This document shows, piece after piece, positions 1 to 64,000 of a DNA stretch of 64,000 nt. The position numbers and the translations under genes are program-made. The DNA is taken from positions 21,170 through 85,169 of IMG/VR virus record IMGVR_UViG_3300017917_000784; one strand, written 5' to 3'. The notes under the pieces are model-generated. The model did not search any database. It worked only from the letters and a program-made list of their open reading frames with translations, and had not been told where the DNA came from. Every line of letters begins with the position of its first letter. Positions within the stretch are counted from its first letter, which is position 1. Origin of the DNA: a virus.

Positions 1-1
1 A

Positions 2-2023
2 TTCTGCCTATGGGATCAATTTCCTAAAAAGCGCGAATATGAAAAATATGGGCGTATGCAAGAAACATACGATTTAGTTGGTCGAGTACATCTCGACTCG
101 TTGGAATTGTATCGTAAATATACCTATGAAGAACGTCATACCTATCGATTAGACGCTATTGGAGAGATGGAAATTGGCGAAAACAAAACAGTATATGAAG
201 GTACTCTAGATCAACTTTACAACAAAGACTTTCATACTTTTATTGAATATAATAGACAAGACGTGGCCTTGTTAAACAAACTTGATGATAAATTAAAGTT
301 CTTAGATCTCGCCAACAAACTAGCACATGAATGTACAGTACTGTTACAGACTACTATGGGCGCCGTAGCCGTTACCGAACAGGCTATTATCAACGAAGCG
401 CATCGTAGAGGTTTCCAAGTTCCTAACCGTCCCAAGCGTGAAGACGGAGAGGACACTGCGGCTGCCGGTGCTTATGTTGCATACCCTAAAGAAGGTTTGC
501 AAGATTGGATTGGTTCTCTAGATATTAACTCGTTGTACCCTAGTGCGATTCGTGCATTAAACATGGGTCCAGAAACTATTGTTGGACAACTACGTCCTGT
601 ATATACGCAGGCACATATACACGAACAAACTACTCTTAAGAAAAAATCATTTGCGGCTGCTTGGGAAGGAATGTTTGGAACTGTGGAATACGAAGCAGTT
701 ATGGAAAAACGTAGAGATACTGAAATTACCATAGACTGGGAAGATGGCAATAGTACTGTACACAGTGCCGCAGAAGTATATCAATTGATCTTTGATAGTC
801 ATCAACCTTGGATGCTGTCTGCAAACGGTACTATCTTCACTTACGAAAAAGAAGGTATCATTCCAGGATTGTTAAAACGTTGGTATGCTGAACGTAAAGA
901 AATGCAGGCTAAATTAAAGGAATGTATAGCGGCGGGGAACAAAATTGAAGAAGAATATTGGGACAAACGTCAGTTGGTTAAGAAGATTAATCTTAACAGT
1001 CTTTACGGTGCTATTCTTAATCCTGGTTGTCGTTTTTTCGATAAACGTATTGGTCAAAGTACAACCCTTACTGGACGTCAGATTGCCAAGCATATGGCTA
1101 GTAAGGTAAATGAAATTATTACCGGAGAATACAATCACGTAGGTCGTGCTGTTATATACGGCGACACAGACTCCTGTTATTTCAGTGCTTATTCTACATT
1201 AAAGAAAGACATTGAAGCAGGTGTTATTCCGTGGACTAAAGAAAATGTTATTGCACTTTATGATCAAATAGGAGAAGAAGTTAATGGCACGTTTGTTAAA
1301 TTCATGGAACAACAGTTCCACTGTCCGCCCAGCAGAGGAGAAGTCATCAAAGCAGGTCGCGAGATTGTTGCTTCCAAAGGACTATTCATCACAAAGAAAA
1401 GATACGCAGTGCTCTACTTCGATAAAGAAGGAAAACGTACCGATATTGATGGTAAGCCAGGCAAAATCAAAGCCATGGGACTCGACCTCAAACGAAGCGA
1501 CACTCCTGCATTCATCCAAGACTTCTTAAGCGATGTTCTTGAACGTGTACTAACGGGTGCCACAGAAACTGAAGTATTAGATTTTATCACGGCATTCCGC
1601 ACAGAATTTAAGAGCAGACCAGGTTGGGAGAAAGGCAGTCCGAAACGTGCTAACAACATTACCGAGTATGCGGCTAAAGAAGCCAAGGCCGGTAAAGCAA
1701 ATATGCCAGGTCACGTTCGTGCAAGTATCAACTGGAATACATTGCGTAGAATGAACGGAGACAAATATTCTATGCAAATCGTAGACGGAGCCAAAGTTAT
1801 TGTATGTAAACTTAGAGATAATCCTTTGGGATTTACATCTGTAGCATATCCCGTAGACGAACTAAGATTGCCAAAATGGTTTATGGAACTACCTTTTGAC
1901 GATGCTGAAATGGAAAGTACCATTATAGACAATAAGTTAGAGAACCTAATTGGTGTACTTCATTGGGACATTAAATCAACCGAAGAGAAAAATACATTTA
2001 ATAAATTGTTTGACTTTTCCTAA
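2..2023 (+). CDS. polB: Family B DNA polymerase (T4 gp43-like), 5' end outside window
   Basis: Motifs SLDINSLYPS, KINLNSLYG, YGDTDS and KKRYA. The frame is open back to position 2, so ATG 56 is internal. Confidence 0.97.
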   Translation, partial: FCLWDQFPKKREYEKYGRMQETYDLVGRVHLDSLELYRKYTYEERHTYRLDAIGEMEIGENKTVYEGTLDQLYNKDFHTFIEYNRQDVALLNKLDDKLKFLDLANKLAHECTVLLQTTMGAVAVTEQAIINEAHRRGFQVPNRPKREDGEDTAAAGAYVAYPKEGLQDWIGSLDINSLYPSAIRALNMGPETIVGQLRPVYTQAHIHEQTTLKKKSFAAAWEGMFGTVEYEAVMEKRRDTEITIDWEDGNSTVHSAAEVYQLIFDSHQPWMLSANGTIFTYEKEGIIPGLLKRWYAERKEMQAKLKECIAAGNKIEEEYWDKRQLVKKINLNSLYGAILNPGCRFFDKRIGQSTTLTGRQIAKHMASKVNEIITGEYNHVGRAVIYGDTDSCYFSAYSTLKKDIEAGVIPWTKENVIALYDQIGEEVNGTFVKFMEQQFHCPPSRGEVIKAGREIVASKGLFITKKRYAVLYFDKEGKRTDIDGKPGKIKAMGLDLKRSDTPAFIQDFLSDVLERVLTGATETEVLDFITAFRTEFKSRPGWEKGSPKRANNITEYAAKEAKAGKANMPGHVRASINWNTLRRMNGDKYSMQIVDGAKVIVCKLRDNPLGFTSVAYPVDELRLPKWFMELPFDDAEMESTIIDNKLENLIGVLHWDIKSTEEKNTFNKLFDFS

Positions 2024-2037
2024 AAAACCTATATACT
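2010..2037 (+). promoter_or_regulatory. Sigma70-like promoter upstream of the sliding clamp
   Basis: TTGACT (2010-2015), 16-nt spacer, TATACT (2032-2037); SD AAGGAG before ATG 2059. Confidence 0.55.
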
Positions 2038-2058
2038 ATATCTATCCAAGGAGAAAAA

Positions 2059-2790
2059 ATGAAAGATATTTTACAAGACATCGTAGCACACACTCATAGC
2101 CTAGGCTTTTTGCCTTTGGTTAAAATTACAGGTGCTGACGATTCAACAACAATCGAAAGTATGGCTGAAGATCGTTCAGTTATTGTAACTGCTAATGCTC
2201 ATAAGCCTGTGGAAGAATTTGTTGGCACATTTGGTATGCCAAACTTAGATAAACTTAATTTGCATTTAAAGAATCCCGAGTACAAAGAAAATGCTAAGAT
2301 TGATGTAGTCAAAGCAGAACGTAACGGTGCAGTTGTTCCAACAGGACTACACTTTGAAAACCAAGCAGGGGACTTTCAGAATGACTATCGTTTTATGAAC
2401 GCAGACATTATTAATGAAAAGTTAAAGAGTGTTAAGTTCAAAGGCGCTAGTTGGGAAGTTGAATTCAAACCCAGTGTTGCTAGTATTCAGCGTCTTAAAT
2501 TACAAGCCGAAGCACACAGCGAAGAAAGTGTTTTCCAAGTTCGCACAGAAGATGGTAATCTAGTAATTTTCTTTGGTGATGCAGCCAGCCACGCAGGTAG
2601 TTTTGTATTCCAGCACGATGTTGGCGGCAAACTAAAACACACTTGGAGTTGGCCAGTTAATCAAGTACGTAGTATCCTTAACTTAGACGGTGATGTTACT
2701 ATGAAGATTGCCGATGCAGGTGCTATGCAGATTACTGTTGACAGTGGTATTGCAGAGTATAACTATATTCTGCCAGCACAAAGCAAATAA
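2059..2790 (+). CDS. DNA polymerase sliding clamp (gp45/PCNA-like)
   Basis: 243 aa, beta-rich, directly after polB, C-terminal YNYILPA typical of phage clamps; strong SD. Confidence 0.75.
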   Translation: MKDILQDIVAHTHSLGFLPLVKITGADDSTTIESMAEDRSVIVTANAHKPVEEFVGTFGMPNLDKLNLHLKNPEYKENAKIDVVKAERNGAVVPTGLHFENQAGDFQNDYRFMNADIINEKLKSVKFKGASWEVEFKPSVASIQRLKLQAEAHSEESVFQVRTEDGNLVIFFGDAASHAGSFVFQHDVGGKLKHTWSWPVNQVRSILNLDGDVTMKIADAGAMQITVDSGIAEYNYILPAQSK

Positions 2791-2791
2791 T

Positions 2792-3055
2792 ATGACAGTT
2801 ATATTAAACTATATTAAAACGCATATTCCCCAGATGGAGATGGCTGGGGTTATTATGCGTATTTTTTGTTTTACACTAGTGTCGTGGTTAGGTCCTGCAA
2901 GTCCGTTTATGCTTGTATGGGTTGTTAATACCCTAGATGCTATTCTATTAACCTACTGTGCTATTTTAAAGAAAGACAAAGCATATACTTTACTAAATGG
3001 CTTTTGGATCTTAGTAGGTATAGTTGGAATTCTGCGAGCCGGTGGGTGGATCTAA
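2792..3055 (+). CDS. Small membrane protein (about 3 TM)
   Basis: ATG 1 nt after the clamp stop; hydrophobic segments ending LLNGFWILVGIVGILR. Confidence 0.65.
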   Translation: MTVILNYIKTHIPQMEMAGVIMRIFCFTLVSWLGPASPFMLVWVVNTLDAILLTYCAILKKDKAYTLLNGFWILVGIVGILRAGGWI

Positions 3056-3065
3056 GGAAAACTTT

Positions 3066-3563
3066 ATGTCATCGAGAGATACAACACAAGACGATTTAGA
3101 TTTAGAAACGTTGATCGATTTATTTGATACAGCATTAACATCTAATAATCCTGCTATGAAAAAAGCCATTAAGAACTTGCTTCTTGTGGCTACTTTAATT
3201 GACAGTGAGCTGTCTCCAGAACAACGTGTACGTGGACCATTGCGTCAAGCCTTGGAAGATATGCGTGATCTTAGTCGACGTATGGATCGAATTGAAATGG
3301 AACAGCGTAATCAAAAGAACCCTTACACATATCCTATGCCAGCCACTCCTTATAGTCCGGCGCCAGCCACTCCTTGGCCTAATCCTAACATTACCACGCC
3401 TTGGGTTATTCCCCCTGGCACGACTATAAGTACATCAACTAGCGGTTCAAGTTACACTATACCTGATGCATACAGTGTTAACTCTAAAGTCACCGTTAGT
3501 ACAACTGCATTTGATGATCAATTTCGTGCAGAAGAACTATTAACTAAATTAGAGAGTAAATGA
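3066..3563 (+). CDS. Hypothetical protein with Pro/Thr-rich region
   Basis: SD AAGGA before ATG 3066; stop overlaps the next ATG. Confidence 0.65.
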   Translation: MSSRDTTQDDLDLETLIDLFDTALTSNNPAMKKAIKNLLLVATLIDSELSPEQRVRGPLRQALEDMRDLSRRMDRIEMEQRNQKNPYTYPMPATPYSPAPATPWPNPNITTPWVIPPGTTISTSTSGSSYTIPDAYSVNSKVTVSTTAFDDQFRAEELLTKLESK

Positions 3564-5116
3564 ATAAAAATTTAACCGCCACGCAGAAAGACTATGCAAT
3601 ATTTTTGCCAGCAACGTCTGGCTTTTATGCTACATTTATAGGGAAACAGCGGTATGGTAACTATGTGGATCCAGCACGTATTCCTAAGTCTTTCCTTAAC
3701 GGTGTAGAAAGTTTAAACTACCTAAACCCAGATAAGGGTGCATTTTATTATAATTGGTGTTTATATTCAGCAGGGCATGCCAATCTTGACTTAAACAAAG
3801 TAGATCACGGTGAGGACATGTTCCGTAATCGAGATCGAAATACTAGTTGGGTATTAGGCGACAGCGGCGGTTTCCAAATTGGTAAAGGTGTATGGGAGGG
3901 TGATTGGAAAAATCCTAACTGTCCTAAAGCACAAAAGAAACGCGAACAAGTTCTTAAGTGGATGGATGCACTTATGGACTATGGTATGTGTCTTGATATT
4001 CCTGCTTGGGTTGCTCGTAGCCCTGCTGGTCAAAAAGCCACAGGTATTACTACTTACGCAGAAGCAGTTCAAGGAACTTATATTAACAATGATTGGTTTG
4101 TAAACAATCGCAACGGTAATTGTAAATTCCTTAATGTGTTACAAGGCGAAAATCATGCCGATGCAGATGATTGGTATGATCGTATGAAGAAGTATTGTGA
4201 TACTAAGATTTATGGTGATCGTGCTTTTAACGGCTGGGCTATGGGCGGACAAAATATGTGCGACATACACTTAGTATTAAAAAGATTAGTAGCATTACGA
4301 TTCGACGGATTACTTGAAAAGGGCCAACACGATTGGATGCACTTCTTAGGCACAAGTAAACTAGAATGGGCAGTATTACTCACTGACATTCAACGAGCAG
4401 TTCGTAAGTACCATAACCCTAATTTTACAATCAGTTTTGACTGTGCAAGTCCGTTCTTAGCCACAGCCAACGGTCAAGTCTATGTTCAAACAGAAACTGA
4501 GGATAGAACTAAATGGGTCTACAGAATGTTACCTAGTATTGATAACAAAAAATATCATCAGGACACTAGACTATTTCGAGATGCAGTAGTACAAGACGGA
4601 CATTTTAAAAACTTTGACAACAGCCCAATTATCGACGGAGTAGAAATCAAAGATGTTTGTATTTACGGTCCAGGCGATTTGAATAAAATTGGCAAAGAAG
4701 GTAAAACAAGTTGGGATAGTTTTAGTTACGCTATATTAATGGGCCATAATGTTTGGATGCATCTAAACAGTGTGCAAGAAGCCAATCGTCAATATGATGC
4801 TGGTCGCTGTCCTAGTATGCTGGTTCAGGAACGCTTTGATAGATTATTTTTTAAAGACATCGTTGAAGCAATATTTTCAACCAGTGATAGAGCAACTGCT
4901 GACAAGGTAGTAGAAGAATACAGTCGTTTTTGGATGAGTATTATTGGTACAAGAGGTGCAGTAGGTAAGAAAACAGTAAATGCTAGTACCAAATATTTCG
5001 AATTGTTTGACGAAGTGGACAATAATAGTGTACAATCTACTGAAGAAGGCCATAGCGAAGAGTTTTCTGAAGAAGAAATTCACAAATTAGACAATTTAGA
5101 AGAAAGTGTAAAATGA
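3560..5116 (+). CDS. dpdA: TGT-fold guanine transglycosylase, DpdA-like (7-deazaguanine insertion)
   Basis: TGT motifs GDSGGFQ, CLDIP, VLQG, AMGG, HFLG, SFDCASP (nucleophile Asp) and late HN. No CxCxxC zinc site seen. Confidence 0.85.
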   Translation: MNKNLTATQKDYAIFLPATSGFYATFIGKQRYGNYVDPARIPKSFLNGVESLNYLNPDKGAFYYNWCLYSAGHANLDLNKVDHGEDMFRNRDRNTSWVLGDSGGFQIGKGVWEGDWKNPNCPKAQKKREQVLKWMDALMDYGMCLDIPAWVARSPAGQKATGITTYAEAVQGTYINNDWFVNNRNGNCKFLNVLQGENHADADDWYDRMKKYCDTKIYGDRAFNGWAMGGQNMCDIHLVLKRLVALRFDGLLEKGQHDWMHFLGTSKLEWAVLLTDIQRAVRKYHNPNFTISFDCASPFLATANGQVYVQTETEDRTKWVYRMLPSIDNKKYHQDTRLFRDAVVQDGHFKNFDNSPIIDGVEIKDVCIYGPGDLNKIGKEGKTSWDSFSYAILMGHNVWMHLNSVQEANRQYDAGRCPSMLVQERFDRLFFKDIVEAIFSTSDRATADKVVEEYSRFWMSIIGTRGAVGKKTVNASTKYFELFDEVDNNSVQSTEEGHSEEFSEEEIHKLDNLEESVK

Positions 5117-5991
5117 CAGCATTAGTTGTTGGATTGGGCATGGGTAATCTCTATGTTCAAGAATTAAAAAAATTAGGACATACTGTTGATACCGTTGACA
5201 CAGATAAAAACAAAAATCCAACATTTTTATCCGCAGATCAGGTAACCGGTCATTACGCTATTGCCGTTATTTGTACTCCAAATTTTACACACGAGCCCAT
5301 TGCAAGAACTATTGCAGATAAATGCGATATAGTTTTAATTGAAAAGCCAGGAGTCAAAGATAGTAATTCTTGGAAACAATTAACCGAAGATTATCCCAAT
5401 ACTAGATTTATGATGATTAAAAATAATCAGTATAGGGATGAAATTTCACTGTTTAAAAAACAAGCTCTAGAAAGTAACAAAGTTTACGTTCGATGGAATA
5501 ATGCAAATAGGATACCAAGTCCCGGCAGTTGGTTTACTACTAAATCAAAAGCATTTGGCGGAGTTAGCAGAGATTTAATACCGCACATGCTCAGTTATTA
5601 TTGTGCGTTAACAGATTATAAGCAAGGTAATAAAATTACTGCGACAGCAAAACAAAACTACGAACTTAAAAATATAGATTCCACCGATTACGGTATTATT
5701 GATCCTAACGGAATATATGACGTTGATGATTTTTGTTTGTTTGAATTTAAAAACGAAAACACCACTTGGATATTGACTGCTAATTGGAGAACTAAATTAG
5801 ATCATGATGATAGTAGTATTGCATTTGTGTCTAAAAACGAATTGCCTAATAGATATGAGTTAGGGTTATGTCCTGAAGAAGCATATAATAAAATGATGTC
5901 AACTGCAATACAAAACCTAAATAATGACGAGTTTTGGAAAATACAATTGGATCAAGATCTTTGGATACATCAACAGATAGAAAATTTATGA
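5113..5991 (+). CDS. Gfo/Idh/MocA family oxidoreductase
   Basis: GLGMG Rossmann start, CTPNFTH, IEKP, GGVSRDLIPH. Confidence 0.88.
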   Translation: MTALVVGLGMGNLYVQELKKLGHTVDTVDTDKNKNPTFLSADQVTGHYAIAVICTPNFTHEPIARTIADKCDIVLIEKPGVKDSNSWKQLTEDYPNTRFMMIKNNQYRDEISLFKKQALESNKVYVRWNNANRIPSPGSWFTTKSKAFGGVSRDLIPHMLSYYCALTDYKQGNKITATAKQNYELKNIDSTDYGIIDPNGIYDVDDFCLFEFKNENTTWILTANWRTKLDHDDSSIAFVSKNELPNRYELGLCPEEAYNKMMSTAIQNLNNDEFWKIQLDQDLWIHQQIENL

Positions 5992-7157
5992 AACCTCATA
6001 TAATGTTGAGGAACAGTCTAGCAGGTATTACGACTAGTCTGGCCATGGTGCCAGAAGTTGTTGCTTTTGCTTTATTGGCACAAGTTAATCCGTTAGTTGG
6101 TCTCTATGCCGCAGTGGTACTCGGATTAGTTACTGCATTATTTGGAGGCAGACCAGGACTAATCAGCGGCGGCGCAGGTAGTTTGGCCGTAGTTAGCGTT
6201 GCCTTAGTTGTCAGTCACGGTGTGGAATATCTGTTTGCCTGTATTATACTTATGGGTATTTTTCAATTTTTATTTGGAGTATTTAGGTTAGGCAAACTAA
6301 TCAAATTAGTAAGTCCTAGTGTAATGACTGGGTTTGTTAACGGATTGGCATTAGTTATTTTCCTTTCTCAATTTCATCAACTTAAAATCGATGATGTATG
6401 GTTACAAGGTTCAGCGTTGTTTAACATGATCGGCCTTGTTGCTGTTACTGTCTTCGGAGTAATTGTTGCTCCTAAAATAACTCGTCACATTCCAGCCAGC
6501 CTTTTTGGTATAGTGTTAGTCACTGCTATAGTATGGTGGTTTGGTATCGAGACTAGAACTGTTGGAGATATTGCTCAAATTAGTGGTTCCCTTCCTAGTT
6601 TTAATATTCCTAGTGTGCCTATGACGTTAGAGACCCTTTGGATTATTTTGCCTTATAGTTTGATACTTGCTATGATTGGGTTAATTGAGACATTATTAAC
6701 TGCTAATTTGGTTGACGATTTTGTACATCAACATAAACCCAATCATAAAACACACCCAAATAAAGAAAGTATGGCTCAAGGAGCAGGTAATATTTTAACT
6801 GGCTTTTTTGGAGGAATGGGCGGCTGTGCTATGATTGGTCAAACTGTAATTAATCTAGAGGCTGGTGGATTTCATAGATTAGCAGGAGTTGTCCAAGCAC
6901 TTTGCATCCTTGCTTACATTGTATTTGCTAGTTTTTTAATTGAGTCAATACCACTGGCCGCATTGATTGGTGTAATGTTTGTTGTGTGTTATCATACATT
7001 TAACTGGAAAAGTTTAAAAGTCTTTACACAGCCTAAAGAAGATGTTATTATTATTTTTATAGTAACTGTATCAACTGTGATTTTTAATTTGGCATATGCT
7101 GTTATAATTGGGGTACTATTAACTACCTTACTTAACTATCGAAGAAAAGTTATATGA
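5988..7157 (+). CDS. sulP: SulP/SLC26 family anion transporter without STAS domain
   Basis: PEVVAFA, GLYAA, FGGRPGLISG, GGMGGCAMIGQT and many TM helices; ATGA overlap with the upstream gene. Confidence 0.92.
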   Translation: MKPHIMLRNSLAGITTSLAMVPEVVAFALLAQVNPLVGLYAAVVLGLVTALFGGRPGLISGGAGSLAVVSVALVVSHGVEYLFACIILMGIFQFLFGVFRLGKLIKLVSPSVMTGFVNGLALVIFLSQFHQLKIDDVWLQGSALFNMIGLVAVTVFGVIVAPKITRHIPASLFGIVLVTAIVWWFGIETRTVGDIAQISGSLPSFNIPSVPMTLETLWIILPYSLILAMIGLIETLLTANLVDDFVHQHKPNHKTHPNKESMAQGAGNILTGFFGGMGGCAMIGQTVINLEAGGFHRLAGVVQALCILAYIVFASFLIESIPLAALIGVMFVVCYHTFNWKSLKVFTQPKEDVIIIFIVTVSTVIFNLAYAVIIGVLLTTLLNYRRKVI

Positions 7158-8044
7158 ATGTAAAAGTGTTACAGACATTAGGCGATGGAAAATTTGTAGA
7201 AGTTGACTGGAAAAAGCCCGAACCAACTAATACAGAAATTGAAGTCAAAAATATTATGACCGGTATCTGTCGTAGCGATATTGATATGATGACCGGTGAT
7301 TTTGGCCCGTTACCTATTCATATGCAAGGGCACGAGGGGTTAGGTGTAGTAACTAAAGTAGGTAGTGAAATCACAGATGTTAAAGTTGGAGATTTAGTTG
7401 CTACACGCGGCGAACCTGCTTATGCTGATTATTATAATGTTAAGAAAAAAGAATATGTATCGGTACCCGAAGCTCACCCAAGATATATTATTGAACCTGT
7501 GGCCTGCGGTATTAATATTGTAGAGCAACCTAGAAAAGAAATTGAAAAACGACAAGGCGGAAGGTTATTAATTCTAGGTAGTGGGTTTTTAGCCTGGGTA
7601 GCGTACCATGATATTCTTTGGAATAAGTTTAATTTTGAAATTGATGTAGTGGGTACTGCTAACAAAGACCTTTGGGGCGATGTTCTTAAATCAGAATATC
7701 ATGGCAAGTATGACGTTATTATTGATTTGAGCAGTAAAGACGATGCGTTAACTAAAGATATTTTAAATGTTGGAGCATTAGTTATTTTTGGTAGTCAAAA
7801 ATCTACTAACAGTGACTTTAGGTATCTACTTTGGAATGCCTGTACTATGACATTTCCTAGTCCAAGAAATGATGAGTTTTATTATTGGATGAAAAAAGCC
7901 GTTTACAGGATTCAAAACGGTGAACTTGATGTTGACAAGTTCTGGACAAAAGCATATAATAGAAGCACAGAATGGCAACAGGCGTTTCAAGACGGGTTGA
8001 ATAGGCAATTAGGCTACAGTAGAGGGTATATTAAATGGGTTTGA
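7154..8044 (+). CDS. Zinc-binding (MDR) alcohol dehydrogenase
   Basis: GICRSD, GHEGLG, VGDLV, IEPVAC, ILGSGFL. Confidence 0.9.
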   Translation: MNVKVLQTLGDGKFVEVDWKKPEPTNTEIEVKNIMTGICRSDIDMMTGDFGPLPIHMQGHEGLGVVTKVGSEITDVKVGDLVATRGEPAYADYYNVKKKEYVSVPEAHPRYIIEPVACGINIVEQPRKEIEKRQGGRLLILGSGFLAWVAYHDILWNKFNFEIDVVGTANKDLWGDVLKSEYHGKYDVIIDLSSKDDALTKDILNVGALVIFGSQKSTNSDFRYLLWNACTMTFPSPRNDEFYYWMKKAVYRIQNGELDVDKFWTKAYNRSTEWQQAFQDGLNRQLGYSRGYIKWV

Positions 8045-8559
8045 ATACCGAAGAACGACAAGGGGTAGTGTATTTTACAGGATACGAAGTTGAACATACT
8101 ATATGCCATGGTATGTTTACATTGTTTGTAGTAGGAACACCTCCATTAAAAGAAATTATAGAACAGGCCGAAAAACACAAAGTTAAACACGTTTACTTTG
8201 GTACTAGTCAAAGTTTTAATCCTAAAAGTATTAGCCATGAAGAATATAAAGCATGGGATGAAGTCATCGTTGGATGTTTGAAAAAAGATTACTGGGTTAC
8301 ATTGGATTTTGGAGTTGAACATATCGAAGGTGTGCTCGAAAGTTGCTATTGCGAATATCCTCGGTTTGTTCCAATGATTAGTGTAAAACTTCCATACATT
8401 AACCAACTTAATTATAATGCTACACTTAAATTAGATGATCGTACGTGGGGTGCTACTAATCCTGGAGTATGGACTCATCACCTGCCAAGTTTGCTAAGTA
8501 AAGATAAATTTACCTACTGGGATCAATATACTCAAGACACGGAAATAAAATGCAAATGA
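8035..8559 (+). CDS. Hypothetical protein in the deazaguanine gene run
   Basis: Coupled ORF between the dehydrogenase and the T-fold gene; no motif recognised. Confidence 0.65.
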   Translation: MGLNTEERQGVVYFTGYEVEHTICHGMFTLFVVGTPPLKEIIEQAEKHKVKHVYFGTSQSFNPKSISHEEYKAWDEVIVGCLKKDYWVTLDFGVEHIEGVLESCYCEYPRFVPMISVKLPYINQLNYNATLKLDDRTWGATNPGVWTHHLPSLLSKDKFTYWDQYTQDTEIKCK

Positions 8560-8951
8560 AAATTAAACACGACGTTAGACCCAACAAAATGATCTGGGTT
8601 ACCTTTCGCAAAGAAGGTATTCATAAATATCCAGCCGCATTAACAGACCCCAATTTAGCAACAGGAGACGAGTATGATGTTTCGTTCCTTGGTTATCCTC
8701 ACCGTCATATCTTCCATTTCAGGGTGTGGATCTCTGTGCAACACAATGACAGGGACATCGAGTTCATCCAATTCAAACGATGGCTCGAGTCGCTGTATAA
8801 TGGTCAAGGTGCCGTTCTAAGCCTTGACTACAAGAGTTGCGAAATGATGTCAGATGATTTATATGACATCATTAGCAAAAAGTATCCGGACCGTGAGGTT
8901 TGGATTGAGGTCTCCGAAGATGGAGAAAATGGTTCATTCATCAAATATTAA
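8550..8951 (+). CDS. QueD/PTPS-like T-fold protein with LxxxHRHxF motif (DpdL-like, putative CDG decarboxylase)
   Basis: EGIH, LGYPHRHIF, SCE, VSEDGENG; lacks the CxxxHGH of canonical QueD. Confidence 0.75.
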   Translation: MQMKIKHDVRPNKMIWVTFRKEGIHKYPAALTDPNLATGDEYDVSFLGYPHRHIFHFRVWISVQHNDRDIEFIQFKRWLESLYNGQGAVLSLDYKSCEMMSDDLYDIISKKYPDREVWIEVSEDGENGSFIKY

Positions 8952-8970
8952 TCTTAAAGGAAACACTAAG

Positions 8971-9207
8971 ATGAAACCCGAAGTAGTCAAAATTTTTGAC
9001 GATCTTGAAGCACTGCATAATTTCTGCAGAATCGAACTCCTGCCGTTTGACCCGGCAGATTTGTACAACCGTAGTTCCAAAGTTTGGCGCGATTTCGAAT
9101 ATTCAAAGAAGCCTAAACGTCAGTGGAACAATGACAAGCCGCGATACAACAACGACCGGCCACGTCATAATAAAGAGTTTAATAATAAACCACGCTGGGA
9201 AAGATGA
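8971..9207 (+). CDS. Hypothetical protein with basic NN(D)KPR-repeat tail
   Basis: SD AAAGGA before ATG 8971. Confidence 0.65.
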   Translation: MKPEVVKIFDDLEALHNFCRIELLPFDPADLYNRSSKVWRDFEYSKKPKRQWNNDKPRYNNDRPRHNKEFNNKPRWER

Positions 9208-10319
9208 AAACCATCTACATAGTAGATCTTGAGGCAGTTGAAACTCGCTACACAGCGCAGTGGAAATCTCATCTGCCTAAACACCTGAGAAAGGAAGGGC
9301 ACAATGTTCAAGTTATCTCTGGTCCTGAAGATATTCCTAGTGCAACCACTCCTGGCGCTTTTCTTAATTTTGGTGGCACTAATATCTACAAGTCTAATCA
9401 AGTTGAGCAAATTGGTCGACTATTTTGCTCTGGACGCATTCACGCTGGCGACCACTTTATTTTTACTGATGCTTGGCATCCGGGCATTATAAATTTAAAA
9501 TATATGAGTGAGCTACTGAACATTCCAGTAATCACTCACGGATTATGGCACGCCGGTAGTTATGATCCTCAAGACTTTTTAGGACGTCTTGTTGGAAATA
9601 AACCGTGGGTCAGACATGCTGAGAAATCGTTTTTTTCGGCATTTGATTATAATTACTTTGCCACTTCTTTTCACATCGATATGTTTCATCATAATTTACT
9701 TAACGATGGTCTTATTGAAAATCCTTGGGAAAACGATGATAAGGTAGATATGATCCAATCCGGAAAATATGTACGCACAGGTTGGCCTATGGAATATATG
9801 GAAGATATTCTTACTGCTTATAAAGGCATGAAGAAGCGTAATCTTATATTGTTTCCACATCGTATTGCTCCAGAAAAACAAGTTGAAATTTTCCGTGACT
9901 TAAAAGAACACTTGCCGCAATATGAATTTGTTGTATGTCAGGATCAACAACTGACTAAAAACGAGTATCATAATTTGCTCGGTGAAGCAAAACTAGTTTT
10001 CAGTGCTAACTTACAAGAAACGTTGGGCATATCTTGTTATGAAGGTGCGGTCGTAGATGCTATCCCTATGGTTCCTGACAGACTTAGTTATACAGAAATG
10101 TATTACGATACTTTCAAGTATCCTAGTAAGTGGACTGAGAGTTGGGAAAATTATCAAGGATATCGTCCGTATCTCTGTAAAAAGATTATAGAATATATGG
10201 ACAACTATGATAAGTTCCTTCCTCAGTTGAAAAAACAGACTAAGGACTTAACAGACAACTTTTTTACTGCTAATGGACTCTATCAACAACTCAAGCATAC
10301 CCATAGTATCGATAGATGA
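9204..10319 (+). CDS. GT-B (GT4-like) glycosyltransferase resembling GTDC1/QTMAN (DUF3524 type)
   Basis: FPHRIAPEK and EAKLVFSANLQETLGISCYEG...PMVPDRLSYTE, carrying the Ex7E motif of retaining GT4 enzymes. Confidence 0.82.
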   Translation: MKTIYIVDLEAVETRYTAQWKSHLPKHLRKEGHNVQVISGPEDIPSATTPGAFLNFGGTNIYKSNQVEQIGRLFCSGRIHAGDHFIFTDAWHPGIINLKYMSELLNIPVITHGLWHAGSYDPQDFLGRLVGNKPWVRHAEKSFFSAFDYNYFATSFHIDMFHHNLLNDGLIENPWENDDKVDMIQSGKYVRTGWPMEYMEDILTAYKGMKKRNLILFPHRIAPEKQVEIFRDLKEHLPQYEFVVCQDQQLTKNEYHNLLGEAKLVFSANLQETLGISCYEGAVVDAIPMVPDRLSYTEMYYDTFKYPSKWTESWENYQGYRPYLCKKIIEYMDNYDKFLPQLKKQTKDLTDNFFTANGLYQQLKHTHSIDR

Positions 10320-10650
10320 TATTCTATCTTCTGATACTATAACGTTGACATCTACTGGAATAGATACAATGTCTAGTGCCAATACTATTACTATTGATCT
10401 TAGTAACTATACTGGTAGTCAACCGTCATACTACGATTCTACTATAGGAAACATAACATTAGGTTCAGGAGATAGTTTTAATTGGAGTATGATTGAAACT
10501 ATCCCGTTTGAAAACGGGTTTCCAGAATGGCAAGATTTTCAAGAAATGTGCAAAGAGTATCCTGGATTAGAAAAAACACTTGAACACTTAAAATCATTTT
10601 ACAAACTTTGTAAAGACGATTGGGAAACAAAGAAGAGAGGCGATGCCTAA
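10273..10650 (+). CDS. Hypothetical protein with Ser/Thr-rich N-terminus
   Basis: Coupled ORF; its C-terminal CKEYPGLEK helix resembles that of 14635..14985. Confidence 0.6.
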   Translation: MDSINNSSIPIVSIDDILSSDTITLTSTGIDTMSSANTITIDLSNYTGSQPSYYDSTIGNITLGSGDSFNWSMIETIPFENGFPEWQDFQEMCKEYPGLEKTLEHLKSFYKLCKDDWETKKRGDA

Positions 10651-11611
10651 CAGTGATAACGGTACTATCTGTTCAGCATTCTGGCGTCATACTAATTTAC
10701 GAGGCGACGACAGAGTGTTTCCCTGTTGCCGCTTTAAAGAACCTGTAGGAAAGTTTGACGGCGATGTTGTTAAAATTCTTAACAGCGAAGAATATCAAGA
10801 ACTGCGTAGAGCCAGTTTAGCCGGAGAAAAAATTTCTGGCTGTGCCAAATGCTATCATGAAGAAACATTAGGTAAAGAAAGTCTACGACAGCAGTTTAAT
10901 AAGACCTATAATAGAGATAATGTCGAACTAGAATATTTAGAAATTGGTTTTGACAATATATGTAATCTTACCTGCGATGGGTGTTTTGACGAATTTAGCA
11001 ACTCCTGGGCTAAGAAAAATAATCCGGATAAACCAAAAAGAATCTTAACAACAAAATTACATGAAATTAAATCGTTACCTGATACCATAAGAAAAATATT
11101 GTTTTTAGGTGGCGAGCCGTTGATGACTAACCGCCATAAAAAATTACTTAAGATGGTTAAGAATAAACATATGGTATCTGTGACCTACAACACCAATGGA
11201 ACGTTTTTATTAGATTTAGACACTACTGATTTGTTAGACGAATTTAAAAAAGTTGATTTTATTGTTAGCATAGATGCTTATGGTGTTTTAAATAATCATG
11301 TAAGAAACGGAAGTAAGTGGGCAGGAATATTAGAATTTATAGATCAAATAGAGGATCTAGGATTTGATATATCTGTACACACAGTTATTCATAAAAATAA
11401 TTGGTTTGGTCTTGCAGACTTACACAAATTTGTAGATCGTATGAGGTTACCCTGGACTACAAATATATTGACGTATCCCGCTCAGTTAGATATAATCAAC
11501 CTAACAGATCAAGAAAAAAATAATTTTAAAGAAATACTCGATTCTACAGAAATCCCTAACAAGGATTATATTTTGGAACATTTATTCCACAGAAAGGCCG
11601 ATAATGTTTAA
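10643..11611 (+). CDS. Radical SAM protein with N-terminal twitch/SPASM-like Cys cluster
   Basis: CNLTCDGC, GGEP, TNGT; N-terminal C...PCC...CAKC. Confidence 0.9.
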   Translation: MPNSDNGTICSAFWRHTNLRGDDRVFPCCRFKEPVGKFDGDVVKILNSEEYQELRRASLAGEKISGCAKCYHEETLGKESLRQQFNKTYNRDNVELEYLEIGFDNICNLTCDGCFDEFSNSWAKKNNPDKPKRILTTKLHEIKSLPDTIRKILFLGGEPLMTNRHKKLLKMVKNKHMVSVTYNTNGTFLLDLDTTDLLDEFKKVDFIVSIDAYGVLNNHVRNGSKWAGILEFIDQIEDLGFDISVHTVIHKNNWFGLADLHKFVDRMRLPWTTNILTYPAQLDIINLTDQEKNNFKEILDSTEIPNKDYILEHLFHRKADNV

Positions 11612-12098
11612 ATGGTTTTTAAATTTTCTAGAAAAAATAGGTCGCAAAAGAATTATTCTAGACAGAGAATCCAGCGAACCGTATTTGGAAAGATATTACC
11701 TATTTCTTAAAGAACGTAAAACTTTTCCATTCAATATATTTGTACACAAGTTTCTTAAGTCAGATCCGGACGATGTACACGATCACCCTTGGCCTTATGC
11801 TACACTAATTCTCAAAGGTGGATACTATGAATGGGTTCCGCAATTTGACAAAGAAGGAAAATTGTCTTGTGAAATTCGCAAATGGCGAGGTCCTGGACAT
11901 TTTCGTATTTGTAGTCCTAACTCCTATCATCGCATCGAGTTAAAGGAAGGCGTTACTGCTTGGACATTGTTCATGCCAGGACCACAGCGTCGTGAGTGGG
12001 GGTTCTTAGTAAATAACCAATGGATACATAATGACCAGTATCTTGAAAACAGGAAACGAATAAATGAAAAATCCGCTGTTGGATACCGACGCTTATAA
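11604..12098 (+). CDS. Cupin-fold protein
   Basis: HDHPW...GGYYE...YHRI. Confidence 0.65.
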   Translation: MFKWFLNFLEKIGRKRIILDRESSEPYLERYYLFLKERKTFPFNIFVHKFLKSDPDDVHDHPWPYATLILKGGYYEWVPQFDKEGKLSCEIRKWRGPGHFRICSPNSYHRIELKEGVTAWTLFMPGPQRREWGFLVNNQWIHNDQYLENRKRINEKSAVGYRRL

Positions 12099-12666
12099 AA
12101 AATGGCACAAGTACGGTGCCGCACATAACAGAATTCCAGTTACCTGGACAGATGCTGATCTAAACTTCGATTGGCAGTTAACATATCAAACTGATGAAGT
12201 TCCGCCAGGCGACGAGTGGCAAATTTGTTCCACCGATTTAAAAAAACAACAAGAAGCACTTTTTTCCGAATGGGGAATTACTAAGGAAGCCACTACGCAT
12301 TGGATGTCGCTACATCCAGAATTAAATGAAAATCTTTCTAAAATTTTACAAAATTTTAAATTAAAAAACTATCGATACAATTTTCTTAAATTAACTGCCG
12401 GTAGAATGTTACAGTGGCACATCGATGGCTACAGTACTTTTGTAAAATATAACAACATCGAAGCACATCGTTGGAAAGAAATTAAACGTGCTGTAGTCAT
12501 GTTGTCTGATTGGAATTTTGGCCAAGTCATGCAAATAGGTAGACAGGTTATTGCAGAATGGGAAGCCGGGGACGTTTATACATGGATCGGCGATACATGG
12601 CATGGGGCTGCCAATTTTGGTGTAGACGATTTAGTTGTTATGCAAATTACCTATTTAGATGAATAA
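12064..12666 (+). CDS. 2OG-Fe(II) oxygenase-like protein
   Basis: WHID...WHGAANFG facial triad pattern. Confidence 0.72.
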   Translation: MKNPLLDTDAYKKWHKYGAAHNRIPVTWTDADLNFDWQLTYQTDEVPPGDEWQICSTDLKKQQEALFSEWGITKEATTHWMSLHPELNENLSKILQNFKLKNYRYNFLKLTAGRMLQWHIDGYSTFVKYNNIEAHRWKEIKRAVVMLSDWNFGQVMQIGRQVIAEWEAGDVYTWIGDTWHGAANFGVDDLVVMQITYLDE

Positions 12667-13603
12667 TATACAAGTAAAATTCGACCATCGAGATAAACCA
12701 CTGGGCGGTGCGTTTGCTGTTAAGGACCCGGACTTTCTACAGGTTTTAAATGAATACCACCCTAGTTGGAATTATGTGTTTAACAGCAACTACCATACCG
12801 ATGAGTTTTGCGAGCAATATTTAGATTGGATTAAAGCATCTAGACATAGTAATTTTAAAGGCTTAGAAGATTTCCCCCATTATGCCTTTTCTGCAGGCAC
12901 TACAGAATCATTTGATAAATTTTACATGAAAAATCATACTCGAAGATTTAGATGTTTTCGAGGAGAATATTTGTATCATGAATTAGCATGGCGCAACTGT
13001 TGGCCCAATTGGCGTTACATCGAATCCGACGAAATTAGAGTCAACGATGCTGTAGTTATTAGTCTTCCCTTTGCAGACACTGGCGATAAGCATAAGCAGT
13101 ATGAACATTTAATGGAGACCTGTACTCGGTTAGGCGTACCTGTGCTAGTCGACTGTGCATATTTTGGACTTGCTACAGAAGTTGAATTTGATCTCAGTTA
13201 CCCGTGTATTACTGATGTGACATTTAGTCTTAGCAAATACTTTCCTATAGCACATGCTAGAGTTGGTATGAGATTAACAAGAGTTAATGATGACGATCCA
13301 TTGTTTGTTTATCAGTATAGAAGTTATAATAATAAACACGGTGCAGTACTAGGTCAGTATATGATGAATAACTTTGATTGTAATTTTTTAATTGACCGCT
13401 ACAGACAACGTCAAACAGAATTTAGTGAATTTATAAATGTATGCCCTACACGAACCATATTGTTTGCGTTAGGTAGTGACAAGTGGAAAGATTATAATCG
13501 TGGCGGCGAACTTAATAGATTAAGTTTTCACAAATACCTGCATTTAGATACAGAAGAATTTAAAACAATAATAAAGGAAAAATATGGCAATTTGCTCACA
13601 TAA
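12659..13603 (+). CDS. PLP-dependent aminotransferase-like protein (fold type I)
   Basis: GTTESFD, LVDCAY, FSLSK (PLP lysine), RVG. Confidence 0.78.
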   Translation: MNNIQVKFDHRDKPLGGAFAVKDPDFLQVLNEYHPSWNYVFNSNYHTDEFCEQYLDWIKASRHSNFKGLEDFPHYAFSAGTTESFDKFYMKNHTRRFRCFRGEYLYHELAWRNCWPNWRYIESDEIRVNDAVVISLPFADTGDKHKQYEHLMETCTRLGVPVLVDCAYFGLATEVEFDLSYPCITDVTFSLSKYFPIAHARVGMRLTRVNDDDPLFVYQYRSYNNKHGAVLGQYMMNNFDCNFLIDRYRQRQTEFSEFINVCPTRTILFALGSDKWKDYNRGGELNRLSFHKYLHLDTEEFKTIIKEKYGNLLT

Positions 13604-14642
13604 CGATTGGGATCCGTTAGAGGAGATAATAGTAGGTACAGCAGATCACTCAATGTTACCTACTATGAGTAAAGCAGTACAGGCATTTAGTTACGCAGAA
13701 TACACCCTGGAAGAATTGCAAGTACTACAAGGACCACACGATCAACGTATTCGTGACGAAGCAAATGAGGACTTAGAAATTCTAGCAGACACACTTAGAG
13801 GTTTAGGTGTTAAGGTACATAGACCTAAAAGCGTCGATCACGGCAAAGAGTTCAGCAGTCCAGATTGGACTACTACTGGCTGGTATACATTCTGTCCACG
13901 TGATTTGTTGTTGCCACTAGATAACCTAGTGTTAGAAGCCGCAAGTCCTGGCCGTTGCCGTCAATATGAAAGTCGTGCTTACTATGATTATCTATATCAG
14001 CAAGTAGAAGAGGGCGTAGAATGGATCAGTGCTCCTAAGCCCATTCTGCTGGACGACTTATATCAAGTAGAAGACCTAAGCAAGCCTACAGTTAAAAATC
14101 ACGAAATCATTTGGGAAGCACCTAACGTTGTGCGTCTAGGCAAGGACTTGTTATATCAAGTTTCTAACACTGGAACACTTAAAGGTTACCAGTGGATGAA
14201 GAACATTGTCGAAAAGCGTGGTTATAAATTACACCTAGCAGAAGGTTTTTACTTCTTTGCACATTTCGATTCTACAGTTATTCCTTTACGTCCAGGTTTG
14301 GTTATGTTTAATGGTGCAAGATTGCGTGAAGATCATTACCCACAGATTTTCAAAGACTGGGACAAGATTTGGATCACTCCAGATATGATGTATACTGCTC
14401 CTACTGAATTACCTGGCGGAATTCCTCCTTGCAGTCCTTGGATTGGTATGAACATGCTTAGTGTTAATCCTAACCTTGTTATCATCGACAAGGATCAGGA
14501 TGTCATACGCAGAGTGTTAGACAAGCACGGTATTGAAACTATCGGTTTACCACAGCGTCAAGCACGTACAATGAGCGGCGGATTTCATTGCCAAACATTA
14601 GACGTTAAACGTAAAGGAACTTTGGAGAGTTATTTTGACTAA
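13584..14642 (+). CDS. Amidinotransferase (StrB1/glycine amidinotransferase family)
   Basis: SHNDWDPLEEIIVG, FCPRD, HFDST, GGFHC (catalytic Cys). Confidence 0.93.
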   Translation: MAICSHNDWDPLEEIIVGTADHSMLPTMSKAVQAFSYAEYTLEELQVLQGPHDQRIRDEANEDLEILADTLRGLGVKVHRPKSVDHGKEFSSPDWTTTGWYTFCPRDLLLPLDNLVLEAASPGRCRQYESRAYYDYLYQQVEEGVEWISAPKPILLDDLYQVEDLSKPTVKNHEIIWEAPNVVRLGKDLLYQVSNTGTLKGYQWMKNIVEKRGYKLHLAEGFYFFAHFDSTVIPLRPGLVMFNGARLREDHYPQIFKDWDKIWITPDMMYTAPTELPGGIPPCSPWIGMNMLSVNPNLVIIDKDQDVIRRVLDKHGIETIGLPQRQARTMSGGFHCQTLDVKRKGTLESYFD

Positions 14643-14985
14643 TAATGTTCTGCCAAATAACATAACTGCTATACCGATCAATAACGGTAGTACCAATTAT
14701 ACTATAGCCAATTCAGGATCGACGTGGGGAACGACTGCTGTTAATCCTGTAATGACACTTTGCGAACCAGCAACATTGGATGTCAAAGGTACGCTAGTGT
14801 TAAATGGACAGAATTTGGAAGAACGATTAAAAATTATTGAAGATGTATTGCATATACCTGAAAGAGATGTTAAACTAGAGAAAAAGTATCCTAAACTTAA
14901 AAAAATGTATGACGCCTACATCAGAGAGTTAGCAAAGTATAGAACATTTGAAGCAATTAAAGGAGATAATAATGGAACTACATGA
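14635..14985 (+). CDS. Hypothetical protein
   Basis: TTG start coupled to the upstream stop; S/T/N-rich N-terminus and helical C-terminus. Confidence 0.6.
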   Translation: MTNNVLPNNITAIPINNGSTNYTIANSGSTWGTTAVNPVMTLCEPATLDVKGTLVLNGQNLEERLKIIEDVLHIPERDVKLEKKYPKLKKMYDAYIRELAKYRTFEAIKGDNNGTT

Positions 14986-15202
14986 ATCAGTTGCGCACAC
15001 TTGCAAAGAAATTACAGTTAAAGAACATGAAGGATATCGTGTACGCATGGTGAAACACGAAGTTCTTAATCCGAAAGGGTTGTTTAGCCTTGATATCATT
15101 CAAGAAAGTTTAAAAGACGGTAAAGTTACTAATAGTCAAACATATAACTTCTTTATGACTAAAGATGAATTGCAAACTCTAGCACACGGTTTAACATCAT
15201 GA
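14972..15202 (+). CDS. Hypothetical protein
   Basis: SD AAGGAG before ATG 14972. Confidence 0.65.
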   Translation: MELHESVAHTCKEITVKEHEGYRVRMVKHEVLNPKGLFSLDIIQESLKDGKVTNSQTYNFFMTKDELQTLAHGLTS

Positions 15203-15720
15203 AAAAAGTCTACGTTAGTTGGAATGATGTCCAACGTCAAGTTCAAGAACTAATACGTCAAATGTGGAAGGACGGATGGACTCCTGACTATGTAGTAGGC
15301 ATTACTAGAGGTGGTCTAACACCTGCTAACTTAATTAGTCAGTACTTAGGATGTTCTATGGAAACTTTAAAAGTTAGTCTTAGGGATGGATCTGAACAAG
15401 AAAGTAATCTTTGGATGGCCGGTGATGCCTTTGAAGGTAAAAAAATACTAATAGTTGACGATATTAACGATAGCGGTGCTACACTAAGTTGGATTAAAAA
15501 TGACTGGCCTAGTGGACATTTCCCTAATGATGAAAAATGGAATTCCGTCTGGGGAGGAAATGTTCGTGTAGCCTGTTTATATGATAACGAATCCAGTAAA
15601 AGCACACTGGACGTAGACTATGCCGCAGAAACTATTAATAAATTAGAAGACCCTTGTTGGATTGTATTTCCTTGGGAAGAATGGTGGAGACGTTGGAATC
15701 CAGCAGAGGAGCATAGATAG
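15199..15720 (+). CDS. Type I phosphoribosyltransferase (xanthine-guanine PRT-like)
   Basis: VGITRGG, PRPP-binding loop ILIVDDINDSGAT, WIVFPWE. Confidence 0.92.
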   Translation: MKKVYVSWNDVQRQVQELIRQMWKDGWTPDYVVGITRGGLTPANLISQYLGCSMETLKVSLRDGSEQESNLWMAGDAFEGKKILIVDDINDSGATLSWIKNDWPSGHFPNDEKWNSVWGGNVRVACLYDNESSKSTLDVDYAAETINKLEDPCWIVFPWEEWWRRWNPAEEHR

Positions 15721-15721
15721 T

Positions 15722-16099
15722 ATGATTACAGATATAGAACGTGCAATGAACACAGGACGTGCTCCTTGGACTGAACTAGAGTATCAAACAGAATACTTTT
15801 GGGTGTTTTCAGACAAGTATCCAGTAACAGAAGGTCATATGCTGTTTGTTCCAGCAATGGAAAATAAAATCTGTATTATGAAATGCTACGAAGCCGCATA
15901 CGATGTAGGTGAAGATGGTGTGTTGAATCAGTTTTGGGATGGATTCAATGTAGGTCAAAATATTGGTGTTGCGGCTGGTCAAACTGTAATGTATCCACAC
16001 ATACACTTAATACCTAGACGTACAGGAGATATGTCTGACCCCAGGGGCGGGGTTAGACACGTAATACCGGAAAAAGGAAACTATAAGAAAAATGCTTAA
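15722..16099 (+). CDS. HIT family nucleotide hydrolase
   Basis: YPVTEGH, AAGQTVMYPHIHLIPR. Confidence 0.92.
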   Translation: MITDIERAMNTGRAPWTELEYQTEYFWVFSDKYPVTEGHMLFVPAMENKICIMKCYEAAYDVGEDGVLNQFWDGFNVGQNIGVAAGQTVMYPHIHLIPRRTGDMSDPRGGVRHVIPEKGNYKKNA

Positions 16100-17225
16100 C
16101 GAACTACAAGTCCATTGGGATAATAAAGTTGTTGATTATGATTTAGAAAAATATAATTGGCCTGCATGGGCACTGAGTGTTATACAAGAAGTTGCTCCTC
16201 AAGTAAAAGAACTTGAAACAATGCACGAGGTTCTAACACCAGCAGAAATTGTTAGGGTGGGTCAGCATGTACAAAATGCTTGCAGTCGCAGAGACTTTAT
16301 GGAAAGATTCGACGAGTTTGCGGCAGGTATTGTTCCACAACGTATTAACAATAAGCGTTATATGATTCAACGTCAAGGAACTTTACGTGTTGTTATTCCT
16401 AATCAAGCAAAGGTAGGACGTAGACTTGCGTTTCATCAAGGTATTTTTGTAGGTAATGGCAGAGGTTGCCGTACTATTTGGACTCCATTTACTCGTGCAG
16501 AAAAAACCAATACTATGTGGATGTTGGACCTAGACATCAGCAGAGAAATTACTAAACGTGTGCTCGCTGAAAAATGGAGTTTAGAAAAGTTTGAAGAAGA
16601 AAGTTTAAAACACGCATGGCCAGTTACGCTAAGTCCAGGTCAAAGTCATTTATTTTTCCAAGAGCATATTCATGGTAATGTAAACAACGATGAAGGATAT
16701 ACTCGTGTTAGTTTAGATATGCGTATCCTAATCGAAGGCGAAGAGTGGGGACGTAGACTTCCTGGTGGATTTATGCGTTTACCTGGTGACTACGAAGTTA
16801 CAGAAACTATGGATTATACTGGTAAAAGTTTTATCACGTATGCTGGGTGGAATAGTAAGTTTAGTAAAGACATTCCGTTACCTATGCAACGTGCAATTAT
16901 AGAGCCATATTGTCAAAAGAACAAGATTGCTTATACAAGTTATGAATTTGAAAACGAACATATGGATTGGCAGCCTGGTTTAGAGTATTACATTAAAGAA
17001 CGTCCGGACGGTATTGTTTTGTGCAGTATGTACAGTCTAACTGATGACATTCAACGTCGAAGTGAAATTTTAAATTTGGCTTTAGATTTAGGAGTTGAAT
17101 TACACTTTGCTAACGAACTTACCAGTCTTAAAACTAAAAAAGATTTAGAAAAAATTGAAACTTATCTAAATTTTGCAGTTCCTAAAAAGGGACTACAAGT
17201 ATGGGAAGAAGGTTGGCCGGGTTGA
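16092..17225 (+). CDS. Fusion of a StrG-like/sporadic carbohydrate cluster oxygenase domain and a LIC12192-like domain
   Basis: N-terminal LRV...FHQG...HGNVNN...TRVSLDMR; C-terminal PMQRAIIEPYC...DGIVLCSMYSL...LHFANE. Confidence 0.6.
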   Translation: MLNELQVHWDNKVVDYDLEKYNWPAWALSVIQEVAPQVKELETMHEVLTPAEIVRVGQHVQNACSRRDFMERFDEFAAGIVPQRINNKRYMIQRQGTLRVVIPNQAKVGRRLAFHQGIFVGNGRGCRTIWTPFTRAEKTNTMWMLDLDISREITKRVLAEKWSLEKFEEESLKHAWPVTLSPGQSHLFFQEHIHGNVNNDEGYTRVSLDMRILIEGEEWGRRLPGGFMRLPGDYEVTETMDYTGKSFITYAGWNSKFSKDIPLPMQRAIIEPYCQKNKIAYTSYEFENEHMDWQPGLEYYIKERPDGIVLCSMYSLTDDIQRRSEILNLALDLGVELHFANELTSLKTKKDLEKIETYLNFAVPKKGLQVWEEGWPG

Positions 17226-17728
17226 AAACACAAGGGCACTTGACACCTTATTGGACAAAGGAATCTATTAGCCAGATTCCTTTTGTTACACCTCCAAATC
17301 CTAATATTGGATTTGATCTTGTTGATGATCAAGATCAAATAAGATACAACGGATTAATCACTGCTGATAGGGTAACTGAATTACCGGAAGTTTTAAAATC
17401 GGATTTATTAGAAAAAGAATTTGATTGGTTAGAAAATAAAATTTATGCTGTACATAGAATGAACCCCGGAACCCTTTTGCCTATACACAGAGATTTATAT
17501 AGATATTTTAAAACTAACAATAACATTGATAACATAAACGATATCATTAGAGTAATAGTTTTTTTAGATAGTTGGCACAGCGGTCAACTATTAGAAATAA
17601 ACGATACTATGGTTGTAAATTGGCAAGCGGGTGACTGGTATATGTGGAGAGGCGGTGATGCACATCTTGCGGCTAATCTGGGTCATCAAAATAGATATAC
17701 TTTACAGATTACAGGAACTTTAAAGTGA
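17222..17728 (+). CDS. 2OG-Fe(II) oxygenase-like protein (paralog of 31504..32016)
   Basis: LLPIHRD...HLAANLGHQNRYTLQITG; TTG 17222 is the likely start. Confidence 0.72.
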   Translation: MKTQGHLTPYWTKESISQIPFVTPPNPNIGFDLVDDQDQIRYNGLITADRVTELPEVLKSDLLEKEFDWLENKIYAVHRMNPGTLLPIHRDLYRYFKTNNNIDNINDIIRVIVFLDSWHSGQLLEINDTMVVNWQAGDWYMWRGGDAHLAANLGHQNRYTLQITGTLK

Positions 17729-17934
17729 GTCCTAGCGATCACGAAGTTAACGTGGACTATCATACCGGACAAAACGGAATTTGGTGGAATGAAACCTGCG
17801 CTATGGTTATGGAAGTATTTGGACTACCTGGAGATCGGTTTGTGGCCTCTCCTACAGAAGATTATATGACATTTACATTTAAATCAAAAAAGGATGCGGA
17901 TTTATGCAGGATTCTACTGTCAGAAAGGTTGTAA
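17725..17934 (+). CDS. Hypothetical protein
   Basis: GTGA overlap with the upstream stop. Confidence 0.6.
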   Translation: MSPSDHEVNVDYHTGQNGIWWNETCAMVMEVFGLPGDRFVASPTEDYMTFTFKSKKDADLCRILLSERL

Positions 17935-18143
17935 TTACTGGTTGGTTGGTTTCGATATCATTAATATTAATATTCAGTAATTTTGGAAATTCCAAACCAA
18001 TAATGGTATACGACTGCGGTATAGCAGAATGGCATCCAGATATACCAAAAGAAGTTCGAGACGAATGTCGTAAATTACGTTTGGAAGAATTTTATCAAAG
18101 AAACGAGCAAGAAATTCCTAGAAAAAATTTGACAACGACCTAA
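17904..18143 (+). CDS. Hypothetical protein with N-terminal TM helix
   Basis: Hydrophobic N-terminus; DC...EC pair. Confidence 0.55.
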   Translation: MQDSTVRKVVITGWLVSISLILIFSNFGNSKPIMVYDCGIAEWHPDIPKEVRDECRKLRLEEFYQRNEQEIPRKNLTTT

Positions 18144-18158
18144 ATAAACCTATATAAT
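18129..18158 (+). promoter_or_regulatory. Sigma70-like promoter of folE with embedded CTAAATA
   Basis: TTGACA (18129-18134), 18-nt spacer, TATAAT (18153-18158). Confidence 0.7.
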
Positions 18159-18200
18159 ATTACAAAGCGATCCACCGCTTAAACTCGGAGTAAAATATAA

Positions 18201-18947
18201 ATGACAGATAAAAAAGAAACAGCATTAGACGCACTAGCCGGCGACGGCGGATATCAAGAAGCATATCTAGCAGACGTAATCCGTACAAAAATGAAACGTG
18301 ACAAAAAGCGTTTCTGGGCAGGTGACAATATTTCAGACTATGTCACTGAAGAAATGAAACACAAACTTATCGATGAAGCAACAGAAGCATTTGAATTAGT
18401 GCTTGATCGTTTGCTTATTGATAGAGAAACAGATCCTAACAGTCAAGGAACAGCACGTAGGTTGGCTAAGATGTACTTTAACGAGATAATGAATGGAAGA
18501 TATGAGCCAAGCCCAGATTGTACAGCGTTTCCGAACGATTCGGCAGACCGCTATGAGGGTATGCTCGTGGTGCGTAGTGAACTTCGTAGTATGTGTAGCC
18601 ATCATCATCAACCTGTTGCTGGGGTTGCGTATATTGGCATCATTGCGGCAGAAAAACTGATTGGACTCAGTAAGTACACTCGTATTGCACAGTGGTGTGC
18701 TAGACGTGGTACTCTACAAGAAGAACTTGCTAATGACATTGCTCGTGAGATTGCTAAAGCAACCGGAGCAAAAGACGTAGGCGTCTATATTCAAGCCACA
18801 CACGGTTGTTGTGAAAATCGCGGAATTATGGCACATAGCAGTTTAACACAGACTACAGTGTTAAAAGGTGCATTTAAAGACGATGCAGGCACAAAGAAAG
18901 AGTTCTTTGATAACATTAAACTACAACAGGACTTTGCTCCTAGGTAA
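18201..18947 (+). CDS. folE: GTP cyclohydrolase I
   Basis: TARRLAKMY, SMCSHH, IGLSK, LQE, HGCCENRG. Confidence 0.96.
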   Translation: MTDKKETALDALAGDGGYQEAYLADVIRTKMKRDKKRFWAGDNISDYVTEEMKHKLIDEATEAFELVLDRLLIDRETDPNSQGTARRLAKMYFNEIMNGRYEPSPDCTAFPNDSADRYEGMLVVRSELRSMCSHHHQPVAGVAYIGIIAAEKLIGLSKYTRIAQWCARRGTLQEELANDIAREIAKATGAKDVGVYIQATHGCCENRGIMAHSSLTQTTVLKGAFKDDAGTKKEFFDNIKLQQDFAPR

Positions 18948-18957
18948 GGAAAAACAA

Positions 18958-19152
18958 ATGACACCAAAAGTAGAAAATATGAAAAAAGGTACATGTGGGT
19001 GCGGACGTAGCCCTACTGGAGATTGCATCGGCTGGCACGCCCTATCTGAAGAAGAATATCAAAAGAAAAAATCAGATTGGGAATTAGCCGAATATCGAAA
19101 ACAGGCTAACGAACTTTGGAACGATAGTTGTACTAGTGGAAGGGCAGAATAA
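18958..19152 (+). CDS. CDGSH-type [2Fe-2S] small protein
   Basis: CGCGRSPTGDCIGWH fits the 3Cys-1His CDGSH pattern; SD AAGGA. Confidence 0.75.
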   Translation: MTPKVENMKKGTCGCGRSPTGDCIGWHALSEEEYQKKKSDWELAEYRKQANELWNDSCTSGRAE

Positions 19153-19643
19153 TGGCTACTTGGAAAATTCGAAATTACTACAAAAAATCCATTGAAGAAC
19201 ACGAGCAGTTTAGCAAAGATGGCTTGACAATTACTCATAGAACAGGGTGGCGTTCAGGTAGTTGGTATGTTACTACTTCCGACGATGAACTTCCTGAATT
19301 TGAGTTTGACTATGTTCCAGGCGGAGATGGGCGCAAAGATAGTATCGATGTATATAACTTCCCTGGTCCAAACATTGAAGATGTTGAACTTATCGAAACA
19401 TTCGATGGTTGTTGGGAGGAATATGATTGGCCCGAGGAGTTGGATGAAGACGAACGTGCTCAACTAGAAGAACTTGTCGACGAAGAAGGTGTTTATGCTT
19501 TGGAAGAACATGGCTGGACACAGGAGGATACCCAATGTTGGATGTGGGGCCCTATTGTTATCGAAGACGAAGATGGTAATCAAGTAAAGATTATTATGGC
19601 CGACGAAGAAGGCAACTGTGTAGAGTTCAAGGAGGAAGAATGA
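19152..19643 (+). CDS. Highly acidic hypothetical protein
   Basis: Coupled ORF, very D/E-rich. Confidence 0.65.
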   Translation: MATWKIRNYYKKSIEEHEQFSKDGLTITHRTGWRSGSWYVTTSDDELPEFEFDYVPGGDGRKDSIDVYNFPGPNIEDVELIETFDGCWEEYDWPEELDEDERAQLEELVDEEGVYALEEHGWTQEDTQCWMWGPIVIEDEDGNQVKIIMADEEGNCVEFKEEE

Positions 19644-19855
19644 ACTCTGTAGACATGGCCAATGATTTAATTAATCGTGCTAAAAATCTAAAAAAGTTTG
19701 AAGTAAAGCGTATGCTCGAAAACGGAATCTTATTTAACGGTAGTGTACCTTTTGATATTAAAGGTAAAGACGACTGCTATTGGATTTATGCCTATGCTGT
19801 TACTCAAGAAGAAGCAGAAGCAAAAGTCGATGCGTGGCTAAAGGATCGTGTATGA
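19640..19855 (+). CDS. Hypothetical protein
   Basis: ATGA overlap, SD GGAGG. Confidence 0.65.
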   Translation: MNSVDMANDLINRAKNLKKFEVKRMLENGILFNGSVPFDIKGKDDCYWIYAYAVTQEEAEAKVDAWLKDRV

Positions 19856-20130
19856 AGTGGCTTAAAAGAAAACTACGCATTTGGCTTCAAGAAGAAGACA
19901 CGCTAGAATGTGCATCTATTGGAAAAATTCGAGTTTCAGAAGATTGTGTTGAAAGCGATCCTGTGTTAAACTTTAAAGTATATAATGCTATAGGTGGAAA
20001 GATTGTAGAGTTTAGGCACTATGATCGTCAGAAAGATCGAAATTTTAATCAAACCTATATCATTACTAATGATCAAGATTTTGGAGAACGAATTGCTAAA
20101 ATCGCAACTATGGAAGTATTAAAACAATGA
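19852..20130 (+). CDS. Hypothetical protein
   Basis: ATGA overlaps at both ends. Confidence 0.65.
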   Translation: MKWLKRKLRIWLQEEDTLECASIGKIRVSEDCVESDPVLNFKVYNAIGGKIVEFRHYDRQKDRNFNQTYIITNDQDFGERIAKIATMEVLKQ

Positions 20131-20987
20131 GTCAAATTAAACTTGCTGAATTATTTTACAGCATACAGGGCGAAGGACGCTACATGGGCGTCCCGTCTGT
20201 GTTTATGCGTACTTTTGGTTGTAACTTTAAATGTGCTGGCTTTGGTATGCCTAAAGGTGCAAATACTACAGAAGTAGAACCAATTGCCGCTAATGTGCAT
20301 CTTTACAAAAGTTACGAGGAATTGCCATTGGTTAGTACAGGCTGTGACAGTTATGCTAGTTGGCACCCTGCTTTTAAACATCTAAGTCCATTTTATACTA
20401 TTGATGAAATTATAGATAAAACATTAGCAGTATTGCCCAACAAGCAATGGGAAGATGAACACTTGGTCATTACAGGTGGTGAACCTTTACTAGGGTGGCA
20501 ACGTGAGTACGAAGCATTAATTAGCGATCCTCGTATGCGTGGTTTAAAAGAAATTACATTTGAAACTAACGGTACTCAAGAACTACATCGTAGTTTTAAA
20601 GACTTTTTAATTGCATGGCAACAACCTCCGTTGGGTATGCCTAAAACTCACGAAGTAACATTTAGTGTTAGTGCTAAACTTAGTTGCAGTGGTGAAAGTC
20701 GAGCAGATGCTATTAAGCCAGACGTAGTATGTTCTTATCAAGAAGTAGGATATACATATCTTAAATTTGTAATTGCTACAGAAGAAGACGCAGAAGAAGC
20801 ATTAGAAACTTTAGATATCTATCGTGCTGAAGGATTTACAGGTCCTTGTTATTTGATGCCTGTTGGCGGAGTTGAAAGTGTTTATACGCTAAACAATCGT
20901 CGAGTGGCAGAATTTGCAATGAAAAACGGGTTGCGTTATTCGGATCGCCTACAAGTACCTTTATTTAAAAATGAGTGGGGTACATAA
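20127..20987 (+). CDS. queE: 7-carboxy-7-deazaguanine synthase (radical SAM)
   Basis: ELFYSIQGEG, PSVFMRTFGCNFKC...CD, ITGGEPLL, ETNGT, SDRLQ. Confidence 0.92.
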   Translation: MSQIKLAELFYSIQGEGRYMGVPSVFMRTFGCNFKCAGFGMPKGANTTEVEPIAANVHLYKSYEELPLVSTGCDSYASWHPAFKHLSPFYTIDEIIDKTLAVLPNKQWEDEHLVITGGEPLLGWQREYEALISDPRMRGLKEITFETNGTQELHRSFKDFLIAWQQPPLGMPKTHEVTFSVSAKLSCSGESRADAIKPDVVCSYQEVGYTYLKFVIATEEDAEEALETLDIYRAEGFTGPCYLMPVGGVESVYTLNNRRVAEFAMKNGLRYSDRLQVPLFKNEWGT

Positions 20988-21418
20988 TGAAAAACATTAT
21001 TAAAAGAGTATTTGGCATTGATAAGTTAGAGCAAGCCAAACAAGAAGCCAAACAAGCGGCAGAAGAAGCACTAAAAATAGCAGAGGACGCTAAACGTGCG
21101 GCAGAAGAAGCATTGATGACTCCAAAAGAGCGTGCCACTGCTAGAGGTGAGCCCTATGTTGGTGTATTGGAAACTCACGTCAATAAAGAAAATCTACGTA
21201 ACGGTTTTTTTGAACTTGACTGGAACGACCAATTTGTGTTACAATTAAAGCAAGAAGGTTATGGTTTTGACGGCGATCCAGATGAAGAAATTGTGGATCG
21301 TTGGTTTAGAACTTTATGTCGAGACATAGCCGGCGAAGAGGGCATTGATATGACTGACCGTGGTGCTGGTTTTATTAATGTTAGAAAAATTGCTGAAGGT
21401 AAATCGGAAGTTTCATGA
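20987..21418 (+). CDS. Hypothetical protein
   Basis: TAATG overlap; coiled-coil N-terminus, GFFELDWND. Confidence 0.65.
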   Translation: MKNIIKRVFGIDKLEQAKQEAKQAAEEALKIAEDAKRAAEEALMTPKERATARGEPYVGVLETHVNKENLRNGFFELDWNDQFVLQLKQEGYGFDGDPDEEIVDRWFRTLCRDIAGEEGIDMTDRGAGFINVRKIAEGKSEVS

Positions 21419-22383
21419 CATACATTTTAGTTGATACTGCTAATACATTCTTTCGTGCAAGACACGTAATTAAGGGCGATGCCGATATTAAACTTGGCAT
21501 GGCATTCCATATCACACTTAACAGTATCAAGAAAGCATGGCAAGATTTTGAAGGTAGCCATGTAGTTTTCTGCTTAGAAGGTCGCAGTTGGCGTAAGGAT
21601 TACTACGAACCTTATAAACGCAATCGTAGTGATGCTCGTGCGGCGCTGACACCTAAGGAACAAGAAGAAGATCAATTGTTCTGGGAAAGTTTTGACATGT
21701 TCAAAGACTTTATTGCAGAAAAGACTAATTGTACTGTGCTACAGCATCCTCAACTAGAAGCAGATGACTTAATTGCTGGCTGGATTCAAAGTCATCCTGA
21801 TTCAAAACATGTTATTATCAGTACCGACAGCGATTTTGTTCAACTCATTGCGCCCAATGTAAGTCAATATAATGGTGTTATGGAACATCACATCACACAC
21901 GAAGGTATATTTGATAAAAAAGGTAATCGTGTTTTAGATACTAAAACTAAAGAGCCTAAGGCTATTCCAGACCCGCAGTGGCTACTATTTGAAAAATGTA
22001 TTCGTGGAGACAGCAGTGATAACGTATTTTCTGCATATCCAAAAGTGCGTAAAAACAAATTAGAGGAAGCCTTCCGAGATAGACAAAATAAAGGGTTTGC
22101 ATGGAATAATCTTATGCTACAACGTTGGGTTGATCATAACGGCGAAGAACATCGTGTGTTGGAAGACTACGAACGTAATCGTAAATTAATTGACCTTACA
22201 CAACAGCCAGACGATATTAAAGAAAAAATATTTGGTACTATTAAAGAAAATATTGATAAAGAAAAAAATGTAAGTCAAGTTGGTATTCGTTTACTTAAAT
22301 TTTGCCAACTATATGATCTTAAGAAAATTTCTGAACAGGCACAACAATATGCCGAACCACTTAATGCGAGATATCATAAATGA
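21415..22383 (+). CDS. rnh: RNase H / 5'-3' exonuclease (T4 Rnh, FEN family)
   Basis: ILVD, YKRNR, EADD, STDSDFVQL, GDSSDN, NRKLIDL. Confidence 0.93.
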   Translation: MTYILVDTANTFFRARHVIKGDADIKLGMAFHITLNSIKKAWQDFEGSHVVFCLEGRSWRKDYYEPYKRNRSDARAALTPKEQEEDQLFWESFDMFKDFIAEKTNCTVLQHPQLEADDLIAGWIQSHPDSKHVIISTDSDFVQLIAPNVSQYNGVMEHHITHEGIFDKKGNRVLDTKTKEPKAIPDPQWLLFEKCIRGDSSDNVFSAYPKVRKNKLEEAFRDRQNKGFAWNNLMLQRWVDHNGEEHRVLEDYERNRKLIDLTQQPDDIKEKIFGTIKENIDKEKNVSQVGIRLLKFCQLYDLKKISEQAQQYAEPLNARYHK

Positions 22384-22916
22384 ATGCTTGTCAATATGTT
22401 GACACTTGTGAAAGTAAAACTGAAAATTGCTGGGAGAAAACAGTGAATGAATTACATGCTAAACCTATTGTAGATGGTAAATTCTGGATTGTCGAAGATC
22501 ACGGAAACAAAGTGGGTATTCTTAAAGTTACTGAACAGAAAAAATATGTTTTTAGTAGTAAGGATACTGTTACTACTTTCGATAATAAGAAAAAACTTTT
22601 TGAAACATTTGGAAAGAACTTTTTCGTAGCCAAATCATTCGAAGTTAAACAAGAAATTGAAAAAGAAGTCCACGGGTACCCTGCAAGTAGCGAACCACAT
22701 AATCCAATGTTCGATGTAAGACGCAATCTTCCGCTGTTTACAAAAAGCGGTAAATCAAAGTCAGTTTATTGTGCAGGATACTATATTATTAAGTTTAACA
22801 AAGGTTGGGTTAAAAGTTTCTGTCCTAAATTGATTACTATTGAAAGAAATCCGTACGAAGGGCCGTTTAAAACTCAATTAGAAATGAAGCAGAGGTTATC
22901 CAGTGTCTCAAAATAA
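22380..22916 (+). CDS. Hypothetical protein
   Basis: Coupled ORF; LPLFTKS...YCAGYY...FCPK. Confidence 0.65.
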   Translation: MNACQYVDTCESKTENCWEKTVNELHAKPIVDGKFWIVEDHGNKVGILKVTEQKKYVFSSKDTVTTFDNKKKLFETFGKNFFVAKSFEVKQEIEKEVHGYPASSEPHNPMFDVRRNLPLFTKSGKSKSVYCAGYYIIKFNKGWVKSFCPKLITIERNPYEGPFKTQLEMKQRLSSVSK

Positions 22917-23148
22917 TTTAATTAATACAACATCTATTCAGCAGTTTATTAATCAAGTTAAGGGTGCCGAAAATAGCAACCAGCGAGAGATCAAACTGGA
23001 TATTACTACTGCTAAAAATCTTAGTCACACGTTAGCACTAGTAATGACACGACTAGCAGGTAATTACGAAGGCTTGATACAAAAAACCTCTAGTAATGAA
23101 CCAGAAGTACAGGTAAAAATGGACGGCGGTAGTTGGGATAAAAACTGA
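22903..23148 (+). CDS. Hypothetical protein
   Basis: GTG start with SD GAGG. Confidence 0.6.
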   Translation: MSQNNLINTTSIQQFINQVKGAENSNQREIKLDITTAKNLSHTLALVMTRLAGNYEGLIQKTSSNEPEVQVKMDGGSWDKN

Positions 23149-23158
23149 CCTAGATGGG

Positions 23159-23193
23159 CTAAATATACGCATATATTGGAGATATGTGTATAT
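23159..23193 (+). promoter_or_regulatory. Late-type CTAAATA motif overlapping an RBS-sequestering hairpin
   Basis: ATATACGCATAT (23163-23174) pairs with ATATGTGTATAT (23182-23193) around the loop ATTGGAG. Confidence 0.5.
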
Positions 23194-23476
23194 GAGCCGT
23201 CCAAAGCCAACTGTAATACTAGAAAACATAAACAAGAAAACTTTTAAAAGCGATCAAATATTAGAAGCAGAAGCCATCTGGGCCGTGTTCTTTAAAGGTC
23301 GTCCTTTTAATTTAAAAAGTCAGAATAGTCTAGGCGGCTACGCTGGCAGTAAGTATAAAAAAGTAAGTTTCTCTAATCCAGGCCATGCACACAATTTGGC
23401 AAAAAAACTAAACACCATGTTCAATTCTAAAGACTTTGCGGTTGTAAAATTAACGCAAGGCGAAGAAGTGAAATGA
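23192..23476 (+). CDS. Hypothetical protein (basic)
   Basis: MSRPKP start with SD GGAG. Confidence 0.7.
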   Translation: MSRPKPTVILENINKKTFKSDQILEAEAIWAVFFKGRPFNLKSQNSLGGYAGSKYKKVSFSNPGHAHNLAKKLNTMFNSKDFAVVKLTQGEEVK

Positions 23477-23859
23477 ATCAAGAAACATATACACGAATTT
23501 TCTTAAAATCTGCCGAACAATCCATCACAGAAGAAAATGTAAAAATACATCTTCGTAAATGGTGGAAAAATACTAGACTTAAAAAAGAAGGCGGTTTACG
23601 CCTCACAGACGAAGGTTTAGACTTTGTTAAAAATACATTAGACTTAAGAGTCTACGAAGTTCCATTTCCTTTAAGTTTAGATTTAAAACCAGAAGTTATA
23701 CTTTTTTTGGACAAGTTTATCGATTGTCCATATCATCTCAGTGAAGAATCTATAACAGTGCTCAGTGAACGTAAAAATTTTGAACTTCACTTATTTGCAG
23801 GCGATGTTCATAGATACGGTTTAATAAAGGCTATGAAAAGAAAAAATGGGGAACAATGA
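23473..23859 (+). CDS. Hypothetical protein
   Basis: ATGA overlap; GGLRLTDEG. Confidence 0.65.
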   Translation: MNQETYTRIFLKSAEQSITEENVKIHLRKWWKNTRLKKEGGLRLTDEGLDFVKNTLDLRVYEVPFPLSLDLKPEVILFLDKFIDCPYHLSEESITVLSERKNFELHLFAGDVHRYGLIKAMKRKNGEQ

Positions 23860-25337
23860 AATTTCACGGATTACTCTTCAATGCTTGCACACTAAGATTT
23901 CGAAGAAATTTAGGTCCTTATAGACTAGCACATTTTTTAAGAGAAGAAGGTTGGGACATAGAAGTTTGTGAATGGGTTCCTTTTTGGCCTTTAGAAAAAC
24001 TTAAAGAATACGCCCTTAGTCGAGTTACAAGTGATACTAAATTTTTTGGGTTTAGTGGTCATATGTGTTATTGGGATGATAACTTAAACGAGTTTGCAGG
24101 ATGGTTGAAACAACAATGGCCAAATATTACTATTATATACGGTGGTCAAAGTCGCCCTCAAATGGACAGCAAGTATATAGACATCTACATTTCAGGGTAT
24201 AGCGAAGTAGCAATTAAAGAAGTATTGAAATACATAGCCGGTAATGGTACTATATCCGATCTGCGATTAGATGCTAATTGGTTATTACGAGGGAAAAAAG
24301 TTATAGATGCTAACGTAGCATTTGATCTTGCTGTTCCTAAAAGTTTAATGGTCAAATATCAGGATCGAGATTATATATTTCCCGACGAATGGCTTATTAT
24401 TGAATTTAGCAGGGGCTGTAAATTTGAGTGTGTATTTTGCAATCACCCTGTATTAGGTGTCAAAGGCGATACTAGTCGTAGTCAAGAAGATTTTATAGAA
24501 CAAGTGCAAGATGCCTATGATAGATTTGGTAGCACTAGATATTATGTAGCAGATGAAACATTTAATGATCGAACAGAAAAGATTGTAAAGTTTGCAGACG
24601 CTGTAGAAAGATTACCCTTTGAACCATTCTTTCACGGATTTATTAGAAGTGACTTACTAGTTGCTAGAGAAGAAGATCGACATCATCTAGCTCGTATGAA
24701 CTTTCGTAGTCATTTTTACGGAGTTGAAACTTTTAATCATGCCAGTGGAAAGTTAGTAGGTAAAGGCATGAACCCAGAAAAACATAAACAAGGTTTAATC
24801 GATGTACGTCGATATTTTGAAACACAAGGGAACGGAATATATAAAGGACAAATAGCATTAGTATTAGGGTTGCCTCACGAAACATGGGATACACTAAACA
24901 GCACATGGAAGTGGTTAAACGAAAATTGGGCAGGACAGGCTATAGACCCTAGTCCACTACAAATAAGCAAAGATGATATGTTAGATAAACCTAGCATTAT
25001 TGATCGAGAATGGCGTAATTGGGGGTATCGAGAATCTAACCAGCCGTTGGAAGGTTTAAATTTTGTACAGGACGAATTGGAATTAACAGAATTAGCGGCT
25101 TTATTGAATTGGGAAAATGATCAATTCAATTTTAACGATATGAGAAAACTTGCAGATCAATGGATGGATGACGGTATGCATACATTTACCCCTCATGCGT
25201 GGGCATGGGAATGGCCGTTAATGGTTGTTGATAATGATTTGAAAAAAGCCATGAATGTAAAAATGAGCGAAATTTTTGGGTTGGACGACCGACATTTATT
25301 GTTAGTAGACGCTTACATCTCCAAAAAACTTAATTGA
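23856..25337 (+). CDS. Radical SAM protein with B12-binding-like N-terminal domain (class B type)
   Basis: LGPYRLAHFLR, YGG, SRGCKFECVFC, ADETF, GVETF, VLGLPHET. Confidence 0.85.
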   Translation: MKFHGLLFNACTLRFRRNLGPYRLAHFLREEGWDIEVCEWVPFWPLEKLKEYALSRVTSDTKFFGFSGHMCYWDDNLNEFAGWLKQQWPNITIIYGGQSRPQMDSKYIDIYISGYSEVAIKEVLKYIAGNGTISDLRLDANWLLRGKKVIDANVAFDLAVPKSLMVKYQDRDYIFPDEWLIIEFSRGCKFECVFCNHPVLGVKGDTSRSQEDFIEQVQDAYDRFGSTRYYVADETFNDRTEKIVKFADAVERLPFEPFFHGFIRSDLLVAREEDRHHLARMNFRSHFYGVETFNHASGKLVGKGMNPEKHKQGLIDVRRYFETQGNGIYKGQIALVLGLPHETWDTLNSTWKWLNENWAGQAIDPSPLQISKDDMLDKPSIIDREWRNWGYRESNQPLEGLNFVQDELELTELAALLNWENDQFNFNDMRKLADQWMDDGMHTFTPHAWAWEWPLMVVDNDLKKAMNVKMSEIFGLDDRHLLLVDAYISKKLN

Positions 25338-25349
25338 TTTAAAAAGAAG

Positions 25350-25378
25350 TTGACAGAATCGCGCAGTGATAATATACT
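25350..25378 (+). promoter_or_regulatory. Sigma70 promoter of the AAA+ ATPase gene
   Basis: TTGACA, 17-nt spacer, TATACT; SD AAGGAG before ATG 25419. Confidence 0.8.
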
Positions 25379-25418
25379 ATTGATACTGCGAAACTGATTC
25401 AACTTTTAAGGAGCAATA

Positions 25419-26513
25419 ATGGCAGCAGAAATTATCAATCGTCAAGTCAGTCCTAATGGTGCTAAAAACGCTATCCGTAAGGCATTTAAGAAACAGCGTC
25501 CAATTTTCCTTTGGGGTCCTCCAGGGATTGGCAAGTCCGATATTATTCACCAAATTGGTGCAGAAATGTTGGCTCATGTAATCGATATTCGTTTGAGTCT
25601 TTGGGAACCTACTGATATTAAAGGTATTCCGTATTTTGATAGTAATTCAGGTACTATGGTTTGGGGTGCTCCTTCCGAACTGCCTAATAAAGAATTTGCT
25701 AGCCAATTTCCAAACGTAATCTTGTTCCTAGACGAAATGAACAGTGCGGCGCCTAGCGTACAGGCTGCGGCTTATCAACTTATTTTGAATCGCCGTGTTG
25801 GTCAATATCACCTTCCAGATAACGTGCTGATTGTGGCCGCTGGTAACCGTGAAGCAGACAAAGGTGTTACTTATCGTATGCCTGCTCCGTTGGCTAATCG
25901 TTTCTTGCACTTGGAAATGCGTGTAGACTTCGATGATTGGGCACAATGGGCTACTGATAATCGTGTTCACAAAGATGTAGTTGGTTACTGTACTTTTGCC
26001 AAAAAAGACTTGTACGACTTTGATCCAAAATCTGCAAGCCGTAGTTTTGCTACTCCTCGTAGTTGGAGTTTCGTATCTGAACTGCTCGAAGACGATGACA
26101 CCGACGAAACTGTTCTTATGGATCTAGTGTCTGGTGCTGTAGGCGAAGGATTGGCTGTTAAGTTTATGGCTCATCGAAAGATTGCCAGCAAGATGCCAAA
26201 GCCTGAGGATATTCTTGCAGGCAAGGTTAAGAAAATGGACACTAAAGAGATTTCGGCCATGTACTCACTGACTGTGTCTCTATGCTATGAGCTCAAAGAT
26301 TCATCTGATAAAAACGACAAGAAGTTTAACGAAAAAGTTAATTATTTCTTCCGTTTTATGATGGATAATTTTGAAACTGAATTGGTTGTTATGGGCACTA
26401 AACTTGCTCTTACCCAATATCAACTTCCGTTGGATCCGGACGAAATTGACTGCTTTGATGAGTTCCACGATAAGTTTGGTAAGTATATTGCGGCCGCTCA
26501 ACATAAGAACTAA
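25419..26513 (+). CDS. MoxR-like AAA+ ATPase
   Basis: Walker A GPPGIGKS, Walker B LFLDE, AAGN, PLANRF, TPRSW. Confidence 0.93.
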   Translation: MAAEIINRQVSPNGAKNAIRKAFKKQRPIFLWGPPGIGKSDIIHQIGAEMLAHVIDIRLSLWEPTDIKGIPYFDSNSGTMVWGAPSELPNKEFASQFPNVILFLDEMNSAAPSVQAAAYQLILNRRVGQYHLPDNVLIVAAGNREADKGVTYRMPAPLANRFLHLEMRVDFDDWAQWATDNRVHKDVVGYCTFAKKDLYDFDPKSASRSFATPRSWSFVSELLEDDDTDETVLMDLVSGAVGEGLAVKFMAHRKIASKMPKPEDILAGKVKKMDTKEISAMYSLTVSLCYELKDSSDKNDKKFNEKVNYFFRFMMDNFETELVVMGTKLALTQYQLPLDPDEIDCFDEFHDKFGKYIAAAQHKN

Positions 26514-26519
26514 AACCCA

Positions 26520-26546
26520 AAAGGCGCAGAAATGCGCCTTTCTCTT
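26520..26546 (+). terminator. Intrinsic terminator-like hairpin
   Basis: AAAGGCGCA-GAAA-TGCGCCTTT followed by CTCTT, just after the ATPase stop. Confidence 0.65.
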
Positions 26547-26573
26547 GACAAAAACATCGAGAGAGCATATAAT
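26545..26573 (+). promoter_or_regulatory. Perfect-consensus sigma70 promoter of the vWA gene
   Basis: TTGACA (26545-26550), 17-nt spacer, TATAAT (26568-26573); SD AAGGAG. Confidence 0.85.
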
Positions 26574-26597
26574 ATATACATAAGTTAAGGAGCAGAT

Positions 26598-27770
26598 ATG
26601 TACCAAGATCCAATCGTTGATAAAATTGTTATTGCTCGTGTAGGGCTGTTGCTACGTCATCCATTTTTTGGAAATATGGCTACCCGAATGAAATTGGTAG
26701 ATGCCAGCGATTGGCTTCCCACTGCCGCAACTGATTTTCGTAATTTTTATTACAATCGAGAGTTTTTTGAAAAACTTAATCCGCGACAAGTGGAGTTTGT
26801 TGTAGCACACGAAATTCTACACTGTGTTTATGACCATATGAGTCGACGTGAAAGTCGCGATCCCCAAATTTTTAATATTGCCTGCGATTACTGTGTAAAC
26901 GGACTTTTGAAACGTGAGCGTATCGGCGAAGATCCTCCTGTAAAGTTTTTCCATGATTCTAAGTATTACGGTTGGAGTGCTGAACAAGTTTATGACGAAA
27001 TTTATTCAAAGTACGACGAAGAGCAACTAAAACAACTTGGCGAATTATTGGATGAGCATTTGGATGGCGAAGGCGATGGCAAAGATGGTCAACCAAAGTA
27101 CAGTAAAGAAGAACTTAAAAAGATTCGCGACGAAATCAAAGAAGCAATGATTCAGGCCGCACAAGCCGCAGGTGCAGGTAATGTTCCTGGCGAAATTGCT
27201 CGTATGATTAAAGAAATGACTGAGCCCAAGATGAACTGGCGTGAACTGTTGCGTCAGCAAATCCAAAGCACAATTAAAAATGATTTTAGTTTTAGTCGTC
27301 CTAGCCGTAAAGGCCAAATGACTGGTGCTATTCTTCCTGGCACTAACTTTGATACTACTATTGATATCTGCGTTAGTCTTGACATGAGCGGTTCTATTAC
27401 AGACGCTATGGGTTCAGATTTTCTAGGTGAGATTAAAGGCATTATGGACGAGTTTAAAGACTTTAATCTTAAAGTTTGGTGCTTTGATACTCGCGTGTAT
27501 AACGAGCAAGACTTTGATGGCTATAACGGAGATAGTATTAGTGAATATGAATTACACGGAGGCGGTGGTACTGACTTTATGTGTAATTGGGAATATATGA
27601 AAGAGCATGATATTGTTCCTAAAAAGTTTATTATGTTTACTGATGGATATCCTTGGGATAGTTGGGGCGACGAAGATTATTGCGACACTATCTTTGTTAT
27701 TCACGGAAATGAAAGTATTGTTCCTCCCTGGGGACAGTATGCTTATTACGAAGCACCTAAAAAATCGTGA
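26598..27770 (+). CDS. Metallopeptidase-like plus vWA domain protein (DUF2201 type)
   Basis: HEILH zincin motif; MIDAS DMSGS, GGGGTDF, FTDG. Confidence 0.9.
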   Translation: MYQDPIVDKIVIARVGLLLRHPFFGNMATRMKLVDASDWLPTAATDFRNFYYNREFFEKLNPRQVEFVVAHEILHCVYDHMSRRESRDPQIFNIACDYCVNGLLKRERIGEDPPVKFFHDSKYYGWSAEQVYDEIYSKYDEEQLKQLGELLDEHLDGEGDGKDGQPKYSKEELKKIRDEIKEAMIQAAQAAGAGNVPGEIARMIKEMTEPKMNWRELLRQQIQSTIKNDFSFSRPSRKGQMTGAILPGTNFDTTIDICVSLDMSGSITDAMGSDFLGEIKGIMDEFKDFNLKVWCFDTRVYNEQDFDGYNGDSISEYELHGGGGTDFMCNWEYMKEHDIVPKKFIMFTDGYPWDSWGDEDYCDTIFVIHGNESIVPPWGQYAYYEAPKKS

Positions 27771-28051
27771 GCCTAGTAGATAAAATAAATCCACTAAATG
27801 TTTTGGATTGTAGGGAGGTTGAAGATCCGCCTCCCCATTTCCATTATGTATATATCGACCTCAAATATAATTTGATAAAGTCTATTCACGACTGGGTTGT
27901 TACTAATCTACGACACAGATTCTATATAAGAGAAAGTCTTGTTTTGGACGACGGACAATACCAAATCAAACTTAAAATTGGTTTCGAAGAACCAAAAGAG
28001 GCTAGTTTCTTTTTAATCGCTTGTCCACATTTAAAGTACTCCGCAAATTAA
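27767..28051 (+). CDS. Hypothetical protein
   Basis: GTGA overlap; IGFEEPKEASFF. Confidence 0.6.
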   Translation: MSLVDKINPLNVLDCREVEDPPPHFHYVYIDLKYNLIKSIHDWVVTNLRHRFYIRESLVLDDGQYQIKLKIGFEEPKEASFFLIACPHLKYSAN

Positions 28052-28094
28052 ACTGATATATAATAGTGCCTTATTATATCAGAAGGAGTAAGAC

Positions 28095-28331
28095 ATGGCA
28101 GAAGAATTAAACCAACCAGTAGCAGAGCAAACACAGGCTCCTGCACAAGAAACACCTAATTATGATCTCACAGTACAAGACCTTGGCGCACTAAAGGCAA
28201 TTATCGATGTAGCCGCACAACGCGGTGCATTCAAGCCTGCTGAAATGCAAGCCATTGGAACTGTATACAATAAACTATCAGGTTTCTTAGACGCTGTGAG
28301 CAAACAGGGAGGTCAAAAAGAAAATGTCTGA
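28095..28331 (+). CDS. Hypothetical protein
   Basis: SD AAGGAG; IIDVAAQRGAFK. Confidence 0.7.
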   Translation: MAEELNQPVAEQTQAPAQETPNYDLTVQDLGALKAIIDVAAQRGAFKPAEMQAIGTVYNKLSGFLDAVSKQGGQKENV

Positions 28332-28944
28332 TAATTTAAAACACGTAGGTAGATTGTCTACTACAGGACGTAAAGTTCTAGTAGCATACCGAACATTACC
28401 CGGCGAAAGCGATTCTGCATTAGTAATACAAACAGAATCATTAAGCGACGAGCAACACGACGCAATGATTCGTTTAGTAGAAAGCAACGCAGGTCAAAAC
28501 AGTTATGAGTTTGCCGAAGCATTAGCACGTGAACGCTTTCCTAGTGGAGAAGTTATGTTAACGTATCTTCATCAACAAGGTAAACTAACAAAGGTAAAAA
28601 CATCCGATGTTATTATGACACCAAGTTTGCAGGCTACAATTAAATTAGATCAGTTGAATCAGTTAATTGCAGAACAACAAGGCATCAGTGTTAATGATCT
28701 AGCATTAGGCAACAGCACAAAGATTCAAGAAGTGGGTCGTGTTAACGAAGTGGCTGCTCCTAAGAGTGAGCCGATTGAGCAACCTGCATTTGAAACCAAG
28801 TCTGACCAGCCGTTAAGCGACCAAGATATTGCTCGTCAATTACGTAGCCAAGCAGATGCATTATACAAAGAAGCCGCTAAACTTCGTGCTCAAGCAGAAG
28901 AATTAGCACCAAGTAAAAAGAAGACAACGGTTAAAGCAGAGTGA
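28324..28944 (+). CDS. Hypothetical protein with coiled-coil C-terminus
   Basis: SD GGAGG; long coupled ORF. Confidence 0.7.
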   Translation: MSDNLKHVGRLSTTGRKVLVAYRTLPGESDSALVIQTESLSDEQHDAMIRLVESNAGQNSYEFAEALARERFPSGEVMLTYLHQQGKLTKVKTSDVIMTPSLQATIKLDQLNQLIAEQQGISVNDLALGNSTKIQEVGRVNEVAAPKSEPIEQPAFETKSDQPLSDQDIARQLRSQADALYKEAAKLRAQAEELAPSKKKTTVKAE

Positions 28945-29273
28945 CACCAAAAGGCAAAGGGCTACCGAAAGATGTGGTAGCACAATGGCCTGAAGTGTTT
29001 GGTGAAATTAATGTAAAGGCTGTACCATTAACTTATCTTCATAGTATGAGGATAATTTTTAAAGGTGGTAAAGTTTGGGATATTAATATTGCCTCTCATG
29101 CTAGAGCCCATGGTGCCGATAATCTGGAAGAGCATTTACAAGAACTGCTGTCAAACTATGAGGAAGAAATTGAGCATATCGATTTCCGACTTGATGTTGA
29201 CCGTGTTAAAAAAGACGTGATGAAGCAGACTGCTTCATTCCTAAAAAAGAAACGTAAAAAGAAAGAAGAATGA
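28941..29273 (+). CDS. Hypothetical protein
   Basis: GTGA overlap; WPEVFG. Confidence 0.65.
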   Translation: MTPKGKGLPKDVVAQWPEVFGEINVKAVPLTYLHSMRIIFKGGKVWDINIASHARAHGADNLEEHLQELLSNYEEEIEHIDFRLDVDRVKKDVMKQTASFLKKKRKKKEE

Positions 29274-29803
29274 TAGCGGCACTATTCGCAGTAGACGAAG
29301 TAGGGGGCATGGGCTTTAAAGGACAACTGTCGTGGCCTCATAACAAAGAAGATATGACATGGTTTAAAACTATGACTCAAGATCAAATTGTTGTTATGGG
29401 AAAGCGTACTTGGGAAAGTCCTGATATGCCAAAGCCCTTACCTGGAAGATTCAATGTAGTTTTTACTAATAATTTTTTCGACAGAGATGATGTAGAACAA
29501 GTGCGTGGAGATGTGGCAGAAGCATTAAAGGCACTTAAAAGTAACAACAGAAGAAAAAAGATATTTGTTATAGGAGGTCCGAATTTACTCCTTCAGAGTA
29601 GACCTGTTTTAGACAAAATTTATGTCACTAGAATTAAAGGTGAATTTCTTCATGACACATATATCAATGTTGAAGAATTTACACAAGGAATGAAATTAAG
29701 CAACACAGTAAATTTAGGTTCCTGCATAGTAGAAGAATATACAAATGAAACAATATCATCAAGCACTCGAACACATACTCCAAAACGGAAAACACAAGAC
29801 TGA
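29270..29803 (+). CDS. folA: Dihydrofolate reductase
   Basis: LSWP...EDMTWFK, VVMGKRTWES, PLPGR, FVIGG. Confidence 0.93.
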   Translation: MIAALFAVDEVGGMGFKGQLSWPHNKEDMTWFKTMTQDQIVVMGKRTWESPDMPKPLPGRFNVVFTNNFFDRDDVEQVRGDVAEALKALKSNNRRKKIFVIGGPNLLLQSRPVLDKIYVTRIKGEFLHDTYINVEEFTQGMKLSNTVNLGSCIVEEYTNETISSSTRTHTPKRKTQD

Positions 29804-30587
29804 TCGTACAGGCGTAGGTACAATATCTGTATTTGGTTATCAAATGCGTTTTGATTTACGTCAGGGTTTTCCTGCCGTTACTACTAAAAAACTTGCCTGG
29901 CGGGCAGTAGTATCTGAACTACTTTGGTTTTTAGAAGGCAGTGGAGACGAACGCAGACTTGCAGAAATTCTACACGGTACTAGAGATCCAGAAAAGAAAA
30001 CTATCTGGACCGCTAATGCAGAAGCAGAATATTGGAAACCAAATGCCGCGTTTGAAGGTGACTTAGGTCGGGTATATGGAGTGCAATGGAGACAATGGGG
30101 CCCACGACTTGGTAACTATATTGATCAAATTGAAAGATTAATAGAAGGTATTAAGCGTGATCCTTCCGGACGCAGACACATCTTGACAGCATGGAATCCT
30201 GGCGAGTTGGATCAGATGGCGCTACCGCCATGTCACGTATTAAGCCAATTTGATGTAACCGATGGATATCTAAGTTGTCAGATGTATCAGCGTAGTTGCG
30301 ATATGTTTTTAGGAGTACCTTTTAACATAGCCAGTTACAGTTTACTTACTCATATTATTGCTCGCGAGTGCGGACTTAAAGTAGGTGAATTTATATGGAC
30401 TGGCGGCGACTGTCACATATACAAAAATCATGTAGACGCTGTAAAAGAACAATTAAGCAGAGAAGAAAGAACCTTACCTACACTGTTTGTTACTGTAGAT
30501 AAAAAACTAGGTGAGTACACTGTAGAGGATTTTATTTTGGAAAACTACAATCCTCATCCAACAATTAAAGCGGAGATGGCAGTATGA
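29745..30587 (+). CDS. thyA: Thymidylate synthase
   Basis: DRTGVGT, ELLWF, MALPPCH, YQRSCD, PFNIASY, HIYKNH. Confidence 0.97.
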   Translation: MKQYHQALEHILQNGKHKTDRTGVGTISVFGYQMRFDLRQGFPAVTTKKLAWRAVVSELLWFLEGSGDERRLAEILHGTRDPEKKTIWTANAEAEYWKPNAAFEGDLGRVYGVQWRQWGPRLGNYIDQIERLIEGIKRDPSGRRHILTAWNPGELDQMALPPCHVLSQFDVTDGYLSCQMYQRSCDMFLGVPFNIASYSLLTHIIARECGLKVGEFIWTGGDCHIYKNHVDAVKEQLSREERTLPTLFVTVDKKLGEYTVEDFILENYNPHPTIKAEMAV

Positions 30588-31507
30588 AAATATTTTTAAC
30601 AGGTGCTAGTGGATTTATTGGTAGCCATTTACAGCCATTGCTGGAAAAAAACGGACATCAAGTATATTGTTTAAAACACGATTTACTCGACTACGATGCT
30701 GTTACAGCAGAAGTAGTGCGCGAACAACCAGATGTTATTGTACACTTAGGTGCTAGAACTGAAGTAGAAAAAAGTTTTTACGAACAGATTACATTCAGTC
30801 AAATTAATTATGTAGGCAGTGTTAACCTTATAGAGGCTGCCAGCAAAGTTAAAAATCTTAAAAACTTTGTATTTGCCAGTACCATGGAAGTCTATGGTTG
30901 GCAACCTATCAGCGACGAAATTAAGTACAATAGAGTTCCTAAAGAATTTATTGCTTTTGATGAAAACACAGAACCACATCCTAATGCGCCTTACGCTGTT
31001 GCCAAATATGGTGTAGAAAAATACTTAGAGTATATGCATCGTAGTTGTGACTTTCCGTTTACTGCTATACGTCAAACAAATAGTTATGGTCGCAAAGACA
31101 ACGATTTCTTTGTAACTGAGCAAATTATCAGTCAAATGATTAAGAATGATAAAGAAATAAATCTAGGGTATGCAGAACCTTATCGTAATTTTATCTATAT
31201 AGACGACTTGCTAGGTGCATGGATGACTTGTATTGAAAATCCTGAACTAGTTAACAGTGGTAAAATCTTTACTATTGGTCCCGATCGTCCAATTAAAATT
31301 TCAGACTATGCGGCTATGATTGGTAGCATGATGGAATGGCGTGGAGAAATACACTGGAATAAAAAGCCTATACGCCAAGGAGAAATTTATTGGCTGTGTA
31401 GCAATCACAATCTCATTACTAAACTCACTGGATGGGCTCCTAAAGTTAGTCTAGAAGAAGGTTTAGAAAAAACTATCCGTGTGTGGCGAGAAAAACTTAA
31501 AAAATGA
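30584..31507 (+). CDS. NAD-dependent NDP-sugar epimerase/dehydratase
   Basis: TGASGFIG, ASTMEVYG, YAVAK. Confidence 0.92.
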   Translation: MKIFLTGASGFIGSHLQPLLEKNGHQVYCLKHDLLDYDAVTAEVVREQPDVIVHLGARTEVEKSFYEQITFSQINYVGSVNLIEAASKVKNLKNFVFASTMEVYGWQPISDEIKYNRVPKEFIAFDENTEPHPNAPYAVAKYGVEKYLEYMHRSCDFPFTAIRQTNSYGRKDNDFFVTEQIISQMIKNDKEINLGYAEPYRNFIYIDDLLGAWMTCIENPELVNSGKIFTIGPDRPIKISDYAAMIGSMMEWRGEIHWNKKPIRQGEIYWLCSNHNLITKLTGWAPKVSLEEGLEKTIRVWREKLKK

Positions 31508-32016
31508 TTAGCGGTCGTATTACTCCTACATGGACTTACGAAACTTTAGAATCACTTGATATAAATCCACATCACGAAATATATCGAGGATTTGATCTTA
31601 TAGATGAACAGGATCGTAATCGATACCCATCGTCAGTTATGCACGATGTACATAGAGATTTACCTGCATTTCTCGACGAAGATATATTTGAAAAAGAGTT
31701 TGCTTGGCTAGCAGAAAAAAGTTATGCCCTACATCGTATGCAACCAGGTATGTTGCTGCCGTTACACAAAGATCGATACAGGTACTACAGTCAAAGTCGA
31801 AATCTTAAAACAACAGAAAATGTTGTACGAGTTATAATGTTTCTTAGTGATTGGAAGAACGGACACTATTTAGAAATAAACTATAGTCCTATAACAAACT
31901 GGCGAGCTGGAGATTGGGTAGCATGGAGAAACGATACTGCTCACCTTGCCGCTAACTTAGGGCATAAAAATCGATATACTTTACAAATTACAGGTATCGA
32001 TATTTCTAAGAGTTGA
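31504..32016 (+). CDS. 2OG-Fe(II) oxygenase-like protein (paralog of 17222..17728)
   Basis: LLPLHKD...HLAANLGHKNRYTLQITG. Confidence 0.72.
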   Translation: MISGRITPTWTYETLESLDINPHHEIYRGFDLIDEQDRNRYPSSVMHDVHRDLPAFLDEDIFEKEFAWLAEKSYALHRMQPGMLLPLHKDRYRYYSQSRNLKTTENVVRVIMFLSDWKNGHYLEINYSPITNWRAGDWVAWRNDTAHLAANLGHKNRYTLQITGIDISKS

Positions 32017-33321
32017 TAATATTAAAAGATTATGTTCTAGGATATCTTTGACTTCCTCGTACATTAATTTTAATTGATCAACAGATTTAGAATCTATAAA
32101 TTCAATAACATCAAAGATCTTTTTCAAACGTTGTTCATGGTTCGTTTCTTGATCATAACTTTCGTCCCACAGCCTATCAAATGTTTTAAACCCTAATTGT
32201 TTTAACCATTCTAAACTGCGAGGACTTGAAACTAATACAAACGGTCTTCCGGCTTTAATAGCATTAATAACCTTTTCGCTTATGTTAGCACTAGGTCTAC
32301 GAAATTCAGATTCCGTTACTACAGCACAAAAACAACTTGTATAATCTTGAAAAGGTAACGGCTTAACTGTAGGACAGATGTACTCTTCGTCACCCACATC
32401 GGGAACTGCAAACAACTGTGTTTTATCTATGGTAGTTTTTTTAAAATTAATATCTAAAACATAAGGAACATTGGTTTGCAGAAAACTGGCTCCTTGTTTT
32501 AGTTTTAAAAATAATTGAGAGTCGGAGTCTTTCCATCTTTCTATCATAGTCCACAAATTTGTATCTTCTAGAGCAGTATCGTATGCCCAAGATATTTTAG
32601 AATCTAATCGTACTAAAAAGGCTGCTAGTAAAAATCTATGGTCAGCGTATCTCCAGTTTCCGCACCAAAATTTATTTTTAATAGATTTGGAATTTAGATT
32701 CAACATCATGTCTTGATCTAAGTCAAAACTAGATCTAATATTGCTGGTACCCGATAACGTAGATATGTAATTCTCTCTATAACTAATTTTAATATTAGGA
32801 TATTTTTCTGACAAATAAGGTGCTATACCATAATCGCGAACAACAAGTTCTACATTAGATATATTATTCTTATGCATGAATACACGAACACAGTCTACAT
32901 CAAAACAAAAAAAATCTGTGTCATTATCGAACTCAAAAGAAAAATCCTTAGCAGTATAATTTTGATTTTCTCTTACTATAAACTTTTTTGGTATTCCTGC
33001 ATGATACCACATTATTTCATAGTAAAATATTTTTAGCCCTTTTTCTAAAATTAAACTGCGTTCTTCAGGTGTTAACATCATATCTTCTATCTGTACAATA
33101 GTGCCGGCACCTGTAGCAATCATATAGGGTGTGTCTAACTTATCAAAAAAACCACCTGCTATTTTATCATCATAATAATCAAAAAATGTATAAGAGTCTT
33201 TTACATCTTTACGAAATACTTCTGTTCCGTCTTCTAACACCAGATATGGTTCACCGCCAAAGTTCTTGTATAGAACATCTCGGTAAAATTTATCGCTAAC
33301 GTCTTTAAATTCTTTAGGCAT
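31981..33321 (-). CDS. Glycosyltransferase-like protein (GT10-like C-terminus), paralog 1
   Basis: NWRY..HR, VVTES...ISEK...PF...GFKTF..WDESYD. Confidence 0.55.
   Translation of the reverse strand: MPKEFKDVSDKFYRDVLYKNFGGEPYLVLEDGTEVFRKDVKDSYTFFDYYDDKIAGGFFDKLDTPYMIATGAGTIVQIEDMMLTPEERSLILEKGLKIFYYEIMWYHAGIPKKFIVRENQNYTAKDFSFEFDNDTDFFCFDVDCVRVFMHKNNISNVELVVRDYGIAPYLSEKYPNIKISYRENYISTLSGTSNIRSSFDLDQDMMLNLNSKSIKNKFWCGNWRYADHRFLLAAFLVRLDSKISWAYDTALEDTNLWTMIERWKDSDSQLFLKLKQGASFLQTNVPYVLDINFKKTTIDKTQLFAVPDVGDEEYICPTVKPLPFQDYTSCFCAVVTESEFRRPSANISEKVINAIKAGRPFVLVSSPRSLEWLKQLGFKTFDRLWDESYDQETNHEQRLKKIFDVIEFIDSKSVDQLKLMYEEVKDILEHNLLILSTLRNIDTCNL
32143..32169. repeat. 27-nt identity shared by the GT-like paralogs
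   Basis: cgtttcttgatcataactttcgtccca at 32143-32169 and 33461-33487; an 18-nt core recurs at 37486-37503. Confidence 0.8.
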
Positions 33322-34582
33322 ACTGTAAAGTATTTAATTTAGAAAAATTGTGATCAAGTATAGGTTTGATATCATCGTATAATCGTCTCAATTGATCTAT
33401 GGTCATCGCATTTATTGAATCTAATGTTTTAAAAATCTTTTCTAAACGCAGTTGATGATCCGTTTCTTGATCATAACTTTCGTCCCAAAAATTACTGAAC
33501 GTTTTAAATCCTAGACTTTTTAAATATTCAAGACTATATGGACTTGATAACAGTATAAAGGGACGCTTAGATTTAATAGCATTAAATGTTTTTTCAGTAA
33601 TAGTACCTAACGGATGAGCAAATAATGATTCTGTAACTATGGCTAAAAAACTACATTGATACGATTCTAAAGGCAAAGGAACAGCATTAGGCGGTATGCC
33701 ATCATAGTTGGGTGTAGTATAAAGTTGACCATTATCTATACCTGTTATGTTAGGATTAATATCAATAGTCCATGGGGCTCCATTACATAGTATGCTGTCG
33801 TTTGATATAAAGTCAAATTTAGATAAGTCAACCCATGTTTTTATATCTTGTATACTAGTATTATAGGACCAAGAAAACACAGAAGATTTATCAACAAGAT
33901 ATAATGCTGTTAAATGCCTATGTATATCGTAACGCCAGTTACCTGACCAAAACTTACACTGTATTGTTTCGCTAGAGAAGTCAAGCAACGGATTATGTTG
34001 ATGTGAATTTGGTATTCCTTCAGTATGGGCTAATAGACTTAAAAGAAAAATATCCTGTGTTTTTATTTGAAATTCAGGATAGTTGTTTTGCAATGAACTC
34101 GAATTGTACTCACAGGTGTAAACTGTTACATTGATTAAATTATTTTGTTTAACAAATAATTTTATGCTTTCAAATTCATAAGAAAAATTACCCGCAGTAA
34201 AATCATAATCGCGTGGGCTGTATTCTTTATTTTCAGTAATATAAAATTTTTTTGTTGGTTCTTTTGTAAATGTTAGATTTTCAAATAGATATATGTCTAA
34301 TCCTTTTTGATTTAACAGTACTCTATCGGCTGATTTTAAAATTAAATTTTCTAACTGTCGTATCGATCCTAGCCCTGTATAGATAAAGAAAGGGGTAGTT
34401 TGAGAATTTAAAATTGTGTTAGAATAATGTTCCTGAAAATAATCAAAAAATGTATAGTCAGCAAATCCTGGAAATAATGTATCTCCGCTGTCTGTGATTA
34501 TTTTAGGTTCATTTATTTTCTGATATAGGACTGCAAAGAAACCAGGTCCTTCTATACCGTTATAATTTGAGGATGAGGTCAT
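33314..34582 (-). CDS. Glycosyltransferase-like protein (GT10-like C-terminus), paralog 2
   Basis: Same motifs (IVTES, ITEK, GFKTF..WDESYD); ATG 34582 chosen as start. Confidence 0.55.
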   Translation of the reverse strand: MTSSSNYNGIEGPGFFAVLYQKINEPKIITDSGDTLFPGFADYTFFDYFQEHYSNTILNSQTTPFFIYTGLGSIRQLENLILKSADRVLLNQKGLDIYLFENLTFTKEPTKKFYITENKEYSPRDYDFTAGNFSYEFESIKLFVKQNNLINVTVYTCEYNSSSLQNNYPEFQIKTQDIFLLSLLAHTEGIPNSHQHNPLLDFSSETIQCKFWSGNWRYDIHRHLTALYLVDKSSVFSWSYNTSIQDIKTWVDLSKFDFISNDSILCNGAPWTIDINPNITGIDNGQLYTTPNYDGIPPNAVPLPLESYQCSFLAIVTESLFAHPLGTITEKTFNAIKSKRPFILLSSPYSLEYLKSLGFKTFSNFWDESYDQETDHQLRLEKIFKTLDSINAMTIDQLRRLYDDIKPILDHNFSKLNTLQYA

Positions 34583-35750
34583 AATACTCTGCAAAAGTTT
34601 TAGGAAAACTTTCTCCTCTATATGGATCTCGAATTTCAATATCTTTTAAAAATCTCGACCATTGCTCTGGGTCGTCTTGAGATCCGTCTATGTAACTCCA
34701 AATCTTTTCAATTTCTTCCCAATACACTGTACCTTGGTCCACTGTATTTTTAAAATGTTGATATATCTGATCTTTCAACTTTCTAGGTATGTGTTGCATG
34801 GCAAAATTGTTAGGATTGTATACTGTATTAATAAAGAAAGGGAGATCATATTTTTTAGAAAAATCTATAACTTCATTTACATAATATACATTATAACTAC
34901 TAGCAGTGTAATGAGTTAATAAAGTTCTACGTTCTCTATCTTCCTCTCTCCATGCTAACATTTTTTCAATATTAGAGTGTACTTGATCCCATTTAGCAGG
35001 ATGACGCATATATTCAAATCTTTCGCCTATACCATCAAGACTTAGACCTATTCCTACTAATCTAAAATGTTTAAAAAGTTCTACTCGAGAATCGTCCCAG
35101 AAAGTACAGTTAGTGTTAAAACTTAACTCGATGTTTTTAGCATATCCTTTTTCTACTGCGTGTTCAAGAATATCCCATGTTGTTTTAATCATGAATGGTT
35201 CGCCACCAAAGAAATGTAATTCTTCTATATCGGCTAAACTTTGAGATTTTAAAGATTGATAAAAACTACTGTCCGGTTCAATTCTAAATATATTTTGTTT
35301 TTGGAAAGTTTGGTAATACTCTTTTTGGTCGCCTAAATCTAAATCATAAAACTCTTTAATCCAGTAAGAACTATCTATAGGATTGCAGGTACGACATTTA
35401 AGATTACACTGGTTACCTAAAGCAAGATCTATTAGAGTAAGTTTATTATTCTTTTCATAAGTTTTACCAAACCACCGTATTTCACTCATACGAGGACTTT
35501 CGCCACCAATGTCTTCTACTTCCCAACACTTGGTGCAGTTTTTGTCTCGAATACCGTTGTCGAGATTTGTACGTATTTGCTGAAACTCTGGACTGTTAAA
35601 CGCTTCCTCGAGAGTATGTGTTTGAGCCATAAACGGTTTTCCTGTTTTAGAATCAATAACAGGATCACCATTACAACAAGTTGTAATTAGGCCACTAGTT
35701 TTAATACTAACATTATGTGCGGCAAACGGACACCATAAGTCTTTATTCAT
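34560..35750 (-). CDS. Twitch-domain radical SAM protein
   Basis: N-terminal CPF...TCC...CTKC; CNLKCRTC; GGEP. Confidence 0.9.
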   Translation of the reverse strand: MNKDLWCPFAAHNVSIKTSGLITTCCNGDPVIDSKTGKPFMAQTHTLEEAFNSPEFQQIRTNLDNGIRDKNCTKCWEVEDIGGESPRMSEIRWFGKTYEKNNKLTLIDLALGNQCNLKCRTCNPIDSSYWIKEFYDLDLGDQKEYYQTFQKQNIFRIEPDSSFYQSLKSQSLADIEELHFFGGEPFMIKTTWDILEHAVEKGYAKNIELSFNTNCTFWDDSRVELFKHFRLVGIGLSLDGIGERFEYMRHPAKWDQVHSNIEKMLAWREEDRERRTLLTHYTASSYNVYYVNEVIDFSKKYDLPFFINTVYNPNNFAMQHIPRKLKDQIYQHFKNTVDQGTVYWEEIEKIWSYIDGSQDDPEQWSRFLKDIEIRDPYRGESFPKTFAEYYDLILKL

Positions 35751-36732
35751 GATTTCTCTCTAAATCTAAAGTAACACAGTGGAACCCGCCACCTAATGTT
35801 CGTTGCTGACGTCCTGGCAAGCAAGCACAATCTATACCATAGCTCTCAATTTGTCGACGCAGTTCATCTTGTCCCTCTAACATAACTACGAGGTCTGGTC
35901 TTATACTAAACAAATTAACGTTTAACCAAGGACTAGCGTTGCAGTATCCAGGATAGTGACCAATATCTACTGGGTCTGCGGCAAATATAGCGTCCCAACT
36001 TTGTAATTTTTTAGGTAGTTGATCTTTGCTTTTTACACGACTAGGATTTAACAACATCAGTCCTTCACGTAGAAAAGCAATAGTACTATCAATATGCATA
36101 TAACTATATACGCCTTCGACTAAATGAACTTTTTTATTTGGTACTAAACTCTGCAAATACTCCGCTCCGGTTTTATTTCCACTATTGCTGACTAGATAAT
36201 ACAAATCATCATTATCACGTAAAATATTTGCGGCATCAAAACTAGGTTCTACTTCGGTAAGTGCTAACGTATTTTTGTCACCTAAACAATTTATGTTATA
36301 CAATCCGTCTGGTCTAGAAATTTGCTTATCAATATACCTGACATTTTGTCTTGTATAAGGATAAAAATGCTCGTGCATGGCCATATATTCATTAGTTCTT
36401 GCTCGAAGAGGTTGTGGTGTTGCTAAAATTAAATCATCGTAAACTAGTACGTTATCTCTAGGACAATAATTATAATATTTAGGCACACGAGTTTTATCAG
36501 GCCGTAAAACTTCAACTCCTTCTTTACGTAATAAATCGCAAAACTTTTCTAAATCTTCGTTGGCTTCGTCTATAACTTGTTGCGGATATTTTCCTTGAGG
36601 GATTTCACTAACGTCTTTTTTATCTGCGTAATTTATAGTACGCAAACTAATGTCAAGAGACGGAATAGTAGCATCATCGGCAATACCGACTATTACTTTT
36701 TTTAACGGGTCGTATTCGTTTTTACTAAGCAT
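35743..36732 (-). CDS. Amidinotransferase
   Basis: NEYDPLKKVIVG, YCPRD, HIDST, GGFHC. Confidence 0.92.
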   Translation of the reverse strand: MLSKNEYDPLKKVIVGIADDATIPSLDISLRTINYADKKDVSEIPQGKYPQQVIDEANEDLEKFCDLLRKEGVEVLRPDKTRVPKYYNYCPRDNVLVYDDLILATPQPLRARTNEYMAMHEHFYPYTRQNVRYIDKQISRPDGLYNINCLGDKNTLALTEVEPSFDAANILRDNDDLYYLVSNSGNKTGAEYLQSLVPNKKVHLVEGVYSYMHIDSTIAFLREGLMLLNPSRVKSKDQLPKKLQSWDAIFAADPVDIGHYPGYCNASPWLNVNLFSIRPDLVVMLEGQDELRRQIESYGIDCACLPGRQQRTLGGGFHCVTLDLERNHE

Positions 36733-37315
36733 TGAAAACCTTCATTTTAGATATGTTTGGGTAGTCTTGCCAACTCCATTGTTTGGCTTCTCGTTCTATA
36801 CAACTTGGTAGTTTTTCTAAACCTAATTGAGCAGTTTCTGGAGTCATATAGTAATGATAACCCATTATATCTACGTCTTGCTCTGCCCATGGTACATCAG
36901 GCAACCTTCCATCGTAACTCATTTTTTTAAGTGTAATATAATCGTCTTTGTTATCGCAAAGTATCATACCGCCACGGCCTAGATTAAGATGTTTTCTAAA
37001 TTGAAAACTAAGACAAATTAGTTTTCCTGAAATATAACCATTTTGTTTCCAGTAAACTGCACCATCGATTATATTTGTATTACCTATTTCGTAATACTCC
37101 TGCCATTGTTCATTTTTAAATTCCCATGATAATCCTAACTTTTTAAAAGTCATAGGAATTGAAAGATATGTATGTGTAGGGCAAGTAACATTATTACTAT
37201 TACGAAGCCTTAAAGATAATTCAATGGCATGAGTACAACAATCGGTACTTACAGCGTAAGGAGCATTGTAAAATTCAGCAACTGATTGTTCGAACTCTGC
37301 TATCTTATTCCACAT
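36725..37315 (-). CDS. Short DegT/DnrJ/EryC1/StrS-family PLP aminotransferase
   Basis: FEQSVAEF, CCTHAIEL, IIDGA, SFQFRKHL...GG, GYHYYM; only 196 aa. Confidence 0.8.
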   Translation of the reverse strand: MWNKIAEFEQSVAEFYNAPYAVSTDCCTHAIELSLRLRNSNNVTCPTHTYLSIPMTFKKLGLSWEFKNEQWQEYYEIGNTNIIDGAVYWKQNGYISGKLICLSFQFRKHLNLGRGGMILCDNKDDYITLKKMSYDGRLPDVPWAEQDVDIMGYHYYMTPETAQLGLEKLPSCIEREAKQWSWQDYPNISKMKVFNA

Positions 37316-38673
37316 TAATCAAAAATCCACTGTTTAGTTTTTAAAGTTTTTAACATTTCAGCATTATTTTCTAATATATCTTGCATATTAGAATACATAA
37401 CGCGAAGTTCGTTAATATCCTTGCTATCTATATAGTCAATAACTTTTAATATCTTTAGCATTCGTTGTTCTGGATCCTCTTCCTCATCATAACTTTCGTC
37501 CCAGAATCTGCCAAAAGTTTGAAATCCTTGTTTCCTCATATACTCTAACGTATGAGGAGGTGCAACAATTACAAAAGGTCTACCTAGTTTCATAGCGTTC
37601 ATTGCTTTTTCGCTAAAAATGCCCATTGGTTGTGCAAACATTGTTTCTGTTACCACTACACAGAAACTATTTAAGTAGGCATCGTCCATTCGATAATCGC
37701 TAGGACTTCCGCAAGTGTAATTTCCTGGAAATTTCCAGTAGTCTATGTTTCCATCAATTTTTGTTACTGGCTGTTCTATATTAATCTGTAACGGAGATTT
37801 TAAATTTAAATCCTCTACCCCTTGTACCAATACAGTATATTGATCAGGATTTTTTGTTTTCCAAGTTTCCAAATCAAACCAAAGATTTTTCTTTAAAACA
37901 TCAATACTTCCATTGAAGTACCAAGAATAGTGTCCGCTTTTGTTTACAAGATAACTCATAATTACATGTCTTGCAGTATGATATCTCCAATTTGGGCAGA
38001 CAAATTTACGTTCTATTAAACTAACTACATCAGGTAATTTACGGAAAGGATACTCGTCCTCAGGCGGATAGTCAACCATTGATGCTAGATGAAGATCTTT
38101 ACAGTGTAGATTTATATTAGGATACTTGTGCTGAAAGTATTTCTTTACATTATAGTGACACCCGTATACATTTACTTTTTTAAGATTATTGCGTTCAGCA
38201 AAAATTGATATGGATTCAAATTCGTAGCATCTTAAATCCGCATAGTGCTCTAACTTGCAGTCAAATATCATATTATCACCGCAATTTTTTACAATAGTTT
38301 CTGAAATTGCGGCATCTTTGTCTGGATGATTAAATTTTTTAGACTTATCTATATTGCCTAACCCAAATGTTAATACTTCATAAAGATAAATGTCTAGTCC
38401 TTTATCATTAAGATGATCGATTGTTCGTTGATCAAATGTTTTAGTTTCTAATTGGGGTATATACCCTTTAACTCCACATATCATATGTGGCGTTGTTTCA
38501 GAATCAATCCATGTAGGTGCTATAGCCCACTTATAAAAATGAAAAAAGTAAGCATCGTCTTCATGATACAATTCTGTACCATCCATTAATGTTATATGTC
38601 CTTGACGATTATCTAACAGTAATCTTTCAAATAAAATAAAATTATCGTAGGCCTTGGCTATATATTCAGACAT
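37315..38673 (-). CDS. Glycosyltransferase-like protein (GT10-like C-terminus), paralog 3
   Basis: NWRYH..R, VVTET, FSEK, GFQTF..FWDESYD. Confidence 0.55.
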   Translation of the reverse strand: MSEYIAKAYDNFILFERLLLDNRQGHITLMDGTELYHEDDAYFFHFYKWAIAPTWIDSETTPHMICGVKGYIPQLETKTFDQRTIDHLNDKGLDIYLYEVLTFGLGNIDKSKKFNHPDKDAAISETIVKNCGDNMIFDCKLEHYADLRCYEFESISIFAERNNLKKVNVYGCHYNVKKYFQHKYPNINLHCKDLHLASMVDYPPEDEYPFRKLPDVVSLIERKFVCPNWRYHTARHVIMSYLVNKSGHYSWYFNGSIDVLKKNLWFDLETWKTKNPDQYTVLVQGVEDLNLKSPLQINIEQPVTKIDGNIDYWKFPGNYTCGSPSDYRMDDAYLNSFCVVVTETMFAQPMGIFSEKAMNAMKLGRPFVIVAPPHTLEYMRKQGFQTFGRFWDESYDEEEDPEQRMLKILKVIDYIDSKDINELRVMYSNMQDILENNAEMLKTLKTKQWIFD

Positions 38674-39721
38674 TCTGTTCCTCTATCATTTTATTAAACT
38701 CGTTAGGATCGTTTAATCTATCATCAAACGAAGAACAAGTTGTGGCACACGTAAATAATCGACCTTGTTCATAATTTTTATCCCATGTCGATTTAATATC
38801 AGTAAAAAAATTACCCTCTATTATAGAATGCCATGCTGTTTTTCTTAAATCAATTTTATCTTTGTGTTCTTCCCAAATTTTTTCCCACCCGTCTTGAATA
38901 ACTGCGCCTCGACGAGCGTATACTCCGGCTGCTAAAAAACAGCAAGGAAATACTCTACCTAAGTGGTCAATGTAAACACTTTGATTTTTTAATACATAAC
39001 AGTCAATACAACTGTTATCAGAATCGTTCATTATACCCTTAAGAGTTTTAGGTGTTCGATGTAAGATTACTTTATGTGTTAAGGATTCATCGCTAGGCGG
39101 CTCTACTGGACGAGAACGTCCTAACACTTCATCTAATGCAAACCTATGACTTGGTTTAACTATAAATTTTTGAAATCCTAACTTTTCGGATAAACTTCTT
39201 GCTTCTTCTACTTGATGTTGGTTGTGTTTAAAAGTTATATATTGCCAGTATGGTTTCCCGCCACCTTCTACAAAGGCGTGTACGTTAGCCATAACGTTAG
39301 CCCAGCGTACATTGACTCGGTATATGTGGTTAGTATCTTCTAACCCGTCTATGGCAAAAATAACTTCGCTACGATCGCCTACTATTTCTGCAAGTTCTTT
39401 CCAAAAATTAGGACTACGAAGCCCACCGTTAGTGCTAATTTTTATTATTATATCTGGATTCTTTTTTCTAATTAATCTACATACATCTAAAAAGTTTGGT
39501 GCCGCACAAGGATCTCCTATGTTGCCACAAAAGAAAATTATTTTTGATTCTTGATAAACGTAATCAGGAATCAAATTAAAAAATTCAGTTTCTAAATATG
39601 TTTCTTGAAGCCAACTTTTATCCTCGGGCGTTATTTCTCTAACACATTGAGGGCAGGCAGCATTACAAATACTGCTGTTTTCAATTTGAACTTCAAAAAA
39701 TTTACCTGTATAAAATGTCAT
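38666..39721 (-). CDS. Radical SAM/SPASM protein
   Basis: CNAACPQC, CGNIGDP, STNG; C-terminal C...PCC...C...C. Confidence 0.9.
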   Translation of the reverse strand: MTFYTGKFFEVQIENSSICNAACPQCVREITPEDKSWLQETYLETEFFNLIPDYVYQESKIIFFCGNIGDPCAAPNFLDVCRLIRKKNPDIIIKISTNGGLRSPNFWKELAEIVGDRSEVIFAIDGLEDTNHIYRVNVRWANVMANVHAFVEGGGKPYWQYITFKHNQHQVEEARSLSEKLGFQKFIVKPSHRFALDEVLGRSRPVEPPSDESLTHKVILHRTPKTLKGIMNDSDNSCIDCYVLKNQSVYIDHLGRVFPCCFLAAGVYARRGAVIQDGWEKIWEEHKDKIDLRKTAWHSIIEGNFFTDIKSTWDKNYEQGRLFTCATTCSSFDDRLNDPNEFNKMIEEQNV

Positions 39722-40407
39722 TGTGGGTCCGGAAATATAATTGCTTGATCTTTGTATTTTTTAAGACTTTTATTAACTAACTGTCTATGTTTTTCTCTAT
39801 CTAAAATTCCTAATACACAAAGCATGATTTTATTTTGTTCAACATAATCTGCTCCGTGCCAATGATATCGTTCACAAATACTAAAACATGCTTGTTTTTT
39901 AGTAATATTTGGATATATCTTTTCACTATCTTTATTTTCAGAAACATAGAAACTCTTACTTTCATGCTTATTCATTAGAACATTGTAACGTCGAGGCTCT
40001 ATATCAATTGCAATTTCTGTAGGATCGACTATGATATCTCTTTGCTGAGCGTCCATATGAGTATTGACTTGTTCTCTCTGCATCAACATTACCACAAAAC
40101 TAAATTCTAAAAACGGAAGTTGATCTAGCATATAAGGAATTTCAGGAAACACTTTGTCTATATCGTTAGCGTATAACGAGGGACCAAGATTTGGAATAAA
40201 TCTCGAATATAAACAATTTTTAAACTTTTCAACATCGTACCATTCATTACCTTTTAACCGTCCACGAACTGGAATTTTATTCCAATGCTCCATAGAATCA
40301 ATATTTTGATTCCAATCTTTAGCTCTGGTTTCTTGACAGAAATCTAAAAGTTTTTGTTCGTCAGGTAACTGAACATCGATGTCTATAGGTAAGTATGCTA
40401 TTGTCAT
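39718..40407 (-). CDS. Putative 2OG-Fe(II)/cupin oxygenase-like protein
   Basis: THMD...HWHGAD. Confidence 0.5.
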   Translation of the reverse strand: MTIAYLPIDIDVQLPDEQKLLDFCQETRAKDWNQNIDSMEHWNKIPVRGRLKGNEWYDVEKFKNCLYSRFIPNLGPSLYANDIDKVFPEIPYMLDQLPFLEFSFVVMLMQREQVNTHMDAQQRDIIVDPTEIAIDIEPRRYNVLMNKHESKSFYVSENKDSEKIYPNITKKQACFSICERYHWHGADYVEQNKIMLCVLGILDREKHRQLVNKSLKKYKDQAIIFPDPQ

Positions 40408-40928
40408 GTTTTTATTAAATCTATCATCAAAATTACTCTGTCGTTGTCTGTGGGATTAAAAGCAAAATGTTCTACTGTGTCATCAAATACAGTATCTTCG
40501 CCTTCGTTCCAATAATAAACATCACCACCAACATTAATCCATGCTTTACCAGATGCTATTAAACCTAAATGATACTTAAACACCGCAGGATTATCTGGGC
40601 CGCTATGTGGAAATATTTCGCAGCCGCCCTTTAATATACTAAACCCTACTAAGAAAATATTAGGTATTTTTTCTGCTACGCTTATAGTCACTGGACAAAA
40701 TTCTTTATCTACTAACCATTTACCATCAATAAACAACGGAAGAAAATCCCACTGCCCGTTGTTGTTAGTAACTACTCCGTCTGGGCCGTCAACAATAGTT
40801 CCTTGGAATGCTTTTGGAGGCCACTTTTCTGCGTGATCTTTAACAGATAAAAATTCATCACGAATAGTTTTCCAATGTTGTTTAACATGGCTTACAGAAG
40901 GAAAATTACTTGTGGAAAATATGTTCAT
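40404..40928 (-). CDS. Aspartyl/asparaginyl beta-hydroxylase domain protein
   Basis: CPVT, FSIL, PH, YHLGL, WNEGEDTVFDDTVEH..FN...RVILMID. Confidence 0.9.
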   Translation of the reverse strand: MNIFSTSNFPSVSHVKQHWKTIRDEFLSVKDHAEKWPPKAFQGTIVDGPDGVVTNNNGQWDFLPLFIDGKWLVDKEFCPVTISVAEKIPNIFLVGFSILKGGCEIFPHSGPDNPAVFKYHLGLIASGKAWINVGGDVYYWNEGEDTVFDDTVEHFAFNPTDNDRVILMIDLIKT

Positions 40929-41617
40929 AGTTTTTCTAATATCATATCTATAAAATCATCTTCGTAGTTAGATCTAAAACTATTCAGTGCCGCTTCTTGT
41001 AGTCTTTTTGGAGAGTAAGTTTCCTGTATCGTCATTCCAAGTTTATCTAACACACCGTGCATTTTTTCTAATCTGCCTGGACTAATTTGTATTAATAAAT
41101 TTTCAAAACTGTCTGTGTCTTTATCTGTATCGTAACAAAAAAACCAGTTTATAGGAAACATTACTCCGTCCTGTATTGTCCAACTATTAGGATGTAGACT
41201 TAATTTTGTAATATTTGCATTCCACATACATTGTATTAAATTAGCCCACTGTTCTTTCCAATTTTTACACGCTAATTCTCTACTACCTGCTGAGATACTT
41301 TGCATTAAAAAATCGTCACCTGGCCATTTGTATATTACTTTACGTTCAACTTCATCTATATCTTCAATTTCTAACACAGGCATAAACTCTTTAGCCTTTG
41401 AATGAAATTTTAATTCTTTGCGAAATCTATCTTCTAACAACTGCTCAGTCCAGAGTGTATTTTCTTCAACACTGCGATGGTATCTTATGTCTCTAGCAAA
41501 CCACTGACAAAAGTGTTTTTTATCAGGACTAACATAGGCACTATAGACTAAATTGGCTCGTACCAATTCGTCCCCTTCTAAGTTCCAATATAAGTTCCAA
41601 TTTGATATATCTGTCAT
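40925..41617 (-). CDS. Degenerate protein-kinase-like fold protein
   Basis: RFRKEL helix, KLSLHPNS in the catalytic-loop position, INWFF in the DFG position. Confidence 0.4.
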   Translation of the reverse strand: MTDISNWNLYWNLEGDELVRANLVYSAYVSPDKKHFCQWFARDIRYHRSVEENTLWTEQLLEDRFRKELKFHSKAKEFMPVLEIEDIDEVERKVIYKWPGDDFLMQSISAGSRELACKNWKEQWANLIQCMWNANITKLSLHPNSWTIQDGVMFPINWFFCYDTDKDTDSFENLLIQISPGRLEKMHGVLDKLGMTIQETYSPKRLQEAALNSFRSNYEDDFIDMILEKL

Positions 41618-41659
41618 TGTTTTGTTGATAAATTAAAGTATGCTATATTTATTGAGCCT

Positions 41660-42439
41660 ATGATCCGCGGAATAAATTCTCAACCTTACATTAATCTAGA
41701 TCCTTTTATTGATATAGAAGGATTTTCCAAACTGCATTACGAAATCTGTAAAGGTATCGTTATGGCTGATTATAAAAAAGAAGGGAATATGGTTAAACCT
41801 GCGGCAGCCGAACAATATCGTTGGGAATTTAAACCACTGTATCAAGCATTGGAAGAATATCATGCACTACCTGCAGATCACGAAATTAAACGGTTAGGCA
41901 TAGAAATAGGAGAATATAATAATCGCGATAAGTTTATGTTGTTTTTAAAACTTGCGTTAGGTGCGTATGATCCTTATCAATTTATTTTCCTTAAAACAGA
42001 AGAGGGCGGTTGGGAATCAAGGTTTGAAGAAAAGGCATGGACTGATGATGCTGTAAATCATTTTCCTAAAGTTAAAAATTGGATTGAGCAATCAATACAA
42101 GGCAAAGTTTTTAAGACCATAGGTCGTATTATAATCTTTAAAGCAGAACACGATTGTCTAATGCCTATGCATCGTGACTTGCTAGAGGGAGAAAACGACT
42201 ATTATCCACATAGGCATGAATTTATTCATTTGCGTCCTAATGCTGATAAACCGTTTTATATCTATGATCCTGAAATAGATAAACGTATATCTGTAGATTG
42301 TCGTGCAGTGTTTTTTAACGATTTAGATTGGCATGCTGGCGGACGTTCTGATGTACAAAGTTACAGTATAAGAATTGACGGATCGTTTACAGACGAATTT
42401 AGAGAACGCATCGGTGTTGCACACCTAGAAAACTATTAA
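41660..42439 (+). CDS. 2OG-Fe(II)/cupin oxygenase-like protein
   Basis: MPMHRD...DWH...SIRIDG. Confidence 0.6.
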   Translation: MIRGINSQPYINLDPFIDIEGFSKLHYEICKGIVMADYKKEGNMVKPAAAEQYRWEFKPLYQALEEYHALPADHEIKRLGIEIGEYNNRDKFMLFLKLALGAYDPYQFIFLKTEEGGWESRFEEKAWTDDAVNHFPKVKNWIEQSIQGKVFKTIGRIIIFKAEHDCLMPMHRDLLEGENDYYPHRHEFIHLRPNADKPFYIYDPEIDKRISVDCRAVFFNDLDWHAGGRSDVQSYSIRIDGSFTDEFRERIGVAHLENY

Positions 42440-42933
42440 TCAAACAATAAAATTTGTAAACTAATTTTAGGAACTGTTCCTAAATTGGCTGCTCCGTGTT
42501 CTATATTTGCAGGTGCTAGTTCGAACATATCCCCTGCTTTATAATTTTCTAAAAACTGTCCTTCATACGCAAACACATGACCGGGCTGATGATCTTGACA
42601 GGCCATCCAATAACGTTGTACATTTTCTGCAGATTCAAAATGATCCACGTGCATAGGCAACATGTCTCCAGGATTAAGTTTACTAAACCACCACTTGTAT
42701 TTTTTACCATTGATATTCATAGGTAAATCAATATGATCTCTACCTATGTGTTCATTATAGTAAAATTCCCAACCTATCTTAGTCATATCGATACCAGAAG
42801 CCTGCCATTTTTTCAAAGTGGATAGCTCGTATTCTCCTGCCTGTAACTTAGGGCGACGTTCTCCTGGCGTTGTTAGTATTCTATCAATTATGCTAGGATC
42901 AATCCAACTAGCAAAGTTTCCAACGTACATCAT
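42436..42933 (-). CDS. 2OG-Fe(II) oxygenase-like protein
   Basis: LPMHVD...HGAANLG..PKISLQI. Confidence 0.72.
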   Translation of the reverse strand: MMYVGNFASWIDPSIIDRILTTPGERRPKLQAGEYELSTLKKWQASGIDMTKIGWEFYYNEHIGRDHIDLPMNINGKKYKWWFSKLNPGDMLPMHVDHFESAENVQRYWMACQDHQPGHVFAYEGQFLENYKAGDMFELAPANIEHGAANLGTVPKISLQILLFD

Positions 42934-43820
42934 ATCTTCACCTTAGTCAACGGTATATCTGCGGCACAGGTACAAAAATTTCGATCGCATATTATAGGTT
43001 CTGTTGGTACTGTAAAAGTATTTAGGTATATATTTCCAAGGCTTCCTCCTACTCTACAAGTAGCACGATGCACTTCACCATCCCAATTAATCATTAAACT
43101 TTCGATACCGGCACTGCACTGCCAATCTTTAAATTGATTTAAATGTAATTTAATAACATCGTTGGCATGTATTAATGTTTTATCATCAATTACACAATTT
43201 GATTCTACAGTAGCAGAATTGTCCTTAATCCATTGTAAATCATCTGGATGATAACGCATGTCATCAAATAGATCCCTATCGCCATCAGTCCATCGTATTC
43301 TACGTACAGCATACGGTATACTTGCTTCTTTAAAAATTGTTACAGCGGCTTTGGCTTGTATAATGTAATCATGATGTGCCATAACGTTTACCATTATAGG
43401 CGTAAGATGCTTTAACATATGAAAACTTTTTATAGTGTTTACTACTCTGTGCCAATCACCTTCTGTAAAGTGTAAACTAAAGACCCAATGATCGGCTTTT
43501 TGATTAATGTACCACTCTGGTTTACGAGTACCGTTAGTAGTTATATTAACCCAACTTACACCGACATGTTTACAATAATCAATCAGTTCTCCAATATGAG
43601 GATGCACAGTAGGTTCACCACCTGTAAAACTAATACGTACATCACCTAGTTTAATCAACCTATCTACTGTAGATTTTAAAACTTTAATATCTGTGTGAGG
43701 ACTATGATTGTCGTGTATTTCAGCAGGACAGTAAGCACAGTCGTAGTTACATCGTTTGCCAAGATTCCATTCAACTTTAATTTTATTTTGATGTGGCCAC
43801 CGACTGGTAATTTTATACAT
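42930..43820 (-). CDS. Radical SAM/SPASM protein
   Basis: CNYDCAYC, TGGEPT, TTNG; CSAG...C...C...CTC. Confidence 0.9.
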   Translation of the reverse strand: MYKITSRWPHQNKIKVEWNLGKRCNYDCAYCPAEIHDNHSPHTDIKVLKSTVDRLIKLGDVRISFTGGEPTVHPHIGELIDYCKHVGVSWVNITTNGTRKPEWYINQKADHWVFSLHFTEGDWHRVVNTIKSFHMLKHLTPIMVNVMAHHDYIIQAKAAVTIFKEASIPYAVRRIRWTDGDRDLFDDMRYHPDDLQWIKDNSATVESNCVIDDKTLIHANDVIKLHLNQFKDWQCSAGIESLMINWDGEVHRATCRVGGSLGNIYLNTFTVPTEPIICDRNFCTCAADIPLTKVKI

Positions 43821-45072
43821 AATTTTTAAATTCCGGTGTTACTTCTAAAAAACTCTGGTGTCTAGTAGCATCAAGTCGACGATTAAATTCGATGCAATCC
43901 TGCCATTTTTCAGTTTGGTCTTTGGCACGTAGATAATTCTGTACTCCTTGTATCTGACCCATAGTTAGATCTAACAGCATAGGATTTTGTTTAATCATAG
44001 CAAAATCTTTTATAGAATCTTTAACTACTTCCAAACGTTGACTGGCTAAAACTTTTAAAGGGTACGGCATTACTTGAGCACTTAACACGTTAGGATAATT
44101 AACCATGTTAGTGTAAAAAATAATACCTACTTTATCTAAAAATTCTTCTAACATTTTATCAAGTATAAGAACATTACTAACTTGTACAGCCACGGCTCCT
44201 ACAATACGTCTTACGTTAGGTATTTTTTGTATTTCTTTTATGTTACTAATAACGTCATTGTAATTGCCATTACCTCGAATATAGTTATATACATCGCCTA
44301 TACCGTCGATGCTAACATTAACTGCTACAGATTTAAAATGAGGCCAATAATCATGTATAGTACGTCCACCTTTAATGCCTAAGGTAGTTCCATTAGTAGC
44401 ATATTTGATTTCTATTTGATTGCCGTATGGCTTGAGCATATCCAATATACGATAATGCTGTGGGTCCATTAAAGGTTCTCCGCCAGCAAATTCTACACGG
44501 CGGAAGTAGGGCAATAATTTTTCAAAACTTGCCCACCAATTAGGATTGTCTTCAAACTTATCTAAGTATGGTTTATTAATTAAGTTAAGATCCTTAATAG
44601 CCTTAACCATAAAATTATTTTCTTTAACGTAGAACTCTTCTACTTCTTGCCAATCGTTCCAACTTGTACTATCCATAGGATGGCACATACGACATTTAAG
44701 ATTACAAAGATTGTTTAACTTGATTTCCATAGTCGGAATATCAAACGGCATAGTGTAATCTTCTTGAAGTTTACTTAATGCATTAGGATATAATGTTACA
44801 CGACTTTCTGGTATGCGAGGTTCTATATGACGTAAGCGAAGACTTTCTACACCGTTGGATTCTGCTAATTGACAGGCATGACATTCTTTAGGCCACTCAT
44901 TATTTAGAACTTGTTTACGAATACGACGCATTGTATCGCCGTTCCATATTTCTTCAAGTGTTTGCTCTTGAATCCACCCAACAGGATGACTGCGACAACA
45001 CGCTTGTATGGCGCCATCTTCTCTAGTGGCTAGCCCTGTAAAAGGATGTAGGCAAAATGTTTTACTGGTCAT
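43813..45072 (-). CDS. Twitch-domain radical SAM protein
   Basis: FCLHPF...ACC...CHAC; CNLKCRMC; AGGEP. Confidence 0.9.
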   Translation of the reverse strand: MTSKTFCLHPFTGLATREDGAIQACCRSHPVGWIQEQTLEEIWNGDTMRRIRKQVLNNEWPKECHACQLAESNGVESLRLRHIEPRIPESRVTLYPNALSKLQEDYTMPFDIPTMEIKLNNLCNLKCRMCHPMDSTSWNDWQEVEEFYVKENNFMVKAIKDLNLINKPYLDKFEDNPNWWASFEKLLPYFRRVEFAGGEPLMDPQHYRILDMLKPYGNQIEIKYATNGTTLGIKGGRTIHDYWPHFKSVAVNVSIDGIGDVYNYIRGNGNYNDVISNIKEIQKIPNVRRIVGAVAVQVSNVLILDKMLEEFLDKVGIIFYTNMVNYPNVLSAQVMPYPLKVLASQRLEVVKDSIKDFAMIKQNPMLLDLTMGQIQGVQNYLRAKDQTEKWQDCIEFNRRLDATRHQSFLEVTPEFKNYV

Positions 45073-45916
45073 GTTCTTCCAAATATCGTATCAATGGCGC
45101 CACTCCGACCGGTCCTCCGTTGCGTTGTGCAAGGTAAATGCTTTTAGTCGGAGTTAGATTAAAATCCTTACAAATTTTAAAATATCTATCTCCATGAGTG
45201 TCCCACAAATAATCACTAGGAAATTCTTTTAAAAAATGTAATCCTATTTTTGCTAGAGCTCTACAATTCATATTGAAATCATTCATAATACTTATTGCAT
45301 CCGGTTTAAGACTCTTACTCCATCGAATCCCTATTCTATTCCACCCTAGTCCCAGGCCTTTGCTAAGACTGATACCAACCGACTTAATCTGCGGGTGATT
45401 AAAATCAAAATCGATATCTCTACAGCAAGTTATCCAGGCACCGTCAATATGTACATCGATATTTTTACTAGTACACTCGTTTAGTATTTCTTCCATGTCC
45501 TGATGAGGTGCACCTATCTGTGGAAAAGGCATAGCAATAATCAAGGGTATATCAGGAACAAGGCTACCCACATCTCTAAAATAGGCATATCCTAATCTGT
45601 CATGGTATCTATAATCTCCCGATAACACCTGAACAGGACCTTTCATATATAAACTATCAATAAATTGTGTACAGCCTATAATAATATCTGTCCTAGCAAA
45701 GGAATCTATGCCCTGTAGATTGTTTAATTTTGATCCAAAAATCCAAGACTGACATTCTTTTTTAAAATCAAAATATACTTGGTCTGTAATATCTTTGTCC
45801 CAGCCACCGTGAAGAATAGTCTGTATAGCAGATTCTATGCGTCTATCCGAAAGGGGACGAGGGCGTTCTACTTGTAAGTATTCGGCGGAATATTCAGGTG
45901 CTATTTTAACTATCAT
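45062..45916 (-). CDS. PLP-dependent aminotransferase-like protein (paralog of 12659..13603)
   Basis: GCTQFID, HIDGAW, ISLSKG, RIG. Confidence 0.75.
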   Translation of the reverse strand: MIVKIAPEYSAEYLQVERPRPLSDRRIESAIQTILHGGWDKDITDQVYFDFKKECQSWIFGSKLNNLQGIDSFARTDIIIGCTQFIDSLYMKGPVQVLSGDYRYHDRLGYAYFRDVGSLVPDIPLIIAMPFPQIGAPHQDMEEILNECTSKNIDVHIDGAWITCCRDIDFDFNHPQIKSVGISLSKGLGLGWNRIGIRWSKSLKPDAISIMNDFNMNCRALAKIGLHFLKEFPSDYLWDTHGDRYFKICKDFNLTPTKSIYLAQRNGGPVGVAPLIRYLEEHDQ

Positions 45917-45984
45917 GTTGGATATTTATTGACCTTTTGTCAAGGTTCGTGTATATTATAGCATGTACTTGATAAGTAATCAAC
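45917..45984. promoter_or_regulatory. Divergent late-type promoters directly before start codons, plus a sigma70-like site
   Basis: Minus strand ATAAATA-N6-ATG; plus strand ATAAGTA-N6-ATG; TTGACC-17-TATATT at 45929-45957. Confidence 0.6.
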
Positions 45985-47370
45985 ATGAATGAAAAAATAA
46001 TTCAAATAGTTAATAAAATTGAATCCAAAACTGGATCAAAAACTTTCTGCCCTTTGCCGTGGATACATTTGGCTACTCGTCCAAACGGCGATGCTAGACT
46101 CTGCTGTGTTACTAATGCCAGCGGAGCACAGAGTGGCGACCATACTGTGGGTCTAGTTAAAAACATAGACGGCAAGCCGGCTAACTTTGGTAAAGATTTG
46201 CCATTAGATGCTTTTAACAACGAATACATGCAGAACGTAAGAAAAACTATGCTAGAAGGTAATGTTCCTGCTAGTTGTACTAAATGTTTTGAAGAAGAAT
46301 CAAACGGTGTATTCAGTAAACGTATGTGGGAAAGTTATGAGTGGATGGAGGAAGGTTTAGACTTTGAAAAACTTGTACAAGAAACTAACAAGGATGGCAC
46401 GGTACCACCAGTAGTACCTTATTGGGATTTACGTTTAGGACACACTTGTAATCTTAAATGTGTAATGTGTAGTCCGCACGACAGTAGTCGCTGGGTACAG
46501 GATCACGAGCAATTAGTTAAAATTACAAAAAGCCCAATAATCTTAAAACAGGTTGAATGGGGTGCTAACGAATTTAATAACTACTGGTACGAAAAACCAG
46601 AGTTTTGGGATCAGGTATACGAACAAATCCCTAACATACGTCAGTTGTATTTTGCAGGCGGCGAACCTTTGATGATTAAAGAACACAAACGGTTCTTAGA
46701 AGAAATTATACGCAGAGGTTATAGTAAACAAATTAGCCTACGTTATAATAGTAACGGTGTTTTGATTGACCAAAACATGATTGATATTTGGACAGAATTT
46801 AGGCAAGTGCGATACGCCTTTAGTATCGATGACTATGACCAACGTAATCACTACATTCGATATCCAGCAGAATGGTCAGATATTGAAAAAAGTTTAAGAT
46901 TACTCGATAACACTCCTGATCATATACATACTAGTATTGCCTGTGCGGTTCAGGCATTAAACATCAAAAATGTAACTAATTTTGCTCGTTGGAAGTTGGA
47001 GCAAGGTTATAAAAAGATTAACAAATATAAATTTGACGAATTTGAATCAGGCGGTGGTATAATCAATATGCATCTGTTATACATTCCTACATTTCTAAGT
47101 GCTAGAATACTGCCTCAAGAAGATAAGCAACAGGTGCGAGAACAATTCATGGAGTTTAAGGATTGGTTATGGAACAACTATCGACAAGACGACAATTTCT
47201 GGCAGGTAAATCCCTATGGCTGGAAACGCTACGAGGCTATCTTGAAGTTTGTAGAAGCGCAGGATCACACACATCTACTACCAGACTTTCAAGAGTATAT
47301 TCGCAACTTAGACAAGATTCGAGGAACAGACAGTAAATCTGTGTTTCCTGATCTAGCACATCTGTTATGA
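45985..47370 (+). CDS. Twitch-domain radical SAM protein
   Basis: FCPLPW...LCC...CTKC; CNLKCVMC; AGGEP. Confidence 0.9.
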   Translation: MNEKIIQIVNKIESKTGSKTFCPLPWIHLATRPNGDARLCCVTNASGAQSGDHTVGLVKNIDGKPANFGKDLPLDAFNNEYMQNVRKTMLEGNVPASCTKCFEEESNGVFSKRMWESYEWMEEGLDFEKLVQETNKDGTVPPVVPYWDLRLGHTCNLKCVMCSPHDSSRWVQDHEQLVKITKSPIILKQVEWGANEFNNYWYEKPEFWDQVYEQIPNIRQLYFAGGEPLMIKEHKRFLEEIIRRGYSKQISLRYNSNGVLIDQNMIDIWTEFRQVRYAFSIDDYDQRNHYIRYPAEWSDIEKSLRLLDNTPDHIHTSIACAVQALNIKNVTNFARWKLEQGYKKINKYKFDEFESGGGIINMHLLYIPTFLSARILPQEDKQQVREQFMEFKDWLWNNYRQDDNFWQVNPYGWKRYEAILKFVEAQDHTHLLPDFQEYIRNLDKIRGTDSKSVFPDLAHLL

Positions 47371-48311
47371 TACCAATAAAAATACAGGCCAACGATTCAT
47401 CAACTTTAAAAATTATTTGGCAGATTACCACTGCTTGTACCTATGCTTGTGAGTATTGCCCTAAGGAACTACATACAGGATCTAACGAAACTTTAAATTT
47501 AAAAGATTTTGAAAAATTTTTAGATTTGTTTAAAGATCGTAAAATAGTAATGACTATTACTGGAGGAGAACCTACTGTACATCCTCAGTTTGTAGAAATT
47601 GCACGTCTTTTAAAAACAAAGGGAATTAAAACTGTAGTAGATAGTAATCTTTCTAGATCTACACGATTTTATACTGAAGTAGCCGATTTAATTGATAATT
47701 GGTGTGTAACTTTACACCCTTATAAGCATGAGTTAGATTTAGAAAAAATTAAAACATTGGCTGAAAAAAGTTTTACTGTAGTATATGTGATGATGGATCC
47801 TAAGTATTGGTCAAAGGCGATGGCTTGGTGGAAAGAACTTAGATCTGTTGAAAATATTAAATTAACTATACTTAAACCTGTGGATAACTGGAGTGGTGCT
47901 AACTATCAAGGACAATTCACCGAAGAAGAACAAATGTTCTTAAACTCTACTACACCTATATACACATTTACAGAAAATAAAATAAAAGAAGTACAACAAA
48001 ATTATGCTTGGTTGTCTGACTTAGGATCTACTGTAACATGGAACGATAATAGTTCACAACCTTTGGATGCCGACATGATTATGAAACAAGGTCTAAATAA
48101 ATTTAAAGGCTGGGACTGCTACGCTGGCAGAGAAGTTATGGTTTTAGATAATCAGGGCAATGTGTCGTTAGCCACTTGCGGAGTTGCTAATTTAGGACAT
48201 TGGAGTACTGTAAATATAAATGATGTGTTAGATCCGGTTGTGTGCCCTAAAGAAATCTGTCATTGCGGAACCGATATTAAAGCCACTAAATTTAAAAATG
48301 AAGTTCTGTAG
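47367..48311 (+). CDS. Radical SAM/SPASM protein
   Basis: CTYACEYC, TGGEPT; CYAG...C...C...CHC. Confidence 0.9.
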   Translation: MIPIKIQANDSSTLKIIWQITTACTYACEYCPKELHTGSNETLNLKDFEKFLDLFKDRKIVMTITGGEPTVHPQFVEIARLLKTKGIKTVVDSNLSRSTRFYTEVADLIDNWCVTLHPYKHELDLEKIKTLAEKSFTVVYVMMDPKYWSKAMAWWKELRSVENIKLTILKPVDNWSGANYQGQFTEEEQMFLNSTTPIYTFTENKIKEVQQNYAWLSDLGSTVTWNDNSSQPLDADMIMKQGLNKFKGWDCYAGREVMVLDNQGNVSLATCGVANLGHWSTVNINDVLDPVVCPKEICHCGTDIKATKFKNEVL

Positions 48312-48720
48312 AATAAATTTACATAAAACAAACTACAAAGAATATCCTTGTGATATTAGTGTAGGTTATCGAGATTATTTTAAAACAATCTACAAGGAAT
48401 ATTGTAGACACAGAAAATTTGAAAGTGTTATGCCATTGTTTCCACAAGATTTTGCACAACCAGGTGCTACAGTTTTTACATTTTACGACAACGGCAATCC
48501 GGCTGCCTGGAGTCTTACACGTGGTTTAAAAGATGGCATTAGTGCCGAAAGTATTCAGTTTGCTTGGAATTATCAAACGCCAGAATTAAGATTAGGTATA
48601 CGTAGTTTAGAACACGAATGCGCTTACTATAAAAAACTAGGATATCAATATCTGTATCTTGGTCAAGTTGCAGAATATAAAACTTTATTTGACGGCTACG
48701 AAGAATTAGGCCCAGTTTGA
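48298..48720 (+). CDS. Arginyl-tRNA-protein transferase (Ate1/Bpt) C-terminal-like GNAT domain
   Basis: FAWNY...RLGIRSLEHECAYYKKLGYQYLYLG...YK matches the Ate1_C pattern. Confidence 0.6.
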   Translation: MKFCRINLHKTNYKEYPCDISVGYRDYFKTIYKEYCRHRKFESVMPLFPQDFAQPGATVFTFYDNGNPAAWSLTRGLKDGISAESIQFAWNYQTPELRLGIRSLEHECAYYKKLGYQYLYLGQVAEYKTLFDGYEELGPV

Positions 48721-49203
48721 TTCAAATCTCCAGCGTACAACATCATCGTACTGCTGGTCACTCCAATTTACATAATAACCTTCTCTACAGAGATATCTAC
48801 TGGCTTCATTAATATTTTCTAATCTTTGTGCTATGATAAGGTTGTAACGTCCATTGTTAAAATTTATACCATGAAAGGGTTCTGGTATTTTTGTGTGATC
48901 TTCTAACAATACAAAATTTTGTAACATGAATTGTTGATTTAGAACTTTTACATCTTTTACAAATGTTTCAGGTTCTATATCATCGTCACAAACAAACACC
49001 ACAGCATGTATACTGTCATTCCAAGATTCAAATTTTTTAGAAATATCAGTTTTATAATCACTAGTTCTTATAAATTCAACTTGATTATTCAAAATAGCCT
49101 GACGTGCAAAAGGACATATAGGTAGGCTGTTTAACAATTCGTGCGGAACAGACAAAGTTTTTTCTACCCACTCTGTTAGATATTGTTCATACTCCGTAGT
49201 CAC
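48706..49203 (-). CDS. DUF1415-like hypothetical protein
   Basis: EWV...ICPFA...DH...GYY. Confidence 0.5.
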   Translation of the reverse strand: MTTEYEQYLTEWVEKTLSVPHELLNSLPICPFARQAILNNQVEFIRTSDYKTDISKKFESWNDSIHAVVFVCDDDIEPETFVKDVKVLNQQFMLQNFVLLEDHTKIPEPFHGINFNNGRYNLIIAQRLENINEASRYLCREGYYVNWSDQQYDDVVRWRFESNWA

Positions 49204-50356
49204 GTTGTCCTCCTTGTCGTTTAATGTCCAATGTTAGACAATGCCACCCGCCGTCCCAAAAGAATCGATTACGTAAGGGGCACACTATAGGTGTAATTCC
49301 TTTTGATTCTAATAGTTTTAGCAATTCAGGATTATCGCTGTTTACTACTACATGTCGTTCATCAACTATTAAACAGTTAAGATCAAATATTGTTTCTTCA
49401 CAATATCCTGTCCAATTAGGTAAAAAACTTTCTACAAATTCAGTAAATTGATCGTTGCTTTCTTCGCCTGGTACCCACCAACTTCCTCTGTTCTTATCAC
49501 GTAACTTCCACCACTCTTTAACATGATTCCAATTTGGATCGTTAAAATAAATGATTTCCCAGCCTGGAAATAAATGTTCATTGCCTTTAAACCAAGGTCC
49601 TGCTATAACTACACCTTCCTTAACTACTGTAAAAATTCCGTCAAGGTGTCCACCTATACAGACATCTTTGTAATTGAATGCTGGATATTTTTCATTTAAG
49701 AACTTTAATATATCCGCACTCTGCCATAAGTCCACTAAACAAGTGTTACCAATCCGTGTTAAGTTAGGACTACAAAATCCCATAAGACTAGAAACATCAG
49801 GATCAGGATTTGTTAAAAAATAATCTTCCGGTAAACCGCGATCCTTGGCGGCAGCACGTAAATTATACTCACTGCGTTGAAACTCCATACGACCGTTGTA
49901 TATGCTAAGATCTATTTGGTCTTCGCCAAACCATTCAATAAACTTATTAACATATCCTTCTACTTCAAATGTTCTATCAGTAATCAACAGTTTATTGCCC
50001 ATCACTATACTGTCGTCGCGAATCTGCAGAGGACTGGTTGGAATCATGTTTTTCTTAACTAGGTCAGGACGAGCACTGGCAAATCCCATTTTACCGTTAA
50101 CATCAACATAATCAAGTATGCTGTTTTTGTAACCCAACTCTTTAGGAGTGGCTTGCAGTACTTGTATACCATGACTTTTCATCTGTGTTTTGAAGTATTC
50201 GATATCTTCTATAGTTTCGTGCATGATTTTCTTTAGCACTGATGATATGCGTGAATTTTTTACACCGTCAAAAAAACTAGGATCATACACACTGCCCACG
50301 GCCACTACTTCAAGTGGTTGCAATTCGTCCCAACTGTTTAATTTAATTTTGTCCAT
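49187..50356 (-). CDS. Amidinotransferase family protein (divergent)
   Basis: NSWDELQPLEVVAVG, IRDD, GHLDG, DGGWHC; ATG 50356 chosen as start. Confidence 0.85.
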   Translation of the reverse strand: MDKIKLNSWDELQPLEVVAVGSVYDPSFFDGVKNSRISSVLKKIMHETIEDIEYFKTQMKSHGIQVLQATPKELGYKNSILDYVDVNGKMGFASARPDLVKKNMIPTSPLQIRDDSIVMGNKLLITDRTFEVEGYVNKFIEWFGEDQIDLSIYNGRMEFQRSEYNLRAAAKDRGLPEDYFLTNPDPDVSSLMGFCSPNLTRIGNTCLVDLWQSADILKFLNEKYPAFNYKDVCIGGHLDGIFTVVKEGVVIAGPWFKGNEHLFPGWEIIYFNDPNWNHVKEWWKLRDKNRGSWWVPGEESNDQFTEFVESFLPNWTGYCEETIFDLNCLIVDERHVVVNSDNPELLKLLESKGITPIVCPLRNRFFWDGGWHCLTLDIKRQGGQRDYGV

Positions 50357-50675
50357 CTGGCCAATCTCTGTAATAGGCATGCTGTATGTTTCCTGCCACA
50401 AATTGATTAAAACTTTTATGTTTATCTTCTAACTCCCCTTCTAAAGGAGCCACACGTTGAAATGCTGTTTCTAACTGTGCCATATTATTAAATTCCATCA
50501 TAATATGCCACTCGGGAATATCCATACTACGGAACCCCATCTTACATCTAGTAATTCTATAACTTACCATCTTGCCTTCGCTAACAAGATGATCTAAAAA
50601 AGAACGCATATTATTAACCCAATCAAGGTCACTAATATCCCCTGCTTTGTCGGCCCAGACGTGGTATATGTCCAT
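50343..50675 (-). CDS. DUF6614-like dimeric alpha/beta barrel protein
   Basis: MDIYHVW...ITRCKMGF...EWHIMMEF...QL..AF. Confidence 0.55.
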   Translation of the reverse strand: MDIYHVWADKAGDISDLDWVNNMRSFLDHLVSEGKMVSYRITRCKMGFRSMDIPEWHIMMEFNNMAQLETAFQRVAPLEGELEDKHKSFNQFVAGNIQHAYYRDWPDGQN

Positions 50676-51475
50676 TATTGCCTTTCCGCCCAACTACGTT
50701 CTAGACACCAAAAACATTGTTCACAAGTAGGAACATATTGCCCTGGTGTATAAGTTTCATAGTTTAATCCATTAAACACGTCCGGATACACATTAGTATC
50801 ACCTTCACAACTGCGTGTTATGTAATACAAATCTAATATATTAAAATGTTTGTATTGTTGATATATCCAATCTTTTTCTACAAATCGAAAAGGATGGCAA
50901 CTAACTCGACCCATGTGTACTGTTATCATTTTAGTTAAATTTTCTAGTACTGGTTCAATATCTCTAGTTGGCATTGCGCCATTTAACGGCTCATGAGGAT
51001 TATGCGTTACTGCATTAAAATAAGCATCAAGATTTTCTGTGTGTGCTATGTATTCTGCGTGAGCTCGAATTTCAATAGTGTCGCCACTTTTTAGTTCACC
51101 GTATTCGTCTATAATTGTTGGGCCTTTAGATCCCCACTCAAAATCAGGTGGAACAAAGTTTTCATGTCTAACAAATTCAATATTTGGAAACTGTTGCTGT
51201 AGCCATCTAAAGACATCTAAACTATTGTATTTTTGCCATGGGCGTAATTTCCACATACGCACATTACTAATTACGTGTACTTTAGATTCAAAGTTATTTT
51301 CACTAATTATTTTAGAAATTAAAAATGCTAATAGAGCACTGTCGGCACCTCCACTTACGCTAATGCCAATATTGCGCCAATCGGGTGCCAAAGGAACGGC
51401 TACTCCGTTAATATCGTGTAATATGCTGGTGTAAGGCGTTGCTTCATAAAGTGCCTTTAAAGTGTCTCTAATCAT
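50675..51475 (-). CDS. QueC-like PP-loop (ATP pyrophosphatase) protein
   Basis: VSGGADS PP-loop; C-terminal TRSCE...CEQCFWCLER zinc site. Confidence 0.72.
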   Translation of the reverse strand: MIRDTLKALYEATPYTSILHDINGVAVPLAPDWRNIGISVSGGADSALLAFLISKIISENNFESKVHVISNVRMWKLRPWQKYNSLDVFRWLQQQFPNIEFVRHENFVPPDFEWGSKGPTIIDEYGELKSGDTIEIRAHAEYIAHTENLDAYFNAVTHNPHEPLNGAMPTRDIEPVLENLTKMITVHMGRVSCHPFRFVEKDWIYQQYKHFNILDLYYITRSCEGDTNVYPDVFNGLNYETYTPGQYVPTCEQCFWCLERSWAERQ

Positions 51476-51487
51476 ATAAGTATTTAA
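51476..51487. promoter_or_regulatory. Overlapping divergent late-type promoter motifs in a 12-bp gap
   Basis: Plus strand ATAAGTA-N5-ATG; minus strand TTAAATA-N5-ATG. Confidence 0.6.
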
Positions 51488-52159
51488 ATGCTACAGCCGA
51501 CCAACAAAAAATTTCCTATCCAACCCATTATCGATCAAGTTCTGTCATTGGAATTTGATAAAAGATTGTCTCTTAACGAAACTAAAGGAACAATCTTTAA
51601 TGGCCCGTATGTTACTAAATCAGAATTTGTAGGAACTCCGTTAGGTGATTTATTGGCTGGACTGGACAGTGTAGGGGAAGCCAGGTTAATGAGACTTCGT
51701 CCAGAAGAGTGCTATATGGCACATAGCGACCCTGATGATCGATTACATCTGGCAATTACTACTAACCCTTATTGCTATCTCATCGATTTAGACGAAGATA
51801 AAATGTATCACATTCCTGTCGACGGCGAAGTTTGGTTAATGGATACTGGTCCTAGACATGTAGCAGTTAACTTTGGTAGTCGAGACAGAATACATTTGAA
51901 TATTCGTGTTCCTTTGCCAGATATTAAAGAAAACCCAGTTCATATAAAAATGTTAGGCGGTGATTTTGATTTCAAACACATCATAAACACTAACATGAGC
52001 ACTTTTATGAACCGTGCTATAAAGAAGGGCGATGTCACTGGATTCCGTTGGATCAACGACAGGGAAATAATGATTTCTTACAAGGACGAAACTGTTTTAG
52101 AAAGTTTTAAAAATTTAATTTCTCAAACAGGAATGCACTACGAAATTTTAAGAGTTTAA
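51488..52159 (+). CDS. AspH-like 2OG-Fe(II) oxygenase
   Basis: ARLMRL...AHSD..RLHL...H.A.NFG..RIHL. Confidence 0.78.
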   Translation: MLQPTNKKFPIQPIIDQVLSLEFDKRLSLNETKGTIFNGPYVTKSEFVGTPLGDLLAGLDSVGEARLMRLRPEECYMAHSDPDDRLHLAITTNPYCYLIDLDEDKMYHIPVDGEVWLMDTGPRHVAVNFGSRDRIHLNIRVPLPDIKENPVHIKMLGGDFDFKHIINTNMSTFMNRAIKKGDVTGFRWINDREIMISYKDETVLESFKNLISQTGMHYEILRV

Positions 52160-53233
52160 TTTCTTTCTTTCTAAGAATTGATCTGTTGGCTTTGAAATTG
52201 TAGGTGTTTGTCCACATATACGAGCACACATAATCATTTTCTTATTAGTCCAATATTCTTCCCACACTGTCTGCCAAGGTTCAGAATCTATAACTGTTTT
52301 TATACCAACATTAACAGCATCTAATGCTTGTGGTCCGCCTAATGCGTCAACTAGGTCGTGATACTGTCGTTTAATTTCAGATCGTATATGCGCATTAACA
52401 TTATCATAATCATATTGTGTATAAGGTGCGCTGGCTAACCAACAGCAGGGCATGATCATTTTAAATGCATCTATATAGATTTCTCTATCGCGTTGTACTT
52501 TACAACTAATTTCAAGAGGCATGATAGTTTGTTTATAATTGTCTATCATTTCTTTGCTAATAAAATGCATCTTGTTATCGCTAGGAGGTTCAATATAATG
52601 AGTGATATTGCCTTCCTTATCAATAACTCTGTATCTAGGTTCTCCTAAAAATCTACTAGAGTTTTTTAGTGTAAAAATTTCAAATCCTAACTCTTTAGCA
52701 CGTCGACGTGCTTCATCTTCCTGATGTTCGTTATGTTTAAATTTTAAGAATACCCACTCAGCACGACCTCCCGCATCTATAAATGCTTTGGCATTACGTA
52801 TGACATTTTCGTAAGTTGTTCCGACTCGATATAAATGATGCGTGTCTTCTAATCCATCAATACCAAAGTTTACCATGTGATTCTGCGGTAGGCTACGAGC
52901 TAAATCTTCCCACCAGTCTGTTTTACGAGCACCACCGTTGGTATGTATATTAATAACAAGATTAGGACTTTTTGGTACTATCCATTTTATCATGTCTAAA
53001 AAATCGTTGTTTAATAACGGATCTCCAAAGTTTCCACAAAAGTAGATGCCTTTAACTTGTGCAATAACTTCATCCGTAAATATGTCTTGGAAATCTTTTA
53101 ATGTCCAATTATTAATTTTTAACAATGGATTGGGTTGACCGCCGTGGTAGTTTCTAGCACACATTGGACAACTGGCTTGGCAGTTGTTGGTTATTTCTAA
53201 ATGAATGGTTTGGAGTTCGTTAAATTTAAACAT
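52148..53233 (-). CDS. Radical SAM/SPASM protein (paralog of 38666..39721)
   Basis: CQASCPMC, CGNFGDP, IDGLEDT, PCC, CARIC. Confidence 0.9.
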   Translation of the reverse strand: MFKFNELQTIHLEITNNCQASCPMCARNYHGGQPNPLLKINNWTLKDFQDIFTDEVIAQVKGIYFCGNFGDPLLNNDFLDMIKWIVPKSPNLVINIHTNGGARKTDWWEDLARSLPQNHMVNFGIDGLEDTHHLYRVGTTYENVIRNAKAFIDAGGRAEWVFLKFKHNEHQEDEARRRAKELGFEIFTLKNSSRFLGEPRYRVIDKEGNITHYIEPPSDNKMHFISKEMIDNYKQTIMPLEISCKVQRDREIYIDAFKMIMPCCWLASAPYTQYDYDNVNAHIRSEIKRQYHDLVDALGGPQALDAVNVGIKTVIDSEPWQTVWEEYWTNKKMIMCARICGQTPTISKPTDQFLERKKLNS

Positions 53234-53284
53234 ACTGGATATTTACTTTTTATTTCCATGATGCTAAAATAAAATAAGTACATT
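53234..53284. promoter_or_regulatory. Divergent late-type promoter motifs directly before start codons
   Basis: Minus strand GTAAATA-N6-ATG; plus strand ATAAGTA-N4-ATG. Confidence 0.6.
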
Positions 53285-53965
53285 ATGAATTTTAGCAAAG
53301 AATACATAGAAGGCGCAAGAGAATATCTGCACACTTCTGCCAAATGTTTAAAACTAGATTTGGAAATTCCATACGAAGCCATGGCTGCCGAAGCACAGGC
53401 ACTAAAAGATCATTTTATTAGATATAGAAAAGATGACGGATACGATCATCATGATTGGTTTAGTTTACCTATATACGGTCTAAGTTTAGATCGACCAATG
53501 AGTTGGGATGCCTACGGGTATAAGAGTGCTAACGAGGCTGCTAAAGATTTTACCTGGACTGAAATTGCGGATCAATGCCCAGTAACAGTAAATTGGTTAA
53601 AAAATGTTTTTCCTAGTCAACAATTAGGAAGAGTAAGATTCATGCTTTTAAAAGCAGGTGGGTTTATTAGTCAACATCGAGACAGTCCTTACTCTATACC
53701 TGATGCTATAAATATTGCTCTTACCAATCACCCTAATTGTGTTTGGCAATGGGCAGACGGATCTAAAGTCGATTTTAAACCTGGAGATGCCTATGCTATG
53801 AATCTTAGTTATGAACACAGCATAGAAAATCGTAGCACAGAGGATCGATATCATTTAATAGTACATCATCATGACAGTACACCAGAATGGAAAACCATGA
53901 TGATTCAAGCAATGGAGAGGCAAAATGCCACGGGTGATTTTTATTACAGTACAGATCTCTACTAA
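53285..53965 (+). CDS. AspH-like 2OG-Fe(II) oxygenase
   Basis: CPVT, RVRFMLL..GG.I..HRD, HSIEN...RYHLI. Confidence 0.82.
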   Translation: MNFSKEYIEGAREYLHTSAKCLKLDLEIPYEAMAAEAQALKDHFIRYRKDDGYDHHDWFSLPIYGLSLDRPMSWDAYGYKSANEAAKDFTWTEIADQCPVTVNWLKNVFPSQQLGRVRFMLLKAGGFISQHRDSPYSIPDAINIALTNHPNCVWQWADGSKVDFKPGDAYAMNLSYEHSIENRSTEDRYHLIVHHHDSTPEWKTMMIQAMERQNATGDFYYSTDLY

Positions 53966-55229
53966 TCATCCTTGGTTAAATGCCAAGATGTTACAGATTA
54001 CAGAAGCAGGTCAGTATCAACTTAGCGAAGGTAACTACCCAGTAGTTACTGTGAATAGTTATGAACAAATTAATGATTATTTAGATCAAGCCGACTGGCT
54101 GTTTGTGGAAACTGCGGGTGATGTGATTATTAACAGAGATCACTTGTGGAATAAAATACATAGTCTAACTGATAATATCGGAGTTATGGGGCATATTATT
54201 TGGTACCCTGAAGACAACACTCCCCACTTACACGATCAATGTTTTATTATTAATACTCGCGCATTTCCTAAAGGACTAAATTTTTCTTCTTACAAAGATT
54301 ATGGATCCAGATTTGTTCGAGGGCACGGCGACATGAACTGCGGACATGCTCCACTTAGCGTGTATTTGGCAGAAGAAAAAACAGAAAGAGTCATGGACTT
54401 TGGCGCAGCCGTTATGGAGGAGGCACTAAACCAAGGCTATACAGTTGTTAACTTTAACGAAGACTGGAGATATCCAGAAAATAATTTAAAATTTATTTCT
54501 ATAGAAGATTTAGTTGACGACCTAGGGTTTGATAAAGATAGATATCGCTTGCCGGCACGTGGCCATTTTTATCCTAAAATACGTCCAGAATTATTTGAAC
54601 CAGCACTTAAATCTTTAACAATTACAGAAGACCTTGATGAAAGTCAAATAATGATTATTGCTATTATTAAAAAGGCTCTGGAATTTAATTATTTAAATGT
54701 GTGGCATTGGGACTGTCATGCTCCGCACATACAAGCAGATGTAGTAATCAGTCCGGCTAACGGACTTTTAGGTGAAAGCATGGCTCTTACTAGCAATGCT
54801 AAGAAAATAATTTTTTATGATTTAAATCCTAATAATATAGAATTTAAAAAATCTTTATATCAATCATGGGAAGGAAAAAATTATCAAGAGTTCGCTAACT
54901 CCTGGGCAAAAGAAAGAAATATTGGTATTGAACCGCATTTAGATAGTGCTCAGTGCGAGTCTCAAAAGTATCAAGGATTAAATGAAAAAATATTAAACAA
55001 CTGGGACCATTTTAAAAATTTAGAAGTAGAGTTTCATAATATTGATCTTTTATCAGAAATTGATTTAATAGTTTCAAAATTGAACAATGCATTTATTCAC
55101 ACTAGTACTATTTTAAATTATTTTATGATTAGCAATTTTTTACATAGTAAAACTGAAATATTAGATGCTAGAAATAAAATTACAAATCGTTGTTTGTCAC
55201 GCAACTCGCACTGGCAGGAAAGCACATGA
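53925..55229 (+). CDS. Hypothetical protein (possible GT-A-like N-terminus and Rossmann-like C-terminus)
   Basis: 434-aa ORF; weak motifs HLHDQCFIIN and IIFYDLN. Confidence 0.45.
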   Translation: MPRVIFITVQISTNHPWLNAKMLQITEAGQYQLSEGNYPVVTVNSYEQINDYLDQADWLFVETAGDVIINRDHLWNKIHSLTDNIGVMGHIIWYPEDNTPHLHDQCFIINTRAFPKGLNFSSYKDYGSRFVRGHGDMNCGHAPLSVYLAEEKTERVMDFGAAVMEEALNQGYTVVNFNEDWRYPENNLKFISIEDLVDDLGFDKDRYRLPARGHFYPKIRPELFEPALKSLTITEDLDESQIMIIAIIKKALEFNYLNVWHWDCHAPHIQADVVISPANGLLGESMALTSNAKKIIFYDLNPNNIEFKKSLYQSWEGKNYQEFANSWAKERNIGIEPHLDSAQCESQKYQGLNEKILNNWDHFKNLEVEFHNIDLLSEIDLIVSKLNNAFIHTSTILNYFMISNFLHSKTEILDARNKITNRCLSRNSHWQEST

Positions 55230-55816
55230 CTTATCGATTGATACCGTTCACTGAAAATTTAGATTTAACAGAGTTTTATGCCGAATGTGCTCGCAGAGGT
55301 TTTGAAAATAATGTCAGTCAAAAAACTATGTTTGACTGTTTTAAAAACGAACGAGAGTGGGCCGGCTGGTTATTAGAATACAACGGAGAAATTATTGGAG
55401 GAGTTTGTTGCCATAGTTTTGACGATGTTATGGGTCCAGGCAGTTATAGATTATTGGCAAGAACTGTATGCTTTACTGACCGAAGTCATAAACCTATGCA
55501 CAATGTTCGAGGTTTTGTGTTTAAACATCAGTGCGTGGCTAGTCAGTTTTATATGCCTGTGGCTATACAATGGGCAGGGCGAGATAAAAAATTTTACGGC
55601 ACTAGTAATGCTAACAGTGTAGGTACTAGTAGAATTAGCCATAACATTTGGTTTCCTAAACATGTAGAACAAGGAACTTTTTATAAAGCCAAGGAAGTAT
55701 TTTACAGAGGATGGAACCAAACAGTATGGGGATTAAACATTGATACGTATTTTGAACAACTTAAAAAATTCCCTAAATGGGAATGCGAATTTCCTAACGA
55801 CGACCCACGACCATAA
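55226..55816 (+). CDS. GNAT-like hypothetical protein
   Basis: WLLEYNGEIIGGV beta-hairpin, YRLLART; ATGA overlap. Confidence 0.45.
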   Translation: MTYRLIPFTENLDLTEFYAECARRGFENNVSQKTMFDCFKNEREWAGWLLEYNGEIIGGVCCHSFDDVMGPGSYRLLARTVCFTDRSHKPMHNVRGFVFKHQCVASQFYMPVAIQWAGRDKKFYGTSNANSVGTSRISHNIWFPKHVEQGTFYKAKEVFYRGWNQTVWGLNIDTYFEQLKKFPKWECEFPNDDPRP

Positions 55817-56384
55817 ATCGTGTGTATAAAGGCAGTTCTAGTTCTCCTGCCCATAATACATCCACATCACACTGAGATTTAAATTCATCTAAAGTTTTAG
55901 CAATTCTAACGTGCTCAGGAATATTATAATTGTTGCTCTGTAATACTAGAATACTATTTCTAGGATGACCGATTGACCAAGTATCGTATTGATCCTGTGT
56001 AATATGTTCACAACTGGTATTAATTATAATATCAGCGTCACTGCGAATAGTACACATATCTGCTGTAACTGCTCTAAACCTTCCTTGTTCAAGTTCTATT
56101 TGATTCATATCAGATGCAATTTTTTTGCAGGTTGGGTCTATGTCAATGCTACGAATGTGTTTGATTGGTAAACCAGATTGAAACAACATACTGGATAACA
56201 CTCCTACCCATCCGCCATGTATGTCTATAGACACTTCTTGATTAACAAACGGTTTAATATTATCTATTAACCATTCTTTACTAAGAATCTGCCCTCTCCA
56301 AAAAGCATCCAAGGTACGCATAGGATCTTTACTAGATCTGATAGCTCTCATCCAGTGATGTAGGTGTTCTGTATCTATTTGCAT
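55794..56384 (-). CDS. Class I SAM-dependent methyltransferase
   Basis: IHGGWVG, SIDID, ADM, INTSCEH. Confidence 0.8.
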   Translation of the reverse strand: MQIDTEHLHHWMRAIRSSKDPMRTLDAFWRGQILSKEWLIDNIKPFVNQEVSIDIHGGWVGVLSSMLFQSGLPIKHIRSIDIDPTCKKIASDMNQIELEQGRFRAVTADMCTIRSDADIIINTSCEHITQDQYDTWSIGHPRNSILVLQSNNYNIPEHVRIAKTLDEFKSQCDVDVLWAGELELPLYTRFMVVGRR

Positions 56385-57046
56385 TTTTTTAAAATCTTTT
56401 CTAAAAAACTTATTGGGTTAGGTTGAGGTATTGTAGACTCTACATTTATATATTTTAAAAAATCACGAGCAAATGCAGTGTGACCATCTATACCTGCATG
56501 GTCGCCATCTAATGCTTTTTTGTAATTTCTTTCGTAATTGCCCATGAATAAAGGTACATAAGGAATATTTTCAAAAAGTTCTTTATCTCTAGGTTCAGCA
56601 ATCATTTGATAAAACTCTATGCCTAGCCCTATTAAATGATTATAGGAATCTCTTATGTAAAGTTTTGTTGTTATATCTGCATCATAGTATGCATGCAGAT
56701 TTTCATAATAACTACGTGCCATTATTTCTACTTCTCGATGACTGTTTCCTACCTGGCTAGGTAATAAATTTGTTATGTTAAAGGGATTTTGTATAACCGC
56801 AGTTCTATCAGGATACGTCCATAATATCAATACTAAGTCATCGGGCCGGAATTTAAATTTAGATATAGTATACCAAATTCGTTTGTTACTAGACCCTGGT
56901 ACTGATTTGTTAATGCATTTTCTTCCAAGAGTTGATGCAACTAATTCTGGCCAACAATATTTGCTAGAATTTTTAGTATTCGGCCAACAATCTTCTAATC
57001 CTACACCGTAGGTCATAGAGTCTCCGAATGCTATTAATCTTTTCAT
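56375..57046 (-). CDS. SGNH/GDSL hydrolase-like protein
   Basis: FGDSMTYG, PGSSN, DGDH...GH. Confidence 0.8.
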   Translation of the reverse strand: MKRLIAFGDSMTYGVGLEDCWPNTKNSSKYCWPELVASTLGRKCINKSVPGSSNKRIWYTISKFKFRPDDLVLILWTYPDRTAVIQNPFNITNLLPSQVGNSHREVEIMARSYYENLHAYYDADITTKLYIRDSYNHLIGLGIEFYQMIAEPRDKELFENIPYVPLFMGNYERNYKKALDGDHAGIDGHTAFARDFLKYINVESTIPQPNPISFLEKILKKCK

Positions 57047-58041
57047 TTTACTTTTGGTATTTTACTGTCTGCTGAACTAACACATGTTGGAGTTATACAT
57101 TTTTTAGGACTATCAAATAATTTAAATCCACTTATCAAAGTACCCAATGGTTCGTCATGACAACTATAACTACGTTTAACTTCGTTACCTCTTATTATAA
57201 CACTCTGATATCCAGCATTACAAGACCAATTTTGAAACTTATTAAAACCAAATGCGTTAAATCTTTCGGCTTGATCAAACAAATATTCGTGGCCTAACTC
57301 GTCAAATAACGCTATTTGATACAACTGTTCACCTCTTGATAATTGAGGAAATCCTGTTTGCATTGCTTCTATCATTTTATCATCATAACCACTAACTACA
57401 AAACTAGCAGTGGAGTCACTTTGAGGTTTTAATGTTACATTTATACCTCGCTTATAAAGTCGTTCGCAACGTTCATATGTTTCCCAAAATAATTCTGGCA
57501 CCATGACTTGATTTACTGTTACATGAACACCTTCATAATTTAACTGTAAACACTTATCTCCAAATTCTTGTTCACGTGCAAATTCTGCATGAAAACTGGC
57601 TGTTATACTTCTGCGTTGTAACATTTCAGTATTTTTACACCAAGTGTTCCACCACTTACTTCCTGGACTTAGATTAGTTGTCATGTGAATACTTTGATAA
57701 GGAGAGGCTACCCCGTCATCTAAATGTTTAACTAAATCTAGTAATCGTTTATATGCTGTAGGTTCTCCGCCACTAAAACTCCAATGGAAGTCTGTAAATC
57801 CTCGTTCACGTGCTTGACGTTTTATTTCGTCAACAGTATTTGTATAAATTTCATAATCTAGATGATCTAATTTGTCACTTCTAGCATAAGGCCAGCAGTA
57901 ACTACAATTATAATTACAAAAACGACCTAATATCCAACTGACGTTGAACAACGGTCGATCAAGCATGGTGCGTTGACCAAATTTAACTATTCGGTGGAAC
58001 GGGATATCTCGAAAAGAATTGTCGTAACCATTCAAAGTCAT
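57043..58041 (-). CDS. Radical SAM/SPASM protein
   Basis: CNYNCSYC, SGGEPT, TTN; CNAG...SC...C...C. Confidence 0.9.
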   Translation of the reverse strand: MTLNGYDNSFRDIPFHRIVKFGQRTMLDRPLFNVSWILGRFCNYNCSYCWPYARSDKLDHLDYEIYTNTVDEIKRQARERGFTDFHWSFSGGEPTAYKRLLDLVKHLDDGVASPYQSIHMTTNLSPGSKWWNTWCKNTEMLQRRSITASFHAEFAREQEFGDKCLQLNYEGVHVTVNQVMVPELFWETYERCERLYKRGINVTLKPQSDSTASFVVSGYDDKMIEAMQTGFPQLSRGEQLYQIALFDELGHEYLFDQAERFNAFGFNKFQNWSCNAGYQSVIIRGNEVKRSYSCHDEPLGTLISGFKLFDSPKKCITPTCVSSADSKIPKVK

Positions 58042-58678
58042 TTATTTTACCTAGTGCTTCTAAATCTCCAGCCTTGTGCATGCCATACATTTTGCCATCT
58101 TCTGCACCAAGGTATGCCCAATTGCCGTGGGGTCTGTCTACGTGTGGGGTACACCACTCCATTAATCTGTGTTCAGTTTCAACATCAACCTGTCCGTCTA
58201 TAACTTTACTGGCTAACTTAACACACTCACGAAAGGCACTCTTCCAAGTGTTAAACGGATCTGTATTAAAAGCAGTAATGTTACTAACTTCAGACATTGC
58301 TTTAAATTTTGTACTGATGCTAGTAGTCATATCTGGCTTAGAAGTATCCATATCCAGCGTTAACTTACGCGGTAATAGTTTTACTCCACCGTATCCGTAC
58401 TCTAAATCGTTTATAGGATTGCGACTGCGCCATACATGGACTACATCTAAGTCCCATTCGCTAACTTCGTAGTCAAAATTAAATGTAGGTAATACCTCTG
58501 CATCGCCATCCACTACCCAAAACATTTTAGTAAAGGCTTTTTTAGCCGCGGCAATATGTGCTTGATGAATTCCTGCCACATTGGTAACACGTTTAGCCAA
58601 GGGGTATCGATTTTTTAATCGTTCCCAATTGGCTTCTGCATTGGGCTCACCGTAACTGATAAACACTATGTCGTACAT
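57983..58678 (-). CDS. GT-A-like glycosyltransferase domain protein
   Basis: YDIVFISY, FWVVDGD (DxD), YGYGGVKL, AFRECVKL. Confidence 0.6.
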   Translation of the reverse strand: MYDIVFISYGEPNAEANWERLKNRYPLAKRVTNVAGIHQAHIAAAKKAFTKMFWVVDGDAEVLPTFNFDYEVSEWDLDVVHVWRSRNPINDLEYGYGGVKLLPRKLTLDMDTSKPDMTTSISTKFKAMSEVSNITAFNTDPFNTWKSAFRECVKLASKVIDGQVDVETEHRLMEWCTPHVDRPHGNWAYLGAEDGKMYGMHKAGDLEALGKINDFEWLRQFFSRYPVPPNS

Positions 58679-59352
58679 TAGTGCCACTCCACTTCAGGAA
58701 ACATTGTTATAGTTTTGTATTCAGTATTACTGGTATCGGACGAGATACGATAGATCATATCTGAAAGATGGTGTGGATCTAAAGCGTTAGTAACATCACC
58801 GCAAGGATATGGATTATTTTCATTCCATAAGGTTGTGTTAATACCGCCTGGATGTATACTAGATACTTTTATACCCTTCTGTTTAAGTTCTTGGCCTAAC
58901 ACTCCGGCAAAACTTTTTAAAGCGGCCTTGCTGGCACAGTAAATGCTTTGATGTTGAATTTCTCTTAGTCCTGCTACACTATTAACAAAAACAATTTTTG
59001 AGCCTGACTCCATTATTGTTAACGCTTGATTAGTCACATACATTGTGCCTTTTACATTAGTATCAATAACATTAGCAATATCAAAATATTTTGAATCTGC
59101 AAAGTCGCCTATATGAAAAGCAGCCGTATTGTTTATTAACACATCAATTTTAGTTTTAGTTTTTTTAAGTAGATCAAATGCAGTATGAACTTGACCAATG
59201 TTAGCCACATCAGCAACTATGTGTGTATAGTTGTCATAACTCTTTAAATCTGTTCTACTAAATCCAATAACTTTCCATCCATTTTGTAAAAATGTTTCTG
59301 TTAGTGCTTTTCCTAATCCTCGACTGGATCCTGTAATTAATACTGTTTTCAT
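58678..59352 (-). CDS. Short-chain dehydrogenase/reductase
   Basis: TGSSRGLG, LINN, NS, YCASK, HPGGINT. Confidence 0.93.
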   Translation of the reverse strand: MKTVLITGSSRGLGKALTETFLQNGWKVIGFSRTDLKSYDNYTHIVADVANIGQVHTAFDLLKKTKTKIDVLINNTAAFHIGDFADSKYFDIANVIDTNVKGTMYVTNQALTIMESGSKIVFVNSVAGLREIQHQSIYCASKAALKSFAGVLGQELKQKGIKVSSIHPGGINTTLWNENNPYPCGDVTNALDPHHLSDMIYRISSDTSNTEYKTITMFPEVEWH

Positions 59353-60410
59353 TGCATATTTCTCATTCGTTCGCAGGCCTGTTCTATTTCACTGCGTGTT
59401 ACGTCATTAATAATTTCACAACGGCCAATACTTGTAGGAACAGGTATATATTGATTACCATTGCGATGGTTCATTACATCTTGTAGACCTGCCCATAGCA
59501 AGTCAACATTATAAAAATCGTTGTGTTCTGTAGGCAAGTCACAACTGCGAACAGTTTTAAAAATACGTTGTAAATGATCGTTACTGATATAACCTCTTAA
59601 ATTACTAATACAAGCACTTAAAAGACAATCGAGTATTACTGCTTCTCCGTGCAATAAGTTAGGAACATTTTTCATTTCAACCATAGGACTAAAAGTATGT
59701 CCAAAATCCACAGGACGCTGTAAGTCACGTTCCCAGAGATTATCATTTAGTTCTTCAGTCATGCCTGAAATTGCACGATCAATTATTTTATCTGCTAATA
59801 CGTGATTTTGGAATTTAAGTCGAAGTAGTTCTTGCGGATTAAGTTCAATTAATTCAAATAATTGATAATCAAGAACTATGGCCAATTTTAAAATTTCTGC
59901 CATACCGTTGGAAATTTCTCTATGATCCTGCGTTTTAATAAAAGACTTATCAATTAATGTTAATGTTGGAGGATAAAAACTACCAATTCTATTTCTAAAT
60001 CCAAAATGATTAATACTTGTTTTAGCACCCACACTAGCATCGACAATGGCTAATAAAGTGGTTGGTATTCTTACATAAGGCACACCCCTACGATATATGC
60101 TACAACAAAAGCCCACTAAGTCTAACAGAACTCCACCGCCTACAGCAATAACTGTTTCTCTACGCAGTAATTTTATGTCCTGAAAAAACTTTAAAACACG
60201 TTCGGCGTTTTTCCAATCTTTTTCAGATTCTGTGCTACGCACTGTAAAAATTTCTGTACCAGCAGGAATTTTATCTTTATACAACGCATACACAGTTTCG
60301 TCAATGACTGCTATTCTACGTTGACCAGGAATAACGTCCCAATCTAATGCATTGGATACTTTAACTATATCAAACTCTACAGGAAGAGTAGTTTTTACAC
60401 GCCATGTCAT
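59349..60410 (-). CDS. Sedoheptulose 7-phosphate cyclase (2-epi-5-epi-valiolone synthase-like)
   Basis: GGGVLLD, YRRG, PTTLLAIVDAS, EELNDNLWE..LQRPVDFGHTFSP, LLHGEAV. Confidence 0.87.
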   Translation of the reverse strand: MTWRVKTTLPVEFDIVKVSNALDWDVIPGQRRIAVIDETVYALYKDKIPAGTEIFTVRSTESEKDWKNAERVLKFFQDIKLLRRETVIAVGGGVLLDLVGFCCSIYRRGVPYVRIPTTLLAIVDASVGAKTSINHFGFRNRIGSFYPPTLTLIDKSFIKTQDHREISNGMAEILKLAIVLDYQLFELIELNPQELLRLKFQNHVLADKIIDRAISGMTEELNDNLWERDLQRPVDFGHTFSPMVEMKNVPNLLHGEAVILDCLLSACISNLRGYISNDHLQRIFKTVRSCDLPTEHNDFYNVDLLWAGLQDVMNHRNGNQYIPVPTSIGRCEIINDVTRSEIEQACERMRNMQ

Positions 60411-61366
60411 AATAGTTTATTTACGAGAGCGCAAGCATGAGCATAAAAAAACTTTGCCGCTTCTATGTTTCCAGCGTGACATTTAAACGGCAACATACGA
60501 AAAAACTGTGTGGCTTCGAATAATCTTATTAGCAAATATTCTTGGCTAGTGTATCTGCGCTCTAATTCCTCGTTAAATAGTTTATCAAAATACAATAGAT
60601 TTTTTGGAAACTTAGTGTCGAATCCTGTAACATTTCCGTTTACACGTATCACACTGTCATTAAGAATACCGTAGTAACTGCTACTACACTGTAATATCTG
60701 ACTGTAATCCATAAATTTACTGTCTACTATACCTTCCTCGTATAAGTCAATAAACACTATACCAGTGTCTTCACTATAGAGAATATTTTCTAATGTAGGG
60801 TTTCCGTGTACGTAACTTTCTGTAGTTATAACCTGATCAAACAACTTAGATACTTGATCTAATTTATGTTTAATTCCACTAAATGTTTCTCCCCAGTGTA
60901 CGTAAACATCCATTTGATAAAAATTTTCAAACTCAGAAAATTGTCTAGCATCATTAATTTTTTGTAAAACTTCTTCTTGAAAATAAAGTTTTAAACTGCT
61001 GATGTTTGGCTGATAAGTGTGTTGATGTAAAGTGTCAAATGCCTGCCACAACTGTTGATGCATTCTTTCAGTCTGTTGGACGTCTAGTAAATTTTCTTTA
61101 AACAGTGTTTTAATATCTTTAGCATCAATATATTCAATGTCAAAATATGCGCCTTTATCGCACACACCAGCATCTAATACTCTCGGTACGTGCTGAGGAA
61201 TTATCTGATTAAATCTTTGTAATTTTTTTAGTTGGCTGTACCACCGTACATAGCCGTATTCTCTATCGGCAGTAGTTGAAATAGTTTTTCTTACAAATTT
61301 GCGATCACCGTCAACATATAAACAAGTTGAATTTAAACTACCGCCTTTTAGTTCAATTATATCCAT
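60407..61366 (-). CDS. APH/choline-kinase-like phosphotransferase
   Basis: KGGSL...FVRK, HGNPTLENIL, FID. Confidence 0.72.
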   Translation of the reverse strand: MDIIELKGGSLNSTCLYVDGDRKFVRKTISTTADREYGYVRWYSQLKKLQRFNQIIPQHVPRVLDAGVCDKGAYFDIEYIDAKDIKTLFKENLLDVQQTERMHQQLWQAFDTLHQHTYQPNISSLKLYFQEEVLQKINDARQFSEFENFYQMDVYVHWGETFSGIKHKLDQVSKLFDQVITTESYVHGNPTLENILYSEDTGIVFIDLYEEGIVDSKFMDYSQILQCSSSYYGILNDSVIRVNGNVTGFDTKFPKNLLYFDKLFNEELERRYTSQEYLLIRLFEATQFFRMLPFKCHAGNIEAAKFFYAHACALVNKLL

Positions 61367-61367
61367 A

Positions 61368-62600
61368 TTAAAAATCTAATACCCACTCAGGTAAGGAACC
61401 GCCTACATATCCCCATTTTTCTATTGCTGTCAAAAACTCTTTTCCAGGAGTTTTGTCAATGGCCTGACGCATGGCTAGTGCTCCGGCTAGAGTACCGTCT
61501 GGGTGTCCGTGTACAGCACCGCCGCAGTTAGCAAGAAAATCAGTGCCAAATTTGTCTGCTGTTGGGTTAACAATTCCCGGATGCATGCCGCAACTTAATG
61601 CTGGCAGTACATTTCTCTTATGTAAAGTTTCCATGGTGTATTTAAGTTCATCTTCGTTGTCACTTAAATAGCCTCCCCACATTCCTGCATGGATAGTATC
61701 GACTCCGCACAGGCCTGCAAGATCACATAGCACTGCCCAATCGATACCAAAAGGATTACGCTTGTCTGTAAGAATCTTATCACCGCTCTTTTGGTAATGT
61801 ATAAACAATGGAAGATCCAATCTGCGTATTGAATTATAAACTCCTAATCCACTCCAAAAATTAATGTGGATACCATTACCACCATTGTTGGCTACGAACT
61901 TAGCACGGTCAAGAATAGTATGATGATCGCCGTTAATACAGAAGCAATAGATAACTCCACGTCCGCAGTTATTAACAATATTTGAAATTAATTCAACACG
62001 ATCCTCGAGACGACAAAATGCTGGGTTACTAAGAATCTCATCTTCTTTAATAAAATCGACACCGCCATCTAATAGTTCTTTAACCATGTCGGCCAGCGTA
62101 CTAGGACTAATACCAGTTTTAGGTTTTACAATGGCTCCGGACAGCGGTTTGTCATAACGATTAACAAATTTTCTAATACCGGTAATGCCCCTGCGAGGTC
62201 CTAAAAATTGTTGTTCAACATCTTTAGGAAATTCAACGTGTTTTAATCTACACGATTTGAATACATTGATATCCATCTGACCGCCCATTAATTGGCACAT
62301 AAGGTGACTAATACCGTCGCCTTGCCAGTCAGAATTTATTTTAGGAAAACCAATCTTAACTGTACCACTATGCTTGCCTGTTAATTCTGATTCATTGTGA
62401 TAAATCACACAGGATGACATTTCAAACAATTCATCAGTTTCCCACTGATTTCGTATTTTTGGATTTCCAACACTTTGACCTATAGCAAGATTCCAAGCGG
62501 CATCGCGTAAATCTCCTATGTCAGAATACGTTTCAATATAATATGTTGCAATAACACAACGATCTTTTTCTGTTTGAGTTAGTTCTCGAAAAAATTTCAT
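61368..62600 (-). CDS. RuBisCO-like protein (form IV)
   Basis: GP..GI.GIR, IVKPK, GGVDFIKEDE, TIHAG, SCG, GGAVHGHP; SD AAAGGA before ATG 62600. Confidence 0.93.
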   Translation of the reverse strand: MKFFRELTQTEKDRCVIATYYIETYSDIGDLRDAAWNLAIGQSVGNPKIRNQWETDELFEMSSCVIYHNESELTGKHSGTVKIGFPKINSDWQGDGISHLMCQLMGGQMDINVFKSCRLKHVEFPKDVEQQFLGPRRGITGIRKFVNRYDKPLSGAIVKPKTGISPSTLADMVKELLDGGVDFIKEDEILSNPAFCRLEDRVELISNIVNNCGRGVIYCFCINGDHHTILDRAKFVANNGGNGIHINFWSGLGVYNSIRRLDLPLFIHYQKSGDKILTDKRNPFGIDWAVLCDLAGLCGVDTIHAGMWGGYLSDNEDELKYTMETLHKRNVLPALSCGMHPGIVNPTADKFGTDFLANCGGAVHGHPDGTLAGALAMRQAIDKTPGKEFLTAIEKWGYVGGSLPEWVLDF

Positions 62601-62631
62601 ACTTTTCCTTTCCGTTATTGTAAAGTATTTT

Positions 62632-62967
62632 TTATTTTTTGTCAACTATTTGGACTTCAAACTTATCATTAGGGTCGCTTAGATTCCGTACTACGACTAA
62701 TTTAACATCTGTAAGATATTCGCATTGACTAATTTCGTAAGGCTCCAAAACAAAGATATCTCCTGTTTTAAAAATTTCTCCGTTTATTTTAATTTCGCCC
62801 TCTACTACTAGGTTAATCTCAGTGCCTTGTTTATGAAAATGATCTTGATGAAATTCACCTGCACTATGCTGATGAAACCCAACTTCAAAATTTTCTTTGA
62901 GTAGACTTGGTTCAAAGTTTCCTACAAACCAACCTTTAATAAAGTTATTAATGTGTGCTTTTTTCAT
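62632..62967 (-). CDS. Cupin domain protein
   Basis: GWFVGNFEP, HFHK..TEIN, GDIF.LEPYE. Confidence 0.82.
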   Translation of the reverse strand: MKKAHINNFIKGWFVGNFEPSLLKENFEVGFHQHSAGEFHQDHFHKQGTEINLVVEGEIKINGEIFKTGDIFVLEPYEISQCEYLTDVKLVVVRNLSDPNDKFEVQIVDKK

Positions 62968-63689
62968 TAATCAAACCTTGTGCTTAGTCTTTGAAATTCT
63001 GTTAAATCGTCTGGCGTTCCTACTGGCCAAAATTCTGTATTGCTTATAGGAAATTTTTTTACTGTTTTTCCTCTAGCAATGGAATAATTATAAACTGGCG
63101 CAACATAAAACTCTCCGTTTTCTTTGTGATTATCTTTAATCATCTGCTCGGCATCCTGAAAAAAGTCACGTGTATGTGACCAGTGATAATATCCTGTAGT
63201 AGCGTCGTTGCTAATAACTTTTTTCTCTCTTACTTCAACAACAACTCCGTTCTCTTCACGAACATAACTACATTTAGGACTGGTTTCGTTATAGGTTACA
63301 ATATAACTTATTTCAGGATTTCTCTGTATTTCATCACGAAACTGATAAGATTTCCAATCCATAAATTGATCCCCGTTTACACTAAGCATTGGAGCATCTA
63401 AATCTTTAATATAAGGTTTGGTGTATAATAAACTTTCGGCAGCACCCTGTGTGTTACCATCTATGGCTATAATTTCATCCCCTAACCCTAATAGCATTTT
63501 TTCTAAAAAATTAAACTGCACCAAGTGTTCTTTTCTTATTACAAAATGAATTCGCCCTTTAAGTCCTATAGTTTCTACGCTGTGATATATCATAGGTGCG
63601 CCATGATATGCAATAAGATATTTAGGTAATTCGTAACCTGCTTGTTTAAAACGACTTCCCTGGCCGCATAGACCTATTAATATATTCAT
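62967..63689 (-). CDS. Sugar-phosphate nucleotidyltransferase (NTP_transferase family)
   Basis: GQGSRF..AGYELPK, NGDQ, EKK.IS, GEFYVAPVYN, GTPDDL. Confidence 0.88.
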   Translation of the reverse strand: MNILIGLCGQGSRFKQAGYELPKYLIAYHGAPMIYHSVETIGLKGRIHFVIRKEHLVQFNFLEKMLLGLGDEIIAIDGNTQGAAESLLYTKPYIKDLDAPMLSVNGDQFMDWKSYQFRDEIQRNPEISYIVTYNETSPKCSYVREENGVVVEVREKKVISNDATTGYYHWSHTRDFFQDAEQMIKDNHKENGEFYVAPVYNYSIARGKTVKKFPISNTEFWPVGTPDDLTEFQRLSTRFD

Positions 63690-64000
63690 TGTATTTCCTT
63701 GGCTAAAACTTTGGCCCATATTTCGTGAGTTTCTTTAGTAGGGTGTCCATACTCGTGCCGGCTCCATTTATTATTATAAACTTCAGCACTCCACGTATTT
63801 TTCATATACATATTTTCTAATTCTATATTCCATTTTGATTTTGCGTAATCTTGCCATTGCTGAGGATGATTCCCAATAGCAACAAAATCAAAATATTTTA
63901 TTCCTAATCCTTGACACAACATTCTTAAATTCATCATATATAATGCTGTCAAATTTTCTCCGTAACTGTCTGAATATATTTCATAATATGCTTTATGATA
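63686..64000 (-). CDS. C-terminal part of an SGNH-like protein (5' end outside window)
   Basis: Frame open to 64000; GHPTKETHEIWA terminal motif. Confidence 0.55.
   Translation of the reverse strand, partial: YHKAYYEIYSDSYGENLTALYMMNLRMLCQGLGIKYFDFVAIGNHPQQWQDYAKSKWNIELENMYMKNTWSAEVYNNKWSRHEYGHPTKETHEIWAKVLAKEIQ

Follow-up and report, generated by a model that had tools for sequence, protein, structure and literature searches.

Among the described systems closest to the locus analysed here are the NDP-heptose pathway, in which GmhA, HddA/HldE, GmhB and HddC act from sedoheptulose 7-phosphate, and the methionine salvage trio, which consists of MtnK (an ELK-fold MTR 1-kinase), MtnW (a RuBisCO-like protein (RLP) serving as enolase) and MtnD (a cupin dioxygenase). 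For the GDP-valienol branch of acarbose and validamycin biosynthesis, the part of the source cited here names the EEVS enzymes AcbC/ValA, the kinases AcbM/ValC and AcbU, the phosphatase AcbJ, the nucleotidyltransferase (NTase) AcbR/VldB and the pseudoglycosyltransferases AcbS/VldE (PMC9200736). Divergent form-IV-like RLPs were reported by Jaffe et al. (2018, PMC6389311) on IMG/VR phage contigs, some from genomes >200 kb, and in the cited part of that paper their key residues are partly kept and their function is unassigned.

In the window, by which we mean the whole stretch of 64,000 nucleotides analysed, two conserved phage modules are joined in one operon (Table 1). Module A, the cyclase cassette, consists of kinase-like, cyclase and SDR genes plus an NTase gene; module B, the RLP set, consists of NTase, cupin and RLP genes, often with a GDPD-like gene. 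On balance, the sequence evidence leans towards a product that would be an NDP-activated C7 cyclitol destined for a glycan, with two modules sharing the operon. A literature search found no paper on this cassette in a virus, in keeping with the preliminary description, which knew of no viral pathway of this kind. The carrier is a giant pond phage.

Table 1. Features of the co-directional gene array in the window
Feature	Position	Strand	Basis or remark
DUF6071-family gene, 3' part	63686-64000	-	truncated by contig end
Sugar-phosphate nucleotidyltransferase (NTase), 250 aa	62967-63719	-	PF00483 NTP_transferase, 1.7e-6
Small metal-type cupin, 111 aa	62632-62967	-	Cupin_7/Cupin_2 weak, under cut-off; phrog_24762, 1e-31
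RuBisCO-like protein (form IV-like), 425 aa	61368-62645	-	PF00016 RuBisCO_large, 1.2e-43
Kinase-fold (ELK/APH-like) protein, 319 aa, HGNxTLEN catalytic loop	60407-61366	-	APH, 2.8e-7; Fructosamin_kin, 9.2e-7
EEVS-type sedoheptulose-7-phosphate cyclase, DHQS fold, 353 aa	59349-60410	-	Pfam, PDB ranking, motifs
Short classical SDR, 224 aa	58678-59352	-	adh_short, 7e-40
GT-A-like transferase g7, 234 aa	57983-58687	-	predicted fold and invariant DxD
Radical SAM protein	57043-58041	-	PF04055, 5.8e-12; overlaps g7, same array
SGNH/GDSL-like hydrolase	56375-57046	-	weak Lipase_GDSL matches, 2e-4
196-aa protein, last gene of array	55794-56384	-	no Pfam/NCBIfam match
Terminator-like hairpin and T-run	55768-55784	-	directly 3' of 196-aa gene

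The ORF coordinates confirmed the earlier observation of seven abutting or overlapping minus-strand genes, tightly packed between 57983 and 63719. The NTase and cupin ORFs overlap by 1 nt, the RLP and kinase-like ORFs are separated by 1 nt, the cyclase ORF overlaps those of the kinase-like protein and the SDR by 4 nt each, and the SDR and g7 ORFs overlap by 10 nt; Pfam matches were obtained for six of the seven genes, g7 being the one without. Relatives suggest that the NTase probably starts at ATG 63689, where the earlier description placed the end of the gene set, giving their 240-aa form, and that the RLP likely starts at ATG 62600, M16 being invariant. While the seven genes stood as described, their proposed boundaries did not, because the array of overlapping co-directional genes comprises at least 10 genes and reaches further both ways. 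Downstream it runs through the radical SAM gene, which also adjoins g7 in the near clade (71-94% identity), the SGNH gene, whose overlaps with the adjacent genes are 4 and 10 nt, and the gene for the 196-aa protein (68-91% identity in near relatives), to the hairpin. Sites of this type are frequent (10 per 11 kb scanned versus 5.8 +/- 2.2 in shuffles), so the hairpin is weak terminator evidence. The upstream end of the array lies past the contig edge, where it is cut; the truncated ORF shares 89% identity with the C-terminal part (residues 125-228) of a DUF6071 protein of 228 aa (PF19547, 8.9e-8) at L001:6039-6725, on a 97%-related contig with eight further co-directional genes upstream of the DUF6071 gene.

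The cyclase had been read as EEVS-type, neither AroB nor DDGS, and this assignment was borne out. The protein matched PF01761 DHQ_synthase (5.2e-37) and PF24621 DHQS_C (7e-23), scored 218.6 bits against the NCBIfam aroB model, under the cut-off of 305, and in the PDB ranked ValA (4P53, 5.9e-77) above DDGS (5TPR, 2.5e-64) and DHQS (1e-42 or weaker). The motif quoted earlier (NLWE..L.R.VDFGH) is present as NLWERDLQRPVDFGH; NLWE, VDFGH, FSP, HGEAV and HRNG are as in ValA, and the NAD, metal and catalytic positions are retained. The PDB ranking, together with VDFGH and HRNG where DDGS reads IAYGH and TRDG, speaks against AroB and DDGS and points to an EEVS-type cyclase, a class within which the sequence here cannot separate EEVS from EVS or a new stereochemistry. 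The tree placed the window cyclase among 45 rows that form a cassette-linked clade (support 98), a kinase-like gene being the neighbour in 41 of these rows, and the secondary-metabolite EEVS of actinomycetes and Burkholderia formed a separate clade of 32 rows with no such neighbour. The 'cellular' loci L008 and L009 fell inside the viral cyclase clade, possibly because they are phage DNA that was binned wrongly.

What was observed directly is the gene families and catalytic motifs, together with synteny and co-occurrence. The surveys of the last two included 80 viral and 80 cellular cyclase loci; these were chosen by a pattern that includes VDFGH, and the conservation of this motif across them is partly circular. 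In the viral loci, the SDR gene was always adjacent to the cyclase gene (80/80), the kinase-like gene was adjacent in 78, and a same-strand NTase gene lay within 4 kb in 70, with all four genes present in 70 of the 80; where 3 kb or more was available on each flank (49 loci), 48 had all four. A kinase-like gene was adjacent in 22 of the cellular loci, and 12 had all four genes. The cassette of cyclase, SDR, NTase and kinase-fold genes thus recurs in many phages, bacteria and archaea, as a check on gene-set conservation found, with fixed order and abutting genes in Pseudomonadota, Myxococcota, Fibrobacterota, Balneolota, Cyanobacteriota, Actinomycetota and archaea. The SDR is a putative ketocyclitol reductase by sequence. 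In five SDR-less cellular loci, an aldo/keto reductase gene (1e-45 to 1e-69) was located directly 3' of the cyclase gene, and this non-orthologous displacement in the SDR slot argues for an obligatory carbonyl reduction.

The 12 four-gene cellular loci sit within surface-polysaccharide loci. In Polynucleobacter, the cassette is flanked by genes for ManC, GT2 and a Wzz-like protein on one side and for GT9, GDP-mannose dehydratase and DegT on the other, and GT2 was the commonest family (11) among 140 flanking ORFs from 15 cellular loci, followed by sugar dehydratases/epimerases, Wzx-type flippases, DegT and GT1. Phages are able to glycosylate DNA bases, and the activated cyclitol might accordingly go onto phage DNA as a hypermodified base instead of a glycan, but the polysaccharide setting of the cellular cassettes, the glycosyltransferases adjoining cyanophage relatives of the NTase, and the absence, from the loci inspected, of any association of the cassette with genes for DNA modification make this very improbable.

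The earlier naming of a kinase stood in part. The AF2 model of the kinase-fold protein (pLDDT 94.9) was nearest to MTR kinase and NahK, which we take to be anomeric sugar 1-kinases, then to FN3K and APH enzymes, and it also resembled choline kinases, LicA among them. K27, N194 and D207 were retained in 94/94 homologues, and the Lys, Asn and Asp for ATP/Mg binding are all retained. The fold speaks for a kinase, but 93 of the 94 homologues carry Asn in place of the catalytic Asp, and the best PDB sequence matches of the family profile were to the HGN loop of the JAK2 JH2 pseudokinase (E 0.002). Because Asn occupies the ELK catalytic Asp position, as in the JAK2 loop, kinase activity is an assumption, and the protein is regarded as a putative cyclitol (pseudo-anomeric) kinase.

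Module B is a separate, widespread phage unit. Among 78 viral RLP loci, a same-strand NTase gene was found within 1.5 kb in 74; 57 had, in addition, an adjacent cupin gene, and 54 had a GDPD-like gene (family profile versus GDPD motif, 1.1e-5) within 1.5 kb. The cyclase gene was missing from 72 of them (present in 6), and of the 57 loci with 4 kb or more on each flank 53 lacked it, which suggests that the usual substrate of the RLP family is something other than a cyclitol. An RLP gene lay within 2.5 kb of the cyclase gene in 19 of the 80 viral cyclase loci and was absent from the other 61 and from all 80 cellular ones. Furthermore, two RLP types, 45-50% identical, fill one slot in operons that are otherwise 75%-related. 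The counts do not support the earlier proposal that the RLP and cupin supply isomerase or epimerase steps on the cyclitol, and we consider it distinctly unlikely that the two act, for example, as a 2-epimerase/isomerase of the phosphorylated ketocyclitol via an enediolate, with seven genes making one product; the exchange of RLP types also weighs against it. Such a role would be consistent with the 19 viral loci above, with the position of the cupin and RLP genes in this clade, inside the cassette between the NTase and kinase-like genes, with the enolisation of phospho-ketoses by RLPs beside the phosphate-bearing carbon, with the KxDE and KPK motifs that this RLP retains, and with the C2 epimerase that acarbose and validamycin biosynthesis require at the equivalent stage.

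Every NCBIfam match of the RLP was under cut-off. Alignment to 2CWX and a canonical archaeal form III enzyme indicated that KPK and the Mg/carbamate site (KxDE) are retained, that the HxHRxxH stretch reads HyQKsgD, that the loop-6 Lys is replaced by Tyr and that the N-domain E..TW is absent; judged by residues, the protein is no carboxylase. In the cupin, H43, H45 and E50 are invariant (n=30 homologues), and its family profile is that of generic metal cupins (quercetinase, 2.8e-6; Cupin_2; KdgF). The three folds of the methionine salvage trio also lie next to one another here, and in structure the kinase-like protein matches MTR kinase best, but the phage operon lacks the MtnA isomerase and MtnX phosphatase, several residues found in characterised RLPs are missing from its RLP, and the fixed partner is an NTase, not a salvage enzyme. 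The RLPs of Jaffe et al. (2018; PMC6389311), as far as the cited part of the paper describes them, are likewise divergent, form-IV-like and phage-borne with partial key residues, whereas the RLP here has a fixed context of NTase, cupin, RLP and GDPD-like genes amid glycosyltransferase genes, which that part of the paper does not report.

The NTase is of the sugar-1-phosphate type (RmlA/GlmU/4EVW-like), with the NDP-sugar pyrophosphorylase 4EVW as best PDB match (7e-18) and phrog_3980 as PHROG match (4.6e-52). Cyanophage HAD-NTase fusions, ~38% identical to it, adjoin glycosyltransferase genes; regions of cultured cyanophages with NTase relatives are rich in glycosyltransferase genes and also contain transaldolase, and that of S-SKS1 has a gene annotated as phosphoheptose isomerase, which together suggest a C7-sugar theme. 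In the NTase tree, the window protein grouped with all 33 NTases of RLP-only modules in one clade (40 rows, support 98%), which places it in the module B lineage, apparently replacing the usual cassette NTase. In L125, this NTase type occurs directly with kinase-like, cyclase and SDR genes, neither RLP nor cupin being present. Gadusol, kirkamide and validamycin pathways begin with EEVS, according to the cited parts of PMC12904256 and PMC4426668, and the NTase lineage could be taken to mean that the NTase serves module B only and that the end product is a free, non-activated small molecule such as a gadusol/mycosporine-like sunscreen or a glycosidase/trehalase inhibitor. This is extremely improbable given the NTase gene accompanying the cyclase gene in 70 of the 80 viral loci, the pairing in L125, and the lack of MT-Ox, O-methyltransferase/ATP-grasp and aminotransferase among the seven genes in Pfam and NCBIfam.

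Compared with the NDP-heptose pathway, the proposed route would share the substrate, the conversion of a C7 unit to a 1-phosphate and then to an NDP-sugar, and the type of locus; the transaldolase and phosphoheptose isomerase annotations near cyanophage NTase relatives, and the GT9 heptosyltransferase-like gene adjoining the Polynucleobacter cassette, extend the likeness. It differs in that a cyclase takes the place of the isomerase and would give a carbocyclic ring, in that the putative kinase is ELK-fold and not GHMP/ribokinase-like, and in that a ketoreductase is required. The validamycin/acarbose analogy drawn earlier holds in its logic only. As described in the cited part of PMC9200736, the GDP-valienol branch likewise has an EEVS-type start from sedoheptulose 7-phosphate, the cyclitol being reduced, C1-phosphorylated and nucleotidylated to an NDP-carbasugar. 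The phage cyclase, however, belongs to a different lineage of the tree, no homologue of the window kinase-like protein or NTase was found within 10 kb of actinomycete EEVS genes, and the phage operon lacks an aminotransferase, an HAD phosphatase and a GT5/GT20-type pseudoglycosyltransferase. About ten genes in an antibiotic cluster compare with four for the phage route, in a phage or polysaccharide locus.

We infer the individual reactions, whether reduction comes before phosphorylation, which nucleotide is used, and the acceptor, for which virion, host surface and DNA were proposed earlier. The EEVS-type cyclase would convert sedoheptulose 7-phosphate, as starting substrate, to a C7 carbocycle, the SDR would then reduce the carbonyl of the cyclitol, the kinase-fold protein would phosphorylate the new pseudo-anomeric hydroxyl, and the NTase would convert the cyclitol phosphate to an NDP-cyclitol, a carbocyclic NDP-heptose analogue that would serve as a glycan building block. 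Module B, which would have been spliced into module A in this phage clade with its NTase replacing the usual one, probably provides this shared NTase with another phospho-sugar or polyol.

The candidate transferase for the activated cyclitol is g7. Its AF2 model (pLDDT 92.1) matched GT-A glycosyltransferases in Foldseek (prob 1.0, E ~1e-4), and D60 and D62 (DGD, a DxD) are invariant, supporting the earlier glycosyltransferase call as a GT-A-like fold with DxD; residues 1-140 gave a tie (VIA Z 10-12) of GT-A glycosyltransferases and IspD/MobA-type NTases. No match to g7 was found in Pfam, NCBIfam or PHROG, and its homologues (n=5226), a very large phage family, are all without a name; a 32% identical paralogue is located upstream in L001. 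Because this family is far wider than the cassette, and g7 was not detected at cassette loci of other phage lineages, g7 does not qualify as a dedicated cyclitol transferase.

CDP-ribitol synthesis pairs a reductase with an NTase, as the cassette does, and the kinase-fold protein and NTase may similarly act like LicA/LicC or TarJ/TarI to give a CDP-alcohol-type NDP-cyclitol, whose cyclitol phosphate a phosphotransferase would then attach, in phosphodiester linkage, to a glycan, lipid or teichoic-acid-like polymer. We regard this as unlikely, although the resemblance to choline kinases including LicA and the GDPD-like phosphodiesterase-fold gene that accompanies this NTase lineage are in line with it. 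Furthermore, in the cited part of Tsunoda et al. (2022, PMC9200736), known pseudoglycosyltransferases require an amine nucleophile and the natural pseudo-oligosaccharides known by 2022 are all C-N linked; a saturated NDP-carbasugar is, on that source, a poor glycosyl donor, which counts against pseudo-glycosyl transfer to a glycan and favours phospho-transfer. On the other side, the 25 commonest flanking families listed include no LicD, CDP-alcohol phosphatidyltransferase or TagF-like family, the NTase is of the sugar-1-phosphate type, and the neighbourhoods are dominated by glycosyltransferases. In conclusion, in the reading that we prefer, in which an NDP-activated C7 cyclitol would be made for a glycan, these phage genes probably convert a common C7 sugar phosphate to a nucleotide-activated carbocyclic pseudo-sugar.

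The window forms the last 64 kb of one 85,169-bp contig. Its family-B DNA polymerase matched phrog_262 (1.5e-153) and was closest to the polymerases of jumbo phages (Sinorhizobium phage Phosso, 52%; Agrobacterium phage Atu_ph07, 49%; the 121Q/Rak2 group, 48%), and its DNA was present in pond-metagenome runs of one study, with small shares in other freshwater runs; no RNA run was listed for it. The window is therefore part of the genome of an uncultured jumbo phage from fresh water. The cyclase recurred at 97% identity on two IMG/VR contigs of 86-89 kb, the operon DNA had no similarity match in 50,697 cultured-phage records, and tblastn of the cyclase against cultured phages returned only aroB-like matches (25-32%) in short or bacterial-looking records.

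The ORF listing bore out seven overlapping or abutting minus-strand genes, which encode, in order, a nucleotidyltransferase (NTase), a cupin, a RuBisCO-like protein (RLP), a kinase-like protein, the cyclase, an SDR and a 234-aa GT-A-like protein (g7). The preliminary description covered these seven genes (57983-63689); co-directional genes continue both downstream, as far as a terminator-like hairpin, and upstream, where the contig stops within a DUF6071-family gene; a 97%-related IMG/VR phage contig, L001, has eight more co-directional genes upstream of that position. Promoter-like sites in the region were not above chance (40, versus 44.1 +/- 6.9 in shuffles), and the best sigma-70-like match is listed in the table. 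Three genes that follow the operon on L001 have their homologues elsewhere in the window, and therefore the tailoring island has been rearranged between close relatives.

Features located in the window and in related loci
Feature	Record	Position	Strand	Details
Seven-gene operon, NTase to g7	window	57983-63719	minus	
Radical SAM, SGNH and 196-aa genes	window	3' of g7, down to 55794	minus	overlaps of 59, 4 and 10 nt
Terminator-like hairpin	window	beside 55794		array end
Best sigma-70-like match	window	62617-62645	minus	TTGACA, 17 nt, TACAAT; 11/12; short gap that follows the cupin stop and precedes the probable RLP ATG (62600)
Epimerase, 374-aa and 173-aa genes	L001	15544-18087		follow the operon
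Homologue of L001 epimerase	window	16092-17210		76% identical
Homologue of L001 374-aa protein	window	30584-31498		92% identical
Homologue of L001 173-aa protein	window	31504-32007		42% identical
Aldo/keto reductase gene	L012	11182-12234		
Aldo/keto reductase gene	L015	5424-6497		
Aldo/keto reductase gene	L019	11116-13362		fused to a methyltransferase domain
Aldo/keto reductase gene	L037	5496-6575		
Aldo/keto reductase gene	L044	5981-7060		
NTase, cupin, RLP, one or two short GDPD-like genes	L162	7694-10372		one of L162-L238 (IMG/VR); others include L197 and L226
GDPD-like gene	L001	2552-2998		phrog_34507
HAD-hydrolase/NTase fusion	L016	13187-14557		Balneolaceae
HAD-hydrolase/NTase fusion	L240	5353-6738		Synechococcus phage S-CAM9 gp067
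g7-like gene	L239	216629-217330		Ralstonia phage RsoM2USA; second copy at another place
g7-like domain within 842-845-aa protein	L099-L101	13343-15898		28-31% identical; more distant cassette-bearing phages

Both DHQS domains of the cyclase were matched in Pfam (PF01761 and PF24621), and residues covering the NAD-binding GGG loop, the Glu/His/His metal ligands and the catalytic Lys/Asn/Arg sites of the DHQS fold (G91-G93, K130, N140, E172, H238 and H254) are conserved in the window cyclase and in 155 or more of 158 homologues. In the PDB ranking, ValA (4P53) stood above the desmethyl-4-deoxygadusol synthase (DDGS) 5TPR (2.5e-64) and above dehydroquinate synthases (1e-42 or weaker), and the NCBI aroB model scored 218.6 bits, below its cut-off of 305. 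Printed alignments showed the motifs NLWE, VDFGH, FSP, HGEAV and HRNG to be identical in ValA; the same positions read NLHE, IAYGH, WSP, HGHAV and TRDG in 5TPR, and DHQS 6LK2 has LNLGH. The Asp of V-D-F-G-H and the His of H-R-x-G are the two sites of the published EEVS/DDGS fingerprint. An eLife paper confirms that such a fingerprint exists. On the PDB ranking and the motifs, both an AroB/shikimate and a DDGS reading were rejected, as the preliminary description had proposed, and the cyclase is predicted to be of EEVS type, a class in which sequence does not separate EEVS from 2-epi-valiolone synthase.

The kinase-like gene, the cyclase, the SDR and the NTase recur together as a cassette. Cyclase loci were searched with all window proteins in the best 80 of 120 confirmed viral and the best 80 of 237 cellular loci. 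A kinase-like gene adjoined the cyclase in 78/80 viral and 22/80 cellular loci, an SDR adjoined it in 80/80 and 19/80, and an NTase lay within 4 kb on the same strand in 70/80 and 17/80. All four genes were found in 70 of the 80 viral loci (48 of the 49 with at least 3 kb on both sides) and in 12 of the 80 cellular loci, where they abut in a fixed order; the conservation of the gene set in phages and bacterial polysaccharide loci, proposed as a check in the preliminary description, is thus seen for this four-gene cassette. Cellular carriers include Polynucleobacter, Marinomonas, Myxococcota, Fibrobacterota, Balneolota, Desulfobulbaceae, Prochlorococcus, Actinomarina, Woesearchaeota and another archaeon.

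In a tree of 89 cyclases, the cassette-linked sequences formed one clade of 45 rows (support 98), 41 of which have a kinase-like neighbour, and the secondary-metabolite cyclases formed a separate clade of 32 rows, none of which has one. A second small cassette-bearing group (Marinomonas, Bacteroidota, Verrucomicrobiota) lies elsewhere on the tree. The cyclases of two metagenome-assembled genomes labelled Caenarcanales and Gammaproteobacteria (L008 and L009) nest among phage sequences, and their kinase-like, cyclase and SDR proteins are 48-53% identical to those of the window; these loci may represent recent transfers, or phage contigs that were binned wrongly.

One flank of the cassette in a Polynucleobacter isolate carries ManC, GT2 and a Wzz-like gene, and the other carries a GT9 gene of the heptosyltransferase family together with genes for GDP-mannose 4,6-dehydratase and an aminotransferase of the DegT type. 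At 15 cellular loci, 140 ORFs lay no more than 6 kb from the cassette, and GT2 was their commonest Pfam family (11). Aldo/keto reductases (5) came next, then sugar dehydratases and sugar epimerases with 4 each, and flippases of the Wzx type, DegT, GT1, GT61, Wzz and GtrA were also found. The context of the cassette is glycan synthesis. It is possible that the phage uses an activated cyclitol on its DNA, but the cellular cassette contexts point to glycans instead.

Five cellular loci without the SDR have an aldo/keto reductase ORF directly after the cyclase (1e-45 to 1e-69); two of the five are Prochlorococcus single-cell genomes. The presence of an unrelated reductase in the SDR slot argues that reduction of the carbonyl of the cyclase product is essential.

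The AF2 model of the kinase-like protein (pLDDT 94.9) has a bilobal ELK-kinase fold, and the beta-3 Lys (K27) and the Mg-binding N194 and D207 were kept in 94 of 94 homologues. Its nearest Foldseek matches were 5-methylthioribose (MTR) kinase and N-acetylhexosamine 1-kinase (NahK), followed by FN3K and aminoglycoside phosphotransferases (probability 1.0 for all of these) and by choline kinases. MTR kinase and NahK are anomeric 1-kinases, and the modelled likeness to them would fit phosphorylation of a pseudo-anomeric hydroxyl. The term kinase, as given in the preliminary description, suits the fold and the ATP/Mg residues but not the catalytic loop, HGNxTLEN, in which the position of the catalytic Asp (HxDxxxxN) is Asn in 93 of 94 sequences and Asp in one. 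A PDB search with the single sequence gave no match, and the best sequence matches of the family profile were to the HGN loop of the JAK2 pseudokinase (E 0.002). Because of the Asn replacement and the pseudokinase-loop match, the protein is called kinase-like here, and kinase activity is an assumption.

A four-step route is the simplest chemistry in which these four activities, and no others, are needed. The cyclase would convert sedoheptulose 7-phosphate (S7P) to a valiolone-type ketocyclitol, which would be reduced to a saturated cyclitol, phosphorylated to the cyclitol 1-phosphate and finally activated as an NDP-cyclitol that mimics an NDP-heptose with a carbocyclic ring. The likeness to the validamycin and acarbose pathways proposed in the preliminary description is one of logic and not of a homologous kinase/NTase/pseudoglycosyltransferase set: tblastn (E <= 1e-5) found no homologues of the kinase-like protein or the NTase in EEVS loci of Streptomyces, Actinoplanes, Nocardia and leaf-nodule Burkholderia.

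The RLP matched the RuBisCO catalytic domain PF00016 (1.2e-43), and all NCBIfam RuBisCO/RLP models scored below cut-off; the MtnW model gave 158 bits (cut-off 409) and the OiaX model 150 bits (cut-off 700), so that it belongs to neither family. In an alignment with Pyrococcus RuBisCO 2CWX and the canonical archaeal form III protein of cellular locus L014, the RLP retains KPK, the Mg/carbamate site (KxDE), the DxxH His and the Ser and Gly residues that bind phosphate. HxHRxxH is changed to HyQKsgD, the loop-6 Lys to Tyr, and E..TW..N of the N-domain to Q, absent and Q. Given the loss of HxHRxxH, the loop-6 Lys and the N-domain Glu and Thr-Trp, a bona fide carboxylase of forms I-III was rejected. 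A RuBisCO_large catalytic domain with the Mg/carbamate site and without the carboxylase-specific residues is the form IV pattern, and the RLP is predicted to be no carboxylase; its ligand is probably a monophosphate. The cupin keeps its His-His-Glu.

A search of cultured phages with the RLP gave no match. An IMG/VR scan with the RLP alignment confirmed at least 351 stretches, and the best 80 examined included 78 new loci. An NTase lay on the same strand within 1.5 kb of the RLP in 74 of the 78, the NTase and the cupin both adjoined it in 57, and a 140-200-aa GDPD-like protein lay within 1.5 kb in 54. The cyclase was present in six of the 78, all on already-known contigs, and absent from 72, including 53 of the 57 that have 4 kb or more on both sides. 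Two types of RLP, just 45-50% identical, share one slot in otherwise similar operons. The neighbours of this second module (NTase, cupin and RLP) include WavE-like, GT11 and GT1-like proteins and an FkbM methyltransferase. Jaffe et al. 2018 (PMC6389311) described some 80 divergent RLPs encoded by phage contigs, whose function they left open; the fixed partnership with the NTase, the cupin and the GDPD-like protein is an addition to that work, whose supplementary figure S1 may show the RLP neighbourhood.

The distribution of the RLP bears on the role given to it in the preliminary description, in which the RLP and the cupin provide isomerase/epimerase steps. Epimerisation of a phosphorylated ketocyclitol is chemically sensible and both genes sit inside the cassette of the window, but the gene distribution gives it no support, with the cyclase missing from 72 of 78 RLP loci.

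Cluster look-up placed the upstream 148-aa and 251-aa families in unnamed viral clusters only. GDPD was the nearest named cluster of the 148-aa protein (0.85), a lead that was then tested by profile: the small-protein profile matched the GDPD catalytic N-terminal motif (7E0V, 1.1e-5; 3I10, 1.3e-5). The family (the L001 member and 94 homologues in L161-L238) has an HRG / EN / ExD / HD motif and, at 140-200 aa, about half the length of the GDPD barrel.

The GDPD-like partner hints at phosphodiester chemistry, and a serious alternative to glycosyl transfer is that a cyclitol phosphate is transferred from a CDP-alcohol-type donor, in the style of LicA/LicC or TarI/TarJ. This alternative is also favoured by the main chemical objection to a glycosyl reading, the poor performance expected of saturated NDP-carbasugars as glycosyl donors. 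According to PMC9200736, the acarbose pseudoglycosyltransferase required an amine and the natural pseudo-oligosaccharides then known were all C-N linked; C-O bond formation by ValL was reported in 2025 (PMC12041759).

The NTase matched PF00483 (28.3 bits, cut-off 21.2; profile positions 8-240 of 245) and PDB 4EVW (7e-18), and its N-terminal GxGxR loop is present as GQGSRF, which makes it by sequence a predicted member of the sugar-1-phosphate nucleotidyltransferase family. In a tree of 64 NTases, the window sequence fell in a 40-row clade (98% support) with all 33 NTases from cyclase-free RLP loci, that of the viral cassette locus L125 and a HAD-NTase fusion encoded in a Balneolaceae cassette; the NTases from the remaining cassettes (14 viral, 10 cellular) fell outside this clade. 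L125 has the window-type NTase directly before the kinase-like gene, the cyclase and the SDR, and has neither RLP nor cupin. The distribution of the RLP module and the lineage of the NTase thus indicate that the window operon is a splice of two modules sharing one NTase.

Cultured cyanophages encode relatives of the NTase, at about 38% identity, as HAD-NTase or NTase fusions among glycosyltransferases, in regions that also carry transaldolase and, in S-SKS1, a gene annotated as phosphoheptose isomerase, a context that would fit an NTase lineage handling C7 sugar phosphates. In the Balneolaceae and S-CAM9 fusions, which belong to the NTase lineage of the window, the HAD part could supply a phosphatase or mutase step immediately ahead of nucleotidyl transfer; the HAD domain is absent from the window NTase.

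No match to g7 was found in Pfam, NCBIfam or PHROG, a PDB sequence search gave chance-level matches only, and its 5226 homologues, many 60-70% identical, are all unnamed. The top Foldseek matches of its AF2 model (pLDDT 92.1) were the GT-A glycosyltransferases RmlT, WrtF, PBCV-1 capsid GT, ppGalNAc-T and ArnC (probability about 1.0, E about 1e-4, TM 0.35-0.46), and the VIA aligner tied GT-A enzymes with nucleotidyltransferases of the IspD/MobA/IPCT type (Z 10-12, residues 1-140). A DxD motif, D60-G-D62, follows the fourth strand (55-60). Because both Asp residues are invariant across 26 sequences and no Gly-rich NTase loop (GxGxR) was seen at the N-terminus, a GT-A transferase is the favoured reading of the model, and the GT label of the preliminary description stands at the level of fold and motif. 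The protein is GT-A-like, unlike the GT5/GT20-like pseudoglycosyltransferases of acarbose and validamycin. The g7 family extends far beyond the cassette, and no member was detected at the cassette loci of other phage lineages. Ralstonia phage RsoM2USA is the only cultured phage with a g7 homologue (48% identical), of which it has two copies; all 27 neighbouring genes are annotated 'hypothetical'.

The module fusion, the NTase lineage, the displacement of the SDR by aldo/keto reductases and the Asn-for-Asp loop are results of the present tests. NDP-carbasugars are already known (GDP-valienol). In the literature searched, with most subscription journals outside it, no described viral pathway of such a kind was found, in line with the preliminary description, and neither was a description of the four-gene form, its setting in polysaccharide loci and phages, or its union with an RLP module.

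Taken jointly, and put forward as an improbable rather than an expected outcome, phages and many planktonic bacteria and archaea would make surface or virion glycans with a carbocyclic heptose analogue via a minimal four-enzyme route from S7P, and phage RLPs would be enzymes of nucleotide-sugar or nucleotide-polyol synthesis (with the NTase, cupin and GDPD-like protein), which in this phage clade would act on the C7 cyclitol or beside it and so lead to an activated unit with a further modification. The Polynucleobacter isolate, as a cultured carrier of the cassette, makes the chemistry testable. For phage RLPs, fixed partners (the NTase, a metal cupin and the GDPD-like protein) among glycosyltransferases offer a handle on function, and the search for a substrate is therefore narrowed to phospho-sugars or polyols that undergo nucleotide activation. 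Known C7 carbasugars include antibiotic warheads (acarbose, validamycin), symbiont products with insecticidal or allelopathic action and the precursors of sunscreens; a four-gene route present in many phages and in the polysaccharide loci of diverse bacteria and archaea would, if true, make them a building block of glycans. Links to the carbocycle should resist glycosidases and phage depolymerases, and such resistance could bear on receptor masking, superinfection exclusion and virion stability.

What the first reader, a model, noticed from the sequence alone, without database searches (positions are those of the whole stretch)
61368..62600. Virus-encoded RuBisCO-like protein in a biosynthetic context
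It keeps K175/K177 (KPK), the carbamylation and Mg site (KEDE for KDDE) and H327. It lacks E60, H294 (HYQK) and K334 (GGYL), so it is not a carboxylase. Established RLP roles are methionine salvage enolase/isomerase and apionate/hamamelose catabolism. An anabolic role in sugar-nucleotide or cyclitol synthesis, in a phage, would be a new RLP function.
Basis: partly seen in the sequence, partly recalled or inferred. Interest (0 to 1): 0.75.

Follow-up and report, generated by a model that had tools for sequence, protein, structure and literature searches.

The report
Phage RuBisCO-like enzyme for sugar activation
A giant phage carries an intact RuBisCO relative that cannot fix CO2 and travels with, or is fused to, a sugar-activating enzyme, so it probably tailors an unusual sugar phosphate for glycan building, a role never tested for this enzyme family.

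Summary
Window 61368-62600 (-) is an intact 410-aa RuBisCO large-subunit homologue (Pfam 1e-43). It keeps KPK, K-E-D-E and H327, and it has lost E60, N123, H294 and K334.

The contig is a jumbo phage fragment. A contig of a ~91%-identical relative from another study is collinear with it across the operon.

The protein belongs to a separate, well-supported clade, far from MtnW, with a nearly invariant 19-site signature. It is probably the phage 'Form IV-like' RLP clade of Jaffe et al. 2018, whose function is unknown.

In 112 of 119 related loci (phages, Pelagibacter, DPANN archaea, Legionella) the RLP lies beside a sugar-1-phosphate nucleotidyltransferase. A small cupin is present in 74 loci and a 150-aa GDPD-like protein in 70. 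Natural fusions exist: RLP-NTPtr, RLP-NTPtr-cupin and GDPD-RLP.

A biosynthetic, nucleotide-sugar role is therefore well supported. The chemistry is inferred.

The cyclitol idea is only locally supported. The sedoheptulose-7-P-cyclase-like gene, kinase and SDR accompany the RLP in 8 of 119 loci.

This scan found the same module earlier on other DNA. New here are the jumbo-phage host and the C7-cyclase extension.

The parts
61368..62600 (-). RuBisCO-like protein, 410 aa, member of the nucleotidyltransferase-linked RLP clade
   Evidence: Pfam PF00016 E 1e-43. 19-site signature. Clade support 100 in FastTree and 99 SH-aLRT in IQ-TREE.
62037..62048 (-). KEDE motif: carbamylation lysine and Mg2+ ligands (K201, D203, E204 equivalents)
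62118..62126 (-). KPK motif (K175/K177 equivalents)
61788..61799 (-). HYQK: H294>Q and R295>K
61665..61694 (-). IHAG...GGYL: H327 kept; loop-6 K334>Y
62632..62967 (-). Small cupin (111 aa), conserved partner of the RLP
   Evidence: Weak Pfam cupin hits. In 74 of 119 loci. Fused after RLP-NTPtr in P0121 and P0122. AF2 pLDDT 94; generic small-cupin fold; best mutual TM to archaeal phosphomannose isomerase 7zvm, 0.66/0.70.
62967..63719 (-). Sugar-1-phosphate nucleotidyltransferase (250 aa), conserved partner of the RLP
   Evidence: Pfam NTP_transferase 1.7e-6. PDB 4evw 7e-18, then RmlA-type enzymes. In 112 of 119 loci. Fused to the RLP in P0121, P0122 and P0126.
63686..64000 (-). C-terminal part of a further ORF cut by the contig end (DUF6071-like in the 97%-related contig L002)
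60407..61366 (-). APH/fructosamine-kinase-like kinase (319 aa)
   Evidence: Pfam APH 2.8e-7. Atlas neighbours are APH. No PDB sequence hit.
59349..60410 (-). Sedoheptulose-7-phosphate-cyclase-like DHQS homologue (353 aa)
   Evidence: PDB 4p53 5.9e-77 and 5tpr 2.5e-64, against true DHQS at 3e-42 or weaker. aroB scores 218 bits against a cut-off of 305.
58678..59352 (-). Short-chain dehydrogenase/reductase (224 aa)
   Evidence: Pfam adh_short 7e-40.
57983..58687 (-). Viral-only 234-aa protein with an invariant D-G-D; weakly GT-A-like
   Evidence: No Pfam hit. Atlas: viral clusters, nearest named GT2 at 0.87. Foldseek top hits are GT-A glycosyltransferases, but TM is 0.3-0.43.
57043..58041 (-). 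Radical SAM protein (332 aa)
   Evidence: Pfam PF04055 5.8e-12.
56375..57046 (-). GDSL-like hydrolase/acyltransferase (223 aa), weak match
   Evidence: Pfam hits below cut-off.
55794..56384 (-). 196-aa protein of no known family, last gene of the co-conserved block
   Evidence: 70-91% identical in the 8 related loci.

Best explanation
The gene encodes a working, non-carboxylating enzyme of a distinct RuBisCO-superfamily clade. Its job is tied to a sugar-1-phosphate nucleotidyltransferase. It keeps the carbamylated-lysine/Mg2+ site, K175/K177, H327 and the glycine loops that hold the C1 phosphate. It has its own fixed replacements: Q294, Y334, G60, N65, P66, G123. I propose the following. It binds a phosphorylated 2-keto sugar through the C1 phosphate and enolises it on the Mg2+-carbamate centre. 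It releases an isomer or epimer. The small cupin carries out a further aldose-ketose or epimer step. The nucleotidyltransferase then couples the phosphate ester to NMP, giving an unusual NDP-sugar for the glycosyltransferases of the island. In this jumbo phage the module is joined to a sedoheptulose-7-P-cyclase-like enzyme, a kinase, an SDR and a GT-A-like protein, so the island probably builds a glycan with a C7-derived unit. Shown: fold, residues, clade, phage origin, conserved adjacency, fusions. Inferred: substrate, reaction type, order of steps, acceptor.
For: (1) The ORF is intact and the active-site signature is invariant in 50 of 50 clade rows at K175, K177, K201, D203, E204, Q294, Y334, S379 and G381, down to about 35% identity. 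This argues for a conserved catalytic function. (2) The nucleotidyltransferase cluster is present in 112 of 119 RLP loci and is nearly always the neighbouring gene. This holds in phages, Pelagibacter, Woesearchaeota/Nanoarchaeia, Verrucomicrobia and Legionella. The 5 loci with no tblastn hit are L028, L032, L090, L118 and L120; 4 are cut close to the RLP and L090 is a 3.1-kb contig. (3) Fusions: P0126 is RLP-NTPtr (667 aa). P0121 and P0122 are RLP-NTPtr-cupin (813 and 817 aa). P0163 is GDPD-like-RLP, a fragment. (4) The neighbours are glycan genes: GT2, GT11, GT25, WavE, methyltransferases, NAD epimerase/dehydratases. In a complete Pelagibacter genome they include a GT9 heptosyltransferase, an SIS protein, a PfkB kinase and a HAD-NTPtr fusion. 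(5) The NTPtr is of the sugar-1-phosphate class: PDB 4evw, then RmlA and ManC types. (6) In RLP-less cassettes a HAD_2 enzyme sits upstream of, or is fused to, a 59-66% identical NTPtr. HAD-like genes occur in 53 of 71 RLP-less loci and in 8 of 128 RLP loci. On the NTPtr tree the RLP link needs 12-13 changes. RLP and HAD therefore look like alternative feeders of one kind of NTPtr. (7) From recalled knowledge of the family: RuBisCO and the methionine-salvage RLPs act on 2-keto compounds that carry a C1 phosphate. That is the group a nucleotidyltransferase needs.
Against: No biochemical datum exists for any member. Adjacency and fusion show coupling, not the order of steps or the reaction. The HAD/RLP anticorrelation comes from two biased samples of related loci, and 8 loci have both. 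The P2-site residues are partly kept (K/R295, H327), so a bisphosphate or a nucleotide-bound substrate is not excluded. The cupin fold search does not discriminate between isomerase, epimerase and other cupins. RLP identity (82-88%) and NTPtr identity (36-41%) between cassette types are incongruent. That fits module shuffling, but it also weakens a strict one-substrate argument. The acceptor is unknown: host glycan, virion or DNA. No RNA evidence was obtainable.
Confidence: 0.6

Rival explanations
1. The RLP acts after activation. It enolises or epimerises an NDP-linked keto-sugar made by the nucleotidyltransferase, with the nucleotide diphosphate occupying the phosphate site.
For: In the fusions the order is RLP-NTPtr-cupin. 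Loop-6 K334 and the N-terminal-domain residues that close the RuBisCO site are all replaced, which could open the pocket. Small cupins often act on NDP-keto-sugars (recalled).
Against: No 4,6-dehydratase is a constant neighbour. No RuBisCO-family enzyme is known to take a nucleotide-bound substrate (recalled). HAD enzymes in the parallel cassettes act on free sugar phosphates.
Confidence: 0.15
2. In this phage the RLP is a step of a C7-cyclitol (pseudosugar) pathway. It epimerises or enolises a phosphorylated keto-cyclitol made by the sedoheptulose-7-P cyclase and the kinase, before reduction and nucleotidylation.
For: The operon runs NTPtr-cupin-RLP-kinase-cyclase-SDR with overlapping or abutting stops and starts. 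The cyclase matches PDB 4p53 at 5.9e-77. The same order is kept in 8 loci. Keto-cyclitol phosphate epimerisation is an enolisation (recalled from acarbose/validamycin work).
Against: Only 8 of 119 RLP loci carry the cyclase, kinase and SDR. RLPs 82-88% identical, with the same 19-site signature in the rows checked, sit in cassettes without them, and so do all cellular members. In L135 the cyclase and SDR sit beside the GDPD-like gene with no RLP in view.
Confidence: 0.12
3. It is a salvage or catabolic RLP, such as a DK-MTP-1-P enolase, an MTRu-1-P isomerase or an apionate-type decarboxylase, carried as an auxiliary metabolic gene.
For: These are the only proven RLP roles (passage in PMC6389311). 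An APH-like kinase, the fold class of MTR kinase (recalled), is the next gene.
Against: NCBIfam MtnW scores are 158 against 409 and 122 against 513.6, and OiaX is 150 against 700. The clade is separate from the MtnW clade, which was labelled with P0237 at 652 bits against 409. The signature differs at N123, K177, H294, R295 and K334. No salvage genes are in the neighbourhood.
Confidence: 0.05
4. The region is host DNA or a chimeric assembly, not phage.
For: The record is a 23%-complete linear fragment with no capsid gene. The island has lower GC than the left half of the window. Relatives exist in Pelagibacter.
Against: The same contig carries a Rak2-like DNA polymerase, an exonuclease, a thymidylate synthase, a QueE-like protein and a GTP cyclohydrolase. 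Depth is even over 44-64 kb in the likely source run. Contigs of 9-14 kb at about 91% identity from another study are collinear, one spanning 55992-64000 and running on. An independent 89-kb contig has the operon at 97% identity plus a 97% copy of window gene 26598-27770 about 38 kb away. Four of 5 other RLP-bearing viral records tested encode a T4-type capsid protein, among them a 518-kb record with terminal repeats.
Confidence: 0.02
5. It is a true CO2-fixing RuBisCO.
For: Its best NCBIfam and PDB matches are form III enzymes.
Against: E60, N123, H294 and K334 are replaced. It scores 205 bits against the form III cut-off of 497.
Confidence: 0.01

Closest known systems
Phage 'Form IV-like' RuBisCO-related proteins (Jaffe, Castelle, Dupont & Banfield, Mol Biol Evol 2018/19, PMC6389311; passages read)
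   Same: Found on IMG/VR phage contigs and a large curated phage, and linked to Myoviridae. Divergent from other RLPs and placed outside them. Key residues are partly kept. My clade behaves the same way.
   Different: That paper leaves the function open. Its main text never mentions nucleotidyltransferase, cupin, glycosyl or SAR11 (0 occurrences). Identity of the two clades could not be checked sequence by sequence because the supplements are closed. Here the carrier is a Rak2/Atu_ph07-like jumbo phage and the operon has a C7-cyclase extension.
MtnW/YkrW 2,3-diketo-5-methylthiopentyl-1-phosphate enolase
   Same: RuBisCO fold, carbamate/Mg2+ site, and enolisation of a C1-phosphorylated 2-keto compound (recalled).
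   Different: Separate clade. NCBIfam cut-offs not reached. Different signature. No methionine-salvage neighbours.
Form III archaeal RuBisCO (e.g. PDB 2cwx)
   Same: Best sequence match, 2.6e-43 over residues 17-383.
   Different: Four catalytic residues are lost. 205 bits against a cut-off of 497.
HAD-NTPtr plus mini-GDPD cassettes of cultured Synechococcus T4-like phages (S-CAM9, S-8S55, S-PRM1, DSL-LC03 and others) and of Pelagibacter
   Same: The same kind of nucleotidyltransferase, 59-66% identical to RLP-linked ones. The same 150-aa GDPD-like partner. The same glycan islands.
   Different: A HAD_2 enzyme, often fused to the NTPtr, takes the feeder position. No cultured phage record holds the RLP: 0 matches in 50,697 records.
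3-oxo-isoapionate-4-phosphate decarboxylase OiaX and related sugar-acid RLPs
   Same: An RLP with a sugar-kinase partner; P0124 is an RLP fused to an OiaK-like kinase.
   Different: 150 bits against a cut-off of 700. Other clade. Those are catabolic.
Sedoheptulose-7-phosphate cyclases of validamycin/acarbose-type pathways (PDB 4p53; name recalled as ValA)
   Same: The neighbouring gene 59349-60410 matches at 5.9e-77. Cyclase, kinase, reductase and nucleotidyltransferase recall the logic of NDP-valienol synthesis (recalled).
   Different: Those pathways contain no RLP. The product here is unknown.

Membership tests
RuBisCO large-subunit superfamily | C-terminal catalytic TIM-barrel domain (PF00016) | tested here: met
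   E 1e-43, 150.2 bits against a cut-off of 30.1, residues 138-382.
RuBisCO large-subunit superfamily | N-terminal domain (PF02788) | tested here: inconclusive
   18.4 bits against a cut-off of 20.7. The full-length alignment to 2cwx starts at residue 17.
RuBisCO large-subunit superfamily | Carbamylation lysine and Mg2+ ligands (K201, D203, E204) | tested here: met
   KEDE at aa 185-188.
Bona fide RuBisCO (forms I-III) | Complete catalytic set, including E60, N123, H294 and K334 | tested here: not met
   G, G, Q and Y at these sites.
Bona fide RuBisCO (forms I-III) | NCBIfam cut-offs (TIGR03326, NF003252, NF010002) | tested here: not met
   205 against 497, 192 against 438, 115 against 489.
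MtnW/YkrW enolase | NCBIfam equivalog cut-offs (NF007095, TIGR03332) | tested here: not met
   158 against 409 and 122 against 513.6.
MtnW/YkrW enolase | Placement in the MtnW clade | tested here: not met
   The MtnW clade was labelled by P0237 at 652 bits. It lies on the other side of a branch with support 100 in FastTree on 143 rows and 99 SH-aLRT on 70 rows.
OiaX decarboxylase | NCBIfam equivalog cut-off NF042437 | tested here: not met
   150 against 700.
Phage 'Form IV-like' RLP (Jaffe et al.) | Phage-borne clade lying outside all other RLPs | tested here: met
   50 rows lie on one side of a fully supported branch. 256 viral-contig relatives. T4-type capsid gene in 4 of 5 carrier records tested.
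Phage 'Form IV-like' RLP (Jaffe et al.) | Sequence identity with that paper's own sequences | not testable with these tools
Nucleotidyltransferase-linked RLP clade (defined here) | Signature G60 N65 P66 G123 Q294 Y334 with K175, K177, K201, D203, E204, S379 and G381 kept | tested here: met
   The window row is identical to the clade consensus.
Nucleotidyltransferase-linked RLP clade (defined here) | Adjacent sugar-1-phosphate nucleotidyltransferase, with or without a small cupin | tested here: met
   Window genes 62967-63719 and 62632-62967. Present in 112 and 74 of 119 loci.
Nucleotidyltransferase-linked RLP clade (defined here) | Enzymatic activity on a keto-sugar phosphate | not testable with these tools
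   Needs an assay.

The most novel reading that the evidence does not exclude
The RLP is the first anabolic member of the RuBisCO superfamily. It would be an Mg2+-carbamate enolase/isomerase that converts a C1-phosphorylated ketose, possibly a sedoheptulose-derived C7 compound, into the sugar-1-phosphate taken by its partner nucleotidyltransferase. It would thus replace the usual isomerase/kinase/HAD-phosphatase route to an NDP-heptose-like donor. The C7 guess rests on two things: the heptose genes beside it in Pelagibacter and the S7P cyclase beside it here. In this jumbo phage it would feed a glycan that also carries a phage-made C7 cyclitol.
Probability: 0.2. Interest if true: 0.85.

Novelty: new variant of a known kind. 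Interest (0 to 1): 0.65.

Why it matters
Several RuBisCO-like clades still have no known function, and every proven RLP role is salvage or catabolism. Here a whole clade is tied by gene order and by natural fusion to a sugar-activating enzyme. The clade is abundant in aquatic phages, SAR11, DPANN archaea and Legionella. That turns 'orphan RLP' into a bench-testable hypothesis with a defined enzyme set of three or four proteins, or one fusion protein. If it holds, the RuBisCO fold gains a biosynthetic use. It would also show that phages carry alternative feeder modules (HAD, RLP+cupin, S7P cyclase+kinase) for one glycan-decoration core.

Tried and rejected
Context came from the search for related loci instead.
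- tblastn of the RLP against 50,697 phage records found no match, and megablast of window 1-20000 found none. Records near the window's own genome may be left out of that collection.
- The window's DNA polymerase was not found in the five related records G001-G005. Those fragments do not reach that far. A nearer gene was found in 1 of 3 records.
- No Gp23 capsid gene and no mini-GDPD gene are in the window's own 85-kb record. It is a 23% fragment, so this shows nothing.
- No RNA holder was listed for window 55000-64000. No statement on expression is made.
- Read laying used Logan contigs, not raw reads, so breakpoints inside reads could not be examined.
- Many short 'joints' of X1 and X3 have sides of 21-62 letters. 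I read them as other strains or paralogous radical-SAM genes, not as rearrangements.
- The cupin's Foldseek matches do not single out a function.
- The unk234 Foldseek matches have TM below 0.5, so 'glycosyltransferase' stays a weak lead.
- The kinase has no PDB sequence hit and no NCBIfam equivalog.
- GmhA-like, PfkB-like and GT9-like genes occur in only 4, 3 and 1 of 199 loci. The heptose link is a lead from L084 and L108, not a rule.
I find a HAD_2-family protein, which could be a mutase or a phosphatase, and 8 loci hold both.
- Literature: searches found no paper linking an RLP to a nucleotidyltransferase, and none on a phage S7P cyclase. The library lacks most subscription journals. Supplements of PMC6389311 could not be read.
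- Complex prediction and the third homologous-protein search were not used.
- My ORF calling (longest ORFs of 70 aa or more, greedy) and single-linkage BLAST clusters are crude.
- Rows dropped: 35 of the 150 representatives were shorter than 340 aa, and 2 rows had a domain shorter than 320 aa. The 70-row tree used rows I chose from the 143.
Full report
OBSERVATION. Window 61368-62600 (- strand) is an uninterrupted ORF of 410 codons. It starts at an ATG preceded by AAGGA. The longer TTG start at 62645 overlaps the upstream gene. Homologues of 410-412 aa cover the 410-aa form end to end, so the longer start is not supported. Pfam places residues 138-382 in the RuBisCO large-chain catalytic domain (E 1e-43). 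KPK, K-E-D-E, H327, S379, G381 and G403/G404 are kept. E60>G, H294>Q and K334>Y are changed. They were checked against rows that carry the full canonical set.

IS IT PHAGE, AND IS THE CONTIG SOUND?
- The window is the right-hand 64 kb of an 85,169-bp IMG/VR record that CheckV rates 23% complete.
- The + strand half encodes a family-B DNA polymerase. Its best relatives are jumbo phages: Sinorhizobium Phosso 52%, Agrobacterium Atu_ph07 49%, Escherichia 121Q 48%.
- It also encodes an exonuclease, a thymidylate synthase, a GTP cyclohydrolase, a QueE-like enzyme and two conserved phage families, phrog_1297 and phrog_1314.
- Logan contigs of the probable source run cover 44-64 kb at an even 170-230.
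- A second sample of the same study gives identical pieces.
- A run from a different study gives contigs of 9-14 kb at roughly 91% identity that are collinear over the whole 20 kb. One spans 55992-64000 and continues about 6 kb beyond the window's end.
- An independent 89-kb viral contig has the operon at 94-97% protein identity. It also has a 97% copy of window gene 26598-27770 about 38 kb from its RLP.
- Of five other RLP-bearing viral records tested, four encode a T4-type major capsid protein. One of them is a 518-kb record with terminal repeats.

Host contamination is therefore very unlikely.

WHICH RLP? No NCBIfam equivalog cut-off is reached: form III 205 against 497, MtnW 158 against 409 and 122 against 513.6, OiaX 150 against 700. 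An exhaustive HMMER search of 1.84 billion representatives found 1452 proteins at E<=1e-3 and 93 at E<=1e-30.

I aligned the 115 full-length proteins among the best 150 together with the window protein, ten closer homologues and 19 locus proteins; 143 rows were kept. In that alignment 50 rows share the signature G-N-P-G-K-K-K-D-E-Q-(K/R)-x-H-Y-x-S-G-G-G. One divergent row, P0141, has P-L-S at the second to fourth sites, and two rows have Q at the H327 site. These rows reach down to Legionella, Woesearchaeota and Elusimicrobia members at about 35-45% identity.

These 50 rows sit on one side of a branch with support 100 (FastTree). A 70-row IQ-TREE run gives SH-aLRT 99. The MtnW clade, labelled by P0237 at 652 bits against a cut-off of 409, lies among the other 93 rows. 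So do the rows with the bona fide signature, among them P0164, which passes NF003252. [quoted passage not shown] I could not compare sequences directly.

GENE CONTEXT ACROSS 119 LOCI. A scan of IMG/VR gave 256 relatives, of which the best 80 were kept. The species-genome collection gave 39. After crude ORF calling and clustering:
- A PF00483-type nucleotidyltransferase cluster is present in 112 of the 119 loci, nearly always next to the RLP.
- A 106-113-aa cupin is present in 74.
- A 150-aa protein with the motif HRGN...EN...E.D...GHD is present in 70.

A profile of that 150-aa protein matches only the N-terminal 58 residues of glycerophosphodiester phosphodiesterases (3i10, E 1e-4). I call it mini-GDPD.

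The remaining neighbours are GT2, GT11 and GT25 glycosyltransferases, WavE, methyltransferases and NAD-dependent epimerase/dehydratases.

Fusions tie the parts together. P0126 is RLP-NTPtr. P0121 and P0122 are RLP-NTPtr-cupin. P0163 is mini-GDPD-RLP and is a fragment. Earlier notes of this scan had reported the pairing and the fusion on other DNA. I reached the pairing independently and verified the fusions here.

THE WIDER CASSETTE. The mini-GDPD is more common than the RLP: at least 591 viral-contig relatives.
- Among the best 80 loci, 68 have a related NTPtr, 20 a cupin and only 9 an RLP.
- Where the RLP is missing, a 200-aa HAD_2 protein usually sits directly upstream of the NTPtr.
- HAD-like genes occur in 53 of 71 RLP-less loci and in 8 of 128 RLP loci. 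The two samples are biased and the loci are related, so this is a count, not a test.
- Cultured Synechococcus T4-like phages carry this version (17 records).
- In S-CAM9 the HAD is fused to an NTPtr that is 64-66% identical to RLP-linked NTPtrs.
- In S-SM2 a class II aldolase/adducin-family protein lies in the same neighbourhood.
- In a complete Pelagibacter chromosome, a HAD-NTPtr fusion, an SIS protein, a PfkB kinase and a GT9 heptosyltransferase lie a few kilobases from mini-GDPD-NTPtr-RLP. The two NTPtr copies are 59% identical.
- On a 174-row NTPtr tree the 'RLP-linked' label needs 12-13 changes, at least 6 of them forced by well-supported branches.

I read this as one NTPtr/mini-GDPD core served by interchangeable feeder modules.

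WHAT IS SPECIAL IN THIS WINDOW. Downstream of the RLP, with abutting or overlapping stop and start codons, come six more genes:
- an APH-like kinase;
- a DHQS homologue;
- an SDR;
- a viral-only 234-aa protein with an invariant DGD and weak GT-A likeness;
- a radical SAM protein;
- a GDSL-like protein.

The DHQS homologue matches PDB 4p53 (5.9e-77) and 5tpr (2.5e-64) far better than true dehydroquinate synthases, which score 3e-42 or weaker. From recall, 4p53 is the 2-epi-5-epi-valiolone synthase ValA and 5tpr a desmethyl-4-deoxygadusol synthase. The gene is therefore a sedoheptulose-7-phosphate-cyclase type. No cultured phage record has a close relative; the best hits are aroB-like at 32% or less.

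This extension occurs in 8 of the 119 loci, all viral and all close to the window. The window's RLP is 82-88% identical to RLPs of cassettes without it, whereas its NTPtr is only 36-41% identical to theirs. In the rows checked the 19-site signature is identical. The modules have been shuffled, and the RLP's job is unlikely to be cyclitol-specific.

The upstream part of the cassette, including the mini-GDPD in the 97% relative L002, lies beyond the contig end.

MECHANISM. Shown: an intact RuBisCO-fold enzyme with the metal/carbamate centre, K175/K177, H327 and the C1-phosphate loops, under strong conservation. It is physically and evolutionarily coupled to a sugar-1-phosphate-class nucleotidyltransferase (4evw, then RmlA and ManC types), a small cupin and a mini-GDPD, inside glycan islands.

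Inferred, from what is established for the superfamily (recalled: RuBP, DK-MTP-1-P and MTRu-1-P are all 2-keto compounds with a C1 phosphate): the RLP enolises a C1-phosphorylated keto sugar and returns an isomer or epimer. The cupin adds an aldose-ketose or epimer step. Its nearest structures in size and mutual TM are 105-115-aa archaeal phosphomannose isomerases, a weak hint. The NTPtr then activates the phosphate ester.

I give about 0.6 to the general statement 'feeder enzyme of a nucleotide-sugar pathway'. I give perhaps half of that to the specific order and chemistry. The alternatives are action on the NDP-sugar, a keto-cyclitol phosphate substrate in this phage, a salvage role, contamination and carboxylation. 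Each is listed with its odds and its refuting result.

KNOWN OR NEW. Phage RLPs are in print: PMC6389311 reports about 80 sequences plus a ~200-kb phage, function unclear. Its main text says nothing on gene context. My eight literature searches found no paper on an RLP-nucleotidyltransferase link or on a phage S7P cyclase, within the limits of that library.

This scan has met the same module on other genomes, so the module itself is not new to the scan. The present window adds a jumbo-phage carrier, the C7-cyclase/kinase/SDR extension, the quantified HAD alternative and the GDPD-RLP fusion.

I class it as a new variant of a known kind. The gene is a member of a described but functionally orphan clade, for which the evidence now points to a biosynthetic role that no RuBisCO-family enzyme is known to have.

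Noticed in passing
window 34560-58041: At least 8 radical SAM ORFs (two with SPASM domains) lie in about 25 kb of a phage contig. With them are a DegT-type aminotransferase piece (36725-37315) and an Asp/Arg beta-hydroxylase-like oxygenase (40404-40928). Many ORFs have no family. A ninth radical SAM-like ORF is at 10643-11611.
   Followed up: no
L002:4742-5185 and at least 591 viral-contig relatives (L121-L200): A 150-aa 'mini-GDPD' keeps the catalytic motifs of the glycerophosphodiester phosphodiesterase N-terminal half but is only about half a TIM barrel. It is very common beside nucleotidyltransferases in aquatic phages, and it is annotated 'hypothetical' in most cultured Synechococcus phages.
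   Followed up: partly
L202 (NC_031922.1) 2308-3693; L084:2758-4125: HAD_2-nucleotidyltransferase fusion proteins (461 and 456 aa) occur in Synechococcus phage S-CAM9 and in a complete Pelagibacter genome. They parallel the RLP-nucleotidyltransferase fusions.
   Followed up: partly
P0164 (726 aa), P0176 (742 aa): RuBisCO with the full catalytic signature is fused C-terminally to an eIF-2B/ribose-1,5-bisphosphate-isomerase-like domain. This puts two steps of the archaeal AMP pathway in one chain.
   Followed up: no
window 18201-18947 and 20127-20987: A GTP cyclohydrolase and a QueE-like radical SAM enzyme are present. These are genes of the 7-deazaguanine type often used by phages for DNA modification (recalled).
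   Followed up: no
L201 (GU071095.1) 5025-6450: In Synechococcus phage S-SM2, a class II aldolase/adducin-family gene and a 103-aa 'phosphoheptose isomerase' directly precede the mini-GDPD. This is another enediolate-type enzyme in the slot that the RLP holds elsewhere.
   Followed up: no
L058 (record G009): A 518,643-bp viral record with direct terminal repeats, rated 100% complete, carries the NTPtr-cupin-RLP module and a T4-type capsid gene.
   Followed up: no
L135:~3000-6429: An SDR and an S7P-cyclase-like gene lie directly upstream of the mini-GDPD on a contig with no RLP in view. This suggests that the cyclase module is another feeder of the same core.
   Followed up: no
L082, L083: The closest 'cellular' relatives (79% and 66%) are on 4.6-kb and 3.3-kb contigs of MAGs labelled Methanobacteriota and Crocinitomicaceae. 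Both have the phage-like order NTPtr-cupin-RLP-miniGDPD and may be mis-binned viral fragments.
   Followed up: no
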